Shown: one piece after another, positions 1 through 64,000 of the stretch
Layout: each line of letters starts with the position of its first letter
Position numbering within the stretch: position 1 is the first letter of the stretch
Assembly (NCBI GenBank): GCA_017620205.1
Contig: JAFZQX010000010.1
Coordinates: 5,534 to 69,533, forward strand
Direction: 5' to 3'
DNA length: 64,000 nt
From: Clostridia bacterium
GTDB taxonomy: Bacteria > Bacillota > Clostridia > UMGS1883 > UMGS1540
The notes under the pieces: generated by a model
Seen by the model: the letters and a program-made list of their open reading frames with translations, nothing else
Database searches by the model: none
What the model was told of the DNA's origin: nothing
Made by a program: the position numbers and the translations under genes

Positions 1-1
1 T

Positions 2-898
2 CCGACTACGGGCGTAACTCTGAATAAGAGTACATTAACCCTTAAGAAGGGCGATAAGGAAACGCTGGTTGCGACGGTTGAACCGTCAAATGCAACGGAT
101 AAGAGTATTAATTGGCGCACGTCTGATACTTCCGTTGTTACGGTTTCAAACGGAATTGTAACCGCTGTCGGTGCCGGTACGGCTAAAGTTTATGCACGTA
201 CTGTAGACGGCGAAGTTGCAGCATGTCAGGTTACGGTAACAGACGGCACTGTGCAGCCGCCCGTAAGTAACGGGCCTGTGATAATCGTATCAAATGCGAC
301 CGGTTCGCCGGGCAAGACGGTAAATGTAACTGTTGATATTTCCGGCAACAAAGGTTTTGCAAACCTAGGTATCGAAGTTTCTTATGATAAATCTGTTATG
401 ACGCTTACATCTGCTGCAAATAACACAAACATAGGTGCAACATATACTGCGGCACAGTACATATCTGCAAATCCATATAATATGATATGGGACAGCGCAA
501 CAAGCAATATAACATTTAACGGAACGCTTGCCACACTCACGTTCAGTATAAAAGAAAATGCGGCCGACGGTGTATATCCGATATCAGTAAAATATTACAA
601 AGGTATAAACGGTAACTACCAAGATGGTGTTGACGTAAATTATGATTCTAATTTCAATGCGCTTGGATTAAGCTATGTGCCGGGTGAAATAAAAGTTTCA
701 CAACATACGCCCGGCGATATTAACGGTGACGGCAGGGTAAATAATCAGGACGGAACATATCTTCTCCGTTACCTTGCAGGTTGGACTGTTGATATTGTTG
801 AGGAAGCACTTGATGTAAACGGTGACGGAAGAATAAACAATCAGGATGGAACAGTGCTTCTGCGATATCTTGCAGGTTGGTCAATTGACATTCATTAA
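2..898 (+). CDS. Surface protein with Big_2 Ig-like domain, cohesin domain and C-terminal type I dockerin; partial at 5' end, reading frame open from the window start
   Basis: Frame 2 is open from base 2. Big_2-like N-terminus (VTLNKSTLTLKKGDKETLVATVEPSNATDKSINW). Cohesin-like beta-sandwich pattern (SPGKTVNVTVDISGNKGFANLGIEVSYDKSVMTL). Two dockerin Ca-binding repeats (DINGDGRVNNQDGTYLLRYLAGW and DVNGDGRINNQDGTVLLRYLAGW). Confidence 0.6.
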   Translation, partial: PTTGVTLNKSTLTLKKGDKETLVATVEPSNATDKSINWRTSDTSVVTVSNGIVTAVGAGTAKVYARTVDGEVAACQVTVTDGTVQPPVSNGPVIIVSNATGSPGKTVNVTVDISGNKGFANLGIEVSYDKSVMTLTSAANNTNIGATYTAAQYISANPYNMIWDSATSNITFNGTLATLTFSIKENAADGVYPISVKYYKGINGNYQDGVDVNYDSNFNALGLSYVPGEIKVSQHTPGDINGDGRVNNQDGTYLLRYLAGWTVDIVEEALDVNGDGRINNQDGTVLLRYLAGWSIDIH

Positions 899-914
899 GG
901 GAGGCAGTTAAAAA

Positions 915-1700
915 ATGAAAAAGTGTTCGGCAACAGTTATTATTTGTTTTTTGTTATTATCACTGTTTAACATAAATGTATTTGCTGCCAAAACGAATAT
1001 TAGCATAGGAACAATATCATGCGAGATTGGCGAAATGGTAAGTGTGCCGGTAGAAATTTCAGGTAACACCGGTTTTTCAAACCTTGGCATCGAAATAGGG
1101 TATGACAGCAGCTCTTTGATTCTTAAAAGCGTTACGCCCGGTAATGTAGGGGCAACATACACAGCAGCGCAAAGCATGTCGGAAAACCCATATAATATGA
1201 TATGGGACAGCGCAACAAGCAATATAACATTTAACGGAACGCTTGCAACGCTGACGTTTGAGGTTTTTCAAGATGCCGCACCGGGAAATTACCCCATTAC
1301 GGTAAGCTTCTATAAAGGTAGAGACGGCGATTATATAGACGGTACGGATGTAAACTATGACGGGAATTACGAACCGCTGAGCATTGCATATAACAATGGA
1401 CTTTTGAAGGTAAAAGATTCGGAGAACAAGAACAGCATAACGGTTTCCAAAGTTCAAACCGGCAGCACGCTCAATGTTAAAGCAAACCTTGAGTCTGATG
1501 AAAGTGTGAACGGCATGGTAATAGCTGCTCTGTTCGATTTAAACGGCAGACTCATTAAAGTTAAATCTTGTGAAGCTGAAAGCGAAGTTGATTTTTCGTT
1601 CAGTAACACAAAAGACGCTGCGTTTGTTAGAGTTTTCTGGTGGGACAGCGTTGAAGGGTTAAAACCCAAATCAAGCAAAGTAATTGAAAATCTGAAATAA
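915..1700 (+). CDS. Secreted cohesin-domain protein (signal peptide plus cohesin plus unknown C-terminal domain)
   Basis: N-terminal signal peptide (MKKCSATVIICFLLLSLFNINVFA). Cohesin-like domain paralogous to the upstream gene, sharing NPYNMIWDSATSNITFNGTLATLTF. RBS GGGAGG sits upstream. Confidence 0.55.
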   Translation: MKKCSATVIICFLLLSLFNINVFAAKTNISIGTISCEIGEMVSVPVEISGNTGFSNLGIEIGYDSSSLILKSVTPGNVGATYTAAQSMSENPYNMIWDSATSNITFNGTLATLTFEVFQDAAPGNYPITVSFYKGRDGDYIDGTDVNYDGNYEPLSIAYNNGLLKVKDSENKNSITVSKVQTGSTLNVKANLESDESVNGMVIAALFDLNGRLIKVKSCEAESEVDFSFSNTKDAAFVRVFWWDSVEGLKPKSSKVIENLK

Positions 1701-1744
1701 CATTTCGCAGCCCTGACTGTAGTTTAATAAAACCAATCAACAAA

Positions 1745-1782
1745 CAATACAAAAACCACTCTGATTTTCAGAGTGGTTTTTT
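1745..1782. terminator. Bidirectional rho-independent terminator between convergent genes
   Basis: Hairpin aaaaccactctga-ttt-tcagagtggtttttt, flanked by an A-run and a T-run. Confidence 0.6.
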
Positions 1783-1797
1783 GCGTAAATTAATATA

Positions 1798-2712
1798 CTA
1801 ATTGTTTTTTGGGGGCAATACAAATTCTTTGCCCAAAATAAAATCAAACTCATCGGGGTCAAATTCTATATAGCCGCTGCCGTTAAAAAACGTAAGCTCG
1901 CCGAAAGTGATTTGATCGTTTTCGCAGAAAAGGTCAACTCTTACATGCGGAAAACGCGCCGAAAGCTTTTCGGCAATTTCAAGCATTTTATCAAATTTTT
2001 GGGGTTTTTCAATAAGATGCACAGGCTTGCCCTCGCCTACACGGTAGTAGGGAAGAAGGTTATAATCCCTGTCGTAAATGCCTATCTCGGCGTCCTGACC
2101 CAACCGTCTGTTTGTTATAACATAAACATATTTGCATTTGCCGCCGAAACAGAAAAATTTAAAATCGGTAAGTCCCATATCGCTTGCGGCTTCGATATAT
2201 TTTTCGCAGATTATTCTGTGCCTCGGCTTGCCCGAATAGTAAACCCATTCTCTGCCGCCGCTTTTTACGGGCTTTGTGTTTACCCAATACTGCATTTGTT
2301 TTTTGAAAGATTCGATATCGGCTTTTTCTTTGTCCGTGCAAATTATAACGGAGCTGCCGCCGCCGCCCAGAGTGTCCTTTAAAACAAACTTTTCAGGCAG
2401 GACTGAAAAATCAATCTCACCGGGATCCGCGTAAACGCCGTAACATTCGTTTAAGATTTCAGGGAATCCCTGCTCTTTAACATATTCTCTTACATCAAAT
2501 TTATCGGCGCACTGCGCCATAACGCTGTCGCGGTAATAAAGCTTATACCATTGAAGCTTTTCTGTATATCTTTCGGGATCTTTAAGGTTTAGTTTCCGTC
2601 CCGTCTTAATTTTGTATTGAAGCTTTATCATGGCTTTATCGGGAATGAAAGACAAAATATCAAGTATAGCCATGCGAAGCTTGCGGCTTTTCAATACCTT
2701 TTTGTAATCCAT
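1798..2712 (-). CDS. ATP-grasp fold (TupA-like) amidoligase family protein
   Basis: 304 aa. The KLQWYKLYYRD motif and overall pattern are typical of TupA-like ATP-grasp proteins. It is the last gene of the minus-strand operon with ispE. Confidence 0.45.
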   Translation of the reverse strand: MDYKKVLKSRKLRMAILDILSFIPDKAMIKLQYKIKTGRKLNLKDPERYTEKLQWYKLYYRDSVMAQCADKFDVREYVKEQGFPEILNECYGVYADPGEIDFSVLPEKFVLKDTLGGGGSSVIICTDKEKADIESFKKQMQYWVNTKPVKSGGREWVYYSGKPRHRIICEKYIEAASDMGLTDFKFFCFGGKCKYVYVITNRRLGQDAEIGIYDRDYNLLPYYRVGEGKPVHLIEKPQKFDKMLEIAEKLSARFPHVRVDLFCENDQITFGELTFFNGSGYIEFDPDEFDFILGKEFVLPPKNN

Positions 2713-2715
2713 GGT

Positions 2716-3597
2716 TTACTCACCTGCAATAATATCGTTTACGGGCACTGTCAAAAACGAAGCTATTTTCATGCGGCTGAATTTCTTTTTTGCTTTTTCG
2801 GCTTTTTCACTGTCCGTAAAAATGCCGAAAACAGCGCTTCCGCTGCCGGTCATAACGCTGCCCAAAGCGCCGCATTCAAGCATTATGCCCTTATACTTAT
2901 TAAGTTCTTTATAGTAAGGAGCAACAGCATTTTCCAAAACGTTATAAAGCCTTACGGAAATTTCATGCAGGTTGCCGCTGTCAAGACATTTTATTATCTC
3001 GTCCGTTTTCGGATGCATTGTGCTTACCGTTTTGTCGTAATCCGCAAAAGCGGATTTTGTGTTTATTGACATTTTCGGTTTTACAATTAAAATATGGCAG
3101 TCGGGGAGAGGGGACAAAGGCGTAAGTATTTCGCCGAGACCTTCCGCAAGACACGTGCCGCCCGTCATGCAGAAAGGCACGTCCGCGCCGCAGCGAAGTC
3201 CTATTTCGAGCAGCTTTTCTTTTCCTAAAGGACTGCCGTAAATACCGTTTAACGCAAACAGCGTTGCTGCCGCGTCCGCGCTGCCGCCTGCAAGGCCCGC
3301 GCCCATGGGAATATTCTTTTCAATATCTATTTTAATTCCGTCTTTTTTATTCAGTTCGGACAGAAAGTATTCAGCCGCGAGATATGCTATATTGCGCCTG
3401 TCTGTCGCGAGGTATGAAAGATTTGTTGAAACTTCTATACTGTCGCCGTCTGTTTTTTCTACGGTGACCTTGTCATAAAGACTGACGGACTGCATTATTG
3501 ATTTTAAAAGATGGTAACCGTCATCACGTCTGCCGGCAATATCGAGCGACAGATTTATTTTAGCATACGCCCTGATACTTTTTTTCGGATAATTCAT
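2716..3597 (-). CDS. ispE: 4-diphosphocytidyl-2-C-methyl-D-erythritol kinase
   Basis: GHMP kinase motifs (AKINLSLDI, PMGAGLAGGSADAAA). 293 aa. Confidence 0.85.
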   Translation of the reverse strand: MNYPKKSIRAYAKINLSLDIAGRRDDGYHLLKSIMQSVSLYDKVTVEKTDGDSIEVSTNLSYLATDRRNIAYLAAEYFLSELNKKDGIKIDIEKNIPMGAGLAGGSADAAATLFALNGIYGSPLGKEKLLEIGLRCGADVPFCMTGGTCLAEGLGEILTPLSPLPDCHILIVKPKMSINTKSAFADYDKTVSTMHPKTDEIIKCLDSGNLHEISVRLYNVLENAVAPYYKELNKYKGIMLECGALGSVMTGSGSAVFGIFTDSEKAEKAKKKFSRMKIASFLTVPVNDIIAGE

Positions 3598-3598
3598 A

Positions 3599-4597
3599 TC
3601 AGCTTAAATTTTCCTTTTCACTTTTTTTGTCGCGGAGCATAAGCTTTAAAACCGCGTCGCGCGGCGGCATTTCTTCAAATAAGATCTCGTACGCCGCGTG
3701 CGTAATCGGCATTGAAACGCCGTATTTTTCCGAAAGCGCATAGGCTATTTCGGTAGCGTAAACGCCTTCGACAACCATCTGAACTTTTTCCTGCGCCTCT
3801 TTGGGCGATATGCCCTGACCGATGAGCAGCCCCGCGCGCCTGTTTCTCGAATGCATACTCGTGCAGGTAACGATAAGGTCGCCAACACCGGAAAGACCGG
3901 AAAACGTGTGCGGATCAGCGCCCATTGATGCGCCGAGACGTGAAATTTCGGCAAGACCGCGCGTCATCAAAGCTGCTTTTGTGTTGTCTCCGAGCCCAAG
4001 CCCGTCCGATATACCCGCGCAGAGCGCTATAACGTTTTTAAGCGCCGCGCCCACTTCAACGCCTATCACATCGTCATTTGTATAAACGCGGAAATAGTCG
4101 TTCATAAACGTGTCCTGAACAAGCTCCGCCGCTTTTTTGTCTTTTGAAGCCGCGACAATAGTTGTAGGGATTTGCCGCGCAACCTCTTCCGCGTGCGAAG
4201 GACCGCTTAAAACAACAACGGGGTTATTAAGGTGCACCGCAATGGCTTCCGAGAGGCGCATAAGACCTGTTTTTTCAAAGCCTTTCGCAACGTTTACGAT
4301 GGGGACGGCAGGGTTTGCAAATCTCTTAAACTGCTCCGCCGTTTTAAAAACCGCGTGCGACGGCACGGCGAATATGTATAAATCCGCGTCTGCAGCGGTT
4401 TGTAAATCGTATGTATAGCTGATATTCTCTGGTAGCTCTATACCGGGGAGACACGCCTTGTTTTCGCGCGCCGCGGCTAAAGAGTCGCTCTCTTCTTTTT
4501 TCCACGACCAAAGCGTTACGGAAAAGCCTTTTTCCGCAAGCAGTTTTGCGATGGCGCAGCCCCAGCTGCCCGAGCCTATAACTGAAATCTTTTTCAT
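3599..4597 (-). CDS. gpsA: NAD(P)H-dependent glycerol-3-phosphate dehydrogenase
   Basis: N-terminal Rossmann motif (ISVIGSGSWGCAIAKLL). 332 aa, with typical GpsA conservation. Confidence 0.85.
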   Translation of the reverse strand: MKKISVIGSGSWGCAIAKLLAEKGFSVTLWSWKKEESDSLAAARENKACLPGIELPENISYTYDLQTAADADLYIFAVPSHAVFKTAEQFKRFANPAVPIVNVAKGFEKTGLMRLSEAIAVHLNNPVVVLSGPSHAEEVARQIPTTIVAASKDKKAAELVQDTFMNDYFRVYTNDDVIGVEVGAALKNVIALCAGISDGLGLGDNTKAALMTRGLAEISRLGASMGADPHTFSGLSGVGDLIVTCTSMHSRNRRAGLLIGQGISPKEAQEKVQMVVEGVYATEIAYALSEKYGVSMPITHAAYEILFEEMPPRDAVLKLMLRDKKSEKENLS

Positions 4598-4603
4598 TTT
4601 GTG

Positions 4604-5215
4604 TTATCCTTCCTTTTTGCTGAAGCTGAGTTTTCTCTCGTTGCCTTCAATAAGTCTCTTTATATTAGCGTGGTGTCTTATTATAACAAGCACCGCAAGG
4701 CATGTCATAAAAATAAGAATTGCACTATTTTCTCTGTTGTAGAAGAAGCATATAATGGGCAGGGAAACTGCGCCGAGTATTGATCCGAGCGATACGTATT
4801 TTGTAAGCGCTATAACCACAACGCCGATTAAAAGCGCCAAAAGCGCAGGAATGGGCTGTAAAACGAGAGCAACCGCAAACGATGTCAAAACACCTTTGCC
4901 GCCGCGAAAACCGTAGTACAGCGGGAAATTGTGTCCCAAAACAGCGCCCGCGCCCGCACATACATCTGCATACGGCACATCTTTAAATATAAGGCGCGCC
5001 AAAAGCACAGATATGACGCCTTTTAATATATCGACAATAAGCGTAACTGCCGCCGCGCCCTTGCCGAGCGAGCGCAGAGTGTTTGTTGTGCCGGCGTTGC
5101 CGCTTCCCATCTCTCTTATATCTTTGCCGCGGCTTTTTGATATGATAATGGAAGCGTTAATACTTCCCAAAAGATAACCCATTAAAGCAGCCAAAACTGC
5201 TAAGAATATTTTCAT
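4604..5215 (-). CDS. plsY: Glycerol-3-phosphate acyltransferase PlsY
   Basis: 203 aa membrane protein with the GSGNAGTTN motif. Its start overlaps the der stop (ATGA). Confidence 0.85.
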   Translation of the reverse strand: MKIFLAVLAALMGYLLGSINASIIISKSRGKDIREMGSGNAGTTNTLRSLGKGAAAVTLIVDILKGVISVLLARLIFKDVPYADVCAGAGAVLGHNFPLYYGFRGGKGVLTSFAVALVLQPIPALLALLIGVVVIALTKYVSLGSILGAVSLPIICFFYNRENSAILIFMTCLAVLVIIRHHANIKRLIEGNERKLSFSKKEG

Positions 5216-6540
5216 TGCTTTTCTCCGTTTCTTTCTCTGATTATAAATCTTACGGGCGTACCCGTGAGCCCGAACGTTTCGCGGATTCTGTTTTCAATGT
5301 AGCGCACATATGAAAAATGCGCAAGCGTCGCGTCGTTTACAAAAAGGATGAAGGTAGGCGGCTTTGTTCCTGCCTGCGTCATATAATAGATTTTAAGGCG
5401 CTTGCCCTTATCGGACGGCGGCTGAACCTTTGCCGTAGCGTCGTTTAAAACGTCGTTTAAAGTGCCCGTTGAAATGCGGCGCGTATTTTGCACATAAACT
5501 TCTTTTACTCTCTCAAACAGATTATCTATTCTCTGGCCCGTTTTGGCGGAGATAAACTCAATGGGCGCGTACTGCATAAAGCTGAGTTTATCGTATACGT
5601 TTCTTTTAAATTCGCCCATTGTTTTTGTGTCTTTTTCTACTGCGTCCCATTTATTAACGGCAACAACAATGCCCTTGCCGCCCTCGTGCGCGTAGCCCGC
5701 GATTTTCGCGTCCTGCTCGCTGACGCCCTCTTCGCCGTCTATCATAATAAGCGCGACGTCGCTTCTCTCAAGAGCCGCCAGAGCGCGGATGACGCTGAAA
5801 CGCTCAATGTTGTCGGTCACCTTGCTTTTGCGGCGTATTCCCGCCGTATCTATGAAAATATACTTTGTCCCGTCTTTTTCAAAATATGAGTCAATAGCGT
5901 CGCGCGTTGTACCCGCTACGCCGCTTACTATCATTCTGTTTTCGCCTAAAATTTTGTTTATAAGAGAGCTTTTGCCTGCGTTCGGCTTTCCTATAACGGC
6001 AACTTTTATATCGCCCTCAGCTGTTTCGTCTTCTCCCTCTTCGGGGAAGTATTTGAAAACCTCGTCAAGCAAATCGCCTACACCCATTCCGTGAATTGAT
6101 GAAACGGGCATGGGCTCGCCTAAACCGAGGTTATAAAATTCGTATAAAGACATCGGCGGCTCACCGGGGGAGTCTACCTTGTTGCATGCTACAACAATAG
6201 GCTTTGAAGCCTTCTGAAGCATTGCGGCAACTTCCATGTCTGACGCCGTCATGCCGTCACGCGAGTCAACAACCAAAACGGTTACGTCGGCTGTGTCTAT
6301 GGCTATCTCCGCCTGCACGCGCATCTCGGCTAAAACCGCGTCGCCGCCCGCGGGCTCAATACCGCCCGTATCGATTATAATAAACTGTCTGCCGTTCCAC
6401 TCCGCGTCTGCGTAAATTCTGTCCCTCGTTATGCCGGGAGTGTCCTCGACAATCGAGATGCGTTTGCCCGCTATTTTATTAAAAAGAGTTGATTTTCCTA
6501 CATTCGGGCGACCTACAATCGCCACAATCGGTTTTGCCAT
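5212..6540 (-). CDS. der: Ribosome-associated GTPase Der (EngA), two GTP-binding domains
   Basis: Two G-domains (GRPNVGKSTLFN and GKPNAGKSSLIN) plus a KH-like C-terminus. Start chosen at the ATG giving MAKPIVAIVG, with RBS AAGGA upstream; the ORF-track start at 6555 is 5 codons longer. Confidence 0.85.
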   Translation of the reverse strand: MAKPIVAIVGRPNVGKSTLFNKIAGKRISIVEDTPGITRDRIYADAEWNGRQFIIIDTGGIEPAGGDAVLAEMRVQAEIAIDTADVTVLVVDSRDGMTASDMEVAAMLQKASKPIVVACNKVDSPGEPPMSLYEFYNLGLGEPMPVSSIHGMGVGDLLDEVFKYFPEEGEDETAEGDIKVAVIGKPNAGKSSLINKILGENRMIVSGVAGTTRDAIDSYFEKDGTKYIFIDTAGIRRKSKVTDNIERFSVIRALAALERSDVALIMIDGEEGVSEQDAKIAGYAHEGGKGIVVAVNKWDAVEKDTKTMGEFKRNVYDKLSFMQYAPIEFISAKTGQRIDNLFERVKEVYVQNTRRISTGTLNDVLNDATAKVQPPSDKGKRLKIYYMTQAGTKPPTFILFVNDATLAHFSYVRYIENRIRETFGLTGTPVRFIIRERNGEKQ

Positions 6541-6551
6541 AATCTGTCCTT

Positions 6552-7847
6552 TCAATCACCTTTGATTTTATCCCATAAATCGTATCCCGAGCAGTCGGTA
6601 ACTATAATATCGGCGCCGAGCGCTTCGCGAACGTTTGTAACCGTGGTGTCGTCTAAAAACGTTTCCGTTCCGTGACGGAGCATAACGCTCGGTATCAAAA
6701 CGCGCCGGCTTTTTATTTTCCCCTTAAGCTGTTTTATAATGTCGCCGCCCGTTATAAGACCTGCAACGGTTATCCTCTCGCCGAAGAAATCGTTGCGCAC
6801 CGTGTGCACCGCTATATCCATATTATTATATCGCGTTTTTGCCATGTTTGCAAGCTTTTTTATCTCATCTCCCGCCGCCATTCCGGTTATAATATCGGCG
6901 GCCGCAGAGCCTTTGGGAGCGCTGTTTAAAGCATCCGAAAATTCATCGTGCATACTGCGTATGAGTCCCACTCCGTTTTCGATTTGGTGATACCCTTCGT
7001 ATTCTTCCTCTGCGGGGATGGGGTATCCCGCCGAAAGATAAAACTCGTCCGCACCGTAAATAAAGCGCGTCCCGAGCTTATTAAGGCAGTCCTTCTGCAT
7101 TTTTAAAATATCGTTTAAAACTGTCTTGCTGTCCTCTTTTTCAAAAGGCTGTGCGCAGTACAGGTTTTCGCGGAATTTCGTTATTCCCATAGGCACAGCC
7201 GAAACGCTTGTGACATAGGGGTAGAGTGACGCAAGATCGCTTACCGTTTTGTAAAACTCCGCACCGTCGTTTACGCCTTTGACGAGAACTATCTGGCAGT
7301 TCATATGTATGTGTCCCGAAGCGAGGCGCCGCATCTGCTCCATTATCCTCTCCGCCTTCGGGTTTTTAAGCATAAACTTGCGCAGACACGGGTTAGTAGT
7401 GTGAACGGATACGTTTATAGGCTCCATGTGCATGCGGATGATTTTATCGAGATCGCTGTCCTTTGCATTTGTCAGCGTTACGTAATTTCCCGTAAGAAAA
7501 GAAAGGCGTGAATCGTCGTCTTTAAAATAGAGGGATTCGCGCATGCCGCGGGGGAGCTGGTCGATAAAGCAGAAAATGCACTTGTTTGCGCAATGCTTTG
7601 CACCGCCGAAAAGCGCGCTTTCGAAAATAACGCCCAGTTCCTCGCCGTACGGATTTTCAATTTCTATTATTTCGCGCTCGCCGCCCGTAATAACTTCAAG
7701 CTCAATTACTTCGCCGCAGAAATAGAATCTCAAATCCAGCTCATCTTCAATTTTATGGCCGTTGCAGGAAACAATTTCGTCTCCCGGCTGAAGACCGAGT
7801 TCCTCGGCAATACTGCCGGGCTCGACAGCCTGAATTTTGTTATTCAC
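6552..7847 (-). CDS. PDZ domain plus DUF512 (radical-SAM-like) protein
   Basis: N-terminal PDZ-like segment (GSIAEELGLQPGDEIVSCNG) and a Cys cluster (CANKCIFCF). This is the conserved position upstream of der in Clostridia. Confidence 0.6.
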   Translation of the reverse strand: MNNKIQAVEPGSIAEELGLQPGDEIVSCNGHKIEDELDLRFYFCGEVIELEVITGGEREIIEIENPYGEELGVIFESALFGGAKHCANKCIFCFIDQLPRGMRESLYFKDDDSRLSFLTGNYVTLTNAKDSDLDKIIRMHMEPINVSVHTTNPCLRKFMLKNPKAERIMEQMRRLASGHIHMNCQIVLVKGVNDGAEFYKTVSDLASLYPYVTSVSAVPMGITKFRENLYCAQPFEKEDSKTVLNDILKMQKDCLNKLGTRFIYGADEFYLSAGYPIPAEEEYEGYHQIENGVGLIRSMHDEFSDALNSAPKGSAAADIITGMAAGDEIKKLANMAKTRYNNMDIAVHTVRNDFFGERITVAGLITGGDIIKQLKGKIKSRRVLIPSVMLRHGTETFLDDTTVTNVREALGADIIVTDCSGYDLWDKIKGD

Positions 7848-8301
7848 GGGTATTCTCCTTAAGTCTTCTGTCTATATCGCGTTTAGCGTCGCGCTGAGCC
7901 ATTGCCTCGCGCTTGTCATACTGTTTCTTACCTTTGCAAAGACCTATCTCCATCTTAACTCTGCTGCCCTTAAAATATAAAGATAAAGGGATAATGGTGC
8001 AGCCTTCTCTCTGCACCTGACCGAAAAGCTTTAAAATCTCTTTTTTGTGCATCAAAAGCTTTTTGTCACGCATTGGGTCTTTGTTGAATATGTTGCCGTG
8101 CTCGTATGGCGTTACATGAACGCCCGTCGCAAATATCTCACCGTTTTTAATTTCGCAGTAGCTGTCCTTAAGGTTTACTTTGCCCGCACGGATAGATTTA
8201 ACTTCCGTGCCGAACAGCTCAACTCCCGCCTCATATTTATCTAAAACAAAATAGTCGTGATACGCTTTTTTGTTGTTTGCTATAGTTTTATTATCCATCA
8301 T
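7840..8301 (-). CDS. smpB: SsrA-binding protein SmpB
   Basis: 153 aa. Matches the SmpB consensus (KTIANNKKAYHDYFVLDKYEAGVELFGTEVKSIRAGKVNLKDSY). Confidence 0.9.
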   Translation of the reverse strand: MMDNKTIANNKKAYHDYFVLDKYEAGVELFGTEVKSIRAGKVNLKDSYCEIKNGEIFATGVHVTPYEHGNIFNKDPMRDKKLLMHKKEILKLFGQVQREGCTIIPLSLYFKGSRVKMEIGLCKGKKQYDKREAMAQRDAKRDIDRRLKENTRE

Positions 8302-10337
8302 TTTCCTCCGAGAATAAAGTCGATAAATCCCGCTTCGCGGTCAACTCCCGCCGCCGAAACGTGCACGCTGTCGCCTATTTTATATCTTTTTCCGTGTCTT
8401 TTGCCGTAAAGGCTTAATGTTCTGTCGTCATATTCGTAATAATCGTCCGTAAGGTCTTCAAGACGCACTAAGCCTTCAACGCAGTTTGGAAGCTCCGCAA
8501 AAAATCCGAAGGACGTAACCGATGAAATTATTGCGTCAAATTCTTCGCCCAAGTGCTTTTCCATATATTCGCATATCTTAAGCTTTGTGGCTTCGCGCTC
8601 CGCGTCCATAGCTTCAAGCTCGCGCACGGACGACTGCTCCGCCGCTTCCGCCGTAAATCTTATGGTTTTGCTGTCAAAGTCTTTGCCGTTTAATGCGGCT
8701 TTTATCATTCTGTGGCAAACAAGATCGGGATATCTTCTTATAGGCGACGTAAAGTGGCAGTAAAAGTCTGCGCCGAGGCCGAAATGACCTTTGTTCTGCG
8801 CGTCATATTTGGCCTTTGCCATAGAACGGAGCATGACGGTGTTTATAGCCTTTTCATACGGCTCGCCTTTGCAGGCATCAAGTATTTCCATAAGCTTTTT
8901 ACCCGAAGGCTTGCCTATAAGCTTAAAATCAAAAAGTGACATAAACTTTCTTAAATCGTTCATCTTTTCGTCATCGGGCGTCTCATGCACTCGGTATACA
9001 AAAGGTATACCGGAAAGGGACGCGTGCTTTGCGAGCGTGCGGTTGCAAACGAGCATAAATTCTTCAATTATTTTATGCGAAACCGTGTGCTCTTCGGGCA
9101 CAACGTCTATCGCTTTTCCTTCACTGTCAAGTATAATGCGCGGTTCGGGAATATTAAAATCCATACTTCCTTTTTCAAAACGGCGTGCCCTGAGCGTTTT
9201 TGAAAGCTCTGCCATGCCGTAAAGCATATCGCGTATCTTTTCATATTTTTCCCAATATTCGCTTTTTTCGTTTTCGAGCATATCCGTAACGTCTTCGTAG
9301 ACAAGGCGGAAATCTGAATTTATTATTGACTCATAAACTTCGTGCGACAAAACCTTGCCGTCTTTTGAAATTTTCATTTCGGTTGTAACGGCGAGTCTGT
9401 CTTCCGCGGGGTTTAAGCTGCAAACGCCGTTTGATAAAATCTGCGGCAGCATGGGGCAGACCCTGTCGGGAAAATAACAGCTTGTGCCGCGTGAAAACGC
9501 CTCTTTGTCAATAGCGCCGCCGAAACGCACAAAATGTGAAACGTCTGCAATGTGAACGTAAAGCGTATATTCCGTGTCGGTTTCTTTAAGCGATATAGCG
9601 TCGTCCAAATCTCTTGCGTCAGCACCGTCTATGGTCACTGTTAAAAGAGAGCGCAGATCGCGTCTGCCCTTTGTTTCAAGACTGTAATCGGAAACCTTAT
9701 CGGCCTCAGCCAAAACGCTTTCGGGAAAGTCCTGCGAAACGTTGTGCTTCTGCATGATAGCAAGAAGCGCGCTTTCGGGACTGTCGAAAAGACCGAGATT
9801 TACAATAACTTCGCCGCGCATATTTTCGTAATCCGTGATTTTTACCGTAACGCGGCAGTTTTCGAAAGTCTCTGACGGCTCGGCTATGATGATATCACAG
9901 GGCGCATCGTTTGTTTCTACCTTGCCGTTTTTGTAAAGACCGGTAAAGGTACTTGCCGCGCGCTCCAATATCTCCGTGATTTTTCCTTCTCTGCTGTGTG
10001 ATGTGCCCGTAATCTGAAGAATACGCACCACGTCGCCCGTGAGCGCCGTGCCGCAGTTTTCGGGCGAAATATAAAAATCGCCCTCATCCGTTTCGACAAA
10101 GCCGAAGCCCTTGCGGTTTAAGCGGAATTTTCCGCAAAATGAGCCTTTTGTTTTGGTGGCTTCAAATCTGCCGCCGCGAAGCCTTCTTACTTTGCCCTCA
10201 TCCTCAAGCTCGTAGAGCAGGGTACAAAGCTCCGAAAGGCAGTCTTCCGCGTCGAGCATCAGCGCTATTTCATTAGGTGTCAGCGGAAATTTTGCCTGAT
10301 CGCGCAAAAACCCGAGGAGTTTTTCTTTTTTTGTCAT
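8298..10337 (-). CDS. rnr: Ribonuclease R
   Basis: RNB catalytic domain, N-terminal cold-shock-like segment and C-terminal S1 domain. Start set at the ATG giving MTKKEK; a GTG three codons upstream at 10346 is also possible. Confidence 0.85.
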   Translation of the reverse strand: MTKKEKLLGFLRDQAKFPLTPNEIALMLDAEDCLSELCTLLYELEDEGKVRRLRGGRFEATKTKGSFCGKFRLNRKGFGFVETDEGDFYISPENCGTALTGDVVRILQITGTSHSREGKITEILERAASTFTGLYKNGKVETNDAPCDIIIAEPSETFENCRVTVKITDYENMRGEVIVNLGLFDSPESALLAIMQKHNVSQDFPESVLAEADKVSDYSLETKGRRDLRSLLTVTIDGADARDLDDAISLKETDTEYTLYVHIADVSHFVRFGGAIDKEAFSRGTSCYFPDRVCPMLPQILSNGVCSLNPAEDRLAVTTEMKISKDGKVLSHEVYESIINSDFRLVYEDVTDMLENEKSEYWEKYEKIRDMLYGMAELSKTLRARRFEKGSMDFNIPEPRIILDSEGKAIDVVPEEHTVSHKIIEEFMLVCNRTLAKHASLSGIPFVYRVHETPDDEKMNDLRKFMSLFDFKLIGKPSGKKLMEILDACKGEPYEKAINTVMLRSMAKAKYDAQNKGHFGLGADFYCHFTSPIRRYPDLVCHRMIKAALNGKDFDSKTIRFTAEAAEQSSVRELEAMDAEREATKLKICEYMEKHLGEEFDAIISSVTSFGFFAELPNCVEGLVRLEDLTDDYYEYDDRTLSLYGKRHGKRYKIGDSVHVSAAGVDREAGFIDFILGGK

Positions 10338-10375
10338 GCGGAACACATCCTTTCATTTAAGAAAAAAAGCCGCCA

Positions 10376-10406
10376 TGCGGCGGCATTTTTTGAGTTTTGA
10401 AACATA
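10376..10406 (-). terminator. Rho-independent terminator downstream of secG
   Basis: Hairpin gccgcc-atgc-ggcggc followed by a T-run on the minus strand. Confidence 0.55.
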
Positions 10407-10438
10407 GGTAATTGCGCTTTAGGCGCGCAACCGGTTTC

Positions 10439-10687
10439 TTACATCATTGTTTTTTTGAAGTAGAAGTTTAAAATCAAAGATGTTATAAGGAAAAGAATTG
10501 CTAAAGCAGTTGTTACTTTTCCTAAAATTGCATCCTTTGTTTTGCCCTTGTTTTTTCCGTAGAAAGAAGAGGAACTTTCGCCGCCTATAACGCCGGATAA
10601 ACCCGCGTCCTTTCCTGACTGGAACAAAACAACAACGATCAAAGCCACCGCTATTACTATATGTAATATTGCTACAGCTGTCTGCAC
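10439..10687 (-). CDS. secG: Preprotein translocase subunit SecG
   Basis: 82 aa, two TM helices. LFQSGKDAGLSG is the SecG signature. Confidence 0.8.
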   Translation of the reverse strand: MQTAVAILHIVIAVALIVVVLFQSGKDAGLSGVIGGESSSSFYGKNKGKTKDAILGKVTTALAILFLITSLILNFYFKKTMM

Positions 10688-10777
10688 GCATTACACCTCC
10701 AATATCTTTTTGACATTATAAATAGTTTACCACAAAACAAAAGCTTTTACAAGTTTTTTTTGAAAATAGTTGTTTTT

Positions 10778-12127
10778 TTAACCGAGCCTTGCTTCTATTA
10801 GCGTTGCGAGTGTTGCCGCCTTTTCTTTTATAACCGCCATATCCTCGCCTTCTATCATAACGCGGACGCACGGCTCCGTGCCCGATGCGCGCACCAAAAC
10901 GCGGCCGCGGCCGTCAAATTCTTTTTCGAGCGCCGCAATTTCGTCCATTATTATTTTATCCTCCGAATAGGTGTACTTTTTGGTGTTTTGGACCTTCGCG
11001 TTTACGATAACCTGCGGAAGCGTTTTAAATATTGACGCAAGCTCCGATACCTTTTTGCCCGCTTCTTTCACTATTGAAAGCAGCTGAAGGGCTGAAATAA
11101 GACCGTCGCCTGTTGTATTGTGGTTTAAGAAAATAATATGCCCCGAAGCTTCGCCGCCCAGAATATAGCCCGATGCGAGCATTTCTTCAAGCACGTATCT
11201 GTCGCCTACGTTTGTCTGAACAATATTAATGCCCAACTCCTTTGCCGCCAAGACAAGACCTAAATTCGTCATAACGGTTGTAACGAGAGTGTCTTTTTTA
11301 AGCATACCGCGCTCTTTAAGATACTGCGCGCATATAAGCATTATCTTATCGCCGTCAACAAGATCTCCGTTTTCGGCGGAAACCAAAAGTCTGTCCGCGT
11401 CGCCGTCAAACGAAAGGCCTATGTCAACGTTTATGTTTTTAACGTATTCGCGGAATTCTTCCGTATGCGTTGAGCCGCAGTTTAAGTTTATGTTTGTGCC
11501 GTTCGGATGATTATGAATAACATAAAGCTCCGCGCCGAGGTCGTTTAATACTTTTACGGCGGTTTGATAGCTTGCGCCGTTTGCGCAGTCTACAGCTATT
11601 TTCATACCCGTAAGGTCGCATTTTATTGTGCTTTTTGCAAATTCAACGTAATCGTCTGTGGCAGCATCGCATCTTGTTACTCTGCCTACCGCGTCGCCCG
11701 TGGGAAGTGAAATTTCTTCCGCGTCGTCAAGAATTATTGCTTCAATTCTGTTTTCGGTTTCATCGTTTAATTTATAGCCGGTTGAGCTGAAGATTTTTAT
11801 GCCGTTAAATTCCGCGCTGTTGTGAGAAGCGGATATTACGATGCCTGCATCGGCTTCGTATTTGCGCGTAAGATACGCAATAGCCGGCGTCGGGATTACG
11901 CCGAGGGACACAACGTTTGCGCCTACGGAGCAAAGACCCGCCGTTAAAGCCGCTTCGAGCATATCGCCCGAAATCCTCGTATCTTTTCCTATTAAAATCT
12001 TTGTGCGGTGCTTTGTTTCTTTTGTTAAAACGTATGCAGCCGCGCGTCCTATTTTAAAAGCCAGATCGCATGTAAGCTCAGAGTTTGCAACTCCTCTTAC
12101 GCCGTCTGTTCCGAATAATCTTCCCAT
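10778..12127 (-). CDS. glmM: Phosphoglucosamine mutase
   Basis: Active-site motif [14 protein letters not shown]-terminus [12 protein letters not shown]. 449 aa. Confidence 0.9.
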
Positions 12128-12247
12128 ATGTAAACATTCCTTTCAATATCTTTATGAAATAAAACACTTAGTTTTATTGCTTCGCAGTGTTATTCGCCTT
12201 TGTCGAGTGATATTGCCTACGGCAGTTATATTTGCTTCGCAAGTTTA

Positions 12248-14068
12248 CTATTCAACTGTTACGGATTTTGCCAAATTACGGGGCTTGTCAACATCACAGC
12301 CCTTAAGACACGATACGTGATAAGCTAGAAGCTGCAACGGAACAATTGCCGCAACGGGAGCCAGCAGCGGTGAAGATTTCGGCAGTTTAAAGTAAACGTC
12401 AAAAGTCTTTTCGCAGTCTTCACAGTCAGGCGATGCAAAGCCAACCGTAAACGCGCCGCGCGCTATAACCTCTTTCATGTTGCTCAGTGTTTTGCCGCTT
12501 ATCTGTTTGTCTGTTATTATAGCGATTGTAACGGTGCCGTCGTCAATTAACGCGATAGGACCGTGTTTTATTTCGCCGCTTGCGTATGTATCGGAATGTA
12601 TGTAAGAAATTTCTTTCATTTTGAGCGACGCTTCAAGAGCCACGCTGTAATCAAGACCGCGGCCGAGGAAGTAAACGTCAAGCTCTTTGTAGATCCTCTC
12701 CGCGAGCTTTTTAACATCATCGTTTAAGTTTAATACCTCAGTAACCTTTTCGGGGAGAGATAAAATCTCTTTCTTGAAGAAATCAAGCAAGTTTTGCGGT
12801 GTTTTCTTTGTAATTTCAGCCGCCGCTACCGCGGTGAGGTATAAAGCGACAAGCTGTGTCGTATATGCTTTTGTTGACGCAACCGCGATTTCGGGGCCTG
12901 CATATGTATAGAAAACATAGTCGCTCTCTCTCGCTACGGAGCTGCCCACAACGTTTGTAATTGACAAAACGGGCGAGCCGTATGTATGAGCGAGGCGGAG
13001 CGCCGCCAAAGTATCTGCCGTTTCACCGGACTGGCTTATAAGTATAACGCCTGTCTTTTCTGAAATTAACGGGCCGCGGTAACGGAACTCGGAAGCCAAA
13101 TCAACCTCAACGGGAATTCCCGCGAGCGTTTCTATGGCGCGCTTGCCGACTAAACCTGCGTGGTAAGCCGTGCCGCAGGCAACTATGTAGAGCCTGTCAA
13201 CCTTTTCGAAAAACTCTTTATTCATTTCAACAGGGTCGATCTGTAAGTTTTCGTCAATTCTGCCGATAAGCGTTCTCTTTATTGCGGCGGGCTGCTCGAA
13301 AATTTCTTTGAGCATGAAGTGCTCATAGTCGCCTTTTGTTGCGTCCTCCGCGCTGTAATCAACGTGGTAGATATCTTTCGGGGAAGGAGCACCGTTTTTG
13401 TCCGTAATATCAACGCTGTTTTCTGTAATTACTGCAACATCGCCGTCGTTTAAAAGATAAAAATCTTTCGTGTATGATAAAACGGCGGGGATATCGGAAG
13501 CTATAAAGTTTTCGCCCTTACCAAGACCGATAATTAAGGGACTGCCTTCACGCGCCACCACAATTTTGCCGTCCTCGCGGGAGGAGATAACGCAGAGCGC
13601 GTAGCTGCCTATAAGCCTTGATATTGTTTTTGTAACGGCTTCTCTTAAATCGCCGTTATAGTAATAGTCAATAAGATGAGGCACAACCTCTGTATCCGTT
13701 TCGGATATAAACTCATATCCTTCGTTTTTGAGCTCTTCTCTTAAAACCTCATAGTTTTCAATGATACCGTTATGTACAACAACAATATCGCCCGCTTTGT
13801 TTGCGTGCGGATGCGCGTTTATCTGCGTCGGCGCGCCGTGCGTTGCCCAGCGCGTATGACCTATGCCTATGTTGCCCGATATATCCGTTGCGGCAACTTT
13901 TTCTCTTAAATTTGAAAGCCTGCCGCGCTCCTTGCACAAAAGAATATGACCGCCGCTTAAAACGGAAATGCCTGCGGAGTCATAGCCGCGGTATTCAAGA
14001 CTTTCAAGACCGTTTAATAATATATCTGTCGCGTTTTTATCGCCGATGTAGCCAACTATTCCACACAT
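12248..14068 (-). CDS. glmS: Glutamine--fructose-6-phosphate aminotransferase (isomerising)
   Basis: True start is MCGIVGYIG with the catalytic Cys2. Two SIS domains, and the protein ends ...KSVTVE. The longer ORF-track start at 14182 runs into the ribozyme leader and is rejected. Confidence 0.9.
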   Translation of the reverse strand: MCGIVGYIGDKNATDILLNGLESLEYRGYDSAGISVLSGGHILLCKERGRLSNLREKVAATDISGNIGIGHTRWATHGAPTQINAHPHANKAGDIVVVHNGIIENYEVLREELKNEGYEFISETDTEVVPHLIDYYYNGDLREAVTKTISRLIGSYALCVISSREDGKIVVAREGSPLIIGLGKGENFIASDIPAVLSYTKDFYLLNDGDVAVITENSVDITDKNGAPSPKDIYHVDYSAEDATKGDYEHFMLKEIFEQPAAIKRTLIGRIDENLQIDPVEMNKEFFEKVDRLYIVACGTAYHAGLVGKRAIETLAGIPVEVDLASEFRYRGPLISEKTGVILISQSGETADTLAALRLAHTYGSPVLSITNVVGSSVARESDYVFYTYAGPEIAVASTKAYTTQLVALYLTAVAAAEITKKTPQNLLDFFKKEILSLPEKVTEVLNLNDDVKKLAERIYKELDVYFLGRGLDYSVALEASLKMKEISYIHSDTYASGEIKHGPIALIDDGTVTIAIITDKQISGKTLSNMKEVIARGAFTVGFASPDCEDCEKTFDVYFKLPKSSPLLAPVAAIVPLQLLAYHVSCLKGCDVDKPRNLAKSVTVE

Positions 14069-14094
14069 AATTATATAAATCCTTTCGATGTAAT

Positions 14095-14250
14095 TTTCTT
14101 TTATACATTGCAAAGCCCCCTTTGTTCGCGGATTGCTCCGTGTTTTTAAAGACTTGCTTACGACATGCCTGCCGTGGGACATCCGCCGAAAAATTCGATA
14201 CTCCCCAACCTCGTCTGCCTGCCGTCTGCCCAGCAGGTACCGGCGCTTTT
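14095..14250 (-). ncRNA. glmS ribozyme: glmS ribozyme (GlcN6P-responsive self-cleaving riboswitch) in the glmS 5' leader
   Basis: The minus strand reads AGCGCCGGUACCUGCUGGGCAGACGGCAGGCAGACGAGGUUGGGGAGUAUCGAAUUUUUCGGCGGAUGUCCCACGGCAGGCAUGUCGUAAGCAAG... It contains the invariant core CGAAUUUUCGGCGGAUG and the 5' AGCGCC cleavage-site context of the glmS ribozyme. Confidence 0.85.
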
Positions 14251-14314
14251 TTGCTTTTACTCAGACCTTTCTTAAGATTTGGCAAACTTTATTAATATAT
14301 AAATATACATAATA

Positions 14315-14387
14315 ATTATATATTAATATACTCTTTTTGTCAAGGTGAAGGCTAAAACCTTGACAAATGGTAATGTTATAGTATAAT
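14315..14387. promoter_or_regulatory. Divergent sigma-A promoters: minus-strand TTGACA-17-TATAAT for the glmS leader, plus-strand TTGACA-16-TATAAT for rlmD
   Basis: The palindrome TTGTCAAGG-N12-CCTTGACAA (14337-14366) supplies -35 boxes on both strands. The -10 is TATAAT at 14315-14320 (minus) and 14382-14387 (plus). The rlmD ATG at 14397 lies about 9 nt after the plus -10 with no RBS, suggesting a leaderless mRNA. Confidence 0.6.
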
Positions 14388-14396
14388 TATATTATT

Positions 14397-15761
14397 ATGA
14401 TTAAGAAAAACGATATCTTTGAATGTGACGTATGCGCCTTTGGCAGCGACGGCGAAGGAATAGCCAAAATAGACGGCTTTGCCGTTTTTGTGCCTTTTGC
14501 CGCGAAGGGCGACAGAATAAAACTTAAAATACTTAAAGCCAACAAAAATTACGGTTTCGGCAAGGTTTTGGAGATTTTAAAGCCTTCGGATGACAGAAAA
14601 ATCCCGGATTGTACCGCTTTCGGTAAATGCGGCGGCTGCACTATGCAGCATTTAAATTACGCCGCACAGCTCATCTATAAGCGTGAAAAGGTATACGAAG
14701 CCTTAAAAAGGATAGGCGGCGCGGAGGTGGAAGTCATGCCGTGTACGCCTTCGCCCGAAGTTTTGTCATACAGAAATAAAATTTCCGCGCCCGTTTGCAC
14801 TTTGGACGGCAAAACTGAAACGGGCTTTTACGCGCCGCATTCGCACAGGGTAATCCCTTGTGACAGCTGCGTTTTGCAGGATAAGGTTTTTTATGAAATA
14901 ATCGAAACAGTTAAAGCACACATGGATAAATACGGCATTGTATCTTACGATGAAGAAAATCACAAAGGCAACGTGCGCCACATATATATAAGACGCGGCG
15001 CAAAAACACGAGAAACAATGGTGTCGGTGGTTTCCGCAAAAGGGAAGCTTAAAGAAGAGGGAGAACTTGTTTCATCTCTTGTGAACGTTTGCCCCGGTAT
15101 AAAGTCAATAATCATAAACGAAAACAGAAAAAAAACAAACGTGATTTTGGGCGATAAATACCGCGTTATTTACGGAAATGACTATATAACAGATACGCTT
15201 TGCGGCAAAGAGTTTAAAATTCATCATAATTCGTTTTATCAGATAAATTCATGCCTTACCGAACTGCTCTATAAAAAGGGAGAGGAGCTTTTGGGTGATT
15301 TAAGCGGCAAAACGGTACTTGATATTTACTGCGGCATAGGCACAATTTCATTAACCTGCGCCGCGAACGCAGACAAGATAATCGGCATAGAATACGTAAA
15401 AGAAGCGGCTGAAAACGCGAAGGAAAATGCCGCGCTAAACGGCATGAAAAATGCGGAGTTTTACGCGGGCGACGCTTCAGAGGTTATGGAAAAGCTTTCA
15501 AAAGACGGTATAAAAGCGGACGCCGTAATACTCGACCCGCCCCGCAAAGGGTGCGACGAAAAGCTACTCAAAACCGTAGCGGATTTAAAACCCGAGAAAA
15601 TACTCTATATTTCCTGCAACCCCGCAACGCTCGCGAGGGATATGAAATATTTATCGTCTTTCGGCTACACCGCCGACACGGCTTATCCTTTTGATATGTT
15701 TCCGCAGACGGCGCATGTCGAGACAATCGTCAGATTGTCCCGAAGCGATATAAATTCCTGA
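14397..15761 (+). CDS. rlmD: 23S rRNA (uracil-5-)-methyltransferase RlmD/RumA family (TRAM domain, Fe-S cluster, SAM methyltransferase)
   Basis: N-terminal TRAM domain. Cys cluster (CTAFGKCGGCTMQH). Class I methyltransferase motifs (VLDIYCGIGTISL, ILDPPRKGC). Confidence 0.8.
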   Translation: MIKKNDIFECDVCAFGSDGEGIAKIDGFAVFVPFAAKGDRIKLKILKANKNYGFGKVLEILKPSDDRKIPDCTAFGKCGGCTMQHLNYAAQLIYKREKVYEALKRIGGAEVEVMPCTPSPEVLSYRNKISAPVCTLDGKTETGFYAPHSHRVIPCDSCVLQDKVFYEIIETVKAHMDKYGIVSYDEENHKGNVRHIYIRRGAKTRETMVSVVSAKGKLKEEGELVSSLVNVCPGIKSIIINENRKKTNVILGDKYRVIYGNDYITDTLCGKEFKIHHNSFYQINSCLTELLYKKGEELLGDLSGKTVLDIYCGIGTISLTCAANADKIIGIEYVKEAAENAKENAALNGMKNAEFYAGDASEVMEKLSKDGIKADAVILDPPRKGCDEKLLKTVADLKPEKILYISCNPATLARDMKYLSSFGYTADTAYPFDMFPQTAHVETIVRLSRSDINS

Positions 15762-15783
15762 CGGAATTTGAGGAGATGATGTA

Positions 15784-16419
15784 TTGAACGAAGCAAATCT
15801 TTATAAAGAACTTGGGACATTGACAAAGGACAAAGATAGTTGGAAAGAGAGCATTCCTTATGTTTCATCGCTTCTTTCTTATGATTCTGTAAAGATAAAG
15901 GCAAAAGCGCTGTGGATGCTTGGTGAGATGGGGTTTAGATACCCTCTTCCGGTACAGAAATCCTTACCTGCAATAGCGTCCTTTTTAAATAGTGCAGAGC
16001 CGCTTTTACGTGAGCGCGCGGTAAATGCTCTCGGCAGGATAGGAAGAGCCGATTACCAACTGATTGAGCCTTATTGGGAAAACCTGTTTCGTTTTGCTTC
16101 GGATGAGCAACCAAAGGTGAGGTTAAGCTTCATTTGGGCATCGGAAAATATCGCTACAAACACACCGGATATTTACAAGGATTATATTCCGATATTTGAG
16201 GGACTACTGAGCGACTCAGATGATAAGGTAAGGATGGAAGCGCCGGAAATTTTCCGAGTGCTCGGCAAACGCAGACCAGAGTTCATCAGACCGTATCTGG
16301 AAGGGTTGTGGCAGAAATCTGAAACAGACAGTAACCGTGTAGTAAGAATTCACTGTTTGGGTGCGATTAAAGCATCCGGGCACGGCTCTCCTGTCAACAC
16401 AAAGCACACGGACAAATAA
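15784..16419 (+). CDS. HEAT-repeat domain protein
   Basis: Repeated helical units of the form LRERAVNALGRIG / DKVRMEAPEIFRVLG. Confidence 0.5.
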   Translation: MNEANLYKELGTLTKDKDSWKESIPYVSSLLSYDSVKIKAKALWMLGEMGFRYPLPVQKSLPAIASFLNSAEPLLRERAVNALGRIGRADYQLIEPYWENLFRFASDEQPKVRLSFIWASENIATNTPDIYKDYIPIFEGLLSDSDDKVRMEAPEIFRVLGKRRPEFIRPYLEGLWQKSETDSNRVVRIHCLGAIKASGHGSPVNTKHTDK

Positions 16420-16447
16420 CCTTTTACATACAGAAAGGACCATTGTT

Positions 16448-17086
16448 ATGAAATTTAAAACACTTATAATACTGCAGCTCGGCGGCATAGCCCTGTTTGT
16501 GCTTTTTACGGCGGTTTTGTATTTTACAGGTCTGTTTAATCCCGTAAGCGCAGTGCTCGTTTATATTCTGCTCGGCGTCGGGAATGTTTTAAACGCGCAT
16601 AATATTCTTATGAAGCCTATTGAAGAGATAAGCATACACGATAATCTCACGGGCTGCTATAACCGCACAAAGCTTGAAAGCAAGATACCGCAATACGAAA
16701 AATATCATAACTATGCGGTGATTTTCTTTGATCTTGACAACCTTAAACTGATAAACGACACATACGGTCATGACGACGGCGATAAAATTCTTGTAGAAGC
16801 TGCAGAAAGGCTTCGTATATGGCAGGAATACGGCGATCTGTACAGAATAGGCGGCGACGAATTTTTAGTTGTTGTACCAAATATAGATCAGCCGCTTCTT
16901 GAAGAAATTCTGTCCGCTTGGAAAGAAAAACAGACAGAGCTAAACGCTGATTACGGCGCTGATTATAAATGTGAGTTCAGCTACGGCGCGGCATATAAAA
17001 CGGAAGATGAGCCGCTGACGTTTGAAGAAGCTATGAACATCGCCGATGAAAAAATGTATGAAATGAAGAAAAGCGGCAGGGCTTAA
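16448..17086 (+). CDS. Diguanylate cyclase (two N-terminal TM helices plus GGDEF domain)
   Basis: RIGGDEFLVVV active-site motif. Start set at the ATG giving MKFKTLII, with RBS AAAGGA upstream. The longer ORF-track start at 16361 overlaps the upstream gene. Confidence 0.75.
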   Translation: MKFKTLIILQLGGIALFVLFTAVLYFTGLFNPVSAVLVYILLGVGNVLNAHNILMKPIEEISIHDNLTGCYNRTKLESKIPQYEKYHNYAVIFFDLDNLKLINDTYGHDDGDKILVEAAERLRIWQEYGDLYRIGGDEFLVVVPNIDQPLLEEILSAWKEKQTELNADYGADYKCEFSYGAAYKTEDEPLTFEEAMNIADEKMYEMKKSGRA

Positions 17087-17108
17087 TAACAGAAAGGATC
17101 TGTAGAAA

Positions 17109-18011
17109 ATGTATTATAAAAATGTGCTCGACTTAATAGGGAATACTCCGCTTTTAAGCTTGGAGGAGACAACGGGATTTAAGATTTATGCAAAAGCGGA
17201 GTTTTTAAATCCGGGCGGCAGCATAAAGGACAGAATAGCTTTAAATATGATAGAAGAAGCGGAAAAAGACGGAAGACTGAAACCCGGTATGACGATAATT
17301 GAGCCTACATCGGGCAACACGGGCATAGGCCTTGCGCTTTGCGGCGTAAGAAAAGGATATCATGTAATAATAGTTATGCCCGAGAATATGAGCGAAGAAC
17401 GAAAAAAGATAATCCGCGCTTTGGGCGCGGAGCTTGTTTTAACAGACCCGAAGCTGAGCATCGCGGGCTCAGTTGATAAAGCTATGGAGATTGCAGAAAG
17501 CTCGCCGGATTACTTTGTTCCGCAGCAGTTTCAAAACCCGGCAAATCCGCAGATGCACTATAAGACGACGGCTGTAGAACTCTGTGAACAGCTTGGTAAA
17601 AAAATAGACGTATATGTATCGGGTATCGGCAGCGGCGGCACGCTCCAGGGCGTAAGCCAATATCTTTTAGAGAAAAACCCCGACTGCAAAATAGTTGCGG
17701 TTGAGCCGAAAAACGTATCGGCACTTTTGGGTGATGAGCCGGGACTTCATCAGATACAAGGCATAGGCGACGGCTTTATTCCCGATATTTTAGATACATC
17801 TATTATCACCGATATCATAGAGGTTACGGACGATGACGCTATAAACACCGCGAGAGAGCTTGCACGTGTTCAGGGGCTTTTAGTCGGCACTTCATCGGGT
17901 GCAAACGTATGGGCGGCAGAGCAGATGGCTGAAAAATACGGAAAAGACAAAGTTATAGCAACCGTACTGCCCGACCGCGCGGAAAGATATTTCAGCACGG
18001 CGCTTATATAA
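17109..18011 (+). CDS. cysK: Cysteine synthase A (O-acetylserine sulfhydrylase)
   Basis: PLP lysine motif GGSIKDRIAL, TSGNTGIGLA, and the GIGSGGT loop. Confidence 0.85.
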   Translation: MYYKNVLDLIGNTPLLSLEETTGFKIYAKAEFLNPGGSIKDRIALNMIEEAEKDGRLKPGMTIIEPTSGNTGIGLALCGVRKGYHVIIVMPENMSEERKKIIRALGAELVLTDPKLSIAGSVDKAMEIAESSPDYFVPQQFQNPANPQMHYKTTAVELCEQLGKKIDVYVSGIGSGGTLQGVSQYLLEKNPDCKIVAVEPKNVSALLGDEPGLHQIQGIGDGFIPDILDTSIITDIIEVTDDDAINTARELARVQGLLVGTSSGANVWAAEQMAEKYGKDKVIATVLPDRAERYFSTALI

Positions 18012-18038
18012 AACCAAAAGTTTTGGGAGTGTGTTAAA

Positions 18039-18851
18039 ATGGCTGATTACGGACTTCAAAACAAAGTGGCAATAATCACGGGCGCGAATAATCCACAGGG
18101 GATAGGCGCTGCGACGGCTATGGCGTTTGCCCGTGAAGGCGCGAAAGTCGTTTTGGTATATAAGAAAATAAAAAGACCGTTTGATAAAAGTAAGACAGCC
18201 GAAAACGGCGTTGACAGATATTACGAAGCAAACGCGGGAAACGCCGACAAAGTAGCCGCAAAGCTTAGGGAGATAAACGCGGATTGTCTTTTGCTCGAAA
18301 GCGATATTTCAGATGAAAACGCCGTAAAAGAGATTTATTCTGCGGCAGAAGAGAAATACGGAAAAGTAGATATACTCGTAAACAATGCGGCCACAGACGA
18401 TGAAAACGGTTTTGATACGATAGAGAAAATAACTCAAAGAGTAATAGACGATACGTTTGCCGTAAACGTCCGCGGAAGCCTTTTAATGACAAGGGAATTT
18501 ATAAACCGCCGCGGCGATTACGGAAGAATTATAAATATCTCAACCGACGCCGCGCAGGCTTTCGCAGGGCAGATAACATACGGCGCGAGCAAAGCGACCC
18601 TGGAAGCTTTAACAAGAAGCATAGCGCTCGAAGTGGGAAAGTACGGAATTACCGTAAACTGCGTAGCACCCGGCCCTACCCAGACGGGGTGGATTGACAA
18701 AGACCTCGAAAAAGCGGTTGTGCCTTTAATTCCCATGGGCAAACTGATTGGGCCCGACGATATTGCAGATACAATTTTGTTTTTGGCAAGCGAAAAGGCA
18801 AAAATGCTTACGGGGCAGGTTATAAAAGTTTCGGGCGGACACGCGCTTTGA
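18039..18851 (+). CDS. SDR-family oxidoreductase
   Basis: Rossmann TGANNPQGIGAA, NNAA, and YGASKA catalytic Tyr-Lys. Confidence 0.75.
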   Translation: MADYGLQNKVAIITGANNPQGIGAATAMAFAREGAKVVLVYKKIKRPFDKSKTAENGVDRYYEANAGNADKVAAKLREINADCLLLESDISDENAVKEIYSAAEEKYGKVDILVNNAATDDENGFDTIEKITQRVIDDTFAVNVRGSLLMTREFINRRGDYGRIINISTDAAQAFAGQITYGASKATLEALTRSIALEVGKYGITVNCVAPGPTQTGWIDKDLEKAVVPLIPMGKLIGPDDIADTILFLASEKAKMLTGQVIKVSGGHAL

Positions 18852-18868
18852 AGTTTAAACTATAAATT

Positions 18869-18900
18869 AAAGGCTGAGGCAATTTTTTGCCTCAGCCTTT
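18869..18900. terminator. Bidirectional terminator between the SDR gene and the HD-GYP gene
   Basis: Perfect hairpin aaaggctgaggc-aatttttt-gcctcagccttt. Confidence 0.6.
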
Positions 18901-21279
18901 TTAAATACTCGAATAATATTCTTCGATTTTCGGACGGGCTTTTTCAAAATACACCAAAATTTTGCTGTCAAATTGAGTGCCGTCGCCGTCCATAATTATC
19001 TTATGAGCCTCTTCAAATGACATTTTTTCTTTATACACGCGCTTTGAAACAAGTGCGTCATAAACATCGGCAACCGCCATGATCCGCGCTTCTATGGGTA
19101 TCTCTTCGCCCGTGAGTTTTTCGGGATAGCCTGTGCCGTCATAGCGCTCGTGGTGGTAATGCGCCATGTTTATGGCTATTTGTCTGAACCTTTCGTTATC
19201 AACGCTTTCTACGATCTGTGAAAGAATGCGCGCGCCTTCTTTTGCGTGAGTTTTCATAACCTCATATTCTTCCGGCGTAAACCTGCCGGGCTTGCGTAAA
19301 ATAGCGTCGTCAACGGCGATTTTGCCGATATCATGCATCGGCGCGGCGTTTATTATGCAGTCGCAAAACTCATCGTCTAACTCAAGACTTTCGTCTTTTT
19401 GCATCTCTTCCGTCAGAATCTTGACGACATCGCTCGTTCTCTTTATATGGCCGCCCGTGGAATTATCGCGGCTTTCAATCATGGTAAGCATTCCTATTAC
19501 AAAGTTTTGCTGCAGATCAGCTATGTGCTTGTTCTTTGTTTCAACATCGGTTTTCAATGCGGTCTCGTATTTTTTCATGGAGAAATAGTTGCTGAGAAAC
19601 CCGCCGACTGAAATGGCAAACAAGCTGAGTACCACTATAAGACCTTTGATATTTGTCATATTCAGTCTTTTGGTTAAGACATCCATATACTCGCTTTCGC
19701 TCATTTCGAGAATTTCTTGCGGTACTGTTTTGTCATGGTATGCATGAAAATCATTTAATACATTTAAAGTCGATTCCTGTTCAAGCTTGTCCATCCATAA
19801 AATTCCCAGCAAAAGGATAATGGACACCAATACAATCCATACGATAATAGCTTTGCCGAAATGCCTTGCGCGGTCTTTGGAAATTACACGGTGGAAGAAT
19901 ATCATACCAAAAACCGACCAAAGGATAAATAAAAGATACGTTTCGGAGCTTAAAGAATCGGAGCGCAGACCCGGAATGAGTATAAACACGCCAAAGACAA
20001 ACATTGCTATTAAAACAATGAGCCCTGCGGCAAAACTGCTTTTATTGTTATCCTGCTTTGCGCATTTCATTGCAGCAGCGGCAACAAACCCGTAGAGAAA
20101 AACAGCAATAATTGTTGTAACGTCAACAATCCAGCCAATGGCAGAGCGCCCGAGGAAAAGTATGAATAACGAAATCGAGCCGACGAACAAAATATTATTT
20201 GCCGGAATTCCTTTTTTATTAAGGTTTGTAAATCTTTCGGGAAGTATTGAGTCCTTACCGATTACGCGCATCATGCGCGAAAGAGCCCATATATTTGAAA
20301 TAAGACTTGTTGCTATAAGTGCAAAAAGCGAAAAGAAAAGCAAAGTTATGCCGAAACCGCCGAGATAATAACCGGCGGCGTAAAACGCGGGAAGCGCCTT
20401 GAGGCCGGAAAGATTGCCTAAATCGTTTATATATTCAACCCAGCTGCCGTATTCCGGGGGATACGCCGTAACGGAAAGAAGCGTTACAAAAATATACAGA
20501 GCTGTTGTTATGATTATGGACAACGCCAAAACCCCGAAAACACGTTTTTTGGGGAAATTAAACTCAGTTGACGAGTGCGTAACGCTTTCAAAGCCTATAA
20601 ACGCCCATGGAGATACAGACGCTATTTTTGCAACTTGAGCAATTGGCAGGCTGTCGGGTGCAAAAGAAGGGTTAAACCCCGAAGAGCCCGATAAAAAACG
20701 GATTATACCGACTATAAAGCAAACAGAAATACCGGTAACAAATACGGCGGCAAGGAATACCATTGCGTTTGCCGTTGCTTTTTTGCTGTTTATCATGATA
20801 AATACGGTAAGTGCTATAACAGAAGCTGTCAGAAGCAGCTCGCCGGCGTAGATTTCATATCCGAAAATAGTATAGAGATAGCCAAAACGGAATACGTCTC
20901 CGAAAATGTAGCGCACAAAAAGCGGAACCGCCGTAGCGTTTGCCCAAAAGATAGAAGCATAAAGCAAAAATACAAACCAGGAGATTAGAAAAGCACGGTC
21001 GTAGCCGAATATTTTTTTCGTAAAAAAGTATACGCCTGTGCCTTCCGGATAACGGTTTGCAAGATAGTGATAGTTTAGACATACCAAAAGCATGATAGCG
21101 GCGCCTGTTAAAAGGCCCAAAACGGTGCCCCAAGGTCCCGCCTGTTTAAGATATGTGTTGCTGGTGACTACCAGCGACCCCCAGCCGACGCTTGTGCCTA
21201 CGGCAAATGCCAAAACTGTTAAAGGAGACAATATGGGTTTTAGTTCCTGAACGGATGAATTAGATTTCATATTTTTCAC
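18901..21279 (-). CDS. c-di-GMP phosphodiesterase: N-terminal about 12-TM amino-acid-permease-like (APC-fold) domain fused to a C-terminal HD-GYP domain
   Basis: C-terminus carries HDIGKIAV...HHERYDGTGYP (HD-GYP). The N-terminal 500 aa are polytopic and resemble an amino acid permease (VLAFAVGTSVGWGSLVV...). Confidence 0.7.
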   Translation of the reverse strand: MKNMKSNSSVQELKPILSPLTVLAFAVGTSVGWGSLVVTSNTYLKQAGPWGTVLGLLTGAAIMLLVCLNYHYLANRYPEGTGVYFFTKKIFGYDRAFLISWFVFLLYASIFWANATAVPLFVRYIFGDVFRFGYLYTIFGYEIYAGELLLTASVIALTVFIMINSKKATANAMVFLAAVFVTGISVCFIVGIIRFLSGSSGFNPSFAPDSLPIAQVAKIASVSPWAFIGFESVTHSSTEFNFPKKRVFGVLALSIIITTALYIFVTLLSVTAYPPEYGSWVEYINDLGNLSGLKALPAFYAAGYYLGGFGITLLFFSLFALIATSLISNIWALSRMMRVIGKDSILPERFTNLNKKGIPANNILFVGSISLFILFLGRSAIGWIVDVTTIIAVFLYGFVAAAAMKCAKQDNNKSSFAAGLIVLIAMFVFGVFILIPGLRSDSLSSETYLLFILWSVFGMIFFHRVISKDRARHFGKAIIVWIVLVSIILLLGILWMDKLEQESTLNVLNDFHAYHDKTVPQEILEMSESEYMDVLTKRLNMTNIKGLIVVLSLFAISVGGFLSNYFSMKKYETALKTDVETKNKHIADLQQNFVIGMLTMIESRDNSTGGHIKRTSDVVKILTEEMQKDESLELDDEFCDCIINAAPMHDIGKIAVDDAILRKPGRFTPEEYEVMKTHAKEGARILSQIVESVDNERFRQIAINMAHYHHERYDGTGYPEKLTGEEIPIEARIMAVADVYDALVSKRVYKEKMSFEEAHKIIMDGDGTQFDSKILVYFEKARPKIEEYYSSI

Positions 21280-21380
21280 CTTGCATTATATTTTTTCTGC
21301 CCGGTTCAAAACTATAATTATATTATATTCTTCTTTTTTTGTTTTTTCAAGACTTAAGCAAAATTTATATAAACGCAGAT

Positions 21381-21412
21381 TGAAAAACAGGAATTAATAT
21401 GGTATACTGTAA
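21381..21412 (+). promoter_or_regulatory. Sigma-A promoter for the GNAT gene: TTGAAA-17-TGgTATACT (extended -10)
   Basis: The sequence ttgaaaaacaggaattaatatggtatact. Confidence 0.5.
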
Positions 21413-21439
21413 TCCGAAAAAAGGAGCTTGGAGTTTATT

Positions 21440-21895
21440 ATGATAGAAACAAAACGTTTAAAAATATATCCCGCAAATAAGAATCAAATGGAAGCTTTTA
21501 TTGCCGGTCAAAGCACGGATGTGCTTCGCACGGCTTATTCCGAAATGCTTGAAGGGTGCCTCTTAAATCCCCAAAAATGGGAATGGTATGCGATATGGAT
21601 GATTGAACTTAAAAACGGTACACATATCGGCGAATTGTGTTTTAAAGGACTTGATATAAACGGTGTTGCCGAAATCGGATACGGTATTTCGGAAGAATAC
21701 CAAAACCAAGGCTATGCAGCCGAGGCGGTTAAAGCGGTTTTGACTTGGGCGTTTAAAAACCCTGAGGTAACAGCCATAGAAGCTGAAACAGATGCAGAAA
21801 ATACGGCTTCAAAAAGGGTGCTTGAGAAGTGCGGATTTATTTTGAACGGTAGAATCGGGGAAGAGGGTCCCCGTTTTACAGTAACCCGTCCGTAA
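21440..21895 (+). CDS. GNAT family N-acetyltransferase (RimJ/RimL-like)
   Basis: Acetyl-CoA binding region (EIGYGISEEYQNQGYAAEAVKAVLTWAF). The ATG at 21440 follows RBS AAGGAG. Confidence 0.7.
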   Translation: MIETKRLKIYPANKNQMEAFIAGQSTDVLRTAYSEMLEGCLLNPQKWEWYAIWMIELKNGTHIGELCFKGLDINGVAEIGYGISEEYQNQGYAAEAVKAVLTWAFKNPEVTAIEAETDAENTASKRVLEKCGFILNGRIGEEGPRFTVTRP

Positions 21896-21921
21896 ATTCT
21901 GATTTGGAGGAGGTAGTTTTA

Positions 21922-22680
21922 TTGAACAACATCTTTTATGAAATGATATTTAAGAGAAAGTCGTTTCATATTTTCAGAAATGTCGGAAATGAATCTATAA
22001 GTGAGGACGAACTAAGCGATATACAAAAAGCATATTTAGATTTTACTCCCCTGAATCCCGAAATCAAAACCGCCATTTTCATTGTTCCCGAAAAGCAGAC
22101 TAACTGCAAACGGGGCGGAGAATACTGTATTCTGCTTTACAGCGAAAAGAAAGACGGCTATCTGCAAAACATAGGTTATCTCGGTGAACAACTCGACCTT
22201 TATCTTGTATCCCGAAATATCGGAACGCTCTGGTTCGGAATAGGCAAAACAAAAGAAGAACCATTTGAGGATATGGAGTTCGTTATTATGTTTTCCATCC
22301 GTAAAATCAGTAACGACTCTAAGTACCGTAAGGATATGTTTAAGAGCAAAAGAAAGAGCGTCGAAGAAATATGGGAAGGCGAAGAGATTACAGGTGTGAC
22401 CGATATTGTCAGGTTTGCCCCCAGTGCCTGCAACTCACAGCCTTGGATTGTAAAAAATATTGACGGCAAACTATCTGTTTATAGATACAAAAAACCGGGT
22501 AAAAGAGGAATAATGCCTGCGGATATGGTTTCATACTATAACCGAATTGATATAGGTATCTTTCTTTGCTTTATTGAAATCTGTCTTGAACATATCGGAA
22601 TAAACTATGAAAGAAAGCTTTATTCTGATGATGGCAGAAATAATGAATTAACACTTAATGCAAAGTATAAACTTGCTTGA
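21922..22680 (+). CDS. Nitroreductase-family protein (putative)
   Basis: N-terminal FKRKSFHIFRN resembles the nitroreductase RRS-R-F motif. TTG start 7 nt after GGAGGAGG; an ATG at 21943 is an alternative start. Confidence 0.4.
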   Translation: MNNIFYEMIFKRKSFHIFRNVGNESISEDELSDIQKAYLDFTPLNPEIKTAIFIVPEKQTNCKRGGEYCILLYSEKKDGYLQNIGYLGEQLDLYLVSRNIGTLWFGIGKTKEEPFEDMEFVIMFSIRKISNDSKYRKDMFKSKRKSVEEIWEGEEITGVTDIVRFAPSACNSQPWIVKNIDGKLSVYRYKKPGKRGIMPADMVSYYNRIDIGIFLCFIEICLEHIGINYERKLYSDDGRNNELTLNAKYKLA

Positions 22681-22791
22681 CAAATTCTGATTTGTGAGAT
22701 AAGGGGACGGAGCTGTTGTTTTGGGATTAAGACAACTGAGCCGCCCTCTTGCTTTTTGCAAAGAAAAACGGAGCAAAGCCCATTCCGACGA

Positions 22792-23355
22792 GGCGCGCTG
22801 TAAGGGATAAAGCCGCCTGCGGCGTCTTTCCTGCTCGGCGACCTTAAAAATAGTTAATCGCGAAAAAGTGGTAGCGAGCCAAAGGCGTTATGAGGGCGCT
22901 TGCAACCGAATAGCCGACGTGAGCGTGCTTTTTTGCGAAAGAGGAGGAGCAAGGGATCGGGCGGATGTTTTTATGTAAAGAAAAACGAAGCAAAGCGGAC
23001 TTCGCTCCGACGAGCCTTCGCACCACGCGCCTACAAAACATGCCACAGGCATATTTTGCCGGGCGGCGCGTGCCCCCTCGGTGTTCGAATCCCTTCCACC
23101 GCAAAAAAAAATATACCGCGCATACCGGGTGATATACTCGGGATATTGGCGCGCTGTAAGGGATAAAGTTTTGCTTCGCAAACCTTTCCTGCTCGGCGAC
23201 CGAAAGCCTCGCTTTCAGTACCCGCCTTCGCACCACGCGCCTACAAAACATGCCACAGGCATATTTTGCCGGGCGGCGCGTGCCCTCTCAGGGTTCGAAT
23301 CCCTTCCACCGAAAAAAAATATACCGAGCATATCGGGTGATATACTCGGTATATT
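22792..23355. repeat. Tandem degenerate repeats (one 356-bp unit, then one 208-bp unit), each beginning with the tRNA-Arg 3'-end sequence GGCGCGCTGTAAGGGA and ending with the tRNA-Arg terminator hairpin
   Basis: GGCGCGCTGTAAGGGA occurs at 22792, 23148 and 23356. A roughly 150-bp segment (cttcgcaccacgcgcctacaaaacatgcc...gggtgatatactcgg) is duplicated with a few mismatches. Inside each unit there is a tRNA T-arm-like GGGTTCGAATCCCTTCCACC. Confidence 0.7.
23312..23353 (-). terminator. Rho-independent terminator immediately 3' of tRNA-Arg
   Basis: Minus strand shows hairpin aatataccgag...ctcggtatatt followed by an 8-T run. A second copy lies at about 23104-23147. Confidence 0.6.
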
Positions 23356-23431
23356 GGCGCGCTGTAAGGGATTCGAACCCCTGACCTACTGGTCCGTAGC
23401 CAGTCACTCTATCCAGCTGAGCTAACAGCGC
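23355..23431 (-). tRNA. tRNA-Arg: tRNA-Arg (anticodon ACG), CCA encoded
   Basis: Minus strand reads GCGCTGTTAGCTCAGCTGGATAGAGTGACTGGCTACGGACCAGTAGGTCAGGGGTTCGAATCCCTTACAGCGCGCCA. Anticodon loop CUACGGA. Confidence 0.85.
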
Positions 23432-23512
23432 AAAAAAATCAGCAAAATTTATTATAGCACACTTTGAAACAAAAAGCAAATGTTTTTTAAAAAAATTTTT
23501 ATCCCGTCTTCT

Positions 23513-23546
23513 TTCGACATATTTTTTCAATCATATATGGTATAAT
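23513..23546 (+). promoter_or_regulatory. Putative spoIIE promoter: 0A-box TTCGACA, 22-bp spacer, TGgTATAAT -10
   Basis: TTCGACA at 23513-23519, the complement of the Spo0A box TGTCGAA. Extended -10 atggtataat at 23541-23546. Long-spacer architecture like Spo0A-activated sigma-A promoters. Confidence 0.4.
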
Positions 23547-23579
23547 TTTGGAAAAATATGGAAAAGGAAGGCTGATATT

Positions 23580-25880
23580 TTGGAATTGGGGTTATACGGA
23601 AACAATAAAACGGACGCATATGAGAAAGGCCAAAAAACCGGCATCAAAGAAAAGCTTGCAAAAATAAACTATCTTAAAGCATCATACTTCGTTTTAATGT
23701 TTTTTTCATCGCGCATAATTCTGCCGGGCGGTATTATGCCTTTCGGACTTGCGTTTTTCGCGGCGGAATATCTGGACAGAGCACATGCTTTGCCGACGGT
23801 AATAGTCCTTTCTGCGGCGGCGCTCTCGCCCGAAACCATGCCGGCGGTGTTTAGATGCTGTGTTTCTATTGTCCTTTTTTCCGTTGCGGCAAGGAGATGG
23901 GAGATAGGGAAAGCACCGCTTTCAAAGGGAATTGTAATGAGCATTTGCGCGTTTTTGGCGGGGTTTATTCAAAAGGTCGGCGGGGGAATTTCACTTTATG
24001 ATGTTTCCGTGCTTATATTTGAATCGGGAATATTAATAATTTCCGTATATCTTTTTTCGGGTGCGAAAAGCGTCTTTTTCGGGGGCGGTGATACTAAGTC
24101 TTACGGTGCACAAGATATGATATGCATATCTGCTTTTTTGTCGCTTTCTCTCATAGGTCTGGGTCTGCCGCATGTTTTAGGGTTTGATCCAAACTGCTTT
24201 TTCTGCGCTTTGCTGCTGCTCGCTTTGGCATATAAAAACCCTGCCGCGACAGGCGCTGTTGCGGGGGTTATAATAGGACTTATATATGGGTTTTATGAAG
24301 GCAATATGTCTTTTATACTGAGTGCATTTGCGCTCTCGGCGGTCTTTTGCGGGTTTTTTGGGAAATTCGGCAGGGCGGCTGCGGCGTTGTCTTTTATAAC
24401 TGCATATTCTTTGGCTGCTTATAATTCGCTTTCGCTTTTATCATTTTTACTTATGCTTGAAGCCGTAACGCTTGCTTCACTCACGTTTATTTTACTGCCA
24501 GAAAAAGCGCTCCGGCCGTTTGCTTTTGTAAGCGAAAAAAGGCGTTCGTATGCGGACAAGCTCCGCGAGCTTACGTTTATGGACATAACGGACAGCGCGA
24601 ATGCTATTCATGATGTTGCGGAGATTTTTGAATCTGTTTCCGAAAACCGTCTTTTGGGCACGGAAGCGGCTGTATCGGGCTTTTTTGAAAAAACGGCAAG
24701 GAGGATTTGCGATGACTGTCCGCGCAAAAATACGTGTTGGAGACATGAGTTTCACAGAACGTATACATCGTTTTATGTTCTGCTTCAGCTCTGTGAAAAA
24801 AATGGGCGTGCAAGCCGCGCAGATATTCCCGATGAGCTTTTGACAAAATGTCAAAGGCGCGATAACCTTTGCGATGCGGTAAACAATATGTTTGAAGTAT
24901 ACAAAACGGACAAGCTTTGGGAAAGCCGCGTAAATGATAGCCGAATAATGCTTTCAAAACAGCTTATGTGTATTTCGGACAGGCTCTTAAAAACGGCGGG
25001 GAGAGTTAAATCCCCCGGCGCTTTTGATTCGTTTAAGGAGAGCAGTCTGTCAATGTATCTTTCCGAGCAGGGTATAAAAACAGAACGTATTTATGCGGTA
25101 AACAACCGCATAATTATCATTCTTGATAAGGGTGAAACGGACGCGCTTTTGGTTGACGGCGCAGTATCGCGCTGTCTCGGATATGAATGCCGGACGGTTA
25201 AAAGGCTCGGCAATGTTTTGTATCTTGCCCCTGCGCCGGGACTTAAAATAAAAGTCGGCAAAGCCGCAAAAAACAAAAACGACAATCCCCTAAGCGGCGA
25301 CAGCTCAAGCTGTATGTTTGTTGACGGCAATAAGTATTTTATGGCACTCAGCGACGGCATGGGCAGCGGAGAGCGCGCGGGCAGAGACAGCCGTGCGGCG
25401 GTTACGATAGCTTCTAAGATGCTGGCGGCGGGTTTTGATATAGAAAACACGGTTTCAATGATAAATTCGGTTCTCGTATTAAAATCAGCCGAAACATCTT
25501 TCGCTACGCTTGATATGGCTATAATAGATTTAAAGAGAGGTGTTGCCTCTTTTTATAAATCGGGCGCCGCGGCAAGCTTTATAAAAAGAGGAGAAAACGT
25601 TTTTCCCGTCTCTTCGGCGTCGCTCCCGTCGGGTTCGCTTCCCGGTGCGGATATAGAAAACTCATCCCATAAAATAAAAGAGGGGGACGTAATTTTCATG
25701 GTTTCGGACGGCGTTACAAGTGCGGGCGCAGCACGGATTTCCGAGATTATTTCAAAGATGGACATATCGTCTCCGGATGAAATGGCAATGAAGCTTTTAA
25801 ACAAAGCCGCCGCGCTCGGCGCGAATATTATAAGCGACGACATGACCGTTCTGGCTGCTTCTGTCGGCAAAGCGGGATGA
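23580..25880 (+). CDS. spoIIE: Stage II sporulation protein E (PP2C phosphatase, multi-TM N-terminus)
   Basis: About 10 N-terminal TM helices and a C-terminal PP2C domain (ALSDGMGSGERAG...DDMTVLAASV). TTG start after RBS AAGGAAGG. Confidence 0.8.
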   Translation: MELGLYGNNKTDAYEKGQKTGIKEKLAKINYLKASYFVLMFFSSRIILPGGIMPFGLAFFAAEYLDRAHALPTVIVLSAAALSPETMPAVFRCCVSIVLFSVAARRWEIGKAPLSKGIVMSICAFLAGFIQKVGGGISLYDVSVLIFESGILIISVYLFSGAKSVFFGGGDTKSYGAQDMICISAFLSLSLIGLGLPHVLGFDPNCFFCALLLLALAYKNPAATGAVAGVIIGLIYGFYEGNMSFILSAFALSAVFCGFFGKFGRAAAALSFITAYSLAAYNSLSLLSFLLMLEAVTLASLTFILLPEKALRPFAFVSEKRRSYADKLRELTFMDITDSANAIHDVAEIFESVSENRLLGTEAAVSGFFEKTARRICDDCPRKNTCWRHEFHRTYTSFYVLLQLCEKNGRASRADIPDELLTKCQRRDNLCDAVNNMFEVYKTDKLWESRVNDSRIMLSKQLMCISDRLLKTAGRVKSPGAFDSFKESSLSMYLSEQGIKTERIYAVNNRIIIILDKGETDALLVDGAVSRCLGYECRTVKRLGNVLYLAPAPGLKIKVGKAAKNKNDNPLSGDSSSCMFVDGNKYFMALSDGMGSGERAGRDSRAAVTIASKMLAAGFDIENTVSMINSVLVLKSAETSFATLDMAIIDLKRGVASFYKSGAAASFIKRGENVFPVSSASLPSGSLPGADIENSSHKIKEGDVIFMVSDGVTSAGAARISEIISKMDISSPDEMAMKLLNKAAALGANIISDDMTVLAASVGKAG

Positions 25881-25938
25881 TGTATATTAATTTAAAAAAC
25901 TGTATAAAATAACAACAAATAACAAACCGGAGGAATAT

Positions 25939-26196
25939 ATGAACGGAAAAACAAAAAAGTTTTTTTCACTGAAGAATTTCAAAATACTTAAGTCAAAACA
26001 TGAAGGCGGCAGCGGTTCTGAATCGTCAGGCGATATTGTGGCGGAGGCGGAGAGGATAATAGACACATATCTTTACAGAATAGGTTATGATAAAAAAGGA
26101 GGAAAACGGCAGAAAAAACCGTGGCTTTTGGAATTCTTTTTACCGTCATTTGTTATTGCGGCGGCGGTTTATTTTGTTGTGCATTTTATTAAATGA
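25939..26196 (+). CDS. Small hypothetical protein with C-terminal TM anchor
   Basis: 85 aa ORF with a basic C-terminal TM segment. No recognisable domain. Confidence 0.3.
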   Translation: MNGKTKKFFSLKNFKILKSKHEGGSGSESSGDIVAEAERIIDTYLYRIGYDKKGGKRQKKPWLLEFFLPSFVIAAAVYFVVHFIK

Positions 26197-26747
26197 GAAA
26201 CGTTTTAAAACCTTTAATTCTTTTGTTTTTAATATGTATTACGGCAGGCTGTTCGGGCGGAAAAAAAGAATTGAAAAAACAAACTGAGGCGCCCAAGGAG
26301 ACGGAGTGCGGCTCTTTTTATACGCAGATCTTAGATACCGATCCCGAAAGAGTGAATAACCTTAAAGTGTGCGCCGAAGCATTAAACGGCTTTGAAATAG
26401 CGGCGGGCGATGTCTTTTCGTTTAACGGCGCGGTGGGAGAGAGAACTAAGGCGAAGGGCTACGAAGAGGCGCGCATTTTAATAGGCGATGAGGCGGGGTG
26501 CGCCGTAGGCGGCGGAGTATGCCAGATAAGTTCAACACTCTATAACGCCGCGAAAAACGCGGGCATGGAAATAGTTGAGCGCCATAATCATAAAAACGAA
26601 GTGCATTATGTCCCGATAGGCAACGACGCCGCGGTATCTTACGGCACACTCGATTTTAAATTCAAGAATATATCGGAAAACACGGCAAAAATATATTTGT
26701 CCGTTGAAAACGGATATGTGTACGCCAAAATATGTATAGTTTCTTAA
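26193..26747 (+). CDS. VanW-like lipoprotein (putative)
   Basis: Lipobox LICITAGCSG. GGGVCQISSTLYNAA resembles the VanW domain core. Confidence 0.45.
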   Translation: MRNVLKPLILLFLICITAGCSGGKKELKKQTEAPKETECGSFYTQILDTDPERVNNLKVCAEALNGFEIAAGDVFSFNGAVGERTKAKGYEEARILIGDEAGCAVGGGVCQISSTLYNAAKNAGMEIVERHNHKNEVHYVPIGNDAAVSYGTLDFKFKNISENTAKIYLSVENGYVYAKICIVS

Positions 26748-26828
26748 AAAAAATAGCATATTTTCTTGCATATTCCGGATTTTATGTTATACTAATAATA
26801 TTAGTATTTAAATAAGGAGTTGCAATTT

Positions 26829-27449
26829 ATGAAAGTATTGCTTGTAAACGGCAGTCCCCACGAAAAAGGCTGCACATATACCGCGCTTTGCGAAGTAGAA
26901 AAAGCGCTTAAAAAACACGGAATAGACTCTGAAATCCTGCAGCTCGGCACAAAACCGATTGCCGACTGCGTTGCTTGCGGCACATGCTCTAAAACGGGAA
27001 AATGCGCGTTTGACGATTTGGTAAACGAAACCGTATCGAAAATGGACTCTTTCGACGGCGTTATATTCGGCTCGCCCGTATACTACGCAGGCCCGTCCGG
27101 CAGACTGACGTCGTTTATGGACCGCCTTTTCTACTGCGGCGCAAAGAAAATGCAGGGCAAACCCGCGGCTGCTGTTGTTTCGTGCAGGCGCGGCGGCGCA
27201 AGCGCGGCTTTTGAGAGAATAAATAAATACTTTTTAATGTCCAACATGCCCGTTGTGCCTTCGCAGTATTGGAACCAGGTTCACGGCGCGTGTGCGGACG
27301 ACGTTTTAAAGGACGAAGAAGGTCTTCAGACGATGAGAACGCTCGCGGAAAACATGGCGTATATGTTAAAGTGCATTAAAGCGGGCGAAGCGGCGGGAGT
27401 TCAAAAGCCCGAATACGAAGCTAAAATACGCACAAACTTTATCAGATAA
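26829..27449 (+). CDS. NADPH-dependent FMN reductase / iron-sulfur flavoprotein family protein
   Basis: Flavodoxin-like MKVLLVNGSPH...GSPVYYAGPSG with a Cys cluster. ATG follows RBS AAGGAG. Confidence 0.6.
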   Translation: MKVLLVNGSPHEKGCTYTALCEVEKALKKHGIDSEILQLGTKPIADCVACGTCSKTGKCAFDDLVNETVSKMDSFDGVIFGSPVYYAGPSGRLTSFMDRLFYCGAKKMQGKPAAAVVSCRRGGASAAFERINKYFLMSNMPVVPSQYWNQVHGACADDVLKDEEGLQTMRTLAENMAYMLKCIKAGEAAGVQKPEYEAKIRTNFIR

Positions 27450-27462
27450 GGAATAAAAAGTC

Positions 27463-28476
27463 ATGATTTTAGTACTTAAAGAGAAATACTCTAGGGAGGA
27501 ATATAATAAACTTACCGAAAGCCTCAAAAGCATGGGGCTCCAGCTTCACGAAAGCCGCGGCTCGCATACGACTATCATAGGCCTTATAGGCGACACAAGC
27601 GCGGTTGACGATGAGCATCTGGCGTCGCTTGACATAATAGAAACCGTAAAGCGTATTCAGGAGCCGTATAAAAACGCGAACAGAAAGTTCCATCCGCTTG
27701 ATACGGTTGTAAAAGTAGGGAATGCGAAAATTGGCGGCGGAGAAGTCTCGGTTATAGCCGGGCCCTGCTCGGTAGAATCAAAAGAGCAGCTTTGCTCCGT
27801 GGCGGAAGACGTTAAAAGAAGCGGTGCGGTGCTTCTTCGCGGCGGCGCTTTTAAGCCGCGTACATCGCCATACGCTTTTCAGGGGCTTCGCGATCAGGGC
27901 ATAAAGCTTTTGCTTGAGGCAAAAGCGGAAACGGGACTTCCGATAGTTACGGAGATTATGGATATTTCGCATTTGCCGCTTTTTGAAAATGTTGACGTTA
28001 TTCAGGTCGGCGCAAGAAACATGCAAAACTTTGAGCTTTTGCGTGAGCTCGGCAAAACTAAAAAGCCGATTCTTTTAAAGAGAGGACTTTCGAGCACCAT
28101 AGAGGAATTTTTAATGAGCGCCGAATATATCATGGCGGGCGGCAACGAAAACGTAATCCTTTGTGAGAGAGGCATAAGAACGTTTGAAAGAGCAACGCGC
28201 AATACGCTTGATTTATCCGCGGTAGCGCTACTCAAAACGCTTACGCACCTGCCCGTTATAGTTGACCCGTCGCATGCAACGGGAATAGCTTCGCTTGTAA
28301 AACCGATGGCACTCGCGTCCGTTGCGGCAGGCGCGGACGGTCTTATTATAGAAGTTCATAACGACCCGCCGCACGCGCTTTGCGACGGACAGCAGTCTTT
28401 AACGCCGCAGGCGTTTGACGACCTTATGAAATCGGTTAAGAATATTGAGCCATACGCATATAAAGCGCAGGCGTAA
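27463..28476 (+). CDS. aroF: 3-deoxy-7-phosphoheptulonate (DAHP) synthase, type I-beta with N-terminal regulatory domain
   Basis: GPCSVES...LRGGAFKPRTSPYAFQGL core. The roughly 70-aa N-terminal extension is not chorismate mutase. Confidence 0.8.
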   Translation: MILVLKEKYSREEYNKLTESLKSMGLQLHESRGSHTTIIGLIGDTSAVDDEHLASLDIIETVKRIQEPYKNANRKFHPLDTVVKVGNAKIGGGEVSVIAGPCSVESKEQLCSVAEDVKRSGAVLLRGGAFKPRTSPYAFQGLRDQGIKLLLEAKAETGLPIVTEIMDISHLPLFENVDVIQVGARNMQNFELLRELGKTKKPILLKRGLSSTIEEFLMSAEYIMAGGNENVILCERGIRTFERATRNTLDLSAVALLKTLTHLPVIVDPSHATGIASLVKPMALASVAAGADGLIIEVHNDPPHALCDGQQSLTPQAFDDLMKSVKNIEPYAYKAQA

Positions 28477-28520
28477 AATAATAATATCATGAATTTGTGT
28501 AAAGCAGAATAAAGAAAAGG

Positions 28521-28560
28521 CAGCAGCAAAACGAAACCGTTTTTGCTGCTGCCTTTTTTA
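28521..28560. terminator. Bidirectional terminator
   Basis: aaaggcagcagcaaaa-cgaaaccg-tttttgctgctgcctttttt. Confidence 0.65.
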
Positions 28561-28576
28561 GTTTGCATTAAGCGGC

Positions 28577-29221
28577 TTATAATTCAACAGGAATTTCTTC
28601 GCTGTCGCCTTTAAGCTTATTATAAATCTCTGCGTCTGTCGCGCAAATATAAGGCTGGGTGTAGAGAACATAAACGATACCGAGAGTAATAATACCTAAA
28701 ATGGCCCAACCGAGGAATGATAAGTCAAGCACGAAAGCGTTCCATTTGTTGCCGTTCATCATTTCGCGTGATTTAGTAATCGCTTCTGTGGGCTGCATAT
28801 CGGGGTTATCCGAAAGTATGTATGGCACAAGCCGGTACGAATATGCCTTAACAATGCCGGGGATTATAAAAAGAAGCGACCAAAGCACGGTAAAAAGAGC
28901 TTGTAAAAACAGGGTAAGTACTATGTTGCCGTAGTTTGATTTAAAGCCATAGCCCATTTCGCCGGGTTCGGCGGGAGCAGCGCTGTTTTTCTTAAAGAAG
29001 TGCTGACATCCGAATCTGATAGGGTTAAAGAGGAAAATGCCGAGCAAGCAAGCAATAAGAGATAAACAAATGATTGCGCCGGTGTTTTCATCCGAAACAT
29101 TGAAACGGGAATAAACTCCGCCCGATACGAGCGAGAAAATAAATGCTACCAATACACATTTCCAACGGTTGGCCTTAAAAGCCGCTTTTCCTTTTGCTTT
29201 AAGTTCCTGTCTGTTCCACAT
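28577..29221 (-). CDS. DUF975-family membrane protein
   Basis: 214 aa with 4-5 TM helices and the IIPGIVKAYSYRLVPYILSDNP motif. It is paralogous to the disrupted copy at 32652-33430. Confidence 0.6.
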   Translation of the reverse strand: MWNRQELKAKGKAAFKANRWKCVLVAFIFSLVSGGVYSRFNVSDENTGAIICLSLIACLLGIFLFNPIRFGCQHFFKKNSAAPAEPGEMGYGFKSNYGNIVLTLFLQALFTVLWSLLFIIPGIVKAYSYRLVPYILSDNPDMQPTEAITKSREMMNGNKWNAFVLDLSFLGWAILGIITLGIVYVLYTQPYICATDAEIYNKLKGDSEEIPVEL

Positions 29222-29422
29222 AATTAAACATCTCCTTTTTTTGTATTGTAAAACATTTGCTGTTTACATTATATTCCAAACTCTCAAAAATATCAAGCAT
29301 TTTCACAAAAAAAGTGCAAAGTTTTTCATAACTTTGACAAAAATGTCTAAAATCATTGAAAATAACGGCAGGTTATGATAAAGTATTATTATATTAATTT
29401 ACATTGAAACGGAGGGTAATAA

Positions 29423-29683
29423 ATGAAATTTAAGAAAAGCTTTCTATCAATCATTTTGGCTATAAGTATGGTTTTTTTGCTTTTGCCGTTTACGGCAAGT
29501 GCAGGCTCTCTGCAGGTCTATACGGATATCTATGACCAGATTGTATATTCAGGCGGTACTTATGACATATCCGTAAAGGTTGTCGGCGGAACGGGCCTTC
29601 TGCAATACAGATGGCAGCTTTGCGGATATCAGAAAAGCGGAAAGGACTATTGGTTTTATATAGCAGGCAAGGACTGGCCGTAG
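29423..29683 (+). CDS. Signal-peptide-bearing N-terminal fragment, in frame with the downstream SLH protein ORF
   Basis: MKFKKSFLSIILAISMVFLLLPFTASA signal peptide. It ends at a single TAG at 29681-29683, and the next ORF at 29705 continues in the same frame. Confidence 0.4.
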   Translation: MKFKKSFLSIILAISMVFLLLPFTASAGSLQVYTDIYDQIVYSGGTYDISVKVVGGTGLLQYRWQLCGYQKSGKDYWFYIAGKDWP

Positions 29684-29704
29684 TTCTTCGCGCCGGAGGA
29701 CTCA

Positions 29705-30901
29705 ATGGGAGAGCACCTCTGCATGACAACAAACTGGCTTGACGGCGAGGATAAGGGCAGCGACTGGAACGTTATAAAATTCAGATGCTATGTTTACGAT
29801 GAAAACGGAAACGAAGGCTATTCGCCCGAATATTATATGCACGTCTTTTCAACGGACGCTTTAAAAGCGCGCATTGACGCGGAAAACGCTTTTGAATTTG
29901 AAAGCTGCGAGCCGCAAAACACGGATATCAAAACATCTGCGGGCTACGCCGTTGATTTTACGATGCACCTTAAAGACTTTACAGACTGGATGCATGACAG
30001 CGAGCTTTACGCGCGCCAGTATTTTGAAATAAAAGAAAACGGCATATCGAGCTATATAGACGGCGTTCATTTCTCATATCTCAGAAACGCTCCCGCAAAC
30101 GCGGAAATTATTGAGCATGCAGACCTTTACTGTGGCGATACGCTTATTAAAGAGCTTAAAAAAGAATATAAAGTAACGGTTGAGAAAAAAGAAGAAACAC
30201 AGGCTTCATCATCTCCCGATACTTCCGAAACAGATACCGGGACGGACAAGTATAAGCCCATATATGAGCTTGTAAAGCCGGGAGCCGATTTTTCTGTTGT
30301 CAAACCGATTGAAATTACAAAGCCCATATCGATTGCAGACATTTTTGAGGAGATAGAAAGACCCATAAGCGGAGTTATTTCGTTTGGGGATAAGGATGAA
30401 GAAGAGCTGCCGTTTGAGGACGTTTTAAAAGAGGATTATTTTTATGACGCGGTAAAATGGGCATATACATCTGACCCGAGGATTACGGAGGGCATAGACG
30501 ATAAGCATTTCGGGCCGAAGCGGATTGTAACGCGCGCGCAGGCAATGGCGTTTTTGTGGCGCGCCATGGGAGAGCCGGAGCCTACGTCTAAAACAAACCC
30601 GTTTAAAGACGTAAAGAAAGATGATTATTTCTATAAAGCGGTACTCTGGGCGGTTGAAAAGGGTATAACCGTAGGCACGGACAGCACGCATTTTTCGCCG
30701 GACGACACATGCTCAACGGCGCATATCGTAACCTTCCTGTACCGCACGCTTGAAATAGGCGATGACGGCTATTATGAAGAAGCCGCTTCGTGGGCAAAGG
30801 ATAACGGCTTGCTTGAAAATATAGAAAAGAAGGTATCGCCTTATGTTGCGTGTCCGAGAAGCGATGTAGTTACGTTTTTGTATAGGACTATTGTTAAATA
30901 G
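29705..30901 (+). CDS. S-layer homology (SLH) domain cell-surface protein; C-terminal part of a gene interrupted by an in-frame TAG
   Basis: Three C-terminal SLH repeats (FEDVLKEDYFYDAVKWAY..., FKDVKKDDYFYKAVLWAVEKGIT..., ...DVVTFLYRTIV). No signal peptide of its own. Confidence 0.6.
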   Translation: MGEHLCMTTNWLDGEDKGSDWNVIKFRCYVYDENGNEGYSPEYYMHVFSTDALKARIDAENAFEFESCEPQNTDIKTSAGYAVDFTMHLKDFTDWMHDSELYARQYFEIKENGISSYIDGVHFSYLRNAPANAEIIEHADLYCGDTLIKELKKEYKVTVEKKEETQASSSPDTSETDTGTDKYKPIYELVKPGADFSVVKPIEITKPISIADIFEEIERPISGVISFGDKDEEELPFEDVLKEDYFYDAVKWAYTSDPRITEGIDDKHFGPKRIVTRAQAMAFLWRAMGEPEPTSKTNPFKDVKKDDYFYKAVLWAVEKGITVGTDSTHFSPDDTCSTAHIVTFLYRTLEIGDDGYYEEAASWAKDNGLLENIEKKVSPYVACPRSDVVTFLYRTIVK

Positions 30902-31066
30902 GGATGTAAAAATAGCGCAGACCGCAAAAGGTAAACGTCTTTTGCTACGAACAAACGTCACCTCTCGACGTACCTTATGTACGCCTTCGGGATTCCGTTT
31001 GTCCGTTCTGCATCTATTTTTCCTATCCCTTGTGGTGTTGAACAATGGGGACGCTATTTGTTGTGT

Positions 31067-31093
31067 TGTCAACAGAACCGTCCCCTTGGCAAC
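31067..31093. repeat. Left 27-bp inverted repeat flanking the SWIM gene
   Basis: gttgtcaaCagaaccgtccccttgGcaAc is the reverse complement, with 3 mismatches, of 32242-32268. Confidence 0.6.
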
Positions 31094-31169
31094 AGAAACA
31101 ATTTAAAATAGGGGCATTAGCATAAATAGATAGCAATGTGCCAAGGGAACATTGCTCTTGTCAACCTGA

Positions 31170-31194
31170 TCACTTCCTTGGTAAGGAAGAGGTC
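31170..31194 (+). repeat. 25-nt inverted partial copy of the tRNA-Thr anticodon arm region
   Basis: CACTTCCTTGGTAAGGAAGAGGTCA is identical to the minus-strand tRNA-Thr segment at 32346-32370, but in the opposite orientation. Confidence 0.6.
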
Positions 31195-31206
31195 ATATAT
31201 TCGATT

Positions 31207-31241
31207 AAAAAGGGGACGTATTTTTGTACGTCCCCTTTTTT
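31207..31241. terminator. Bidirectional terminator immediately downstream of the SWIM gene
   Basis: aaaaaggggacgta-ttttt-gtacgtcccctttttt. Confidence 0.65.
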
Positions 31242-32058
31242 AGGATATGCTTATTTTTATATTGTCTTTTTTCAAAACTAAATTAGCAAACACATCTTTG
31301 CTTACTGACGCGAAATAGCCTGTAAATTCGTTTTCGTATTCTTCCCCAATCAAGTCTAAAAGCTCGCAAAGCAGGAGCATCGCGGCAAATTCATGTTTGC
31401 ATGCGCCGCTGCAAAAGCAGGAGCATTTTATGTTGCCTATTTCTCTTGCATCATAATCAAAATTAAATTCAACTTCATAGTTTTCTGTGCCCTGAACTAT
31501 GGCAAAGCCGCGGCTGCCGTCAATGCATATATAAAGTATTCTGTCGTTAATATAGTAATCGTGTCCTCTTTCGGCAACTTCTTTTTTTATATTCATTCCG
31601 CTTAAATCATCGAGAGAAAAACTGCTGGTTTCATCATTTCCTGTCGCGTATTCTTCTTCGTTTTGCGGCGGGATAAACCAGGAGCGCACTTTGTTTGCGG
31701 GGATTACGTTTTCGCCAAAGGAAACCATGTACGAGCCGGCGGAAAACAGATCGCCTTTTACTTTTGTGTCGGCAACAGCGATAACCTTTTTGTAATCCGC
31801 TATCTTTATTTTGAAAGAATAACTGATGTCCATAACATAACCCATATGTCCTTCAAGCTTGCCGTCAACATATACAAGGTCGCCATTTTTTAAATCGAAC
31901 ATATCGTTATAGTAAGTAAAGTGCATATTTCTTGACGGGAAGTAAACTTCTACGACAGATTTGCGGGCTTCGGCTGAAACGGGATTTTCGATAACCGGTG
32001 TTTCATTTGTTCTTTCGTTTTTCAAAAAAGAATTAAAGCCTATAGGATATTTTTTCAT
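31240..32058 (-). CDS. SWIM zinc-finger domain protein
   Basis: C-terminal CSCFCSGACKHEFAAMLL matches the SWIM CxCxnCxH motif. 272 aa. Confidence 0.65.
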   Translation of the reverse strand: MKKYPIGFNSFLKNERTNETPVIENPVSAEARKSVVEVYFPSRNMHFTYYNDMFDLKNGDLVYVDGKLEGHMGYVMDISYSFKIKIADYKKVIAVADTKVKGDLFSAGSYMVSFGENVIPANKVRSWFIPPQNEEEYATGNDETSSFSLDDLSGMNIKKEVAERGHDYYINDRILYICIDGSRGFAIVQGTENYEVEFNFDYDAREIGNIKCSCFCSGACKHEFAAMLLLCELLDLIGEEYENEFTGYFASVSKDVFANLVLKKDNIKISIS

Positions 32059-32241
32059 GAATTATTCCTCCAATCTTTTGTTTCTGTAATCAGTATAGCA
32101 AATTCAGTGGGTAATAAAACGGACTGTGCAGGACGCACACGGATTGTCAGCTTTCAATTTTCAATTTTACATTTAATAAAGAAAAAAGCGTGCGCGCCGA
32201 AGGCGCAAAACCGAAAAAGGTGGCGGAGAGAGTTTTCCGGG

Positions 32242-32268
32242 TGTCAAGGGGACGGTTCTCTTGACAAC
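32242..32268. repeat. Right 27-bp inverted repeat, itself an internal palindrome (TGTCAAG-N11-CTTGACA)
   Basis: tgtcaaggggacggttctcttgacaac. Confidence 0.6.
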
Positions 32269-32280
32269 AATAAAACATAA

Positions 32281-32315
32281 AGAAAAAGAGACATGCAAAA
32301 GCATGTCTCTTTTTC
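32281..32315 (-). terminator. Terminator 3' of tRNA-Thr
   Basis: Perfect 16-bp stem agaaaaagagacatgc-aaaa-gcatgtctctttttct, followed on the minus strand by a T-rich tract. Confidence 0.65.
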
Positions 32316-32391
32316 TGGAGCTGTTGGGCAGATTCGAACTGCTGACCTCTTCCTTACCAAGGAAGTGCTCTGCCTGCTGAGCTACAACAGC
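32316..32391 (-). tRNA. tRNA-Thr: tRNA-Thr (anticodon GGT), CCA encoded
   Basis: Minus strand reads GCTGTTGTAGCTCAGCAGGCAGAGCACTTCCTTGGTAAGGAAGAGGTCAGCAGTTCGAATCTGCCCAACAGCTCCA. Confidence 0.8.
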
Positions 32392-32400
32392 GTAATTATC

Positions 32401-32433
32401 ATGGGACTGTCTGCACTATACTGAGACAGTCCC
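32401..32433 (-). other. Inter-tRNA hairpin (12-bp perfect stem), possible processing or termination structure
   Basis: atgggactgtct-gcactatact-gagacagtcccat. Confidence 0.4.
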
Positions 32434-32439
32434 ATGTTT

Positions 32440-32516
32440 TGGCGACCCGGATGAGGCTCGAACTCACGACCTCCAGCGTGACAGGCTGGCGTTCTAACCA
32501 ACTGAACTACCGGGCC
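32440..32516 (-). tRNA. tRNA-Asp: tRNA-Asp (anticodon GTC), CCA encoded
   Basis: Minus strand reads GGCCCGGTAGTTCAGTTGGTTAGAACGCCAGCCTGTCACGCTGGAGGTCGTGAGTTCGAGCCTCATCCGGGTCGCCA. Confidence 0.85.
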
Positions 32517-32651
32517 ACATATTTATATCAACAAATGATATTATACAATATAAAGAGTATGGTTGTCAATATGTTTTTTCTGTATTCTCTTGATATTTTT
32601 TGCTATTTGGAATATAATGTAGTTAAATAATTCTATTAGGAGCTGATATTA

Positions 32652-33430
32652 ATGTGGAAAAGACGCGAACTTAAGACAAAAGCAAAATCTGCTTTTAAGG
32701 CAAACTATTGGAAGTGCTTTTTTGTCGCTTTTATTATGATGGTTATAGCAAGCGGCACATATCTTACTGCGTTTGTTGACGGGAATCCCCCAAAAGACAA
32801 TGTGAATGTGCCCGAAACCGCTGTGCAGGTTGAACCGGCGGGAGAAGAAAGTATAGATACCTTGCCGGCAGAACTCAGCGCCGCTTTAGCGGAAGAATCC
32901 GCTACAAACGAAGTATCAAACAGAATCAGCATAAGCATGGGCGTTATGGCGCTTTCACTTTTGTTTTCCGTTTTCTTATAAAACATTTTACGGTAAGCTG
33001 CCAGCATTTCTTTAAGAAAAACAGCATATCTCCCGCGGAGCCCGGCGAAATGGGATTTTCTTTTAAAAACAAATACAGCAATATAGTTTTCACTGTATTT
33101 TTAAGAGACCTCTTTATTTTCCTTTGGTCGCTTCTGTTTATAATACCGGGAATTGTTAAGGCGTATTCCTACCGCCTTGTTCCTTACATACTTTCCGATA
33201 ACCCCGGCATAAACGGAGAAGAGGCACTTAAAAAATCAAGCGAGATGATGAAGGGCAACAAATGGAAAACGTTTAAACTTGACTTATCGTTTATCTGGTG
33301 GTTCCTTTTGAGCGTTATAACGCTTGGTATCGTTTATCTGTTTTATGTAAACCCTTATTTTCTTGCAACAGATGCGGAGCTTTACTTAAAGCTTAAAGAG
33401 CTTGATACGCCTGTTGTTTCAGAAGCATAA
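32652..33430 (+). pseudogene. DUF975-family membrane protein gene split by a frameshift near 32960-32985 (two ORFs, 32652-32981 and 33050-33430)
   Basis: The N-terminal ORF (MWKRRELKTKAKSAFKANYWKC...) and the C-terminal ORF (..IIPGIVKAYSYRLVPYILSDNP..) both align to the intact paralog 28577-29221. The frame of the second ORF stays open upstream (..QHFFKKNSISPAEPGE) into the first. There is a roughly 45-aa E/A/P-rich insertion relative to the paralog. Confidence 0.55.
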
Positions 33431-33437
33431 TTGAAAA

Positions 33438-33470
33438 TCAAAAAGAGTTGTGACAAATGTCACAACTCTT
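33438..33470. terminator. Bidirectional terminator
   Basis: agagttgtgaca-aa-tgtcacaactct followed by tttttt. Confidence 0.6.
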
Positions 33471-33481
33471 TTTTATATTGA

Positions 33482-34201
33482 TTAAACTTCCATTCTCTTT
33501 TGCATAACGCGCCTTGCGCTGCTTTCAAACTCGTCGTCAAGCGGTGTTAAAGAAGAAATATCGCCGTATTTGCGCTTTAGCGCCGCCGAAATCATTTCAT
33601 CGGCTATCTTAGGATTCTTTGAGAGAAAAGGCCCGTGCAGATATGTGCAGTAAGTGTTTTTGTAGCGGAGGCCTTCTCCGCCGTCCTCGCCGTTGTTGCC
33701 GAACCCCTTTATAACCTTGCCAAGCGGCTGCATATCGCCTATATACGTTCTGCCGGCGTGGTTTTCAAAGCCTATCGCCGTATAGCCGTCTATATCCGTT
33801 GCTATATTACCTATAAGGCGCGTATCGCCGCCTTCGGTATAGTGATTTAGAATACCGAGACCTTCGAGCTTTTCACCTTCCGGAGTTACATAGTATTTGC
33901 CGAGCATCTGATATCCGCCGCAGATAGCGAGCAAAACGCCGCCCGTTTCGATATACATACGCATATCGCCTATAATTCTGTCTTTAATATCCTGCTCAAC
34001 AACGCTCATCTCAAAGTCCTGACCGCCGCCGAACATAACTATATCCGTATTCTCGCTGTCAAAAGTATCGCCTACGGAGTAGTTTATCACTTTTACGTCA
34101 ATTCCCCTTGCCGCGGCTCGGCTTTTAAGAATAAGTATGTTTCCTATATCTCCGTACATATTTAAAAGTTCGGGATAAAGATGACAAATATTTAGTTCCA
34201 T
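33482..34201 (-). CDS. gatD: Lipid II isoglutaminyl synthase glutaminase subunit (CobB/CobQ-like GATase)
   Basis: Type 1 glutamine amidotransferase with the Cys in LLAICGGYQMLG. Immediately downstream of the Mur-ligase-family gene, the canonical murT-gatD pair. Confidence 0.75.
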   Translation of the reverse strand: MELNICHLYPELLNMYGDIGNILILKSRAAARGIDVKVINYSVGDTFDSENTDIVMFGGGQDFEMSVVEQDIKDRIIGDMRMYIETGGVLLAICGGYQMLGKYYVTPEGEKLEGLGILNHYTEGGDTRLIGNIATDIDGYTAIGFENHAGRTYIGDMQPLGKVIKGFGNNGEDGGEGLRYKNTYCTYLHGPFLSKNPKIADEMISAALKRKYGDISSLTPLDDEFESSARRVMQKRMEV

Positions 34202-34214
34202 TGTTTTCCCTCCC

Positions 34215-35555
34215 TTATTTCCAAAGTTTCTTAATATACTTCTTTTTATGAAGGTATTTCCTGAAAGATGTCATCGCCGTATATGTTGTAAACAGATAAA
34301 CTCTGCCTGTTATATTCGTTCTTATTGAATACAAAATTCCGTCATAGTCTTCCGAAACGTGGAACCTGTTTGTATCAAGCCCCGCGTATTTAAGGCGTAT
34401 CGCCATATCGTAGCAGCGCGTGCCGCCTACCAAAACGTTTTGGTAGTTCATTTTTGTAAATCTTTCAAAGTGCGCGTCGTAGATCCAGGAAACATCCGTG
34501 CCGTCCGCATAGTTGTCATTTAAAAGAAAAGCTAAATTTACGGCGTCCTCATCGGGCAAAACGGAGTTTATGGCTTCGTTGCAGCCTGCGGGGTTTTTAA
34601 CGAGTATTATTCTTACTTCGCGCCCGTCTATATTTACTGTTTCCTGTCTGCCGAATTTACTGCCGCAGCTTTCTATTCCCGCTTTTATATCGTCCTGACA
34701 AACACCTAGTGCGCCCGCAGTAGTAGCGGCGCAAAGCGCGTTATAGATGTTGTAAGTTCCGGGAAGCGGTATTTCGATTTCGAGCCCGTCAAAGGAAACC
34801 TTTGAAGAATCCGCCGTTAAAACAGGCGTTTTGTTAACGCCGAGCGCAAGCTGAGGTCTTTTTTTGCCGCATCGCGGGCAAGAATAGTCGCCGAGGTGGT
34901 TAAACGTTACAAAATTATATTCATACGGCTTTTTGCAGTCGCGGCAGAACTTGCCTTCTGCGTTCATTTCGCTTTCCGTATTTATATCGGGCGTAACCCT
35001 GAAGCCGTAATAGTAGCGTTTAGAGCCTTCCATAAATCCGAAGAGAAGCGATTCGTCGCCGTTTAAAACGAAAGTGCTTTCGGGCGTTTTGGCGCATCCG
35101 TCGGCTATCAGCTTTAACGTTTTGTCAACCTCGCCGTATCTGTCAAGCTGGTCGCGGAAAATATTTGTAACCGCTATTATTTCGGGTTTTATATCTTCTG
35201 TTACATGTTTTAAATAAGCTTCGTCAACCTCAAGTACCGCAAATTTCATTTCATCGCTTTTTTTGAAACGGTAGTTTTTTATAAGGCATGAAACAATGCC
35301 TGGCTTCATATTAGCGCCGCTTGAGTTATTGATAACCGGGCTGCCCGTAGCTTTAATAGCCGCAACTATCTGCGAGCATGTAGTGGTTTTGCCGTTTGTG
35401 CCGGTAACTAATACTATTCTGTATCCGTCCGCAACCTTCGGCAGAATGTTAGGTCTGAGTTTTAATGCTATTTCGCCGGGCAAACTTGTCCCGCCGCCGA
35501 GCAGTCCTGTTAAAAAGGATAATATTTTCATAAGAAAAATAATTATATTGTCCAT
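34215..35555 (-). CDS. murT: Lipid II isoglutaminyl synthase, Mur ligase-family subunit MurT
   Basis: ATP-binding VLVTGTNGKTTT, a Cys4 ribbon (CRDCKK...CPRCGKK), and a C-terminal DUF1727-like region. Start chosen at the ATG 7 nt after GGAAGGTG. Confidence 0.75.
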   Translation of the reverse strand: MDNIIIFLMKILSFLTGLLGGGTSLPGEIALKLRPNILPKVADGYRIVLVTGTNGKTTTCSQIVAAIKATGSPVINNSSGANMKPGIVSCLIKNYRFKKSDEMKFAVLEVDEAYLKHVTEDIKPEIIAVTNIFRDQLDRYGEVDKTLKLIADGCAKTPESTFVLNGDESLLFGFMEGSKRYYYGFRVTPDINTESEMNAEGKFCRDCKKPYEYNFVTFNHLGDYSCPRCGKKRPQLALGVNKTPVLTADSSKVSFDGLEIEIPLPGTYNIYNALCAATTAGALGVCQDDIKAGIESCGSKFGRQETVNIDGREVRIILVKNPAGCNEAINSVLPDEDAVNLAFLLNDNYADGTDVSWIYDAHFERFTKMNYQNVLVGGTRCYDMAIRLKYAGLDTNRFHVSEDYDGILYSIRTNITGRVYLFTTYTAMTSFRKYLHKKKYIKKLWK

Positions 35556-35560
35556 AAATA

Positions 35561-36214
35561 TCACCTTCCTATAACGAATAAGTAAATTGAAAAGAAATGT
35601 AAAATACTGCCGCCCAGCACAAAGAAGTGCCAGATGGAGTGCATATATTTAAGCTTCGGAAATGCGTAAAAAATAATTCCGAGCGTATAAACGATGCCGC
35701 CCGCAACAAGGAAAATAAGGCCGCCGAGCTGCATGTTTGAAACAAGCGTTTTGAAATAGAAAATAACAGCCCAGCCCATTATAACATAACAAATGTAGCT
35801 GAATATTTTGTATTTTTCCATGTTAACCGCGTTTAAAACGATGCCGAGTATCGCAAATGCCCATATAACCGCGCAAAGCGTAATACCCTTCGCGCCGCCT
35901 ATAACCAAAAGGGCATAGGGCATATAAGTTCCCGCGATAAGCAGGAAAATCGAAGAATGGTCAAACACCCTGAAGACTGCTTTCGCCTTGGGGTTTGTGA
36001 TCGAATGATATAATGTGGAAAAAAGATACATCAAAATAAGCGTTGAGCCGTATATAGCGGCACAGACAACATATAAAGGGTTATGCGTAAAAGCCGCGGA
36101 CACAACGAGAAGCACAAGTGCGGCAATCGCAAGACCTGCGCCTATACCGTGCGATATTGCGTTTACAAGCTCTTCTCCGAGCGTATAACTTGGTGGTTTA
36201 TTATTTTTTTTCAT
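35561..36214 (-). CDS. Hemolysin III family (PAQR) membrane protein
   Basis: 7-TM, 217 aa, with motifs NAISHGIGAGLAI and HSIWHFFVLGG. Confidence 0.7.
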   Translation of the reverse strand: MKKNNKPPSYTLGEELVNAISHGIGAGLAIAALVLLVVSAAFTHNPLYVVCAAIYGSTLILMYLFSTLYHSITNPKAKAVFRVFDHSSIFLLIAGTYMPYALLVIGGAKGITLCAVIWAFAILGIVLNAVNMEKYKIFSYICYVIMGWAVIFYFKTLVSNMQLGGLIFLVAGGIVYTLGIIFYAFPKLKYMHSIWHFFVLGGSILHFFSIYLFVIGR

Positions 36215-36229
36215 TTTAGTCTCCCGTGA

Positions 36230-37018
36230 TTAATGTGCCGTTTCATGAGCCGTTTTAACAACGGCTTCAATGTCAAGCGGCATATCTTTGCCGCTTCGTC
36301 CGGCGTATAGCAGATATTCTATATTGCCCTTGGGGCCTTTTATGGGCGAGAAGTCAAGCCCGTATATTTTAAATTCATTGTCTTTAGCGTAACCGAGCAC
36401 TTTTTCTATAACTTCTTTATGAACTGCGGGATCGCGCACAACGCCGTTTTTGCCTACGCTTTCGCGCCCCGCTTCAAACTGCGGCTTTATAAGGCAAACC
36501 GTTTCACCCGTTTCTTTTAAAAGTTCACGCATTACGGGAAAGATAAGTTTAAGCGATATAAAAGACACGTCAACGCTCGCAAAATCAAGATCGTCATCTA
36601 TATTTTCGCGCGTTACATATCTTATGTTTGTCCGTTCCATATTAACAACTTTTTCGTTTGTGCGAAGCTCCCATGCAAGCTGCCCGTAGCCTACGTCAAC
36701 GCTGTAAACCTTCGCGGCGCCGTTTTGGAGCATGCAGTCTGTAAAACCGCCGGTTGAAGCGCCTATATCCATGCATATTTTGTTTTCGAGCGTGATGGGA
36801 AAAGACGCCATCGCTTTTTCAAGCTTTAAGCCGCCGCGGCTTACATATTTAAGGCCTTCGCGGACTTCAATGGTGTCATTCTCCGTTACAAACATACCCG
36901 CCTTGTCGGCCTTCTGTTCGTTTACATACACAACGCCACTCATAATAAGAGCCTGCGCTTTGCTTCTGCCGTCCGCAAGCCCGTTTTCGGTCATATAAAG
37001 GTCAAGTCTTTGCTTCAT
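36230..37018 (-). CDS. tlyA: TlyA-family rRNA 2'-O-methyltransferase (S4 plus FtsJ domains)
   Basis: Start at MKQRLDLYMTENGL (S4 domain). FtsJ-like methyltransferase motif (MDIGASTGGFTDCMLQNGAAKVYSVDVG). Confidence 0.8.
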   Translation of the reverse strand: MKQRLDLYMTENGLADGRSKAQALIMSGVVYVNEQKADKAGMFVTENDTIEVREGLKYVSRGGLKLEKAMASFPITLENKICMDIGASTGGFTDCMLQNGAAKVYSVDVGYGQLAWELRTNEKVVNMERTNIRYVTRENIDDDLDFASVDVSFISLKLIFPVMRELLKETGETVCLIKPQFEAGRESVGKNGVVRDPAVHKEVIEKVLGYAKDNEFKIYGLDFSPIKGPKGNIEYLLYAGRSGKDMPLDIEAVVKTAHETAH

Positions 37019-37019
37019 T

Positions 37020-38852
37020 TTACTTAAGTCCTTCTGAAATTCTTTTTGCGATTTTTTCGGGAGAGAGCCCGTAAAAATCAAAAAGCTCTTTTTGGCTTCC
37101 CGCGGGAATATACGCATCCGGGAAAGAGGCGGAATCAAAATAAGCTTCTATGCCGTTTGCCGTCATGTATGCGCCGAGCTTTTCGCCTATACCGCCGCTT
37201 TTTTCGTTGTCTTCAAGAGTTATTATTCTTTTTGTTTTATTTATACTGTTTTTGACAGTGTCAAAATCCAAAGGATGTGCGCATCTTAAATCAATTACTT
37301 CTGCGCTTATATTCTCTTTTTCCAGAATCTCCGCAGTTTCAAGCGCTTTTGATACCATAGAACCGAGCGCCGCTATTGTTATATCATTGCCTTCTCTTAA
37401 AACGCACGCCTTTAAAGGTTCAAACGGCGCGCCGCAGATGTTTTCCACGGAGCCTTTCGGGTAACGTACGGCTATGGGACCCTTATGCTCCAAAATTGCG
37501 TATCGCATCATTTGGTCAAGCGATGCAAGGTCACAAGGGGCAAGTATTGTCATATTAGGTATTGTAGAAAGATACGAAATATCATAAATTCCCTGGTGCG
37601 TTTCGCCGTCCGCGCCGACAATACCCGCGCGGTCAATTGCGAAAACAACATGGCGGCAGCCGAGTGCAACATCATGCCAAACGCTGTCATAAGCTCTCTG
37701 CAAAAACGATGAGTATATAGCTACAACGGGCGTAAGACCGCTTTCGGCAAGACCTGCCGCAAACGTTACCGCGTGCTCTTCCGCTATGCCTACGTCAAAT
37801 ATTCTGTCTTTATATTTCTTTGCGAATTCACCGAGTCCGCATGAGTCTACCATAGAAGGACAAACGCAGACAATGCTTTTGTCGTTTTCCGCAAGATCGC
37901 ATATTGTTTCGCCAAACTGCTTGGTAAACGATTTTCCGCCGCCTGATGAAGCCGAAACGCCGTGATACAAATGCGGCTCATCTTCCGCTTTTTTATAGCC
38001 TTTGCCCTTTACGGTGCATATGTGTACTATAACGGGGCCGCGCGCTTTTTTTGCTTCTTCCAAAGCCGAGCAAAGCTCTTCTATATTATGCCCGTCAACA
38101 GGCCCCAGATATTTATAACCGAGCTGCTCGAAAACAACTCCGGGAGTTATCATAAATTTAAGATATCCTTTTATTTTGCGGATAACCTTTTTAAGTCCGC
38201 CGCCGAGGAGAGGTATCTTGTCCAAAACCTGTTCGGTTTCTCTTTTGGCGTTATAATACGCCGGTTTTGTGCGGACTCTGTTTAAATATCTCGCAAAAGC
38301 GCCCATGTTTTTGCCGATGGACATTTGATTGTCGTTTAAAACAATAATCAGCTTCTTTTTAGACTGCGATATGTTGTTTATCGCTTCCATAGGCATTCCG
38401 CCTGAAAACGCCGCGTCGCCTATCACAGCTGTAACGTGATAGTTTTCGCGGTTTAGATCTCTTGCGCTTGCAAAGCCGAGTGCAACGGACAGCGAAGTGC
38501 CGCTGTGGCCCGTTTCGAATATGTCATATTCGCTTTCTGCGCGCTTCGGAAAGCCGCTTACGCCGCCGAATGTGCGCAGGGTATCGAATTTGTCGCGCCT
38601 GCCGCATATTATTTTGTGCGTATAGCACTGGTGACCTACGTCCCAAATAATCTTATCGCGCGGCGCATCAAACACCTTGTATAGAGCGCATGTAAGCTCT
38701 ATGACACCGAGGTTTGAGGCGAGATGCCCGCCGGTTTTTAAAACGTTTTCAATTAAAAACTCTCTTATTTCGCCCGAAAGCTGATTAAGAGAGGCAGTGT
38801 CAAGTTTCTTTAAATCTTCGGGGCCCGATATAGACGATAAAATACTTTTCAT
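37020..38852 (-). CDS. dxs: 1-deoxy-D-xylulose-5-phosphate synthase
   Basis: 610 aa. TPP-binding GDAAFSGGMPMEAIN and transketolase-like C-terminal domains. Confidence 0.9.
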   Translation of the reverse strand: MKSILSSISGPEDLKKLDTASLNQLSGEIREFLIENVLKTGGHLASNLGVIELTCALYKVFDAPRDKIIWDVGHQCYTHKIICGRRDKFDTLRTFGGVSGFPKRAESEYDIFETGHSGTSLSVALGFASARDLNRENYHVTAVIGDAAFSGGMPMEAINNISQSKKKLIIVLNDNQMSIGKNMGAFARYLNRVRTKPAYYNAKRETEQVLDKIPLLGGGLKKVIRKIKGYLKFMITPGVVFEQLGYKYLGPVDGHNIEELCSALEEAKKARGPVIVHICTVKGKGYKKAEDEPHLYHGVSASSGGGKSFTKQFGETICDLAENDKSIVCVCPSMVDSCGLGEFAKKYKDRIFDVGIAEEHAVTFAAGLAESGLTPVVAIYSSFLQRAYDSVWHDVALGCRHVVFAIDRAGIVGADGETHQGIYDISYLSTIPNMTILAPCDLASLDQMMRYAILEHKGPIAVRYPKGSVENICGAPFEPLKACVLREGNDITIAALGSMVSKALETAEILEKENISAEVIDLRCAHPLDFDTVKNSINKTKRIITLEDNEKSGGIGEKLGAYMTANGIEAYFDSASFPDAYIPAGSQKELFDFYGLSPEKIAKRISEGLK

Positions 38853-38862
38853 CTGTGAATAC

Positions 38863-39444
38863 CTACCTTTTTCTTCCGAACAAGTAAAAAAGTCTTCCTA
38901 CAAAAAAGACAATTGCGTTGCAGTTTGTAATTGCAAAAGTTTTGCCGACAGCCTTGCCGCCTACGGTTAAGGCGGATATAAGTGCCGCCGCCAGAACGCT
39001 TGTCAGCGCCAAATTAAAAGAATGGGATATTGCAAGGTCGCCCACTATAAGCGTTCCGATACTGCCGCTTATAACGCCGCATATATCGCCTATAACGTCA
39101 TTGCAGACGTTAGCCGTTTTTTCCGAGTGCTTTATAAGCTTTACGGCATATCTCGCGCCGCGTACCCTGTTTGACGCCATGGCGTGCAAGGGGGCGTCGT
39201 GTGCTGCGGTCACGGCAGTTCCAATAATATCAAAAATAATACCTATAAAAATAATAACAAAAAGCAGTATAAAAGCGACGGAGAGCGTAACGTCCTGCAG
39301 GCGCGAAGCGGTTAAAAAGCTTATCGCCGCCGACAGAAAGAACGTTAAAGCAACCGTTATTATAAGCCATGAGGGACTAAATTTTTTATTGCCCGTATGA
39401 GTGCTTTTTACTTTGGGCCTTTTGTATTTCTTTGATTTTTTCAT
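38863..39444 (-). CDS. Small 4-TM membrane protein, DUF21/CNNM-transmembrane-like; candidate OapA (OLE-associated protein A)
   Basis: 193 aa, basic N-terminus, 4 predicted TM helices, and a DUF21-like conserved stretch (AVTAAHDAPLHAMASNRVRGARYAVKLIKHSE). It sits immediately downstream of the long ncRNA and upstream of dxs-tlyA, on the same strand. Confidence 0.45.
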   Translation of the reverse strand: MKKSKKYKRPKVKSTHTGNKKFSPSWLIITVALTFFLSAAISFLTASRLQDVTLSVAFILLFVIIFIGIIFDIIGTAVTAAHDAPLHAMASNRVRGARYAVKLIKHSEKTANVCNDVIGDICGVISGSIGTLIVGDLAISHSFNLALTSVLAAALISALTVGGKAVGKTFAITNCNAIVFFVGRLFYLFGRKR

Positions 39445-39459
39445 TTATATTTCCTTTCG

Positions 39460-40106
39460 GCATAGCCGATTTTAAAAACAATTCTCCGGGGGCAAAGCGA
39501 GGAGTAAATTTTACGGCATAGGTCCGAGTAGGATTTCCCGCAGGCATTCCCGTGCGTCGCCGCTTCGGGAGGTTTCCCATTAAATGCCGCCCGTCAAAGA
39601 CGGAACCGGATTACCACTAAGTCCGCACTGCAATCCTCATCGCCTTTTCGGGAAGTCTCAAAAGAGATTACCCGAAACAGCCTAGGAGATTTCCTCGACA
39701 GTCACACCAATTCTTATCCTCTATTGCAAACATAATTTCAAACAGCAATAACCGCCGCATTGTTGGCCGGCAAATTGGGGTCTGATCTGTTATCCTTCAT
39801 GCCCACTCAAGGAAGGCTACTCTGCAAACAGCACAAATGCGCACCGCTAAACAGGTTTAATCCTAAGTCGTACTTTGTTTTTGTCGTAAAATTCGAGCAA
39901 CTTCGAAAGCACAATCATAGGTCTCCACGGAAAAGGGGACAAGCTCCGCATGCCATTGCGGTTTGCCCCTGAACCTTAACCCCCAGCACAAACCCCCGAC
40001 TGGGCGTCGGAAGCCTGCACCAGGAACTTCATCGATGTGCCCTTTAACGGATTTTTAGGCCCGTCCTGGGAAAAGGCTGAACTGACTAGGATACTGCGCC
40101 ACCCGT
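39460..40106 (-). ncRNA. About 650-nt GC-rich structured non-coding transcript; candidate OLE-like large ncRNA
   Basis: A 920-bp ORF-free interval noticeably GC-richer than the flanking DNA. A near-consensus sigma-A promoter (TTTACA-17-TATAAT, minus strand, -10 at 40114-40119) points into it. It contains stable GC stems and a UUCG-type loop (gccgcttcgggagg). No RNase P P4, tmRNA tRNA-like end or SRP domain IV motif was found. The gene order ncRNA-small TM protein-dxs-tlyA equals the known ole-oapA-dxs-tlyA locus. Confidence 0.45.
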
Positions 40107-40113
40107 CAAGCGT

Positions 40114-40142
40114 ATTATAGCACAAGATAAGCATATTGTAAA
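40114..40142 (-). promoter_or_regulatory. Sigma-A promoter driving the ncRNA/oapA/dxs transcript: TTTACA-17-TATAAT
   Basis: Minus-strand TTTACA at 40137-40142 and TATAAT at 40114-40119. Confidence 0.55.
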
Positions 40143-40206
40143 GTTTTTTGAGAAAAAACGGGGCAATAAGGGATACAACTGTGTAAAAAAAGACAAATTC
40201 CCATCG

Positions 40207-40235
40207 TTGACTTGATTTGTTGAATGTGATAAAAT
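40207..40235 (+). promoter_or_regulatory. Sigma-A promoter for the UbiA-family gene: TTGACT-17-TGaTAAAAT
   Basis: ttgacttgatttgttgaatgtgataaaat, giving a roughly 125-nt 5' UTR. Confidence 0.45.
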
Positions 40236-40366
40236 ATAATTTAAGATAATAGCAAAACGAGACAAAGAGACCGTCATATCATTGAGCAATGCTTAATAAC
40301 CGTCTCATCAGCTGCTTTGTGGCAGAATACTGTTTTTACATACTTAATCACGGAGGATAAGTACAA

Positions 40367-41218
40367 ATGAAGAATTATATCAAAATTGCAAGAGTGCGAC
40401 ATTGGATTAAAAATGCTTTGATTTTTATTCCTGCTTTTTTCAGTAAAGAATTGCTCTCTTTAGATTTAAACAGCATTCTGATTCTTTTGTATGGCTTTTT
40501 TGGTTTCAGTATGCTATCTTCTGCGATTTATACTTTAAATGATATACTTGATGCAGAAAAAGATAAAGTCCATCCCCAAAAGAAGTATAGACCGATCGCA
40601 AGCGGGGCAGTAAGTAAGAGAGAGGCAACAGTTCTTTTTGTTGTGTTGTTTGTGATTTCCATGGTTCTTATTTCTGCAACAAGAAATTTATATTGCATTT
40701 TGATTGCTGTTGTATATCTGTTGCTAAATATATTGTATAGTACATGGTTGAAGCACCAACCGATAATTGAAACTGTTATTATAGTGTTGGGTTTTTTACT
40801 GCGTCTTTTGTTTGGAGCGTGTCTAATGAACGTTCTTATATCAGGCTGGCTGTACCTTACGGTTATGTCGGGCGCTTTTTATATGGCGTTTGGCAAACGC
40901 AGGGGTGAGCTGCAAATGCTTGATGAAGTTGACAGACGCGCTGTTTTATCTCTTTATACATTTGGCTTTTTAGACAAAAATATGTATTGTTTTGCGACTT
41001 TAACAAATGTCTTTTATTCCCTATGGGCTATAAATGAAGGTATTAAGATGTACCCGACAATACCTATAGTATTAATCATATTCTTAAAATACAGCTATAA
41101 TACGGAAAAGAAGTCTTTTGCCGATCCTATTGATGTTTTTTTTAAAGATAAGGTTATAGTTGGTTTCGTGGTTTTATATGTAGTATATTCAATAATAGCG
41201 TTGTATTTTTGGAAGTAG
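40367..41218 (+). CDS. UbiA-family prenyltransferase, decaprenyl-phosphate phosphoribosyltransferase (DPPR synthase)-like
   Basis: RHWIKNALIFIPAFFS N-terminus. NDILDAEKDKVHPQKKYRPIASG (NDxxDxxxD) motif. 8-9 TM helices. Confidence 0.6.
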   Translation: MKNYIKIARVRHWIKNALIFIPAFFSKELLSLDLNSILILLYGFFGFSMLSSAIYTLNDILDAEKDKVHPQKKYRPIASGAVSKREATVLFVVLFVISMVLISATRNLYCILIAVVYLLLNILYSTWLKHQPIIETVIIVLGFLLRLLFGACLMNVLISGWLYLTVMSGAFYMAFGKRRGELQMLDEVDRRAVLSLYTFGFLDKNMYCFATLTNVFYSLWAINEGIKMYPTIPIVLIIFLKYSYNTEKKSFADPIDVFFKDKVIVGFVVLYVVYSIIALYFWK

Positions 41219-41231
41219 GAGGATTTAGTCT

Positions 41232-42863
41232 GTGAAAGAATTGAGCATAAACAACCTGTGCAGAAACTGGTGGTTTTTAATCTCTGCGGTTGCATTTGCT
41301 GTGTCAAGTGTCAGTCACACGTATGCGTTTTATACTTACGGTTATATTTCTATTATTGGAGTTATTCCGTTTGCTGTATTTGTAGGGGCGCGCTATGAAA
41401 ACATATTAAAAAGTGTATTGAAAACCGGAAAATGTTTTTTAATTCTATCGGCTATATCGGCAATTTCATTGAGCATTGAAAATCAACCTACGCTTTTGTT
41501 GTCCGAGCTACGGGATTTTTTAAGCATTATTCAATATAAAACCGGTATATCAACACATGCTGATTTTTTGGCTTTTGTAATTATACCAAAACTGTTATTG
41601 CCTTTAAACGCTGTATTTTACTTTACTGTGTTGACAAAGATATACACTTTTATTGAAAACGTATTAAAAAAGGTGATAAAGCTCTTTACAAAGAAAGATG
41701 TGATTGTAGCATCGTTACTTTGCGCGGCGTTAATAGTTCTTGTTGCTGTTGCATTTTGTAATGCTGATGGCCTTTCGGGGTATTATAAAAACGGAAATTA
41801 TATATATACAGCTGATATAGGCCGTTTGCTTAAAGGTAATTGCTATACTTCAATAAACCATCTGCAAAATGATATTAGGCAGCCTTTGTTTGCGGTTTTA
41901 TCTGCTCCGTTTTTCGCGCCCATTTCGTTTTTAAATCAAGTTTTTCCAATATCAAAAAGGTTGTTTGGTTTTTTGATAGCAGCAATGAATACCATACTCA
42001 TGTCTTTTTCGTTACTCCTGATCGGCGTTTGTACGGCAGAAGAAAAAACACGAAGAGGTATAATTTTCATGCTTTTTGGTATGTACGCAACGCTTTTATT
42101 TGGTATGGTCATAGAACAGTATCAAGTAGTTATGTTCTGGCTTGTGTTATATATGGTTTACTGTACCCATGTAAAGAACGAACAGATTACAAAAGAAGTC
42201 CTATTTATAGCTACAACCGGTACACTTATTACAAACGGTATCGTTTTTCCGTTAATACTTGAGGATAAAAGTATTAAAAAGATACCGGTTTTGTTATTAA
42301 AAACTGCTCTGATGGGAATTGCAGTGCTCTGCTTATTTGGCAGACTGGGCACACTTTTGAGTGGATATAGGAATGTACAAGAGTTGTTACAAGGGTTTGG
42401 CGGAGCTGAGAGCACTTTTGGCACGAGGTTTTACAAGTTTTTGACGTTTGTTTCCAACTGTTTTATAGCGCCTAATTCATATATGGCAAATGGCGGATGG
42501 CGTTTGGGAGAAGCAAAAAAAACTGCTGTAGTATTTGGTGTTACAGTTTTGGCAATATGCGTTATTAGTTTTTTGATCAACAATAAAAAGTTGTGGTCAA
42601 GAATTAGTTTTGGCTGGGTTGTTTACTCTTTTATAATAGTTTGCTTGATTGGTTGGGGCTTTGCAGATAACAGTGGCCCGATCCTTTATATTCTGTATTT
42701 TGGTTGGGCATATTGTGTAATGATTCATTTGTTCATAGACAAAATATTTGAAAAAATCAGATTGAAACGAGTGGGCTTAATCACGGAGTATGTTTTGGCA
42801 GCTGTCATGCTTTTGTTTAACATATCCCAAATCTCAGTAATGATTACTAAACTATCAATCTGA
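41232..42863 (+). CDS. Large polytopic membrane protein, putative GT-C-type glycosyltransferase partner of the DPPR synthase-like gene
   Basis: 543 aa with more than 12 TM helices and no soluble domains. GTG start 9 nt after AGGAGG. Both genes are AT-rich relative to their neighbours. Confidence 0.35.
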   Translation: MKELSINNLCRNWWFLISAVAFAVSSVSHTYAFYTYGYISIIGVIPFAVFVGARYENILKSVLKTGKCFLILSAISAISLSIENQPTLLLSELRDFLSIIQYKTGISTHADFLAFVIIPKLLLPLNAVFYFTVLTKIYTFIENVLKKVIKLFTKKDVIVASLLCAALIVLVAVAFCNADGLSGYYKNGNYIYTADIGRLLKGNCYTSINHLQNDIRQPLFAVLSAPFFAPISFLNQVFPISKRLFGFLIAAMNTILMSFSLLLIGVCTAEEKTRRGIIFMLFGMYATLLFGMVIEQYQVVMFWLVLYMVYCTHVKNEQITKEVLFIATTGTLITNGIVFPLILEDKSIKKIPVLLLKTALMGIAVLCLFGRLGTLLSGYRNVQELLQGFGGAESTFGTRFYKFLTFVSNCFIAPNSYMANGGWRLGEAKKTAVVFGVTVLAICVISFLINNKKLWSRISFGWVVYSFIIVCLIGWGFADNSGPILYILYFGWAYCVMIHLFIDKIFEKIRLKRVGLITEYVLAAVMLLFNISQISVMITKLSI

Positions 42864-42940
42864 CAGCACGAAAGCAGCATAAAAATGTGTATTGGAAGAT
42901 ATTTAGAATAAGTTTAAGATAAAAGAAAAGAGGGTTAATT

Positions 42941-43873
42941 ATGAAACGAAAAGAACTGATGAGTCATATAGGAAGCGTTGAGCAGGTAGGAGGCGTAAGA
43001 GAATTTACGTTTTCTTCGGGCAAAGCGCGCGGTATGCGAGGTATTGAAATTGACACGGGAGACCTTGTTTTTACCGTGCTTCCCGACAGGGCGATGGATA
43101 TCGCAGCGGCAAAATATAAAGGTCAGGCGGTCAGCTGGATTTCAAAAACAGGTTATGTAGCGCCCGAATATTACGACAGGGAAGGCCTTAACTGGCTCCG
43201 TTCTTTCACGGGCGGACTTATCACAACTTGCGGACTCAAAAACCTCGGCACGCCCGTGGGCAGCCACGGTCTGCACGGCAGAATAGCAAATACGCCCGCC
43301 GAAAAAGTATCGGTTGAGGCTTTCTGGGAGGGCGACGAATATATCATGAAGGTTTCGGGCGAGATGCGCGAAGTATCCGTTTTCGGAGAAAATCTCGTAC
43401 TTAAAAGAGAGATAACCGCAAAGCTTTTCTGCGGTGAAATATTGGTTCAGGATACCGTAACAAATGAAGGCTTTAAAGAGGAAGAGACGGCGCTTTGCTA
43501 TCACTGTAATTTCGGCTATCCTTTGGTTTCGGAAAAATCAAAGCTTGTAAACCTGCCGGAAGAGCACGGCAATATTACAGCGCCCGACGGCGCTTTCAAA
43601 GAAGAGTGCATCTGCCTCGACATTCCCGGTGACGAGGTTACGGTCGGCATAGAAAACGAAACTATAGGCGCGTATATTACGTATAAGCGCGACACACTGC
43701 CCGATTTTATGCTCTGGAGAATGCTCGGAAACAGCGAATACGTTGTAGGTCTTGAACCGAGAACAACATACTATAACGGACAGGACATAATAGATAACGA
43801 CGCTTTCGTAAAGCTAAAACCCTTTGAGCAGTTTAAAACATATGTAAAATTCAGCTTTAAAGAGTTGCATTAA
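42941..43873 (+). CDS. DUF4432 (aldose-1-epimerase-like fold) family protein
   Basis: 310 aa. The LHGRIANTPAEKV and CYHCNFGYPL patterns are typical of DUF4432. Confidence 0.5.
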   Translation: MKRKELMSHIGSVEQVGGVREFTFSSGKARGMRGIEIDTGDLVFTVLPDRAMDIAAAKYKGQAVSWISKTGYVAPEYYDREGLNWLRSFTGGLITTCGLKNLGTPVGSHGLHGRIANTPAEKVSVEAFWEGDEYIMKVSGEMREVSVFGENLVLKREITAKLFCGEILVQDTVTNEGFKEEETALCYHCNFGYPLVSEKSKLVNLPEEHGNITAPDGAFKEECICLDIPGDEVTVGIENETIGAYITYKRDTLPDFMLWRMLGNSEYVVGLEPRTTYYNGQDIIDNDAFVKLKPFEQFKTYVKFSFKELH

Positions 43874-43935
43874 TCGGAAAAATCTGTTATAATATTAAGA
43901 TAAGCCATACAAATTAAAAAGGAAGGTTTAAACTT

Positions 43936-46026
43936 ATGATTAACGTGCCGCAGATGTTCGGAGAGCTCGTTTTTAATGACAAGACCATGCAGGAGCGACT
44001 TCCGAAGGAAACATACAAAGCATTGCGCGAAACAATAAAAGACGGAAAAAGGCTCGATTCCACGGTTGCAAACGTTGTTGCAAGCGTTATGAAGGATTGG
44101 GCTATTGAAAACGGCGCAACGCACTTTACGCACTGGTTCCAGCCCATGACGGGCATAACCGCCGAAAAGCATGACAGCTTTATTTCCCCCGAGGGCGACG
44201 GCTCCGTTATAATGGAATTTACGGGCAAGGAGCTTTTAAAGGGTGAGTCGGACGCGTCAAGCTTCCCGTCGGGCGGACTTCGCGCAACGTTTGAAGCTCG
44301 CGGCTATACCGCGTGGGACCCGACGTCTTACGCATTTATAAAAGACGGAACGCTTTGTATTCCTACGGCATTTTGCTCATACAGCGGCGAATCTCTCGAT
44401 AAGAAAACGCCTCTTCTGCGTTCAATGGAGGTTATAAATAAACACGCGCTCCGTATCTTAAAGCTTTTCGGTAATACGGAGGCGACAAGAGTTATCACCA
44501 CCGTCGGAGCAGAGCAGGAATATTTTCTTATAGACGAAAAAATGTATAATCAGAGACGCGACCTTGTGTACTGCGGAAGAACGCTTTTCGGCGCTCCGTC
44601 ACCTAAGGATCAGCAGAAGGATGACCACTATTTCGGAACGCTCAAACCGCGCGTTTCGGAGTTTATGAAGGAACTTGACGAGGAGCTTTGGAAGCTCGGC
44701 GTTTACGCAAAAACGGAGCATAACGAAGTTGCACCCGCACAGCACGAGCTGGCGCCTATATATACAACTACAAACATCGCAACCGACCAGAATCAGCTTA
44801 TGATGGAATATATGAAAACGGTTGCAAACCGTCACGGCATGGCGTGCCTTTTGCATGAAAAACCGTTTGCTATGATAAACGGCAGCGGCAAGCACAACAA
44901 CTGGGCACTCTCGACAAACACGGGAGAAAACCTTTTAAAACCGGGCAAAACGCCTGAGGAAAACGCGCAGTTTTTACTGTTCCTTGTAGCAGTTATAAAA
45001 GCTGTTGACGATTATCAGGATCTTTTGCGCATATCTGTAGCTTCCGCCGGAAACGACCACAGACTCGGCGGTCAGGAAGCTCCGCCCGCTATTATTTCAA
45101 TGTTTCTCGGCGATGAGCTGACAGCGATACTCAGCGCACTCGAACATAACGAGATATATGTTCACCAGGAACGCAGTGAGCTTACGGGCGCAACAGTTTT
45201 GCCGACTATATTTAAAGACACAACGGACAGAAACAGAACTTCGCCCTTTGCTTTTACGGGCAATAAATTTGAGTTCCGCAGCCTCGGCTCAACGTTCTCC
45301 ATAGCAGGTCCCAACATGGTACTAAACACCATAGTTGCCGACGCTTTGGACGAATTTGCAACAAAGCTTGAAAACGCTAAAGACTTTGATAAGGAACTTA
45401 ACTTAATTATCAGAAACACCGTAAAAGAGCATGAGAGAATTCTCTTTGACGGCAATAACTATACCGAAGAATGGGTAAAGGAAGCCAAAAAACGCGGACT
45501 TTTGAATCTTCCCACAACCGTTGACGCTCTGCCGTACATAATAAAAGATAAAAACGTAAACCTCTTTACAAAGCACGGAATACTTACAAAAGAAGAGATG
45601 TTTGCGAGATATGAAATACTTATGGCTGAGTATTCAAAGACCATAAACATAGAAGCGCGCACAATGAGCGACATGGTAAGAAAAGATATTATTCCCGCAA
45701 TAGTGGAATACGAATGTAAGCTTTCCGAAACGGCAGCAAATAAACTTGCTGTTTCAAAAGATTTGACGGTTAATTTTGAAAAGACGGTAATAGCGAAGCT
45801 TTCGGTCATAGTTGATACACTTTATCAAAAGACAGATGAGCTTGAAGCATCGGTAGAAAAGGCTGAAAAAATAGAAAAGAGCGACGAAAGAGCAGTTTAC
45901 TATAAGGACACGGTAATTACTCTTATGAATGAGATACGCACTGCGGCGGATGAAGCTGAGATGCTTGTGGGCAAGAAATACTGGCCGTTCCCGACGTACG
46001 GCGATTTGCTGTTTAGTGTAAGATAA
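43936..46026 (+). CDS. glnA: Glutamine synthetase type III
   Basis: 696 aa, the GSIII length class. N-terminus MINVPQMFGELVFNDKTMQERLPKETYKAL and catalytic-domain motifs. Confidence 0.8.
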   Translation: MINVPQMFGELVFNDKTMQERLPKETYKALRETIKDGKRLDSTVANVVASVMKDWAIENGATHFTHWFQPMTGITAEKHDSFISPEGDGSVIMEFTGKELLKGESDASSFPSGGLRATFEARGYTAWDPTSYAFIKDGTLCIPTAFCSYSGESLDKKTPLLRSMEVINKHALRILKLFGNTEATRVITTVGAEQEYFLIDEKMYNQRRDLVYCGRTLFGAPSPKDQQKDDHYFGTLKPRVSEFMKELDEELWKLGVYAKTEHNEVAPAQHELAPIYTTTNIATDQNQLMMEYMKTVANRHGMACLLHEKPFAMINGSGKHNNWALSTNTGENLLKPGKTPEENAQFLLFLVAVIKAVDDYQDLLRISVASAGNDHRLGGQEAPPAIISMFLGDELTAILSALEHNEIYVHQERSELTGATVLPTIFKDTTDRNRTSPFAFTGNKFEFRSLGSTFSIAGPNMVLNTIVADALDEFATKLENAKDFDKELNLIIRNTVKEHERILFDGNNYTEEWVKEAKKRGLLNLPTTVDALPYIIKDKNVNLFTKHGILTKEEMFARYEILMAEYSKTINIEARTMSDMVRKDIIPAIVEYECKLSETAANKLAVSKDLTVNFEKTVIAKLSVIVDTLYQKTDELEASVEKAEKIEKSDERAVYYKDTVITLMNEIRTAADEAEMLVGKKYWPFPTYGDLLFSVR

Positions 46027-46610
46027 TGAATATAATAACCGAACTTAAAAGCTTTTTTATAAACAGTTTCAGCTCGCCCGTGCAGATTATAGGTTTTATA
46101 GCGCTTATAATAGTTATAATATCGTTTCAGCAGAAAACGAGGAAGGGCATTTTGCTTTTGCAATGCTTTTCAACGGCGCTTTTTACTCTGCATTTTGCTC
46201 TGCTCGGCCCAGCCGGTTATACAGGTTCCGCGCTGAATTTTATATCAGGTGTGCGCTCGGTTGTATACTATAATAAAGACAAAAAATGGGCGAAAAGTAT
46301 TCTTTGGCCGATTGGATTTTTAATAATCTTTACCGCGGTAACCTTTATTATAGCGTATAAAAACAGGGGAGATGTGGCGTGGTACTTTAATCTGTTTCCG
46401 CTTTTCGGCGCGTATGTATATACGATAGCAACGTATATAAACAGCCCGAAGGTTATAAGAAGAACGTTGTGGCTAAGCTCTGTGGCGTGGATAATCTATA
46501 ACATAAACGCGGGCTCTGTGGGCGGTGTTATAACGGAGATTTTTGCGCTTTTATCAAACGCAGTTGCAATAATAAGATTTGATATTTTAGGAAAGAAAGT
46601 GAAAGAATAA
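46026..46610 (+). CDS. YgjV-family inner membrane protein
   Basis: 194 aa, 5-6 TM helices, with an internal duplication typical of YgjV. Confidence 0.45.
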   Translation: MNIITELKSFFINSFSSPVQIIGFIALIIVIISFQQKTRKGILLLQCFSTALFTLHFALLGPAGYTGSALNFISGVRSVVYYNKDKKWAKSILWPIGFLIIFTAVTFIIAYKNRGDVAWYFNLFPLFGAYVYTIATYINSPKVIRRTLWLSSVAWIIYNINAGSVGGVITEIFALLSNAVAIIRFDILGKKVKE

Positions 46611-46616
46611 CATTTA

Positions 46617-46640
46617 AAAACGGCCCCCCGTTTTTGTGCC
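46617..46640 (+). terminator. Small terminator hairpin after the YgjV-like gene
   Basis: aaaacgg-cccc-ccgttttt. Confidence 0.4.
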
Positions 46641-46666
46641 GCATTGACGGCAGAAAGGAGGACTGA

Positions 46667-48031
46667 ATGAAGAATTCGGACTACTCAAAGGTGACACCGG
46701 ACGTTGTATCCCTTGCGGATAAATGTCTCGGCAACACAAACATAGATCAAGAGCTTTATACAAAACTCGATGTAAAACGCGGCCTGCGCGATTTAGACGG
46801 ACGCGGCGTTTTAACCGGCCTTACCGAAATTTCAACCATAAATTCGATGAAAGAGGAAGGTGGCAAAAGAGTTCCCTGCGAAGGCGAGCTTTTTTACAGA
46901 GGAATTAATATAAAAGACTTAGTCGGCGGCTTTTTAAAGGAAGACAGGTTCGGTTTTGAAGAAACCATATACCTGCTTCTTTTTGGCGATTTGCCAAAAA
47001 AAGAAGAACTTGAAGCTTTTAAAAAGCTTTTATACGGCTACCGTTCTCTGCCTACAAACTTTAACCGCGATGTTATTATGAAAGCGCCGAATAAGGATAT
47101 AATGAATTCAATGGCGCGAAGTGTTTTAACTCTCGCGTCTTATGACTCAAACGCAAACGATACGAGCATCCCTAATGTTTTAAGGCAGAGCATTCAGCTT
47201 ATAGCAAACTTCTCATCGCTCGCCGTTTATGCGTATCATGCTTACCGCCATTATATCTTAAACAAAGGCCTTTATATTCACAGACCGAGCCACAGGCTCT
47301 CAATGGCTGAAAACTTTTTGAGAATGCTTCGAAACGATAAAGAGTTTACTCCGCTTGAGGCAAAGCTTTTAGACGTTTCTCTTGTTATCCATGCGGAGCA
47401 CGGCGGCGGTAATAACTCAACCTTTACAACGCACGTTGTAACGTCCTCGGGAACAGACACTTATTCGTCCGTCGCGGCGTCGCTCTGCTCTTTAAAGGGC
47501 CCGAAACACGGCGGCGCAAACATTAAAGTCAGGACGATGTTTGAAGATATAAAAGAGCATATTTCGAAAAAACGGACAGAAAGTGAAATCCGCGATCATT
47601 TATCAAAGATTTTAAACAAAGAAGCAAACGACAAAACGGGACTTATCTACGGTATGGGTCACGCCGTATATTCGCTTTCAGACCCGCGTGCGGAGCTTTT
47701 CAAAGACATTACCGAAAAGCTTGCAATTGAAAAGGGAATGGAAGATGAGTTTGCGTTCTATGAAACGGTTGAGCGCGTCGGAATAGAGCTTATACTTGAA
47801 AAACGCAAGATTTACAAAGGCGTCTGCACAAACATAGATTTTTACAGCGGCCTTGCTTATACAATGCTTGATATTCCCGACGAGCTTTTCACGCCGCTTT
47901 TCGCTGTTGCGAGAATCGCAGGCTGGTCGGCGCACAGACTTGAAGAGCTTATAAACGGCAGTAAGATAATAAGACCGGCGTATCAGTCTGTTGCGGAAGA
48001 AAGACCGTATATTCCGCTTAATAAAAGATAA
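46667..48031 (+). CDS. gltA: Citrate synthase
   Basis: 454 aa. Catalytic His in HAEHGGGNNSTFT, plus a GHAVY-type motif. Confidence 0.8.
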   Translation: MKNSDYSKVTPDVVSLADKCLGNTNIDQELYTKLDVKRGLRDLDGRGVLTGLTEISTINSMKEEGGKRVPCEGELFYRGINIKDLVGGFLKEDRFGFEETIYLLLFGDLPKKEELEAFKKLLYGYRSLPTNFNRDVIMKAPNKDIMNSMARSVLTLASYDSNANDTSIPNVLRQSIQLIANFSSLAVYAYHAYRHYILNKGLYIHRPSHRLSMAENFLRMLRNDKEFTPLEAKLLDVSLVIHAEHGGGNNSTFTTHVVTSSGTDTYSSVAASLCSLKGPKHGGANIKVRTMFEDIKEHISKKRTESEIRDHLSKILNKEANDKTGLIYGMGHAVYSLSDPRAELFKDITEKLAIEKGMEDEFAFYETVERVGIELILEKRKIYKGVCTNIDFYSGLAYTMLDIPDELFTPLFAVARIAGWSAHRLEELINGSKIIRPAYQSVAEERPYIPLNKR

Positions 48032-48062
48032 ATAATAAATTATAATGCAGAATGCAGAAATA

Positions 48063-48090
48063 AAAAAAGAGCTGTGACGTGTGTCACAGC
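48063..48090 (+). terminator. Terminator after citrate synthase
   Basis: aaaaaaagagctgtgac-gtgt-gtcacagc. Confidence 0.5.
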
Positions 48091-48180
48091 ACAGATTGAT
48101 GACAAACTCGGTCTACCGCAAGGGGAACGTATTTTGTCAGTATTATAAAAAAAACAAGCATAATTATTTACCTTAAAAAA

Positions 48181-48226
48181 CCAGCCATAAGGGATTATCA
48201 AAATCCCTTATGGCTGCTTGCTTTCC
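48181..48226 (-). terminator. Terminator for the minus-strand lipoprotein gene
   Basis: 13-bp stem cagccataaggga-ttatcaaaa-tcccttatggctg, followed on the minus strand by TTTTTT. Confidence 0.55.
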
Positions 48227-48320
48227 GTGAATTCAAACATAGGGCTAAAGGGTCAAAAGCTTTGCTGATAAGGTTTAGAATGGTATAGAGGCAACATGGT
48301 GTTTCAATAATAAAAAGGCA

Positions 48321-48974
48321 CTATTCATAATAGAATTCCAGATATTTAACTATTGAATCAGGTCCTAGGCTAAGTCCGTACATTTGATTGTCTTCTTCCG
48401 AAACTAAGATTTTGTTAACCGTCCCTATTATGGTCATCATACATCCTGAAAACTCCGAATCTCCTACTCTTGATGGCTTCTTTGAAAAATCTATTGGAGG
48501 ATGAGTGTAGAATGTAGATTCATAATCGCCCGGACTAATCTGATCAGCTTCTATTTCAAAAAAACTATTTGGATTTGTTTTATTCTTGATAGAGATTCTT
48601 ATACCAGCATGTGCCCAAATACCCGAATCGTTTCCTCCGACTTTTATTATTCCGTCTCTTGAACTATATGTATTTGCCGGTCCAGACACACTAACAAAAT
48701 CCCCGACTTTGATACTACCTATGTTATTGTCATCAACAATAATTGGCTCTAATGTGTTATCGTTATAATTTTCAGTTGCAGAAACGGTTTCAAGAGTATC
48801 ATTAGATATCGCTTTATTACCTTCATAACCCTCTTGTGCTGTTGTTTCGGACACTTCTTCTTTAGAGGTATTATTTATCGGAGCTTTAATTCCTGTACAA
48901 CCTACAATTGATAAACATAAAAAACCTAATATAATTAATAGTACACAGAATTTCAAAACTTTATTCTTTTTCAT
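48321..48974 (-). CDS. Hypothetical lipoprotein (AT-rich gene)
   Basis: Lipobox LSIVGCTG. No recognisable domain. Strongly AT-biased codon usage. Confidence 0.4.
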   Translation of the reverse strand: MKKNKVLKFCVLLIILGFLCLSIVGCTGIKAPINNTSKEEVSETTAQEGYEGNKAISNDTLETVSATENYNDNTLEPIIVDDNNIGSIKVGDFVSVSGPANTYSSRDGIIKVGGNDSGIWAHAGIRISIKNKTNPNSFFEIEADQISPGDYESTFYTHPPIDFSKKPSRVGDSEFSGCMMTIIGTVNKILVSEEDNQMYGLSLGPDSIVKYLEFYYE

Positions 48975-49017
48975 TTATATGTTCTCCATACAATCAAATA
49001 TACCATGCCTATGTTTT

Positions 49018-49503
49018 TTATTCGTCGTCTACCTTTTTTATAAACCCACCGCTGCTGTAGTAAAGACCCGTGTGCGGTGAAAAGTATTTGTAATCGCCGT
49101 CTTCTTGGTGGTCAACAAGACCGTACATATGCGTATACCCGTCCTGCTCACAAAGCCATTCCTCCGCGCTTATTATATTGTCTGTATCATAGATGGGAAC
49201 GCCTTTTTCAAAAGCTTCGCCGTCCGCCCATACCTGCCTGTACTGCAAATGTCCCGTAGGGTTAAATTTGCAGCCGACAGGTCTTGACGCGAAATAACTG
49301 TTTCGCGTGTGTGTACCGTCGTGATTATTTATATAATCCATTGTTAAAACTCCGCTGTCGTTATATACTTCCATTTTCTCCCACTCGCCTTCGGTGCCGC
49401 TTGAGTTTACGGAAAGCAGCTCCGCTTCCGCGAAAACCGCGCAGGGGATAAGCGTTATTGTAAGACCTAAGCAAATGAGAAATGAGAGTATTTTCTTTTT
49501 CAT
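49018..49503 (-). CDS. Hypothetical secreted protein
   Basis: Signal peptide (MKKKILSFLICLGLTITLIPCAVFA). Confidence 0.4.
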   Translation of the reverse strand: MKKKILSFLICLGLTITLIPCAVFAEAELLSVNSSGTEGEWEKMEVYNDSGVLTMDYINNHDGTHTRNSYFASRPVGCKFNPTGHLQYRQVWADGEAFEKGVPIYDTDNIISAEEWLCEQDGYTHMYGLVDHQEDGDYKYFSPHTGLYYSSGGFIKKVDDE

Positions 49504-49505
49504 GA

Positions 49506-50420
49506 TCAGTCCTCCGCGTCATCTTCTATGTCAATAGGCATCTCAGGCTCTTTCGGTTTTATTTCCGTCGCCAAAATCGCCATGGCATTATCTCTTTGGT
49601 ATGCCGAATCCTCTTTATATTGCTGCATATACATAAACAAATCGGGATTATCGCTACCGTTTTTGAGATTTTCGCCCATTTCGTACATTGTGCACGTTGC
49701 GTAGCGTGAGTTTACTGCCGCCCACCAAAGCTCCATAGAGCTTTCGGAAAACGCGGCGGGCTCGGTATAGTCTTTATATTTATCCATGAGCTCTTTTAAG
49801 CTGTCGGTATATTCTTTTACGTCGCTCATCAGCTTTTTGTCATATTCGCCTGAGATGAGCATTGCCTCTATTCTTATTCTCTCGTAATCTCCGCGGACTA
49901 TTTCAGCCATAATTTCATAAAAAGTATTGATATATTCGGAATCTTTTCCCGAGAGAGGAGCTTTGCCGTAGAAAATATATGCTTCTTTCTTTTGATCGTC
50001 ATACCCCAAAGTATTCAGTATATTTATGTCTCTGAGCTTTACGGCGCATCTGCCGCCGATGTTTACGGAGGGCACATATCTGCCTTCAAAATAAACCTTT
50101 ATATCAGAGGGATAAGTACCGAAGCGAATCATACCTACTTCATGCGGCGGATAATACTGCGGCGCGTGCGGAGAAACTTTTTTATCGGGATCATGGGTGA
50201 TTTTAACGGTTCGCGTGTCACCGTTCCAGTCTATATCAAAGCCATAGTCTTCAAGGTCCCGCACCAAAACGGCGGAATAGCCGTCAAGGTTATAGGAAGG
50301 CACCCAGATATAGTCTATGAAAACCTTTATATCTGATATATATATATTGCCGCCGTCGGCATAAGTATTAAATGACAAAAGAAATAAAAGCGCCAAAAAA
50401 ACGGCAAGAATTTTCTTCAT
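49506..50420 (-). CDS. Secreted protein with two copper-amine-oxidase N-terminal-like domains
   Basis: Start at MKKILAVFLALLF. Repeats DIKVFIDYIWVPSYNLDGYSAVLVRDLEDYGFDIDWNGDTRTVKI and DIKVYFEGRYVPSVNIGGRCAVKLRDINIL. Confidence 0.45.
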   Translation of the reverse strand: MKKILAVFLALLFLLSFNTYADGGNIYISDIKVFIDYIWVPSYNLDGYSAVLVRDLEDYGFDIDWNGDTRTVKITHDPDKKVSPHAPQYYPPHEVGMIRFGTYPSDIKVYFEGRYVPSVNIGGRCAVKLRDINILNTLGYDDQKKEAYIFYGKAPLSGKDSEYINTFYEIMAEIVRGDYERIRIEAMLISGEYDKKLMSDVKEYTDSLKELMDKYKDYTEPAAFSESSMELWWAAVNSRYATCTMYEMGENLKNGSDNPDLFMYMQQYKEDSAYQRDNAMAILATEIKPKEPEMPIDIEDDAED

Positions 50421-50573
50421 AAATAAGCATCTCCTTTCAAGAAGCATTAAAAAGAAAAAGAGAGGGCGGGCAAAGACGGTATGTAAATCATAGAAGTGAT
50501 TTAAACAGCCGACATTTGCCGCACTCCCTCTCGATGGTTTTCGCGTACTCTGTTATATCCTCAAAGTGAGAGA

Positions 50574-50843
50574 TTATTTCAGGTCAGCGAAGCATTCACT
50601 GCAATAGATCGGTCTATCGTTCTTCGGAACGAAAGGCACTTTTGCTTCTTTGCCGCAGTTAGCGCAAATAGCAGTATGCATTTCACGGCTGTCGCGAATT
50701 GCCTGCTTTTTCGCAGCGCGGCACTCTTTGCAGCGAAGCGGTTCGTTTTGGAAGCCTTTTTCTGCGTAGAATTCCTGTTCACCGGCTGTGAAAACAAATT
50801 CTTTACCGCAGTCTTTGCAGACCAAAGTCTTGTCTTCGAACAT
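50574..50843 (-). CDS. Double zinc-ribbon protein
   Basis: 89 aa with CKDCGK...CKECR and CANCGK...CSECF. Confidence 0.45.
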   Translation of the reverse strand: MFEDKTLVCKDCGKEFVFTAGEQEFYAEKGFQNEPLRCKECRAAKKQAIRDSREMHTAICANCGKEAKVPFVPKNDRPIYCSECFADLK

Positions 50844-50962
50844 AAGTTTTATCCCTCCACTTTGAAATTTGAACCCTTATCGGCTGTGAACCGAACCTTT
50901 ATCAGGCGCTCCTTTGAGCTGCAGGGCATATAAACTGATTTCTGCCGCCTTTTGCGGACATT

Positions 50963-51036
50963 TGGAGCGGGCAACGGGGATCGAACCCGCATAACCGGCT
51001 TGGGAAGCCGGGACTCTGCCATTGAGTTATGCCCGC
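50963..51036 (-). tRNA. tRNA-Gly: tRNA-Gly (anticodon CCC), CCA encoded
   Basis: Minus strand reads GCGGGCATAACTCAATGGCAGAGTCCCGGCTTCCCAAGCCGGTTATGCGGGTTCGATCCCCGTTGCCCGCTCCA. Confidence 0.8.
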
Positions 51037-51663
51037 TTAGCGCATTTTGTCTATCTTTTTCTTAATGCGTTGAAGCGCATTGTCAATGGACTTGGGTTCC
51101 CTGCCCAAAATATCTCCTATTTCCTGATAAGATTTACCCTGCAAATAATATGAAAGGACATCGCGTTCAAAACAGCTTAGCATCTTTTGCATTTTTTGTT
51201 CAATATCTTCGTATTGTTCGCGGTTTATCATGATCTCTTCCGGGTTTACAACCTTTGCTTCTTCTCCCAGAATATCCATAAGCGTCATTTCGTATTCTTC
51301 GTCATAAAGAGGTCTGTTTAAGGAAATATAGGTATTCAGCGGCATGTGCTTCTGGCGCGTTGCCGTTTTTATAGCCGTAATCATCTGGCGCGTTATGCAA
51401 AGCTCTGCAAAGCTGCGAAAGCCCGCGTGCTTGTCCGCCTTATAATCGCGCACGGCTTTAAAAAGACCTATCATACCTTCCTGAACAATATCTTCATGGT
51501 CTGCGCCTATGAGGAAATAAGTTCTTGCGCGCTTTAGTACCGCCTTTCTGTATTTTTTGAGGAGGTAATCAAGAGCTAAATCGTTACCTTCCTGCGAAAG
51601 AGATACCAAAGCTTCATCGTCAAGGTCATCAAAATGTGACTTGCTGTCTAAATCATAATTCAA
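51037..51663 (-). CDS. sigH: RNA polymerase sporulation sigma factor SigH (Spo0H)
   Basis: Near-identity to the SigH consensus through regions 2-4 (FLIGADHEDIVQEGMIGLFKAVRDYK...FAELCITRQMITAIKTATRQKH...SIDNALQRIKKK). Confidence 0.85.
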   Translation of the reverse strand: MNYDLDSKSHFDDLDDEALVSLSQEGNDLALDYLLKKYRKAVLKRARTYFLIGADHEDIVQEGMIGLFKAVRDYKADKHAGFRSFAELCITRQMITAIKTATRQKHMPLNTYISLNRPLYDEEYEMTLMDILGEEAKVVNPEEIMINREQYEDIEQKMQKMLSCFERDVLSYYLQGKSYQEIGDILGREPKSIDNALQRIKKKIDKMR

Positions 51664-51948
51664 AACAAAACTCCTCCTGACCTTTACGACTTTTTATATT
51701 ATACTAAAAAAACGCGCATTTGTCAAGTTTTTGGCGTAAAAATATGAATTTAGACAAACGGAGGCTCGGTTTTTTGGATATATTTAATAATTCGACAAAT
51801 AAAAAAGCTTCCGCGCGTGTTTTTATGCGCGGAAGCCGTTGCATACAACTAAAGCCGGATTGTATTTTTAATTCAAAGATGTTTAGTTACTTTCGGGATT
51901 CGGATTGTCCGTTCTGTGCTATATTGAGACATTATTGTCTGTATGATA

Positions 51949-53034
51949 TTATTTTACGAGAAGCATCTCCTCGAGTTTGTATTTTTCTGCGATTCTCTGA
52001 AGTGTTCCGTCTTTCGCAAGTTCGTTGATAGTAGCGTTTACTTTTTCTGTAACGTCACTGCCTTTTCTGAATGCTATGCCGTATTCTTCGGGTTCAAAAT
52101 CTTCTGTTTCAACAATTGCGAGGTTTTTAAAGTCTGTGCATTCGACGAGAAAACCAATAGTTAGAACATAGTCAACTACTGCTATGTCTGCCGTGCCGGA
52201 CTTAACTTTCAGTAATGCTGTTGACTGAGAGTTTACAGGTATAAACTCTGCATTTGCAAAAAACGCGTCCCCGTTTATGAGATCTTCGCCGCCAGAACCC
52301 TTTTCTGCAACTACTCTAGCACCGTCAACACCGTTTAAATATTTTTTTACATCTTCTTTTTTTGTGATGAGAACCTGTTTGTTACCCATGTAGGGAATGG
52401 AAATGCTCATGCTTTCTTTTCTTTCGTCTGTAATGCACATGGCATTCCATATGCAGTCAATCGATTTTGAGTTAAGTTCGTTTTGTTTGTTATCCCAATC
52501 AATTTCGGCAAACTCAATTGCAACACCGAGCTTTTCACAAACAGCTGTTGCAAAATCTGTTTCAAAACCAGTCCATTCGCCGCTTCCATCTTTAAAGTTC
52601 ATTGGCAAAAATTCAGTAATACCTATTACCATTTTGCCCTTTGATTTGATGTAATCGAAGTCACTTTCATAAAATCCGTTAAAGGAGGGATAATCATACC
52701 AGCCTACAGAAAGGTAAGACTGCAGTTGCCAAAGCGGAATTGTTGCCGTTCTGCCGTCGGGCGCGTAAATGGTCGTTGTTTTTCTTCCGTCATACCAGCC
52801 TACGGATTCCCAACGCGAAACGTCATAATCTGCAACTACAATACATCTGCCGTCTGGAGCGTACATGGAAACTACGGGATAGCTGTACCAGCCGACAGCT
52901 TCATATGAGCTTACCGCCCAATCGTCAACCCAAGCAGATCTGCCATCGGGCGCATAAATTGTTGCGGCGAATGCGTTAGTGCTTAAAACTGTAAAAACCA
53001 AGATGAGGGCAAGTGCTTTTGTGGATTTTTCCAT
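51949..53034 (-). CDS. Amino-acid ABC transporter substrate-binding protein (family 3) with an N-terminal triple roughly 30-aa repeat module
   Basis: Signal peptide, then 3 repeats of IYAPDGR...W..VGWY, then an SBP_bac_3 domain highly similar to the SBP at 56095. Confidence 0.6.
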   Translation of the reverse strand: MEKSTKALALILVFTVLSTNAFAATIYAPDGRSAWVDDWAVSSYEAVGWYSYPVVSMYAPDGRCIVVADYDVSRWESVGWYDGRKTTTIYAPDGRTATIPLWQLQSYLSVGWYDYPSFNGFYESDFDYIKSKGKMVIGITEFLPMNFKDGSGEWTGFETDFATAVCEKLGVAIEFAEIDWDNKQNELNSKSIDCIWNAMCITDERKESMSISIPYMGNKQVLITKKEDVKKYLNGVDGARVVAEKGSGGEDLINGDAFFANAEFIPVNSQSTALLKVKSGTADIAVVDYVLTIGFLVECTDFKNLAIVETEDFEPEEYGIAFRKGSDVTEKVNATINELAKDGTLQRIAEKYKLEEMLLVK

Positions 53035-53124
53035 AAAACATCCTCCTGTGATTTGATTTTATATACATTATATACTAAAAAATAAAATATGTCAATTGAA
53101 AACAGCATCAGCCTGAAAAAATGA

Positions 53125-53153
53125 TTGACAAAAAAATAATTATCGCGTATAAT
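53125..53153 (+). promoter_or_regulatory. Consensus sigma-A promoter TTGACA-17-TATAAT for the riboswitch-ribU unit
   Basis: attgacaaaaaaataattatcgcgtataat. Confidence 0.6.
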
Positions 53154-53159
53154 ATACCA

Positions 53160-53349
53160 TAGATTTCAGGGCGGGGTGCAATTCCCCACCGGTGGTAAAG
53201 CCCACGAAGGATTTCCAAAAATCCCCGATCCGGTGTAATTCCGGAGCCGACGGTGATGGCAAAGCTTTTGTCAAAGTCCGGATGAGAGAAGTCGATATGG
53301 TGTTATATTGTCACGCCCTGAGAAGATTTATTTGAAAGGGTGTTTTTTT
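53160..53349 (+). ncRNA. FMN riboswitch (RFN element) with intrinsic terminator overlapping the ribU start
   Basis: TTCAGGGCGGGGTGCAATTCCCCACCGGTGGTAAAGCCCACGA...CCGGTGTAATTCCGGAGCCGACGGTGA...AAAGTCCGGATGAGAGAAG matches the RFN consensus. The terminator acgccct..agggtgtTTTTTTT spans 53313-53349. Confidence 0.85.
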
Positions 53350-53904
53350 ATGCAGAAAACAGATTCAACAAAAGCAATAGTAAGAATAGGCATTTTAGCG
53401 GCTATAGCCGTTGTGCTTCAGTATCTCGGCTCTTTTATGGGTATTAAAGTCGGCGGCTTTTTAGACGTTGAGCTTTCGGATTATCCCGCGATCCTCGGCG
53501 CTCTCGCAATTGGTCCTATGGCGGGCGTTTTAATAGAGCTTATCAAAAACATATTGCATCTTGCGATTTCGCATACAGGTTTTATCGGAGAGCTTGCAAA
53601 TTTCGTTATAAACGGTGTGTTTGTTCTTGTAATAGGACTTGTTTATAAGAAATATAAAACGAAAAAAGGCGCAATCGGCGCGCTTCTGGCGGGCACAATT
53701 GTTATGTGCATAGTGGGCTTTTTTGCAAACGTATATGTAATGCTTCCGTTTTACGCAAAATTTATGCCGGCGCTTGAAGAGATGTCTGTGCGTCTCAATA
53801 TGGCATCAACGCTTATAACGCCTTTTAACTTTGTAAAAGGAATTGTTTTAGGTCTTATAACTCTCTTTTCTTACAAACCGTTATCACCGATTTTGCATAA
53901 ATAA
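53350..53904 (+). CDS. ribU: Riboflavin transporter (ECF S-component RibU/FmnP-like)
   Basis: About 185-aa 5-6 TM protein directly downstream of the FMN riboswitch. Start at MQKTDST, with RBS GAAAGGG upstream. Confidence 0.7.
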   Translation: MQKTDSTKAIVRIGILAAIAVVLQYLGSFMGIKVGGFLDVELSDYPAILGALAIGPMAGVLIELIKNILHLAISHTGFIGELANFVINGVFVLVIGLVYKKYKTKKGAIGALLAGTIVMCIVGFFANVYVMLPFYAKFMPALEEMSVRLNMASTLITPFNFVKGIVLGLITLFSYKPLSPILHK

Positions 53905-53955
53905 TTGACAAAAAAGCAAAGCTATTATAAAATCAGACAGACAGGAGTTGATTAT

Positions 53956-54267
53956 GTGGCTGAAAAGATTAATACGCAGGAATTTGAAAAGATAGTAGGA
54001 GAAGGCAGCGCAGTGCTCATAGACTTTTATGCCGACTGGTGCGGTCCTTGCAAAATGATGGCGCCCGTTTTGGAGCAGGTTGCCTTAGAAAACAGCGACA
54101 AGTGCAAGTTTTTCAAGGTAAATATAGACGAAGAAGGACCTTTGGCCGTAGCGCTCGGTATTATGAGCATTCCTACGCTGATTCTTTTTAAAGACGGCAA
54201 AGAGGCGAAAAGACAAATAGGACTTTTGAATAAAACGGAACTTTCGGAGATGATTAAAAGTTTATGA
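53956..54267 (+). CDS. trxA: Thioredoxin
   Basis: WCGPCK active site. GTG start 8 nt after AGGAG. Own promoter TTGACA-17-TAAAAT at 53905-53933. Confidence 0.8.
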   Translation: MAEKINTQEFEKIVGEGSAVLIDFYADWCGPCKMMAPVLEQVALENSDKCKFFKVNIDEEGPLAVALGIMSIPTLILFKDGKEAKRQIGLLNKTELSEMIKSL

Positions 54268-55256
54268 GTGAAACGGGTAATTGGCTCAGAGTAGGGATTT
54301 ACACAACTCCCGAAGGCATAGAACCGCTTTTCGGCGCGCTGCTTTCGGCGGGCATAGAGGGTGCGGAGATCTGCGATGAAGGCGACTTTTTAAGCTTTCT
54401 CGAAAACAACCGTTCAAAGTGGGACTATGTTGACGATGAGGTTTTAAAAGAGAAAAAAACGCAGACGCATATAAACGTTTTCCTGCGCGACGATGAAACC
54501 GGCGGGGAGCAGCTCGAAACAGTAAAGAAATGCATTGAAAAGCTGAAAAACACCGATATCGGCGTAGATATGGGCGACCTTACTTTAAAGTTTGACGATG
54601 TGCCCGAAAACCTTTGGTTTGAAAAGTGGAAAAAATATTATGTTCCGATTGAAGTGGGGAAAAGCATTCTAATCGTGCCCGAATGGGAAAAATCTCCCGA
54701 AACCGAGCGCAAGGTTATGAAGATAAACCCCGGTATGCTTTTCGGCACGGGCAGTCATAACACAACGCGCCTTTGTATGGAAACGCTTGAAAAAATTATA
54801 AAAGGCGGCGAGGAAGTTCTCGATATCGGCTGCGGCAGCGGTATTTTATCTATTCTTTCGCTTATACTCGGCGCGGGCTTTGCAAGCGCCGTTGATATTG
54901 ACCCCGCGGCGGAACACGTGGCATACGAAAACGCGGCACTAAACAATATTTTCAAAGACAAATATTTTGTCACAAGCGGCAATATTTTGGAAGAAAACCC
55001 GTTTGAGGGAACGCCTTATAATAAGGAATACGACATAGTTGTCGCAAATATTGTGGCGGACGTTATAATTCCGCTTTCTTCTATTGTATCAAAGTTTATG
55101 AAGGACGGCGCATACTTTATGTGCTCGGGCATAATAGAGCACAGGGTAGACGATGTTTTAAAAGCGCTTTCCGAAAACGGCTTTGAAATAATAGAAAAGA
55201 ACAAAGACGGCGAATGGTTTGAAATGCTGACGAGACGAAACGGCGGTGACAAATAA
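54264..55256 (+). CDS. prmA: Ribosomal protein L11 methyltransferase
   Basis: GTGSHNTTRLCMETLE and LDIGCGSGILSI motifs. Confidence 0.8.
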   Translation: MSETGNWLRVGIYTTPEGIEPLFGALLSAGIEGAEICDEGDFLSFLENNRSKWDYVDDEVLKEKKTQTHINVFLRDDETGGEQLETVKKCIEKLKNTDIGVDMGDLTLKFDDVPENLWFEKWKKYYVPIEVGKSILIVPEWEKSPETERKVMKINPGMLFGTGSHNTTRLCMETLEKIIKGGEEVLDIGCGSGILSILSLILGAGFASAVDIDPAAEHVAYENAALNNIFKDKYFVTSGNILEENPFEGTPYNKEYDIVVANIVADVIIPLSSIVSKFMKDGAYFMCSGIIEHRVDDVLKALSENGFEIIEKNKDGEWFEMLTRRNGGDK

Positions 55257-55969
55257 TGCCGAGATTTTTTGTACCCAAAGATAATATCAGCGATCATAAA
55301 ATTACAATTTGCGGCGAGGACGTTTTACATATAGGAAAAGTTCTGCGCCTTCGTAAAGGCGATGAAATCACGGTTTGCGACGGGGCGGGGACGGACTACG
55401 AATGCGCGATAGATGCCGTTTCCAAAAAGGAAGTTATAGTAAGTATTATGTCAAGCAGTCAAAACGTCTGCGAAGACGGTGTGAAAATAACGCTTTATCA
55501 GAGCCTTCCGAAAGCCTCGAAAATGGATTTTGTAATACAAAAATGCGTTGAGCTCGGCATAGACGCTTTTACGCCTTTTATAAGCGCGCGAAGCGTAGCG
55601 AAGGGCGATAAAAGCGGAAGATACAGAAAAATTTCTCTTGAAGCCGCGAAGCAGTGCGGCAGGGGATGTGTTCCGTCTGTTTCTGATATAACGGATTTTG
55701 ACGGCGCCCTAAAATCCCTTATGGAAAACGAGCTTGCTATTTTTGCTTACGAAGAAGAAAAAGACATTGCCTTAAAAAGCGTTTTAAAGGAAAAAACACC
55801 TAAAAGCATAGGCATTATGATAGGCCCCGAGGGCGGCTTTGCTCCCGAAGAGGCGGAAAAAGCAAAAGCGGCGGGCGCTCTCTGCGTTACGCTGGGCAAA
55901 CGTATTCTCAGAACGGAGACGGCGGGCATGGTAGTTCTTGCCCAAACCGTATATGAGCTCGGATTATAA
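55256..55969 (+). CDS. rsmE: 16S rRNA (uracil1498-N3)-methyltransferase
   Basis: PUA-like N-terminus and SPOUT C-terminus (IGPEGGFAPEE). Confidence 0.8.
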   Translation: MPRFFVPKDNISDHKITICGEDVLHIGKVLRLRKGDEITVCDGAGTDYECAIDAVSKKEVIVSIMSSSQNVCEDGVKITLYQSLPKASKMDFVIQKCVELGIDAFTPFISARSVAKGDKSGRYRKISLEAAKQCGRGCVPSVSDITDFDGALKSLMENELAIFAYEEEKDIALKSVLKEKTPKSIGIMIGPEGGFAPEEAEKAKAAGALCVTLGKRILRTETAGMVVLAQTVYELGL

Positions 55970-55982
55970 AAAAACAAAGAGC

Positions 55983-56027
55983 AGATGTATTAAAAAAAAT
56001 ATGCATCTGCTCTTGAATTTATTTGGG
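55983..56027 (+). terminator. Terminator after rsmE
   Basis: agagcagatg-N16-catctgctct followed by a T-rich tract. Confidence 0.5.
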
Positions 56028-56094
56028 TAAAGTGATATAATATATTCAATATGGTTCCCAAACCGGAACTAATAAAAATCAAAGGAGAAAAAAC

Positions 56095-56898
56095 ATGAAA
56101 AAATTTCTTGTAACATTACTTGCGGCACTTTTGGTGTTTAGTCTTTGTGCGTGCAACGCACCCGAAAGACCGACTGAAACGGCAGAAACAACGACTGAAT
56201 CCGATCTCGCTTACATAACAGAAAAAGGCACATTGGTTATCGGTATCACAGATTATGAGCCGATGAACTTTAAAGACGAAAGCGGAGAATGGACAGGCTT
56301 TGACACAGAGTTTGCTTATCTCGTAGGCGAAAAACTCGGTGTTGACGTTGAGTTTATCGAAATCGATTGGGACAACAAGCAGAACGAACTCAATTCCAAG
56401 TCTGTTGACTGTATCTGGAACGGTATGACTCTTACAGATGAAGTTATGTCTTCTATGGAAACAACAAAGCCTTACGTAATAAACGCACAGGTTGTTGTTA
56501 TGAACGCAGACAAGGTTTCCGAATATGCAGATGTTGATTCTCTTAAAGACCTTAAATTCTCTGTTGAAGCGGGAAGCGCGGGCGAAGAAGCTCTTACGGA
56601 AAACGGCATTGAAAACTTCACGGCAGTTAACACCCAGGCTGACGCTTTGATGGAAGTTGCATCCGGCTCTGCGGACGCTTGCGTTATTGATATCACAATG
56701 GCAAACGCTATGACAGGCGAAGGCACAAGCTACGAAAAGCTCACAGCAGGCCTCCCGCTTACGGAAGAAGAATACGGCATCGGCTTCAGAAAAGGTTCCG
56801 ACGCTGCTAAAGGTGTAGATGAAATAATTGACGAACTCAAGGCAGACGGTTCTTTAGAAGAACTTGCAGAAAAATACGAACTCACTCTCGCAGACTAA
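56095..56898 (+). CDS. Amino-acid ABC transporter substrate-binding lipoprotein
   Basis: Lipobox LVFSLCAC followed by an SBP_bac_3 domain. Confidence 0.8.
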   Translation: MKKFLVTLLAALLVFSLCACNAPERPTETAETTTESDLAYITEKGTLVIGITDYEPMNFKDESGEWTGFDTEFAYLVGEKLGVDVEFIEIDWDNKQNELNSKSVDCIWNGMTLTDEVMSSMETTKPYVINAQVVVMNADKVSEYADVDSLKDLKFSVEAGSAGEEALTENGIENFTAVNTQADALMEVASGSADACVIDITMANAMTGEGTSYEKLTAGLPLTEEEYGIGFRKGSDAAKGVDEIIDELKADGSLEELAEKYELTLAD

Positions 56899-56978
56899 TA
56901 TTTGATTCTATTTTCACAGAGCAGGGGCCTATGCGGTTCCCTGCTCTTGTGGCTTAAAAGGAAGGGCGACTGTACTTT

Positions 56979-57701
56979 ATGTTTATGTCTGTAACTGCGT
57001 CACTGGCCGAAGGCTTTTTAATGACGCTGAAAATTTTCGGGCTGACGCTTTTGTTTGCTCTGCCGCTTGGGCTTATTATAAGCTTTGGCTCCATGAGCAA
57101 AGTCCGCATTATAAAATGGATTGTTAAAGCGTTTGTATGGATTATAAGAGGCACTCCTCTTATGCTCCAGCTTATAATAATATATTACGGTCCCGGCCTG
57201 GCCGGAGAATGGGCAAAAGCTATGCCTGCGGAGGAGTTTAACGCCATTATTCTTCCATTGCGTTATATTGTGGCTTGGGTTTCTTCGTGGAGCGTTTTTG
57301 ACAGGTTTATAGCCGTAATGATAGCGTTTACAATAAATTACGCCTGTTACTTTTCCGAAATATTCCGCGGAGGCATTGAGGGGATACCGAAGGGGCAGTA
57401 TGAAGCGGGATATGTTCTCGGAATGAAAAAGAGCCAGGTCTTTTTCAAAATTGTATTGCCTCAGGTTATAAAACGCATAATTCCTCCCATGAGCAACGAG
57501 ATCATAACACTTGTTAAAGACACTTCTCTCGCACGCGTTATCGCGGTGTATGAAGTTATTTGGTCGGCGCAGGTTTACATAAAGCGCGGAGGACTTATCT
57601 GGCCCCTTTTCTATACGGGCGTGTTTTATCTGCTGTTCAGCGGCATCTTAACTTTGCTTTTCGGTTGGATAGAGAAAAAGCTTGATTATTATCATTCGTA
57701 A
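56979..57701 (+). CDS. Amino-acid ABC transporter permease
   Basis: EAA-like loop (ARVIAVYEVIWSAQVY region). 5 TM helices. Confidence 0.8.
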   Translation: MFMSVTASLAEGFLMTLKIFGLTLLFALPLGLIISFGSMSKVRIIKWIVKAFVWIIRGTPLMLQLIIIYYGPGLAGEWAKAMPAEEFNAIILPLRYIVAWVSSWSVFDRFIAVMIAFTINYACYFSEIFRGGIEGIPKGQYEAGYVLGMKKSQVFFKIVLPQVIKRIIPPMSNEIITLVKDTSLARVIAVYEVIWSAQVYIKRGGLIWPLFYTGVFYLLFSGILTLLFGWIEKKLDYYHS

Positions 57702-57713
57702 GGAGAGAGAATT

Positions 57714-58463
57714 ATGCCTATTCTTGAAGCTATCAATATAAGAAAAAGCTTCGGCAAGCTCGAGGTACTGAAGGGCATAAGCCTTTCCATAGAGCCGCGT
57801 GAGGTTATCGCGGTTATAGGACCCTCGGGTTCGGGCAAGAGCACTTTTTTGCGCTGCCTCAATAAGCTTGAAACGATAAACGACGGCACAATAAAGCTGG
57901 ACGGCGAAATTATAGCGGAAAATGCAGTTTATCCGCCCGAAGCGCAGCTCAGACCCGTTCTTAAAAAAATGGGAATGGTTTTTCAGCAGTTTAATCTGTT
58001 TCCGCATAAATCCGTTTTGCAGAATATAATTGAAGCGCCTGTGTGCGTTAACAACGTACCGAAAAACGAAGCGGTTGAAACGGCGAAAAAGCTGCTCTCT
58101 GACGTCGGGCTTTCCGAAAAAATAAATAACTATCCCTGCGAGCTTTCGGGCGGTCAGCAGCAGAGAGTTGCAATTGCGCGCGCTCTTGCGATGAATCCCG
58201 AAATAATGCTTTTTGACGAGCCCACATCGGCTCTCGATCCCGAGCTTACGGGCGAGGTTTTAAAGGTTATAAAAGCGCTTGCAGCTAAAAACATGACTAT
58301 GATTATAGTTACGCATGAGATGAGCTTTGCAAAGGAAGTGGCTGACAGGGTCGTTTTCATGGATGAAGGGAATATCATAGCAAACGATACTCCCGATAAG
58401 ATTTTCTCAAAGGATAATGAAACACCGAGAATTCAGGCGTTTTTAAGAAAATTTGAAGGATGA
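57714..58463 (+). CDS. Amino-acid ABC transporter ATP-binding protein
   Basis: Walker [13 protein letters not shown] signature [15 protein letters not shown]. Walker [12 protein letters not shown]. Confidence 0.85.
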
Positions 58464-59818
58464 CGGAAATGGATTATATAAAAGCCGTGCAAGATATTTC
58501 GCACGGCTCAAAGCTTGCGAAAATTTATACTTTCGGCTGTCAGCAGAATGAAAACGACAGCGAAAGAATAGCGGGAATTTTGTCCGACATGGGGTACGGT
58601 TTGACGGATGACGTAAACCGTGCCGATTTTGTTGTGTTCAATACTTGCGCCATACGCGAAAATGCCGAGAAAAAGGTTTACGGGATTTTGGGCTCTATAA
58701 AGCACGTAAAAGAAATGAAAAGGGAAATGATAATTGCCCTTTGCGGATGCATGGCAAACGAAGAGCACAACAGAGAAAAAATTAAAAAGACATTTAACTG
58801 GGTAGACATAGTATTCGGCACAAACAGCATTCACCGTCTGCCCGGGTTGTTATATGAAAGACTTCAGAGTAAAAAGCAGATAATTTCGGAGGACGAGGAT
58901 AACCAAGTTCATGAAGGAATTAAAACAAAGAGACAGAGCAAAATCCGCGCGGGCGTGCCTATTATGTACGGCTGTAACAACTTTTGTTCATACTGCATAG
59001 TGCCTTATGTCAGAGGCCGCGAGCGAAGCCGCAGCGAGGAAGATATACTTAAAGAAGTGGTAGAGGCAAAGCACGGCGGCTGTAAAGAGATAATGCTTTT
59101 AGGTCAGAACGTGAATTCCTACGGTGGCGGTGGCGATAATTTCGCGCGCCTTTTAGAGCATGTCAGTGATACGGGAATCGAGCGCATACGCTTTATGACG
59201 TCGCACCCGAAGGATATAAGCGAGAGCGTTATTAAAGTGATGGCGGAAAGAGACAATATCTGTAATTCCCTTCACTTGCCGCTTCAAAGCGGAAGCAGTA
59301 AAATCCTTAAGGCTATGAACCGCAAATATACGAAGGAATGGTATCTCGAAAAGGTAGATATGATAAAGAGTTATATCCCGGATATAGCGCTTACAACCGA
59401 TATTATAGTCGGCTTTCCGGGAGAGACAACGCCCGATTTTGAGGAAACGCTCGATGTTCTCGGCAAAGTTCGCTTTGATATGATTTATTCGTTTATATTT
59501 TCACCGCGCAAAGGCACTCCCGCGGAGAAAATGGAAGATGTTATTTCCGATGAAGAAAAGAAAAGAAACTTTGAAAGAATGCTCGATTTTCAAAATGAAA
59601 TTTCGCTTCAAAAAAATCTTGTCTTAAAAGATGCGGAAGAATATGTCCTCACTGAAGGTGAGAGCAAAACAAACAGCGATTTTATGACAGGCAGAACAGA
59701 GAGTAATAAGATAGTAAACTTCAAAGGCGATAAATCTTTGGAGGGCGAAATAGTTAAAGTTAAAATAACAGAAGTAGGAACATTTAGTCTGACCGGTGAA
59801 ATAAAAGGGCTGCGATAA
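58460..59818 (+). CDS. miaB: tRNA-2-methylthio-N6-dimethylallyladenosine synthase (MiaB-family radical SAM methylthiotransferase)
   Basis: UPF0004 N-terminal Cys triad, radical [11 protein letters not shown], and a C-terminal TRAM domain. Confidence 0.75.
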
Positions 59819-59886
59819 AATGCACAGACCGTAAAAGGCAAAGCCGGGTAAATTTTTAGTTTTAGCGTATATATATTAATAATTAA

Positions 59887-59918
59887 TATGAAAAAACCTG
59901 CCGTGAAGCAGGTTTTTT
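59887..59918 (+). terminator. Terminator after miaB
   Basis: aaaaaacctgc-cgtga-agcaggtttttttg. Confidence 0.6.
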
Positions 59919-60018
59919 TGATTTCATGCCTTTTACTATGAACAAACTTCGCCTCTCGGCGGAGGCTGACAGTGCCCGAGTCCGAACCGCCTATCAGCGG
60001 CTATTTTCTCTTCGCCCG

Positions 60019-60927
60019 TCAAACTGATTCATTGTGTTTTCCAATAGGCAGCTGCGCAATCACTATTGCAGCAAACATAAGCGTGCAGCCTATAAGTTCG
60101 CGGCTTGTAAGCGTCTGCCCTAAAACCACCCAGCCCGCGAGTGCGCCGAAAACGCTTTCAAGACACATCGCAAGGCTTGCAACCGTCGGGTTTAAGTCCT
60201 GCTGCGCTATAATCTGCAAAGTAAAGCCGATGGCGCCCGAAAAGATGCCCGCGTATAAGAGGGAGGGCATAGCTTCCATTATTGAGTCCCATGAAGGCTT
60301 TTCAAATATAAGCATACAAATTGTGCCGATTACGGCGGCTGTGAAAAACTGTATGCAGCTTAGCCTTACGCCGTCCGTTTGCGGCGAAAAGCGGTCAATA
60401 ACAAGAATGTGGCCCGAAAACAAAACCGCGCATAAAAGCACAAGTGCGTCGCCTTTTTGAAGAGAGAGCTTTTCTGACATACAAAGCAGGTAAAGTCCCA
60501 AAACTCCCAAAGCTACGCAAAACCAAATTTTGCCGCCCACCTTTTTCCCGACCAAAAGTCCGAAAAGCGGAACGATTATAACATATAAAGTTGTGATAAA
60601 GCTTGCTTTTGCCGTTGTGGTATATGCTATTCCCGCCTGCTGAAGGGAAGAGCCCGCGAAGAAGAAGAGCCCGCAAATTATACCGCCGCGGATAAGTAAA
60701 CGTCTGCCGTTTATTCTTTCTTCCTCGTTTTTAGGGCGGTAAGGGTTTACTTTTCCGTAAACCAGAACAACGGGAATAAGCGCTGTGGCCGCAATATAGC
60801 TTCTCGCCGCGAGAAAAGTAAACGTGCCTATTTTCTCCGCGCCTATACTCTGGGCAACAAACGTAGTTCCCCATACAAAAGCCGCTAAAACTAAAAGCAG
60901 AGTATTTCTAAGTTGTTTTAAGTTCAT
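60019..60927 (-). CDS. DMT (EamA) family transporter
   Basis: 10 TM helices in two EamA repeats. Start at MNLKQL after RBS AAAGGATG. Confidence 0.7.
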   Translation of the reverse strand: MNLKQLRNTLLLVLAAFVWGTTFVAQSIGAEKIGTFTFLAARSYIAATALIPVVLVYGKVNPYRPKNEEERINGRRLLIRGGIICGLFFFAGSSLQQAGIAYTTTAKASFITTLYVIIVPLFGLLVGKKVGGKIWFCVALGVLGLYLLCMSEKLSLQKGDALVLLCAVLFSGHILVIDRFSPQTDGVRLSCIQFFTAAVIGTICMLIFEKPSWDSIMEAMPSLLYAGIFSGAIGFTLQIIAQQDLNPTVASLAMCLESVFGALAGWVVLGQTLTSRELIGCTLMFAAIVIAQLPIGKHNESV

Positions 60928-60985
60928 TTTTTCATCCTTTGTGTTTATTCTATGGCATTTTATCATTTTTTGTGAGTAAAGTCAA

Positions 60986-61372
60986 CTAATTAATATAGTC
61001 TTCAAGCGTTTCACGCGCGTCCGACAGCGCGTCAAAACTTATGCCTTTATATAGCTTTTCGTAATCCTCGCGGCGAAGACCGTCTTTGTCAATGGGCTTT
61101 TCATCAATGACCTGCATACTGCCGTCGGCACTTATTTTATATATCATTATTTGCGTGTCGGTTAAAGTGAGCATGTATTTTTCGGAAACGGCAACAGGCT
61201 TTTTAGGCTTTTCCGTCTGTATAAACGAAGGCTCCGGGCTTTTGTTGTCAATTTCATAACCGGCGGCGAAATTATCTGCGCGCTTTTTTTCTGAAAAAGC
61301 AATTCCCGTTAAAGCGCCCATAAGGAGCGAAAGAGTAAAAAGCGTTGCGACAATAAGACCTTTGTTTGTCAT
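60986..61372 (-). CDS. Hypothetical membrane-anchored protein
   Basis: Start at MTNKGL after RBS GGAAAGGAAA, with a single N-terminal TM helix. Confidence 0.4.
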   Translation of the reverse strand: MTNKGLIVATLFTLSLLMGALTGIAFSEKKRADNFAAGYEIDNKSPEPSFIQTEKPKKPVAVSEKYMLTLTDTQIMIYKISADGSMQVIDEKPIDKDGLRREDYEKLYKGISFDALSDARETLEDYIN

Positions 61373-61596
61373 TTTGTGGTTTCCTTTCCGTATTATTAAA
61401 ACATAGGAGACTGCGTGCGAAAGCACACAGTAGTTCTTTTATATATTTTTTTCCAAAAAAACGCAGGATATACGAAAAAAAACTGTTTTTGTAATACTTT
61501 TTTAATTATTTGGGTGTAATATATAAAATAGATATATATGTATATTTGGCATACAGAGTATGACTTGTGATAAAAATCAATTGGGAGGCAAGCTTA

Positions 61597-64000
61597 ATGC
61601 GTAATATTTCAAGAATTATAACGCTGGCTCTTGCGTTGCTGCTTGCGGCGGCTGTCGGATTCGGAACTTTCTATCTTTCAAAAGTGGTTTTGTCATCGGA
61701 AGATATCGTTCTTGATTCAGTAAAACTTGACCAAACATCTTTTATATATGTCACAGACCCTAAAACAGGCAAACAGATTGAATATGACAGGATTTATGAC
61801 GAAGAAAACAGAATTTGGGTTGAATATGATAAAATACCCGAAGATATGGTAAACGCTTTTGTTTCCATTGAGGACGAGCGTTTTTATAAGCATCACGGGT
61901 TTGACGTTAAAAGACTTATGGGCGCGGCTTCGGCTTTCGTGTCGGAGAGCGATTCCGCATACGGCGCAAGCACGATAACGCAGCAGCTTGTTAAAAACAT
62001 TTCGGGCGATAACGAGAGAAGCATAGAGCGTAAAATTCAGGAAATATACAGAGCAGTCAGAGTTGAGCAGAAGTATTCAAAAGAGGAAATACTTGAGTTT
62101 TACTTAAATACGATTTTCCTCGGACACCAGTGCAACGGCATTCAGGCGGCGGCAAACAGATATTTTGATAAAGACGTTTGGGATTTAGACCTTGCGGAAA
62201 CGGCTTCTATCGCAGGCATAACCCAGTTCCCGACGAAATACGATCCTATTTTAAATCCCGAGAATAATAAGAAAAAGCAAGAGCTCGTCCTCAAAAAAAT
62301 GTATGAGCTCGGATATATCGATAAGTCAAGCTATGATAAAGCGGTTAAGGAAAAACTCGTATTCTGCAAAGAAGACAAAACCCGCGAGCTTAAAAAAACG
62401 CAGACGGAGTTCTCGGATGCAGTTATAAATGAAGTTCTGGAAGATTTGCAGACGGATCTCGGATATCCGAAACAAATAGCACTTAAAATGCTTTATGCGG
62501 GCGGCCTTAAAATAAATGCGAGCGTTGACCTGGAGATACAGGATACCATAAATGAGGTATACTCAAATCCGGAAAACTTCCCGGGCGGAACGGGCGATAA
62601 TATGCTGCAGTCGGCTATGGTTGTGATAGATCCGGAAACGGGATATATTGTCGGCATGAGTGGCGGCAGACCGAAAGCGGATGAAGGACACGACAGAATG
62701 CAGCTAAACCGCGCAACACAGTCGCTGAGGCAGCCGGGCTCATCCATTAAACCTATTGCCGTATACGGTCCCGCGCTTGAATACGGTATAATAGAGCCTA
62801 CATCAACCGTTGTTGACGAGCCTTTGACAATCGGCAAGTGGACGCCTAAAAACGCAAACAACAAATTCTCCGGTTCAATATCCATTATGAACGCGGTTAC
62901 ATGGTCGAGAAATATTCCGGCTATTAAAGTTTTGCAAAGTCTCGGCGTTGATAATTCTTTTGATTTTCTTACGAACCGCTTAGGCGTAACAAGTCTTGTT
63001 GAAGAGAGAAAAGTAGGCGATACGGTTTTAAGCGATAAAGGACTCGCGTCTCTTGCACTGGGCGGTCTCACGGACGGTATTTCGCCGCTTCAGATGGCGG
63101 GCGCATATTCTGCTTTCGCAAACGGCGGTATATACCATAAGCCGACAACTTATATAGACGTCCGCGACAGTGAAGGCAATATTATATTAAAAGGTGCGGA
63201 CGAGGGCAAAAGAGTTATGATGCCCGATACGGCATGGAAAATGACAACTATGCTCCGTAGCGTTGTGCAAAGCGGCACGGGAACCGGCGCTTATCTAAGT
63301 TCAGTTCCTGCTGCAGGTAAAACGGGCACCACGGATTCAGATAAAGACAGATGGTTTGTAGGCTATACGCCTTATTATGTGGGCGCCGTATGGTGCGGAT
63401 ACGATATTCCGAGACCTATGTACGGAATAGGCTCAAACCCGTCGGTGGCAATCTGGAGAAAGGTTATGAGTAAAGTCCACGAAGGAAAAGACAGGAAGGA
63501 CTTTGAAAAACCTGAAGATAACGACAATGTAGTTAAGATTTGTAAAGTAAGCGGCAAGAGGGCAACAGATCTTTGCGCGCTTGACATAAGAGGTTCGCAG
63601 GTTGAGTATGTAGACTTCAAAGGCAAGAAACCGCCGGAAGAAAAATGTACCGACCATAAGGAATACTTCCTCTGCTATTCTACAGGACTCAGAGCGAGAT
63701 CGGGCTGTCCCAGAAGAAGAGTTTCGGCTCTCGGCGTAGCGGACGCAACGCACGGCTTTAAAGACGGATATATAACGGCAGAATACTGTGCGCAGTATCA
63801 TGCGCAGTGGCATGAGGGCGAAGAAAGCTATACCATTTGTCTTGATTCGGGACTGTTGGCGGGACCTAACTGTAAAAGGACGAGGACGGTAACGGGAGAC
63901 GGTCATAACAAGCCTTCTCAGACGTGCTCCCTTGAACATCCCGAGGCGGAAAAACCCCAAAACGGCGAAAACACGGCACAGAATCAGAATAACAACAATG
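61597..64000 (+). CDS. Penicillin-binding protein 1A (bifunctional transglycosylase/transpeptidase), 3' end beyond the window
   Basis: ATG at 61597 after GGGAGG. GT51 motifs (EDERFYKHHGFD, GASTITQQL). Transpeptidase SxxK in QPGSSIKP. No stop before the window end. Confidence 0.8.
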   Translation, partial: MRNISRIITLALALLLAAAVGFGTFYLSKVVLSSEDIVLDSVKLDQTSFIYVTDPKTGKQIEYDRIYDEENRIWVEYDKIPEDMVNAFVSIEDERFYKHHGFDVKRLMGAASAFVSESDSAYGASTITQQLVKNISGDNERSIERKIQEIYRAVRVEQKYSKEEILEFYLNTIFLGHQCNGIQAAANRYFDKDVWDLDLAETASIAGITQFPTKYDPILNPENNKKKQELVLKKMYELGYIDKSSYDKAVKEKLVFCKEDKTRELKKTQTEFSDAVINEVLEDLQTDLGYPKQIALKMLYAGGLKINASVDLEIQDTINEVYSNPENFPGGTGDNMLQSAMVVIDPETGYIVGMSGGRPKADEGHDRMQLNRATQSLRQPGSSIKPIAVYGPALEYGIIEPTSTVVDEPLTIGKWTPKNANNKFSGSISIMNAVTWSRNIPAIKVLQSLGVDNSFDFLTNRLGVTSLVEERKVGDTVLSDKGLASLALGGLTDGISPLQMAGAYSAFANGGIYHKPTTYIDVRDSEGNIILKGADEGKRVMMPDTAWKMTTMLRSVVQSGTGTGAYLSSVPAAGKTGTTDSDKDRWFVGYTPYYVGAVWCGYDIPRPMYGIGSNPSVAIWRKVMSKVHEGKDRKDFEKPEDNDNVVKICKVSGKRATDLCALDIRGSQVEYVDFKGKKPPEEKCTDHKEYFLCYSTGLRARSGCPRRRVSALGVADATHGFKDGYITAEYCAQYHAQWHEGEESYTICLDSGLLAGPNCKRTRTVTGDGHNKPSQTCSLEHPEAEKPQNGENTAQNQNNNN

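Follow-up and report, generated by a model that had tools for sequence, protein, structure and literature searches.

Does the gene beside the tRNA-Asp/tRNA-Thr operon of this Clostridia bacterium (contig JAFZQX010000010.1) travel on a mobile or invertible cassette, or do the inverted repeats on either side of it have another origin? The original prediction was made from the window, by which we mean the whole stretch of 64,000 nucleotides analysed here. It described a SWIM zinc-finger gene bracketed by inverted repeats, with an inverted fragment of tRNA-Thr at one end, and proposed that the locus was a cassette, MITE/IS-like or invertible, or else bore the scar of a site-specific recombination event at a tRNA. 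Based on the analyses below, the inverted repeats are probably orphan hairpin copies of the TIRtron/TIRYT type that lie beside a tRNA locus, and not the ends of a mobile or invertible cassette.

Repeats, gene and tRNA fragment

The features of the locus are as follows.

31036–31062, minus strand: degenerate half copy of the hairpin repeat (GTTGAACAATGGGGACG...), tentative, recognised from the fold
31065–31091, plus strand: copy A, hairpin repeat (TIR/REP-like), left arm of the inverted pair, 24/26 against the family consensus
31139–31165, minus strand: copy A'', hairpin repeat, decayed, 20/26 against the consensus
31168–31204, plus strand: fragment of tRNA-Thr(GGU), 32/37 identical (86%), with tRNA sense on the plus strand and hence inverted with respect to the real gene
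31207–31240, both strands: bidirectional hairpin of the intrinsic-terminator type (AAAAAGGGGACGTA / TACGTCCCCTTTTT), serving both the SLH gene and the SWIM-like gene, which converge on it
31240–32058, minus strand: gene for a conserved clostridial protein of 272 aa, function unassigned, with a SWIM-like CxCx5CxH motif at the C-terminus and a weak resemblance to KOW in an N-terminal stretch
32074–32130, minus strand: the gene's own promoter/operator region (CAGTCCGTTTTATTACCCACTGAATTTGCTATACT), 77–88% identical to the sequence 5' of the homologue in over 25 distant genomes
about 32191–32239, minus strand: segment also present downstream of tRNA-Thr in the relative L087 (85% identity over 48 nt), where it is oriented the same way with respect to the tRNA
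32242–32268, minus strand: copy A', hairpin repeat, right arm of the inverted pair, 26/26, equal to the family consensus
32281–32316, minus strand: terminator of the tRNA-Asp/tRNA-Thr operon, a 16-bp stem followed by a T run
32316–32391, minus strand: tRNA-Thr (GGU), intact, 100% identical to the gene in L087
32440–32516, minus strand: tRNA-Asp (GUC), first gene of the operon, with a 12/12 consensus promoter at 32569–32540

The inverted repeat is real, and its left copy required a small correction. It had been placed at 31067–31093, opposite 32242–32268, with 3 mismatches; copy A (GTTGTCAACAGAACCGTCCCCTTGGCA) instead occupies 31065–31091 and matches copy A' (GTTGTCAAGAGAACCGTCCCCTTGACA) in inverted orientation at 25 of 27 positions, with 2 mismatches and a spacing of 1.15 kb. 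The inverted match reaches 35 nt at 86% identity and has an E of 5e-8 by blastn-short, and none of 100 shuffles gave any match. As had been seen, the right repeat is itself palindromic (TGTCAAG-N11-CTTGACA). The partial copies reported as scattered through 31030–31165 were also recovered, as copy A'', which has the orientation of copy A' and is 78% complementary to copy A, and as the half copy at about 31036–31062. The latter pairs with 31065–31093: folded as single-stranded DNA, 31034–31095 gives a predicted energy of −15.3 kcal/mol (z −4.1), with GGGGACG base-paired to CGTCCCC, and this doublet is paired in the regional RNA fold as well. The half copy is too decayed to come within reach of a scan allowing up to 7 mismatches, so that its assignment is tentative, and it is likewise tentatively that we describe it and copy A as a head-to-head doublet in the canonical orientation. 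Three to four hairpin copies lie within 1.2 kb, while 864 kb from related Clostridia contained none at up to 5 mismatches, the sole exception being one truncated core match at a contig end.

The gene between the repeats belongs to a family of more than 1370 members, mostly 268–274 aa in length, with a mean column identity of 74% in an alignment of 24 sequences. The motif that had suggested a SWIM zinc finger is conserved: in C212-x-C214-x-C216-x3-C220-x-H222, residues C212, C216, C220 and H222 are invariant among the 24 sequences, and C214 is nearly so. The domain assignment did not follow. Searches of the protein against Pfam, including SWIM (PF04434), and NCBIfam returned no match even at E 10, and the CxCx5CxH spacer (n = 5) is shorter than is usual for SWIM. 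An AF2 model has a mean pLDDT of 48.5, with only residues at about 145–245 reaching about 70, and the sole local Foldseek match of this low-confidence model was a weak one to ZSWIM8 (9rwz_N; probability 0.97, E 0.099, 92 columns). The SWIM label should be treated as a motif-level resemblance only. The segment between the repeats was said to hold only this gene and its terminator; both are inside it, but so are copy A'', the tRNA fragment, the promoter at 32074–32130 and about 50 nt of tRNA-Thr flank of the L087 type. The arms of the terminator at 31207–31240 contain the repeat core GGGGACG/CGTCCCC, which may be a coincidence.

The tRNA-Thr and tRNA-Asp genes lie next to the segment as described. 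The perfect 25-nt copy of the tRNA-Thr anticodon arm was confirmed as well, shifted by one position to 31171–31195 from 31170–31194; it corresponds to tRNA positions 25–49 (E 4e-9). The whole fragment starts 2 nt past copy A'', spans tRNA positions 22–60 without the 3' end, and folds into an anticodon-arm-like hairpin. Its 25 perfect bases are flanked by four consecutive mismatches, a pattern that does not look like uniform neutral decay. It is a genuine partial copy of the tRNA-Thr gene nearby. The tRNA-Arg gene of the window is likewise accompanied by direct repeats of its 3' end (18/18 and 17/17), which shows that this genome does carry fragment scars next to tRNA genes. At the right side of the locus, copy A' abuts the L087-syntenic segment, which separates it from the 272-aa gene and which includes a terminator-like hairpin at 32193–32207.

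A hairpin family and its Y1 transposase

We scanned metagenome contigs with the degenerate pattern TTGNCAANAGNANNGTNCCCTTGNCA and found at least 120 that matched. The family consensus is (G)TTGTCAAGAGAACCGTCCCCTTGACA(A), a short hairpin-forming element of 26 nt. Contigs of 2 kb or more that carry the motif range from 28 to 61% GC, and among the matches listed, 80 loci represent 50 project prefixes. Central positions that the pattern leaves unspecified proved to be near-invariant in the matches listed (TTGTCAAGAGAACCGTCCCCTTGACA; A 127/135, C 133/135, C 133/135, C 131/135). Since chance matches would vary at these positions, the repeat is a widespread family and not a chance pattern. Positions 4 and 24, which face each other in the arms, are complementary in 117 of the 135 matches listed (T-A in 99, A-T in 16, C-G in 2), and they covary with a Fisher p of 4e-12. 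From this we infer a single-strand hairpin, although arm covariation is equally expected from a symmetric dimeric DNA-binding protein. Two to seven copies of the motif are present in 75 of 120 loci among the matches listed, and the close inverted pairs in the loci listed comprise 39 in canonical orientation and 1 inside-out. Copies without a transposase gene also occur, as singles, tandems and head-to-head doublets. The family showed no association with tRNA genes: the 581 kb examined contain 4 of them, all more than 4 kb from any motif.

In 22 of 120 loci among the matches listed, the motif adjoins a gene of 249–272 aa whose product matches Pfam Y1_Tnp (PF01797) at E 1e-16 to 1e-19. The top NCBIfam match is to the 'REP-associated tyrosine transposase' (REP_Tyr_transpos, NF047646), with 68.2 and 73.0 bits, below the cut-off of 80 bits for that model. 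Three example transposases share only 40–47% identity with one another, yet the hairpin is common to all three. The arrangement is strict: in each of the 12 loci with both flanks visible, a GGGGACGG-type copy lies 5' of the gene, 27–152 nt upstream with a mode of 42, and a CCGTCCCC-type copy lies at the 3' end, where it usually overlaps the final 17–20 nt of the gene including the stop codon. Signatures read in the transposase sequences are NHLH/NHVH, GHLFQDRYKSE, YVHNNP/YIIQNP and the tail LSIRQIERLTGVSRGV; the signatures of subclass 2.1, namely NH[VYF]H, FQ, Y..NP and a C-terminal HTH-like tail, are thus all present, and a weak match to the sigma-70 family (TIGR02937) reaches into the C-terminal tail. 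Elsewhere, then, the hairpin is the terminal inverted repeat of a single-gene Y1 (HUH, IS200-like) transposase unit, and this unit corresponds to the published TIRtron/TIRYT, also known as Group 1 RAYT or TnpA-Y1 subclass 2.1.

The 64-kb window itself contains no Y1 homologue, and no recombinase, transposase or integrase domain is recorded among the called genes for about 10 kb on either side of the segment. Compared with the canonical architecture of the transposase unit, the pair formed by copies A and A' is inside-out. The suggestion of a MITE/IS-like element therefore holds for each copy taken singly, which belongs to a transposase-associated, MITE/REP-like hairpin family, but not for the copies as ends of a cassette, given their inside-out orientation and the lack of flanking hairpin repeats at homologous loci of the gene (0/70).

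Origin of the bracketed arrangement

Under the explanation that we favour, four copies (one perfect, one near-perfect, one decayed and one half copy) would have accumulated in two intergenic regions around an ordinary, vertically conserved gene, and the outer two would be inverted by happenstance, giving the look of a bracketed cassette. If it works like the IS200/IS605 enzymes and the REP-associated transposase of E. coli, the Y1 protein would bind the hairpin on single-stranded DNA and cut beside it, and this binding and cutting might thereby spread or rearrange hairpin copies in trans. The tRNA-Thr fragment would then most likely be a relic of local rearrangement in a repeat-rich tRNA flank. 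The local cluster is striking, and random orphan copies do not fully explain it; a decayed transposase unit or local amplification at the site is possible.

If the 1.2-kb segment were instead a non-autonomous mobile cassette, the SWIM-like gene would have been captured between hairpins, and a Y1 enzyme working in trans would have carried it to a site next to the tRNA operon. The gene does have inverted, transposase-associated repeats on either side, clustered here and absent from the 864 kb of relatives. The neighbourhood that the gene has in the window recurs at none of 80 other genome loci, tRNA-Thr adjoins it at none of the 50 of these that were scanned for tRNAs, and a relative with 81% nucleotide identity keeps the tRNA-Asp/tRNA-Thr operon with a different gene after it. 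Yet none of the 12 complete transposase units and 1 of the 40 close inverted pairs in the loci listed has the inside-out orientation, and the roughly 50 nt that separate copy A' from the gene have their syntenic counterpart beside tRNA-Thr in L087, which lacks the gene there, so that the gene-unit junction lies inside the right repeat and not at the repeat. A presence/absence boundary at the repeats was accordingly not seen on the right side, where the synteny with L087 (about 32194–32239) falls within the segment. The promoter is the gene's own and is conserved across genera, and none of the 70 homologous loci is flanked by the repeats; the sequences adjoining the copies on the outside (...TTGTTGTG and CAATAAAAC...) form no direct repeat, that is, no target-site duplication; and plasmids, phages and viral contigs yielded no match. 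We regard such a cassette as unlikely. A related account is that single-strand cut-and-paste by a TIRYT-type Y1 enzyme captured and relocated host DNA in the form of the tRNA fragment, possibly also placing the conserved gene beside the tRNA operon. It is suggested because the fragment lies 2 nt from a hairpin copy and ends at a terminator with repeat-core arms, and we judge it distinctly unlikely; if true, the hairpin family would shuffle genes and gene fragments on a small scale near tRNA loci.

Recombination between the repeats might also flip the gene, either as a phase-variable switch or in a recent homologous inversion, and so explain the inverted tRNA fragment. The repeats (25/27, inverted, 1.15 kb apart) speak for this, and by coordinate arithmetic a flip of 31092–32241 would turn the fragment into a direct copy some 200 nt downstream of tRNA-Thr. 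The predicted inversion of 31067–32268 was not observed among same-strain contigs from several samples: at 5 places (7 contigs read) all were collinear with the window at 99.94–100% identity, which is weak evidence on inversion, as assemblies give the majority orientation only. The called genes within 10 kb have no recorded invertase or recombinase domain, and the piece at about 32194–32239, between the repeats, is oriented relative to tRNA-Thr as in L087, its present orientation therefore being ancestral. A repeat of 25 bp is, moreover, very short for RecA-dependent inversion, and on these grounds an invertible segment appears highly improbable. The tRNA-Thr fragment could alternatively be the decayed att-site scar of an integrase-type element that used the anticodon-loop region of tRNA-Thr. 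Anticodon-loop-type att sites reportedly begin at the 5' side of the anticodon stem, as the identity block does here (tRNA positions 22–25), and the 3'-end direct repeats at the tRNA-Arg locus also count in its favour. The fragment is, however, internal and inverted rather than a direct repeat of the tRNA 3' end, which it lacks, and this also speaks against the site-specific recombination scar that was first proposed. The called genes within 10 kb have no recorded integrase domain, the fragment and the tRNA are separated by a conserved chromosomal gene under its own promoter, and the hairpin family is without tRNA association; an att scar is accordingly improbable. The 340-nt region at 30902–31245 could also form a structured RNA, as the SLH gene's 3' UTR or as an sRNA that stops at the terminator, with the anticodon-arm copy serving as a tRNA-Thr mimic. 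Its predicted fold is very stable (−125 kcal/mol, z −7.4), the anticodon-arm hairpin of the fragment directly precedes the intrinsic terminator, and mismatches cluster around the 25 perfect bases. Palindromic repeats and a terminator would give such stability anyway, Rfam matches were terminator-driven noise only, homologous sequences that could reveal covariation were not found, and no promoter-like site was found in 30902–31245, leaving this explanation very unlikely.

With orphan hairpin copies as the preferred explanation, a false lead is removed from the annotation of the locus, and the gene is very probably not on a mobile or invertible cassette. More broadly, a single 26-nt hairpin associated with Group 1 RAYT/TIRYT transposases is nearly unchanged in hosts of 28% to 61% GC, with a strict architecture and a strong doublet bias. 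It offers a concrete DNA substrate for asking about the role of these Y1 transposases, which appear to be domesticated and are poorly understood, and a simple pattern for annotating orphan TIRYT repeats in metagenome-assembled genomes.

Comparison with known systems

The segment resembles a MITE or a composite or IS-bounded cassette in having short inverted repeats, related to a transposase recognition site, on both sides. It differs in the absence of a target-site duplication, in an orientation opposite to that of the autonomous unit, in a cargo that is a conserved chromosomal gene with its own promoter, and in boundaries that are off the synteny break. With IS200/IS605 elements the motif-linked units share the catalytic domain PF01797 and the use of subterminal hairpins as the recognised DNA. 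The ends of IS200 are not inverted repeats of each other, however; its transposases are about 150 aa in length and have no HTH tail, and its copies are many per genome and near-identical.

The REP/REPIN-RAYT systems of Enterobacteria and Pseudomonas (REPtrons, BIMEs) are closer. Both consist of short extragenic palindromes, inverted around a single-copy Y1 transposase and dispersed in intergenic regions, and both form head-to-head doublets that give long hairpins, the canonical pairs here outnumbering the inside-out ones by 39 to 1 in the loci listed. Here, in contrast, the foot of the stem lacks the 5' GT[AG]G tetranucleotide (neither GTAG nor GTGG occurs in the consensus and its flanks), the copy number is apparently low, with none in the 864 kb of related genomes, and the transposase falls under the NCBIfam cut-off for REP-associated transposases.

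The closest correspondence is with TIRtrons/TIRYTs, whose TIRs share GGGGWSAS, overlap the 3' gene end, and form dimers and clusters (Di Nocera, De Gregorio & Rocco 2013, PMC3733652). TnpA-Y1 subclass 2.1 is described with an HTH tail, the FQ and Y..NP motifs, NH[VYF]H and a length of about 238 aa, and no REP-like sequences were found beside subclass 2.1 genes (Quentin et al. 2018, PMC6006769). Clostridia are among the hosts of Group 1 RAYTs, and the repeats that flank these genes are low in copy number (Bertels et al. 2017, PMC5581495). Compared with these descriptions, the box here, GGGGACGG, agrees with GGGGWSAS at 7 of 8 positions, the seventh base being G where A is published, and the window has orphan copies only and no transposase gene. 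The repeat here is in addition a hairpin with covarying arms, near-invariant at host GC of 28–61%, a property that we did not find stated in PMC3733652, PMC6006769 or PMC5581495. The remaining characters agree: a Y1/HUH transposase of about 240–270 aa with a C-terminal HTH-like tail, FQ and Y..NP; long terminal inverted repeats with a GGGG-rich box, the 3' repeat overlapping the end of the gene; and repeats found elsewhere as low-copy singles, dimers and clusters, in a group reported from Clostridia.

Hairpin repeats at the SWIM-like gene locus

The 272-aa ORF studied here encodes a protein with a SWIM-like motif and lies between an SLH-domain gene and a tRNA operon.

29705-30901, + strand: SLH-domain gene, left neighbour of the region
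31240-32058, - strand: 272-aa ORF (SWIM-like), between the SLH gene and the tRNA operon
32316-32516, - strand: tRNA-Asp/tRNA-Thr operon, right neighbour of the region
32569-32540, - strand: promoter of the tRNA operon, perfect consensus

Inverted repeats were found on both sides of the gene, as originally described: 31065-31091 and 32242-32268 match at 25 of 27 positions (86% over 35 nt when extended), and no match arose in any of 100 shuffles. A third, decayed copy at 31139-31165 is inverted with respect to the copy at 31065-31091, while a half copy at about 31036-31062 is predicted to fold with the latter into a long hairpin. In total, four hairpin copies occupy two adjacent intergenic regions, and within the 64-kb window the motif is confined to this locus. 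In 864 kb of related Clostridia the motif was not found at up to 5 mismatches, with the exception of a truncated match to its core where one contig ends; three to four copies are clustered at this locus, versus none in these relatives. The first 130 nt past the SLH gene (30902-31030, +) are predicted to fold into a strongly paired domain of their own. This domain has no Rfam match, and its only sequence matches are one of 53 nt at 81% in L060, a homologous locus, and one of 25 nt at 92% at window positions 51892-51916.

A hairpin family associated with a Y1 transposase gene

Metagenomes were searched with the pattern TTGNCAANAGNANNGTNCCCTTGNCA, in which seven positions were left free, and at least 120 contigs matched. 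Among the matches listed, the central free positions of the motif vary hardly at all, so the matches are homologous and did not arise by chance. The right window copy (32242-32268) is identical to the family consensus, TTGTCAAGAGAACCGTCCCCTTGACA. Two free arm positions covary (n = 135: T-A 99, A-T 16, C-G 2; Fisher p = 4e-12); this fits a stem, and a dimeric DNA-binding protein with two half-sites would give the same pattern. Contigs of at least 2 kb that carry the motif range from 28% to 61% GC, and 50 project prefixes are represented among the 80 motif loci listed.

When the ORFs adjoining the motif were clustered, one group was dominant. Its members, 249-272 aa in length, match Pfam Y1_Tnp (IS200-like transposase), and in NCBIfam they come closest to 'REP-associated tyrosine transposase', with a score under the cut-off of that model. 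They bear an HUH motif, the sequence GHLFQDRYKSE, a Y..NP tyrosine motif and a C-terminal helix-turn-helix-like tail. The Y1 gene adjoins the motif in 22 of the 120 loci listed, and its architecture is identical in all 12 listed loci with both flanks visible. On the 5′ side, a GGGGACGG-type copy lies 27-152 nt before the start codon, most often 42 nt, with its TTGACA placed like a -35 box; on the 3′ side, a CCGTCCCC-type copy usually overlaps the last 17-20 nt of the gene. Three Y1 transposases with a mutual identity of just 40-47% share the same hairpin. The transposon-related character that the original prediction had attributed to the repeats is thus supported, by a motif family tied to a Y1 transposase gene.

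The transposase gene is absent beside the motif in 64 of the 79 listed loci with enough room, and such copies are found singly, in tandem or as head-to-head doublets. Of the close inverted pairs in the loci listed, 39 are canonical and 1 is inside-out. Tight tandem arrays, unlike the usual doublets, were seen in two metagenome loci whose spacers resemble one another: L105 (111-220 and flanks) has at least 4 motif copies with a 42-nt period, and L159 (4409-4478) has 2 copies in tandem at 44 nt. No association with tRNA genes was found when it was looked for in the motif loci. Searches of 2.9 million viral contigs with the degenerate motif, and of plasmids by blastn with the 31-nt consensus, gave no match, and the literal motif sequence retrieved only unrelated primer matches from the papers searched.

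The SWIM-like gene, its promoter and the origin of the locus

The SWIM-like protein belongs to a family of over 1370 proteins, most of them 268-274 aa long, with a mean column identity of 74% in a 24-sequence alignment and no conserved neighbourhood among homologous loci; the closest relative (P0001, 90% identity) is on a 1027-nt contig of GCA_016648615.1. Its proposed SWIM domain held up only in part. The CxCx5CxH signature is conserved (C212, C216, C220 and H222 invariant, C214 nearly so), but no Pfam or NCBIfam model matched the protein even at E 10. The AlphaFold model is confident at residues ~145-245 only, with low confidence in the N-terminal half; the one local structural match of the predicted model is ZSWIM8 (probability 0.97, E 0.1), and a resemblance to a KOW-like stretch of ribosomal protein L26 was noted at residues 41-83 (E 0.14). 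As far as this evidence goes, the protein is best labelled 'SWIM-like motif, function unknown'.

The stretch 15-72 nt before the ATG recurs at 77-88% identity ahead of the homologous gene in over 25 distant clostridial genomes, in which the proteins are just 50-61% identical. The SWIM-like gene came with, or retained, its own promoter.

32074-32130, - strand, window: conserved promoter stretch
~5920-5973, homologous loci L006-L031, L055, L060 and L077: conserved promoter stretch
1456-1499, L021: second copy of the stretch
1439-1476, L011: second copy of the stretch

The stretch, of ~55 nt with consensus CACTGTCCGTTTTAACACCCACTNAAYTTGNTATAATGA, ends in an extended -10-like TGnTATAAT. The second copies in L021 and L011 lie elsewhere, that of L021 upstream of an unrelated 385-aa gene, and the stretch looks like the shared promoter and operator of a putative regulon. 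In L009 the promoter (4577-4629) and the SWIM-like gene (start 6001) are separated by a gene for an IS-type transposase (349 aa, - strand, 4813-5862), an insertion which seems to have parted the two.

The original prediction read the repeats and the gene between them as a MITE/IS-like or invertible cassette, or as a scar of site-specific recombination at a tRNA; neither the cassette or inverton readings nor integration is supported. On the + strand the outer pair reads CCGTCCCC...GGGGACGG, an inside-out order seen in 0 of 12 complete units and 1 of 40 close pairs. Transposase, integrase and invertase domains are not recorded within 10 kb on either side of the gene, and the window has no Y1 homologue. 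Upstream/downstream repeats above chance were found in none of the 70 homologous loci with enough flank. Five same-strain places (7 contigs from several samples) all proved collinear with the window at 99.94-100% identity. Together with the gene's own promoter, these results argue against a cassette carrying the SWIM-like gene. Blastn of 30880-32330 against plasmid and phage collections gave no match, and a 12-nt direct repeat (ACCGCAAAAGGT at 30921, ACCGAAAAAGGT at 32210), considered as a target duplication, was rejected because it is near chance level for regions of this size, with an estimated ~0.2-0.4 expected.

In the relatives L086 and L087 (81-83% nucleotide identity), GatD is directly followed by the tRNA-Asp/tRNA-Thr operon, after which L087 has a different convergent gene. 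With GatD as anchor (L086, L087, L088), synteny is lost immediately past GatD or the tRNAs; the SLH neighbour, used as anchor for orthologous loci, retrieved multi-domain paralogues only. Between the right repeat and the gene, 32194-32239 aligns at 85% with the L087 flank downstream of tRNA-Thr in the same orientation, and the right repeat therefore lies in tRNA-flank DNA, outside the gene-unit junction. Downstream of tRNA-Thr in L087 (6680-6930), two direct copies of a different ~50-nt element, GACAAGTTTCGCTTGCTCCGATTTTTTTRTTCAAAAAATCAGTCACCGC, bracket the segment common with the window, with part of a third found near 7560; they make up a further intergenic repeat family.

Inverted DUF975 paralogues at 28577-29221 (-) and 32652-33430 (+), with ~74-79% DNA identity over 484 nt, enclose a 3.4-kb block containing the SLH gene, the SWIM-like gene and both tRNAs. 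Since L086 and L087 have no DUF975 copy between GatD and tRNA-Asp, the whole block is variable between species. The paralogue by tRNA-Asp is broken into two ORFs in the window because a T run around 32978 has lost 1 nt; a base 8 nt beyond is also substituted. Same-strain metagenome contigs have the gene intact (259 aa). The split represents a pseudogene or else a misassembly.

The predicted inverted copy of the tRNA-Thr anticodon arm was confirmed: tRNA positions 25-49 recur perfectly (25/25) at 31171-31195, within a longer match of 37 nt at 86%. The fragment starts 2 nt past the decayed repeat copy, ends a few bases before the terminator and is predicted to fold as an anticodon arm. It does not qualify as a standard att scar, since it runs opposite to the real gene, is missing the 3′ end of the tRNA and is not accompanied by an integrase. 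Inversion from repeat to repeat could account for the orientation, as a flip would make the fragment direct, but is contradicted by 32194-32239, which lies between the repeats and keeps the L087 orientation. A simple inverted segmental duplication was rejected, as it would be mirrored, and on both sides the + strand order is repeat, then tRNA piece. The reading we favour, by inference, is that a local rearrangement left the fragment behind in tRNA flanks rich in repeats.

Partial tRNA copies also recur elsewhere in the window. Downstream of tRNA-Arg(ACG), 22790-23431 (-) holds a tandemly duplicated unit of ~208 nt in which the tRNA 3′ end recurs twice in direct orientation (18/18 at 23164-23147, 17/17 at 22808-22792). 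A terminator hairpin and an inverted T-arm-like piece come after both the gene (T-arm-like piece at 23291-23305) and the first copy (23083-23095), the two hairpins being nearly identical. Integrase domains are not recorded within 10 kb of the unit, for which Rfam gives tRNA only; at permissive thresholds, Rfam searches of 29500-33500 and 22400-23600 returned only tRNAs and terminator-driven noise.

Comparison with TIRtrons and REP-associated systems

The hairpins constitute a dispersed family with covarying arms, a fixed association with the Y1 gene and doublet arrangements. By analogy with IS200/IS605 and the E. coli REP-associated transposase, the Y1 transposase would recognise the hairpin on single-stranded DNA and may cleave beside it, and copies could thereby be multiplied or rearranged in trans.

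Two features that define canonical GTAG-type REPs are lacking: the family has no GT[AG]G foot, and its transposase misses the NCBIfam cut-off. TIRtrons/TIRYTs are RAYT-like genes bounded by long terminal inverted repeats with a common GGGGWSAS box; in some cases these repeats overlap the gene 3′ end, and they are moderately abundant as singles, dimers and clusters (Di Nocera et al. 2013; PMC3733652). Several unrelated ORFs in the motif loci L143, L164, L175 and L205 terminate in the hairpin-encoded peptide CQGDGS[LIP]DN, so that motif copies are often at or overlapping gene 3′ ends, as reported for TIRYT repeats. Most TIRYTs fall in TnpA-Y1 subclass 2.1, equivalent to Group 1 of Bertels, with a median of 238 aa, NHVH/NH[YF]H, FQ and Y..NP motifs and an HTH-like tail; canonical REPs were not found adjoining these genes (Quentin et al. 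2018; PMC6006769). Among RAYT groups, Group 1 has the widest distribution; it is present in Clostridia and has flanking 16-mers that are only modestly repeated (Bertels et al. 2017; PMC5581495). The hairpin-family box GGGGACGG fits 7 of the 8 positions of GGGGWSAS. The unit of hairpin repeat and Y1 gene matches TIRtrons/TIRYTs, and we class the repeat with them.

Follow-up and report, generated by a model that had tools for sequence, protein, structure and literature searches.

An OLE RNA gene upstream of oapA in an uncultured Clostridia bacterium, with a reduced P13 hairpin

We have analysed a 64,000-nucleotide stretch of DNA (the window) and find that a structured element on its minus strand is almost certainly an ole gene. 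It is followed by oapA and encodes a non-coding RNA of the OLE (ornate, large, extremophilic) class, and its host would be an uncultured member of the Clostridia from gut or rumen. The class itself reportedly goes back to Puerta-Fernandez et al. in 2006. The original prediction recognised OLE from gene context alone; its observation is confirmed by the data presented here and its interpretation is supported. What has been found is an already described RNA class, a full-length OLE RNA in its usual place before oapA, and the novelty of the feature is correspondingly low, since the family is well described and can be found by standard Rfam annotation. The identity rests on homology and covariation rather than on the presence of GC stems.

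When the whole window was compared with Rfam 15 using cmscan, the OLE family (RF01071) matched positions 39473–40118 of the minus strand over the entire length of the model (positions 1–616 of 616), scoring 448 bits where the gathering score is 50 (E = 2.8e-128). A rescan of the sub-region 38800–40500 left this result unchanged, and the sole match to any other Rfam family there at E ≤ 1 was a chance match to CrcZ inside oapA (16 bits, against a threshold of 95). The prior exclusion of RNase P RNA, tmRNA, SRP RNA and cobalamin and T-box leaders is borne out, as none of these families matches the region even at this permissive cut-off, and with OLE confirmed the fallback of an unclassified large non-coding RNA is not needed. 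All 11 of the homologous loci given to Rfam contained OLE, with scores from 358 to 551 bits; reduced copies such as L007 and L079 (358–366 bits) score well below the window copy. The consensus for the class was updated by Fernando & Breaker 2024 (PMC11332333). The window copy shares with full-length members a length of about 620 nt, all of the helices from P1 to P15 and the conserved joining regions and loops, as well as a position immediately 5′ of oapA, a neighbourhood that includes dxs, tlyA and murT/gatD, a proximal promoter where P1 begins and an anaerobic Bacillota host.

Homologous loci were gathered by way of the downstream protein, giving 79 in all, and a search with nhmmer, which used the window RNA as query and sequence only, recovered OLE-like DNA at 62 of them, immediately 5′ of the homologous gene and in its orientation. 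An alignment of 35 OLE sequences, the window copy included, was made with MAFFT and scored against the Rfam structure, which was not derived from these sequences. Standard base pairs filled 82.9% of the pair cells, against 40.5–48.6% when the 3′ partners were slid by 1–3 columns, and changes on both sides were seen for 118 of the 155 consensus pairs; no shuffle out of 500 reached the observed values for pairing and covariation. The long-range helices P1, P2 and P3 lie outside the Rfam consensus structure line (their numbering here follows the text of the published papers), and were recovered independently by RNAalifold from the same alignment, each with covariation. For P2 and P3/P3.1 the covarying column pairs are 26–37/554–562, 39–41/538–540 and 49–54/524–531, columns 33 and 558, for example, forming a UA pair 20 times and a CG pair 15 times; for P1, columns 19–25 pair with 768–774. 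Three helices (10, 20 and 21) show just 54–61% pairing in the MAFFT alignment and two of these are re-registered by RNAalifold: the low values are a misalignment of variable distal stems and not evidence against the structure. The interval is thus conserved in related Clostridia and its structure covaries, as had been proposed as a check on the OLE assignment.

Projection of the Rfam structure onto the window sequence gives canonical pairs at 139 of the 155 positions, the 16 non-canonical pairs being grouped in P6, at the tip of P7 and in distal P9. Thermodynamic stability by itself lends no support: the 628-nt RNA has a minimum free energy of −218 kcal/mol, compared with −210 ± 7 kcal/mol for dinucleotide shuffles (z = −1.1), so that the description of the interval as full of GC stems corresponds to no signal beyond chance. 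The accompanying claim that it is richer in GC than its flanks holds in part. The GC fraction of the OLE element is 0.50, higher than the mean for the window (0.435), the upstream flank at 40119–40366 (0.335) and the ubiA-like gene beyond it (0.337), but there is no clear difference from the downstream genes, windows of dxs reaching 0.53.

The element is preceded on the minus strand by a sigma-A-type promoter at 40114–40142, where the original prediction had placed it, with a −35 hexamer TTTACA at 40142–40137, a 17-nt spacer and a −10 hexamer TATAAT at 40119–40114. The promoter has a consensus score of 11 out of 12 and is of the extended −10 type, because the spacer ends in TGc. In a four-sequence alignment of the window with the homologous loci L084, L001 and L004, both hexamers are conserved in L084 and L001 around a divergent spacer, TATAAT is found at the same place in L004, and the −35 hexamer marks the limit of similarity, with none upstream of it among the four. 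The BLAST similarity to L084, the closest relative, likewise stops at window position 40124 and the genes upstream in L084 are unrelated, suggesting that ole heads its own transcription unit. Considering the spacing from the −10 hexamer, the predicted start lies near G40107/A40106, some 2–5 nt 5′ of the point where conserved OLE sequence begins (GGGUGG from 40104). This agrees with H. halodurans, in which a proximal promoter at the corresponding position is active and 5′ ends have been mapped (PMC3413148). The distance from a start at about 40107 to the ATG of oapA is 663 nt, in good accord with the transcript of about 650 nt expected beforehand.

No terminator-like hairpin was found on the minus strand between the RNA and oapA, and read-through from ole into oapA-dxs-tlyA is therefore likely. 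A corollary is that oapA mRNA made from the ole promoter would begin with the entire element, a leader of 663 nt. This raises the question of whether the element works chiefly in cis, forming a long structured 5′ leader of oapA-dxs-tlyA in the manner of a riboswitch or attenuator, and not as a stable RNA. The promoter directly 5′ of the element is compatible with such a role, and the U-rich tract that follows P1 could give partial termination. We nevertheless consider this very unlikely. The OLE family is characterised as an abundant, stable, membrane-localised and protein-bound RNA with a trans-like role in stress tolerance (PMC3413148, PMC12265935), and no riboswitch or leader family matched the region at E ≤ 1. 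Furthermore, the gene after oapA is something other than dxs in 40 of 70 loci, which ties the RNA to oapA rather than to a regulated pathway.

As an OLE RNA, the element can be laid out along the minus strand in some detail. Rfam delimits the gene to 39473–40118, and the mature RNA is likely to be about 620 nt in length, with its 5′ end at about 40107 and its 3′ end at about 39485, a little beyond the P1 3′ strand. RNAalifold and the minimum-energy fold both pair the 5′ strand of P1 (CGGG-U-GGC, 40098–40105) with its 3′ strand (GCCCCCG, 39487–39493). The 5′ strands of P2 (40086–40097) and P3/P3.1 (40070–40084) follow, and their 3′ strands, at 39677–39685 for P2 and 39699–39713 for P3/P3.1, are located by the covariation that RNAalifold detects. 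Between these two 3′ strands is a small hairpin, P10/11 (GAG-GAAAU-CUC, 39686–39696), and the segment 39677–39713 that carries all three is defined by covariation counts together with RNAalifold.

Domain 1, comprising P4 to P9, occupies 39717–40065 on the evidence of the Rfam model and the alignment of 35 OLEs, in which its loop nucleotides are invariant. The A-rich loop of the P4 hairpin, CCUAAAAAUCC, lies at 40049–40059; the P5 loop, GCCCA, with the motif GACGCCCAGUC, lies within 39998–40008, and the P6 loop, AAUGGCAU, with the motif CAAUGGCAUG, within 39947–39960. P7 spans 39862–39921, with an apical part 16 nt longer than in the model, P8 spans 39822–39854 and the long arm of P9 spans 39717–39813, its apical palindrome CCGGCC being found at 39762–39771. 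The motifs that bridge the OLE dimer in cryo-EM structures (PMC12286853) are therefore all present, namely those of L4, L5 (GCC), L6 (GGC) and the tip of P9, and each is invariant or covarying among the 35 sequences. The P9 palindrome, GGCC in the window, is replaced in three relatives by GCGC, AGCU or UAUA, and so repeats the pattern from which an intermolecular kissing loop has been argued in the literature. Two conserved strands, CACAUCGAUGAAG at 40027–40039 and CCGUGGAGACC at 39920–39930, correspond to the k-turn that defines the OapC site (PMC9723947, PMC12286853), and would at the level of sequence provide a putative site for OapC (YbxF). The roles of these loops as dimer bridges and as sites for OapC and bS21 have been described (PMC12286853, PMC12265935, PMC9723947).

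The 3′ part of the RNA begins with the P12 hairpin (39646–39677), into which the Rfam alignment places a 21-nt insertion with an inner stem UCUC/GAGA, and continues as a multi-helix domain (P12.x to P15, 39494–39646) that is closed by an outer helix of 11 bp and is supported by both the Rfam model and covariation. Within it lie a reduced P13 (39591–39603), the conserved sequences UUUAAUGGGAAACC (39571–39584) and GGGAAAUCC (within 39528–39541), and the P14.1 hairpin (39554–39563), whose GCGA tetraloop is kept. Shortly 3′ of the P1 3′ strand is a U-rich tract, UUGUUUUUA (39473–39481), for which the model consensus reads AcCAcuuuuuuuu. A U-rich tract after P1 is common among OLE sequences, and it may serve as a 3′-end or partial termination signal.

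The departures of the RNA from the full-length class are all lineage-specific, and one concerns P13, which in the Rfam alignment and the predicted fold is a 5-bp stem with a UUU loop (CCGUC-UUU-GACGG), without the GNRA tetraloop and without the single-nucleotide bulge. On these two features the high-affinity binding of OapB depends (PMC7936274). With the apical part of P13 and its main docking site missing, OapB probably does not bind there in the window lineage. The weaker site, the GCGA of P14.1, is retained. In L084 the minimum-energy fold of P13 is a 6-bp stem with a CAA loop, so that loss of the OapB site is common to the window and L084, whilst in L001 a short stem still ends in a GAAA loop. 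The GNRA loop and bulge are typical of the full-length class and are not required for family membership: a GNRA loop closed by at least 2 bp was found in 32 of 42 anchored OLEs, and was lacking in the other 10. Further departures from the class are the 16 additional nucleotides in P7, the 21-nt extension of P12, which is found in the window and L084 only, and the U of P1, which is bulged or forms a U·C mismatch. At the corresponding column pair (22/771) we counted 24 UA, 7 CG and 4 UC; the minimum-energy fold of the window RNA pairs the P1 strands with the U bulged, and this is a clade-specific variant.

Loss of the OapB site has already been described for the 'variant 1' OLE RNAs (PMC11332333). 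In variant 1, however, P7, P8 and P9 are shortened, and in variant 2 both P7 and P8 are absent (Fernando & Breaker 2024), whereas in the window these helices align to the full model, with sizes of 17 bp plus the extension for P7, 13 bp for P8 and 35 bp for P9. Assignment of the window copy to either variant is ruled out by the full length of P7 to P9. It is possible, and we put it forward only tentatively, that the window, L084 and in part L001 represent a third, undescribed OLE sub-type that is full in size but has lost the OapB hairpin, extended P12 and acquired a bulge in P1, in which case the particle might assemble without OapB or might make use of the extended P12 or another protein. The truncation of P13 in an otherwise full-size OLE is in itself a minor point.

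A reduced hairpin might alternatively be read as a sign of decay, with the window copy a non-functional remnant of an OLE gene. Besides the truncation of P13 and the mismatch or bulge in P1, one could point to the 16 non-canonical pairs and to the score of 448 bits, compared with about 550 bits for copies from Clostridium. We consider decay even less probable than a role in cis. The match extends over the full length of the model and every family-invariant nucleotide is kept in the window copy, in a family for which 128 of 646 window positions (20%) are invariant and 205 (32%) at least 90% conserved across the 35 OLEs; the figure given in the literature is about 25% of nucleotides more than 97% conserved. 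Where the window departs from the 90% consensus columns, the departures are limited to a few substitutions and lineage-specific insertions. Between the window and L084 the OLE sequence is 94% identical, compared with 82% for the shared block as a whole and about 82% for the flanking genes, so that the RNA is more conserved than the neighbouring coding DNA. The basal pair of P9 is G-C in most sequences, G·A in L084 and L001 and U-A in the window alone, a double change that restores the pairing. Both the contrast in identity and this compensatory change point to purifying selection acting on the RNA. In addition, oapA is intact with its invariant motifs present, the promoter is conserved, and the same sequence has been recovered at 99.5–100% identity from several metagenome samples.

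The least credible reading sees in the interval either plain intergenic DNA or a concealed coding gene, for example the 64-aa ORF at 39386–39580, which metagenome annotators have entered in public gene calls. ORFs of 52–70 aa do exist there, but they belong to no family and conserve neither frame nor position in relatives. Moreover, the Rfam E-value is 1e-128, and the nucleotides are conserved in the manner of a paired RNA, both partners of a pair changing together. As expected from the original prediction, no ORF in 39445–40366 exceeds 70 aa, the longest being 70, 67, 64 and 52 aa; a comparison of ORFs of 40–72 aa in the window and its relatives revealed no common frame or position, and the small-ORF hypothesis was rejected.

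The gene that follows the OLE RNA, at 38863–39444 on the minus strand, was identified as an ORF and by homology. It begins 29 nt after the end of the Rfam match, has a purine-rich AAAGGAAA located 6 nt 5′ of its ATG, and encodes a 193-aa membrane protein. The protein has a lysine-rich N-terminus, a basic loop (R93–K109) and four hydrophobic segments (about 26–47, 54–80, 116–136 and 141–163), to which the helices of the AlphaFold model may be compared (24–49, 54–80, 107–141 and 145–173; pLDDT 80). It carries a DxxxD motif, D116-V-I-G-D120, that is invariant in sets of 20 and of 47 homologues. This motif is among the criteria for OapA and is absent from true CNNM domains (PMC11332333). The match to the CNNM/DUF21 domain was below threshold (24.7 bits, against 28.4), with no other Pfam domain, CBS and CorC included, found in the protein. 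A sequence search against PDB chains gave no match at E ≤ 10 and none of the NCBIfam models matched, making a fold comparison necessary; this indicated that the model has a CorB-like fold. The CNNM/CorB/CorC/MpfA Mg2+ transporters are distant relatives of OapA. Homologues are numerous (5772 at E ≤ 1e-3), most of them unnamed or labelled DUF21/CNNM, and the OapA proteins of cultured Clostridium species are about 45–50% identical to that of the window. The protein therefore has the published hallmarks of OapA, its place next to ole among them (PMC11332333, PMC12265935), and is a putative RNA-binding protein. OapA binds OLE RNA and brings it to the membrane, according to Block et al. 2011 as cited in PMC12265935. 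Pfam scans of the 64-kb window revealed neither oapB (ybzG, with a KOW domain) nor oapC (ybxF, of the L7Ae family).

Beyond oapA, the minus strand carries dxs (37020–38852; TIGR00204, 693 bits) and tlyA (36230–37018; TIGR00478, 273 bits), in the order that had been described, and then a block consisting of trhA/hlyIII (35561–36214), murT (34215–35564) and gatD (33482–34201). The short gaps and the lack of predicted terminators suggest that the genes of 33482–38852 are probably co-transcribed downstream of oapA, and the same block from dxs to gatD follows ole-oapA in L084 and L085. In the sample of 70 loci, dxs lies directly 3′ of oapA in 30 and tlyA is downstream in 34, and ole-oapA-dxs-tlyA is the commonest arrangement, in agreement with the published link of ole to genes for isoprenoid synthesis, translation and the cell wall. 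On the upstream side the window differs from the full-length class, as ole has no same-strand genes before it (no neighbours of the xseA/xseB/ispA type) and opens the transcription unit, facing a divergent UbiA-family gene that starts at 40367. Elsewhere in the window, cohesin and dockerin proteins are encoded, and the small ORFs that carry no annotation appear to be spurious.

The closest genomic relatives are metagenome-assembled genomes of uncultured Clostridia and Oscillospiraceae, followed by Clostridium species, and in the nearest species-level genome OapA is 68% identical. Contigs identical to the window sequence are present in several metagenome assemblies. Judged by this similarity, the host would be a member of the Bacillota, in the Clostridia, and the names of the samples suggest that its habitat is the ruminant gut.

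The functions inferred for OLE come from H. halodurans, C. acetobutylicum and C. botulinum, and by analogy with these species the window RNA, at about 620 nt, would be abundant and stable. It would be expected to fold into two domains, one formed by P4 to P9 and the other by P1/P2 together with P10 to P15, with P3 joining them, and might form a homodimer by means of the loops of P4 (A-rich), P5 and P6 (complementary to each other) and P9 (palindromic). A dimer of OapA may anchor the RNA at the cell membrane, and the resulting particle, with OapC, bS21 and others, may aid adaptation to alcohol, cold, excess Mg2+ and poor carbon sources.

OLE RNA is among the largest and best conserved of those bacterial non-coding RNAs that have yet to be assigned a biochemical function, and recent cryo-EM work suggests that it may span the membrane as a dimer. 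One more copy, from uncultured gut or rumen Clostridia, leaves this picture unchanged, and the practical uses of the window copy are modest; it does allow the public gene calls to be corrected, as the 64-aa ORF annotated inside the OLE RNA is spurious. A natural variant that has no OapB hairpin and retains P7 to P9 at full size could help to decide which protein contacts are essential. If there is indeed a third sub-type, it would offer a natural test, in an unreduced genome, of which components the OLE particle can do without.

Divergent from ole and upstream of it, on the plus strand at 40367–42863, lie a UbiA-family gene and its neighbour, which encodes a polytopic membrane protein of 543 aa. 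The UbiA-family product resembles decaprenyl-phosphate phosphoribosyltransferase, with a score of 173 bits that falls under the 207-bit cut-off, and the 543-aa protein has no match in Pfam or NCBIfam. Homologues of both (43% identity for the UbiA-family protein and 31% for the membrane protein) are encoded upstream of OLE in L079, a locus from a distant Bacilli metagenome-assembled genome, at approximately 785–3800. The presence of this pair near OLE in the window and in L079 may be due to chance, or may reflect a recurrent link with cell-envelope glycolipid synthesis. Within the 248-nt spacer that precedes the UbiA-family gene we observed two overlapping promoter-like sites on the plus strand (40207–40240) and, about 40 nt 5′ of the start codon, a small terminator-like hairpin followed by a T-run (40312–40325, plus strand). 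These elements could be a leader, or could have arisen by chance in AT-rich DNA.

At the other end of the RNA, a U-rich tract (39473–39481, minus strand) is found 3′ of the 3′ strand of P1, a long-range helix. The Rfam consensus has such a tract at this position, as do many OLE sequences. Acting with the closed P1 helix, it might mark the 3′ end or cause partial termination, and thereby set the ratio of OLE to oapA, the gene for its 193-aa partner. A public metagenome annotation places a 64-aa ORF within the OLE 3′ domain, overlapping the oapA start (39386–39580, minus strand; 5865–6059 in L080, a metagenome locus). This reading frame is not kept among the relatives examined, and the ORF is almost certainly spurious.

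Two further structured RNAs are present in the window, both in ordinary layouts. An FMN riboswitch (53158–53297, plus strand, 99.5 bits) stands directly 5′ of a gene for the S-component of an ECF riboflavin transporter (53308–53904), whilst a glmS ribozyme (14102–14258, minus strand, 90.8 bits) is followed on the minus strand by glmS and then glmM. The glmS ORF as mechanically listed (12248–14182) runs into the ribozyme, so the true glmS start must be internal.

The region 22750–23380 contains a direct duplication of approximately 210 nt, in which 23014–23113 matches 23224–23323, and 23104–23164 matches 23312–23372, each at 95% identity. On the plus strand, both copies carry the tRNA 3′-half-like sequence GGTTCGAATCCCTTCCACCG with an A-run after it, and a real tRNA-Arg(ACG) adjoins the duplication (23355–23431, minus strand). 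The duplication could be what is left of an integration site, or it could represent a small repeat element.

Two neighbouring genes at 251–1700 on the plus strand encode a cohesin protein and a cohesin-dockerin protein, which suggests a cellulosome-like system. These genes are consistent with a fibre-degrading member of the Clostridia from the gut or rumen.
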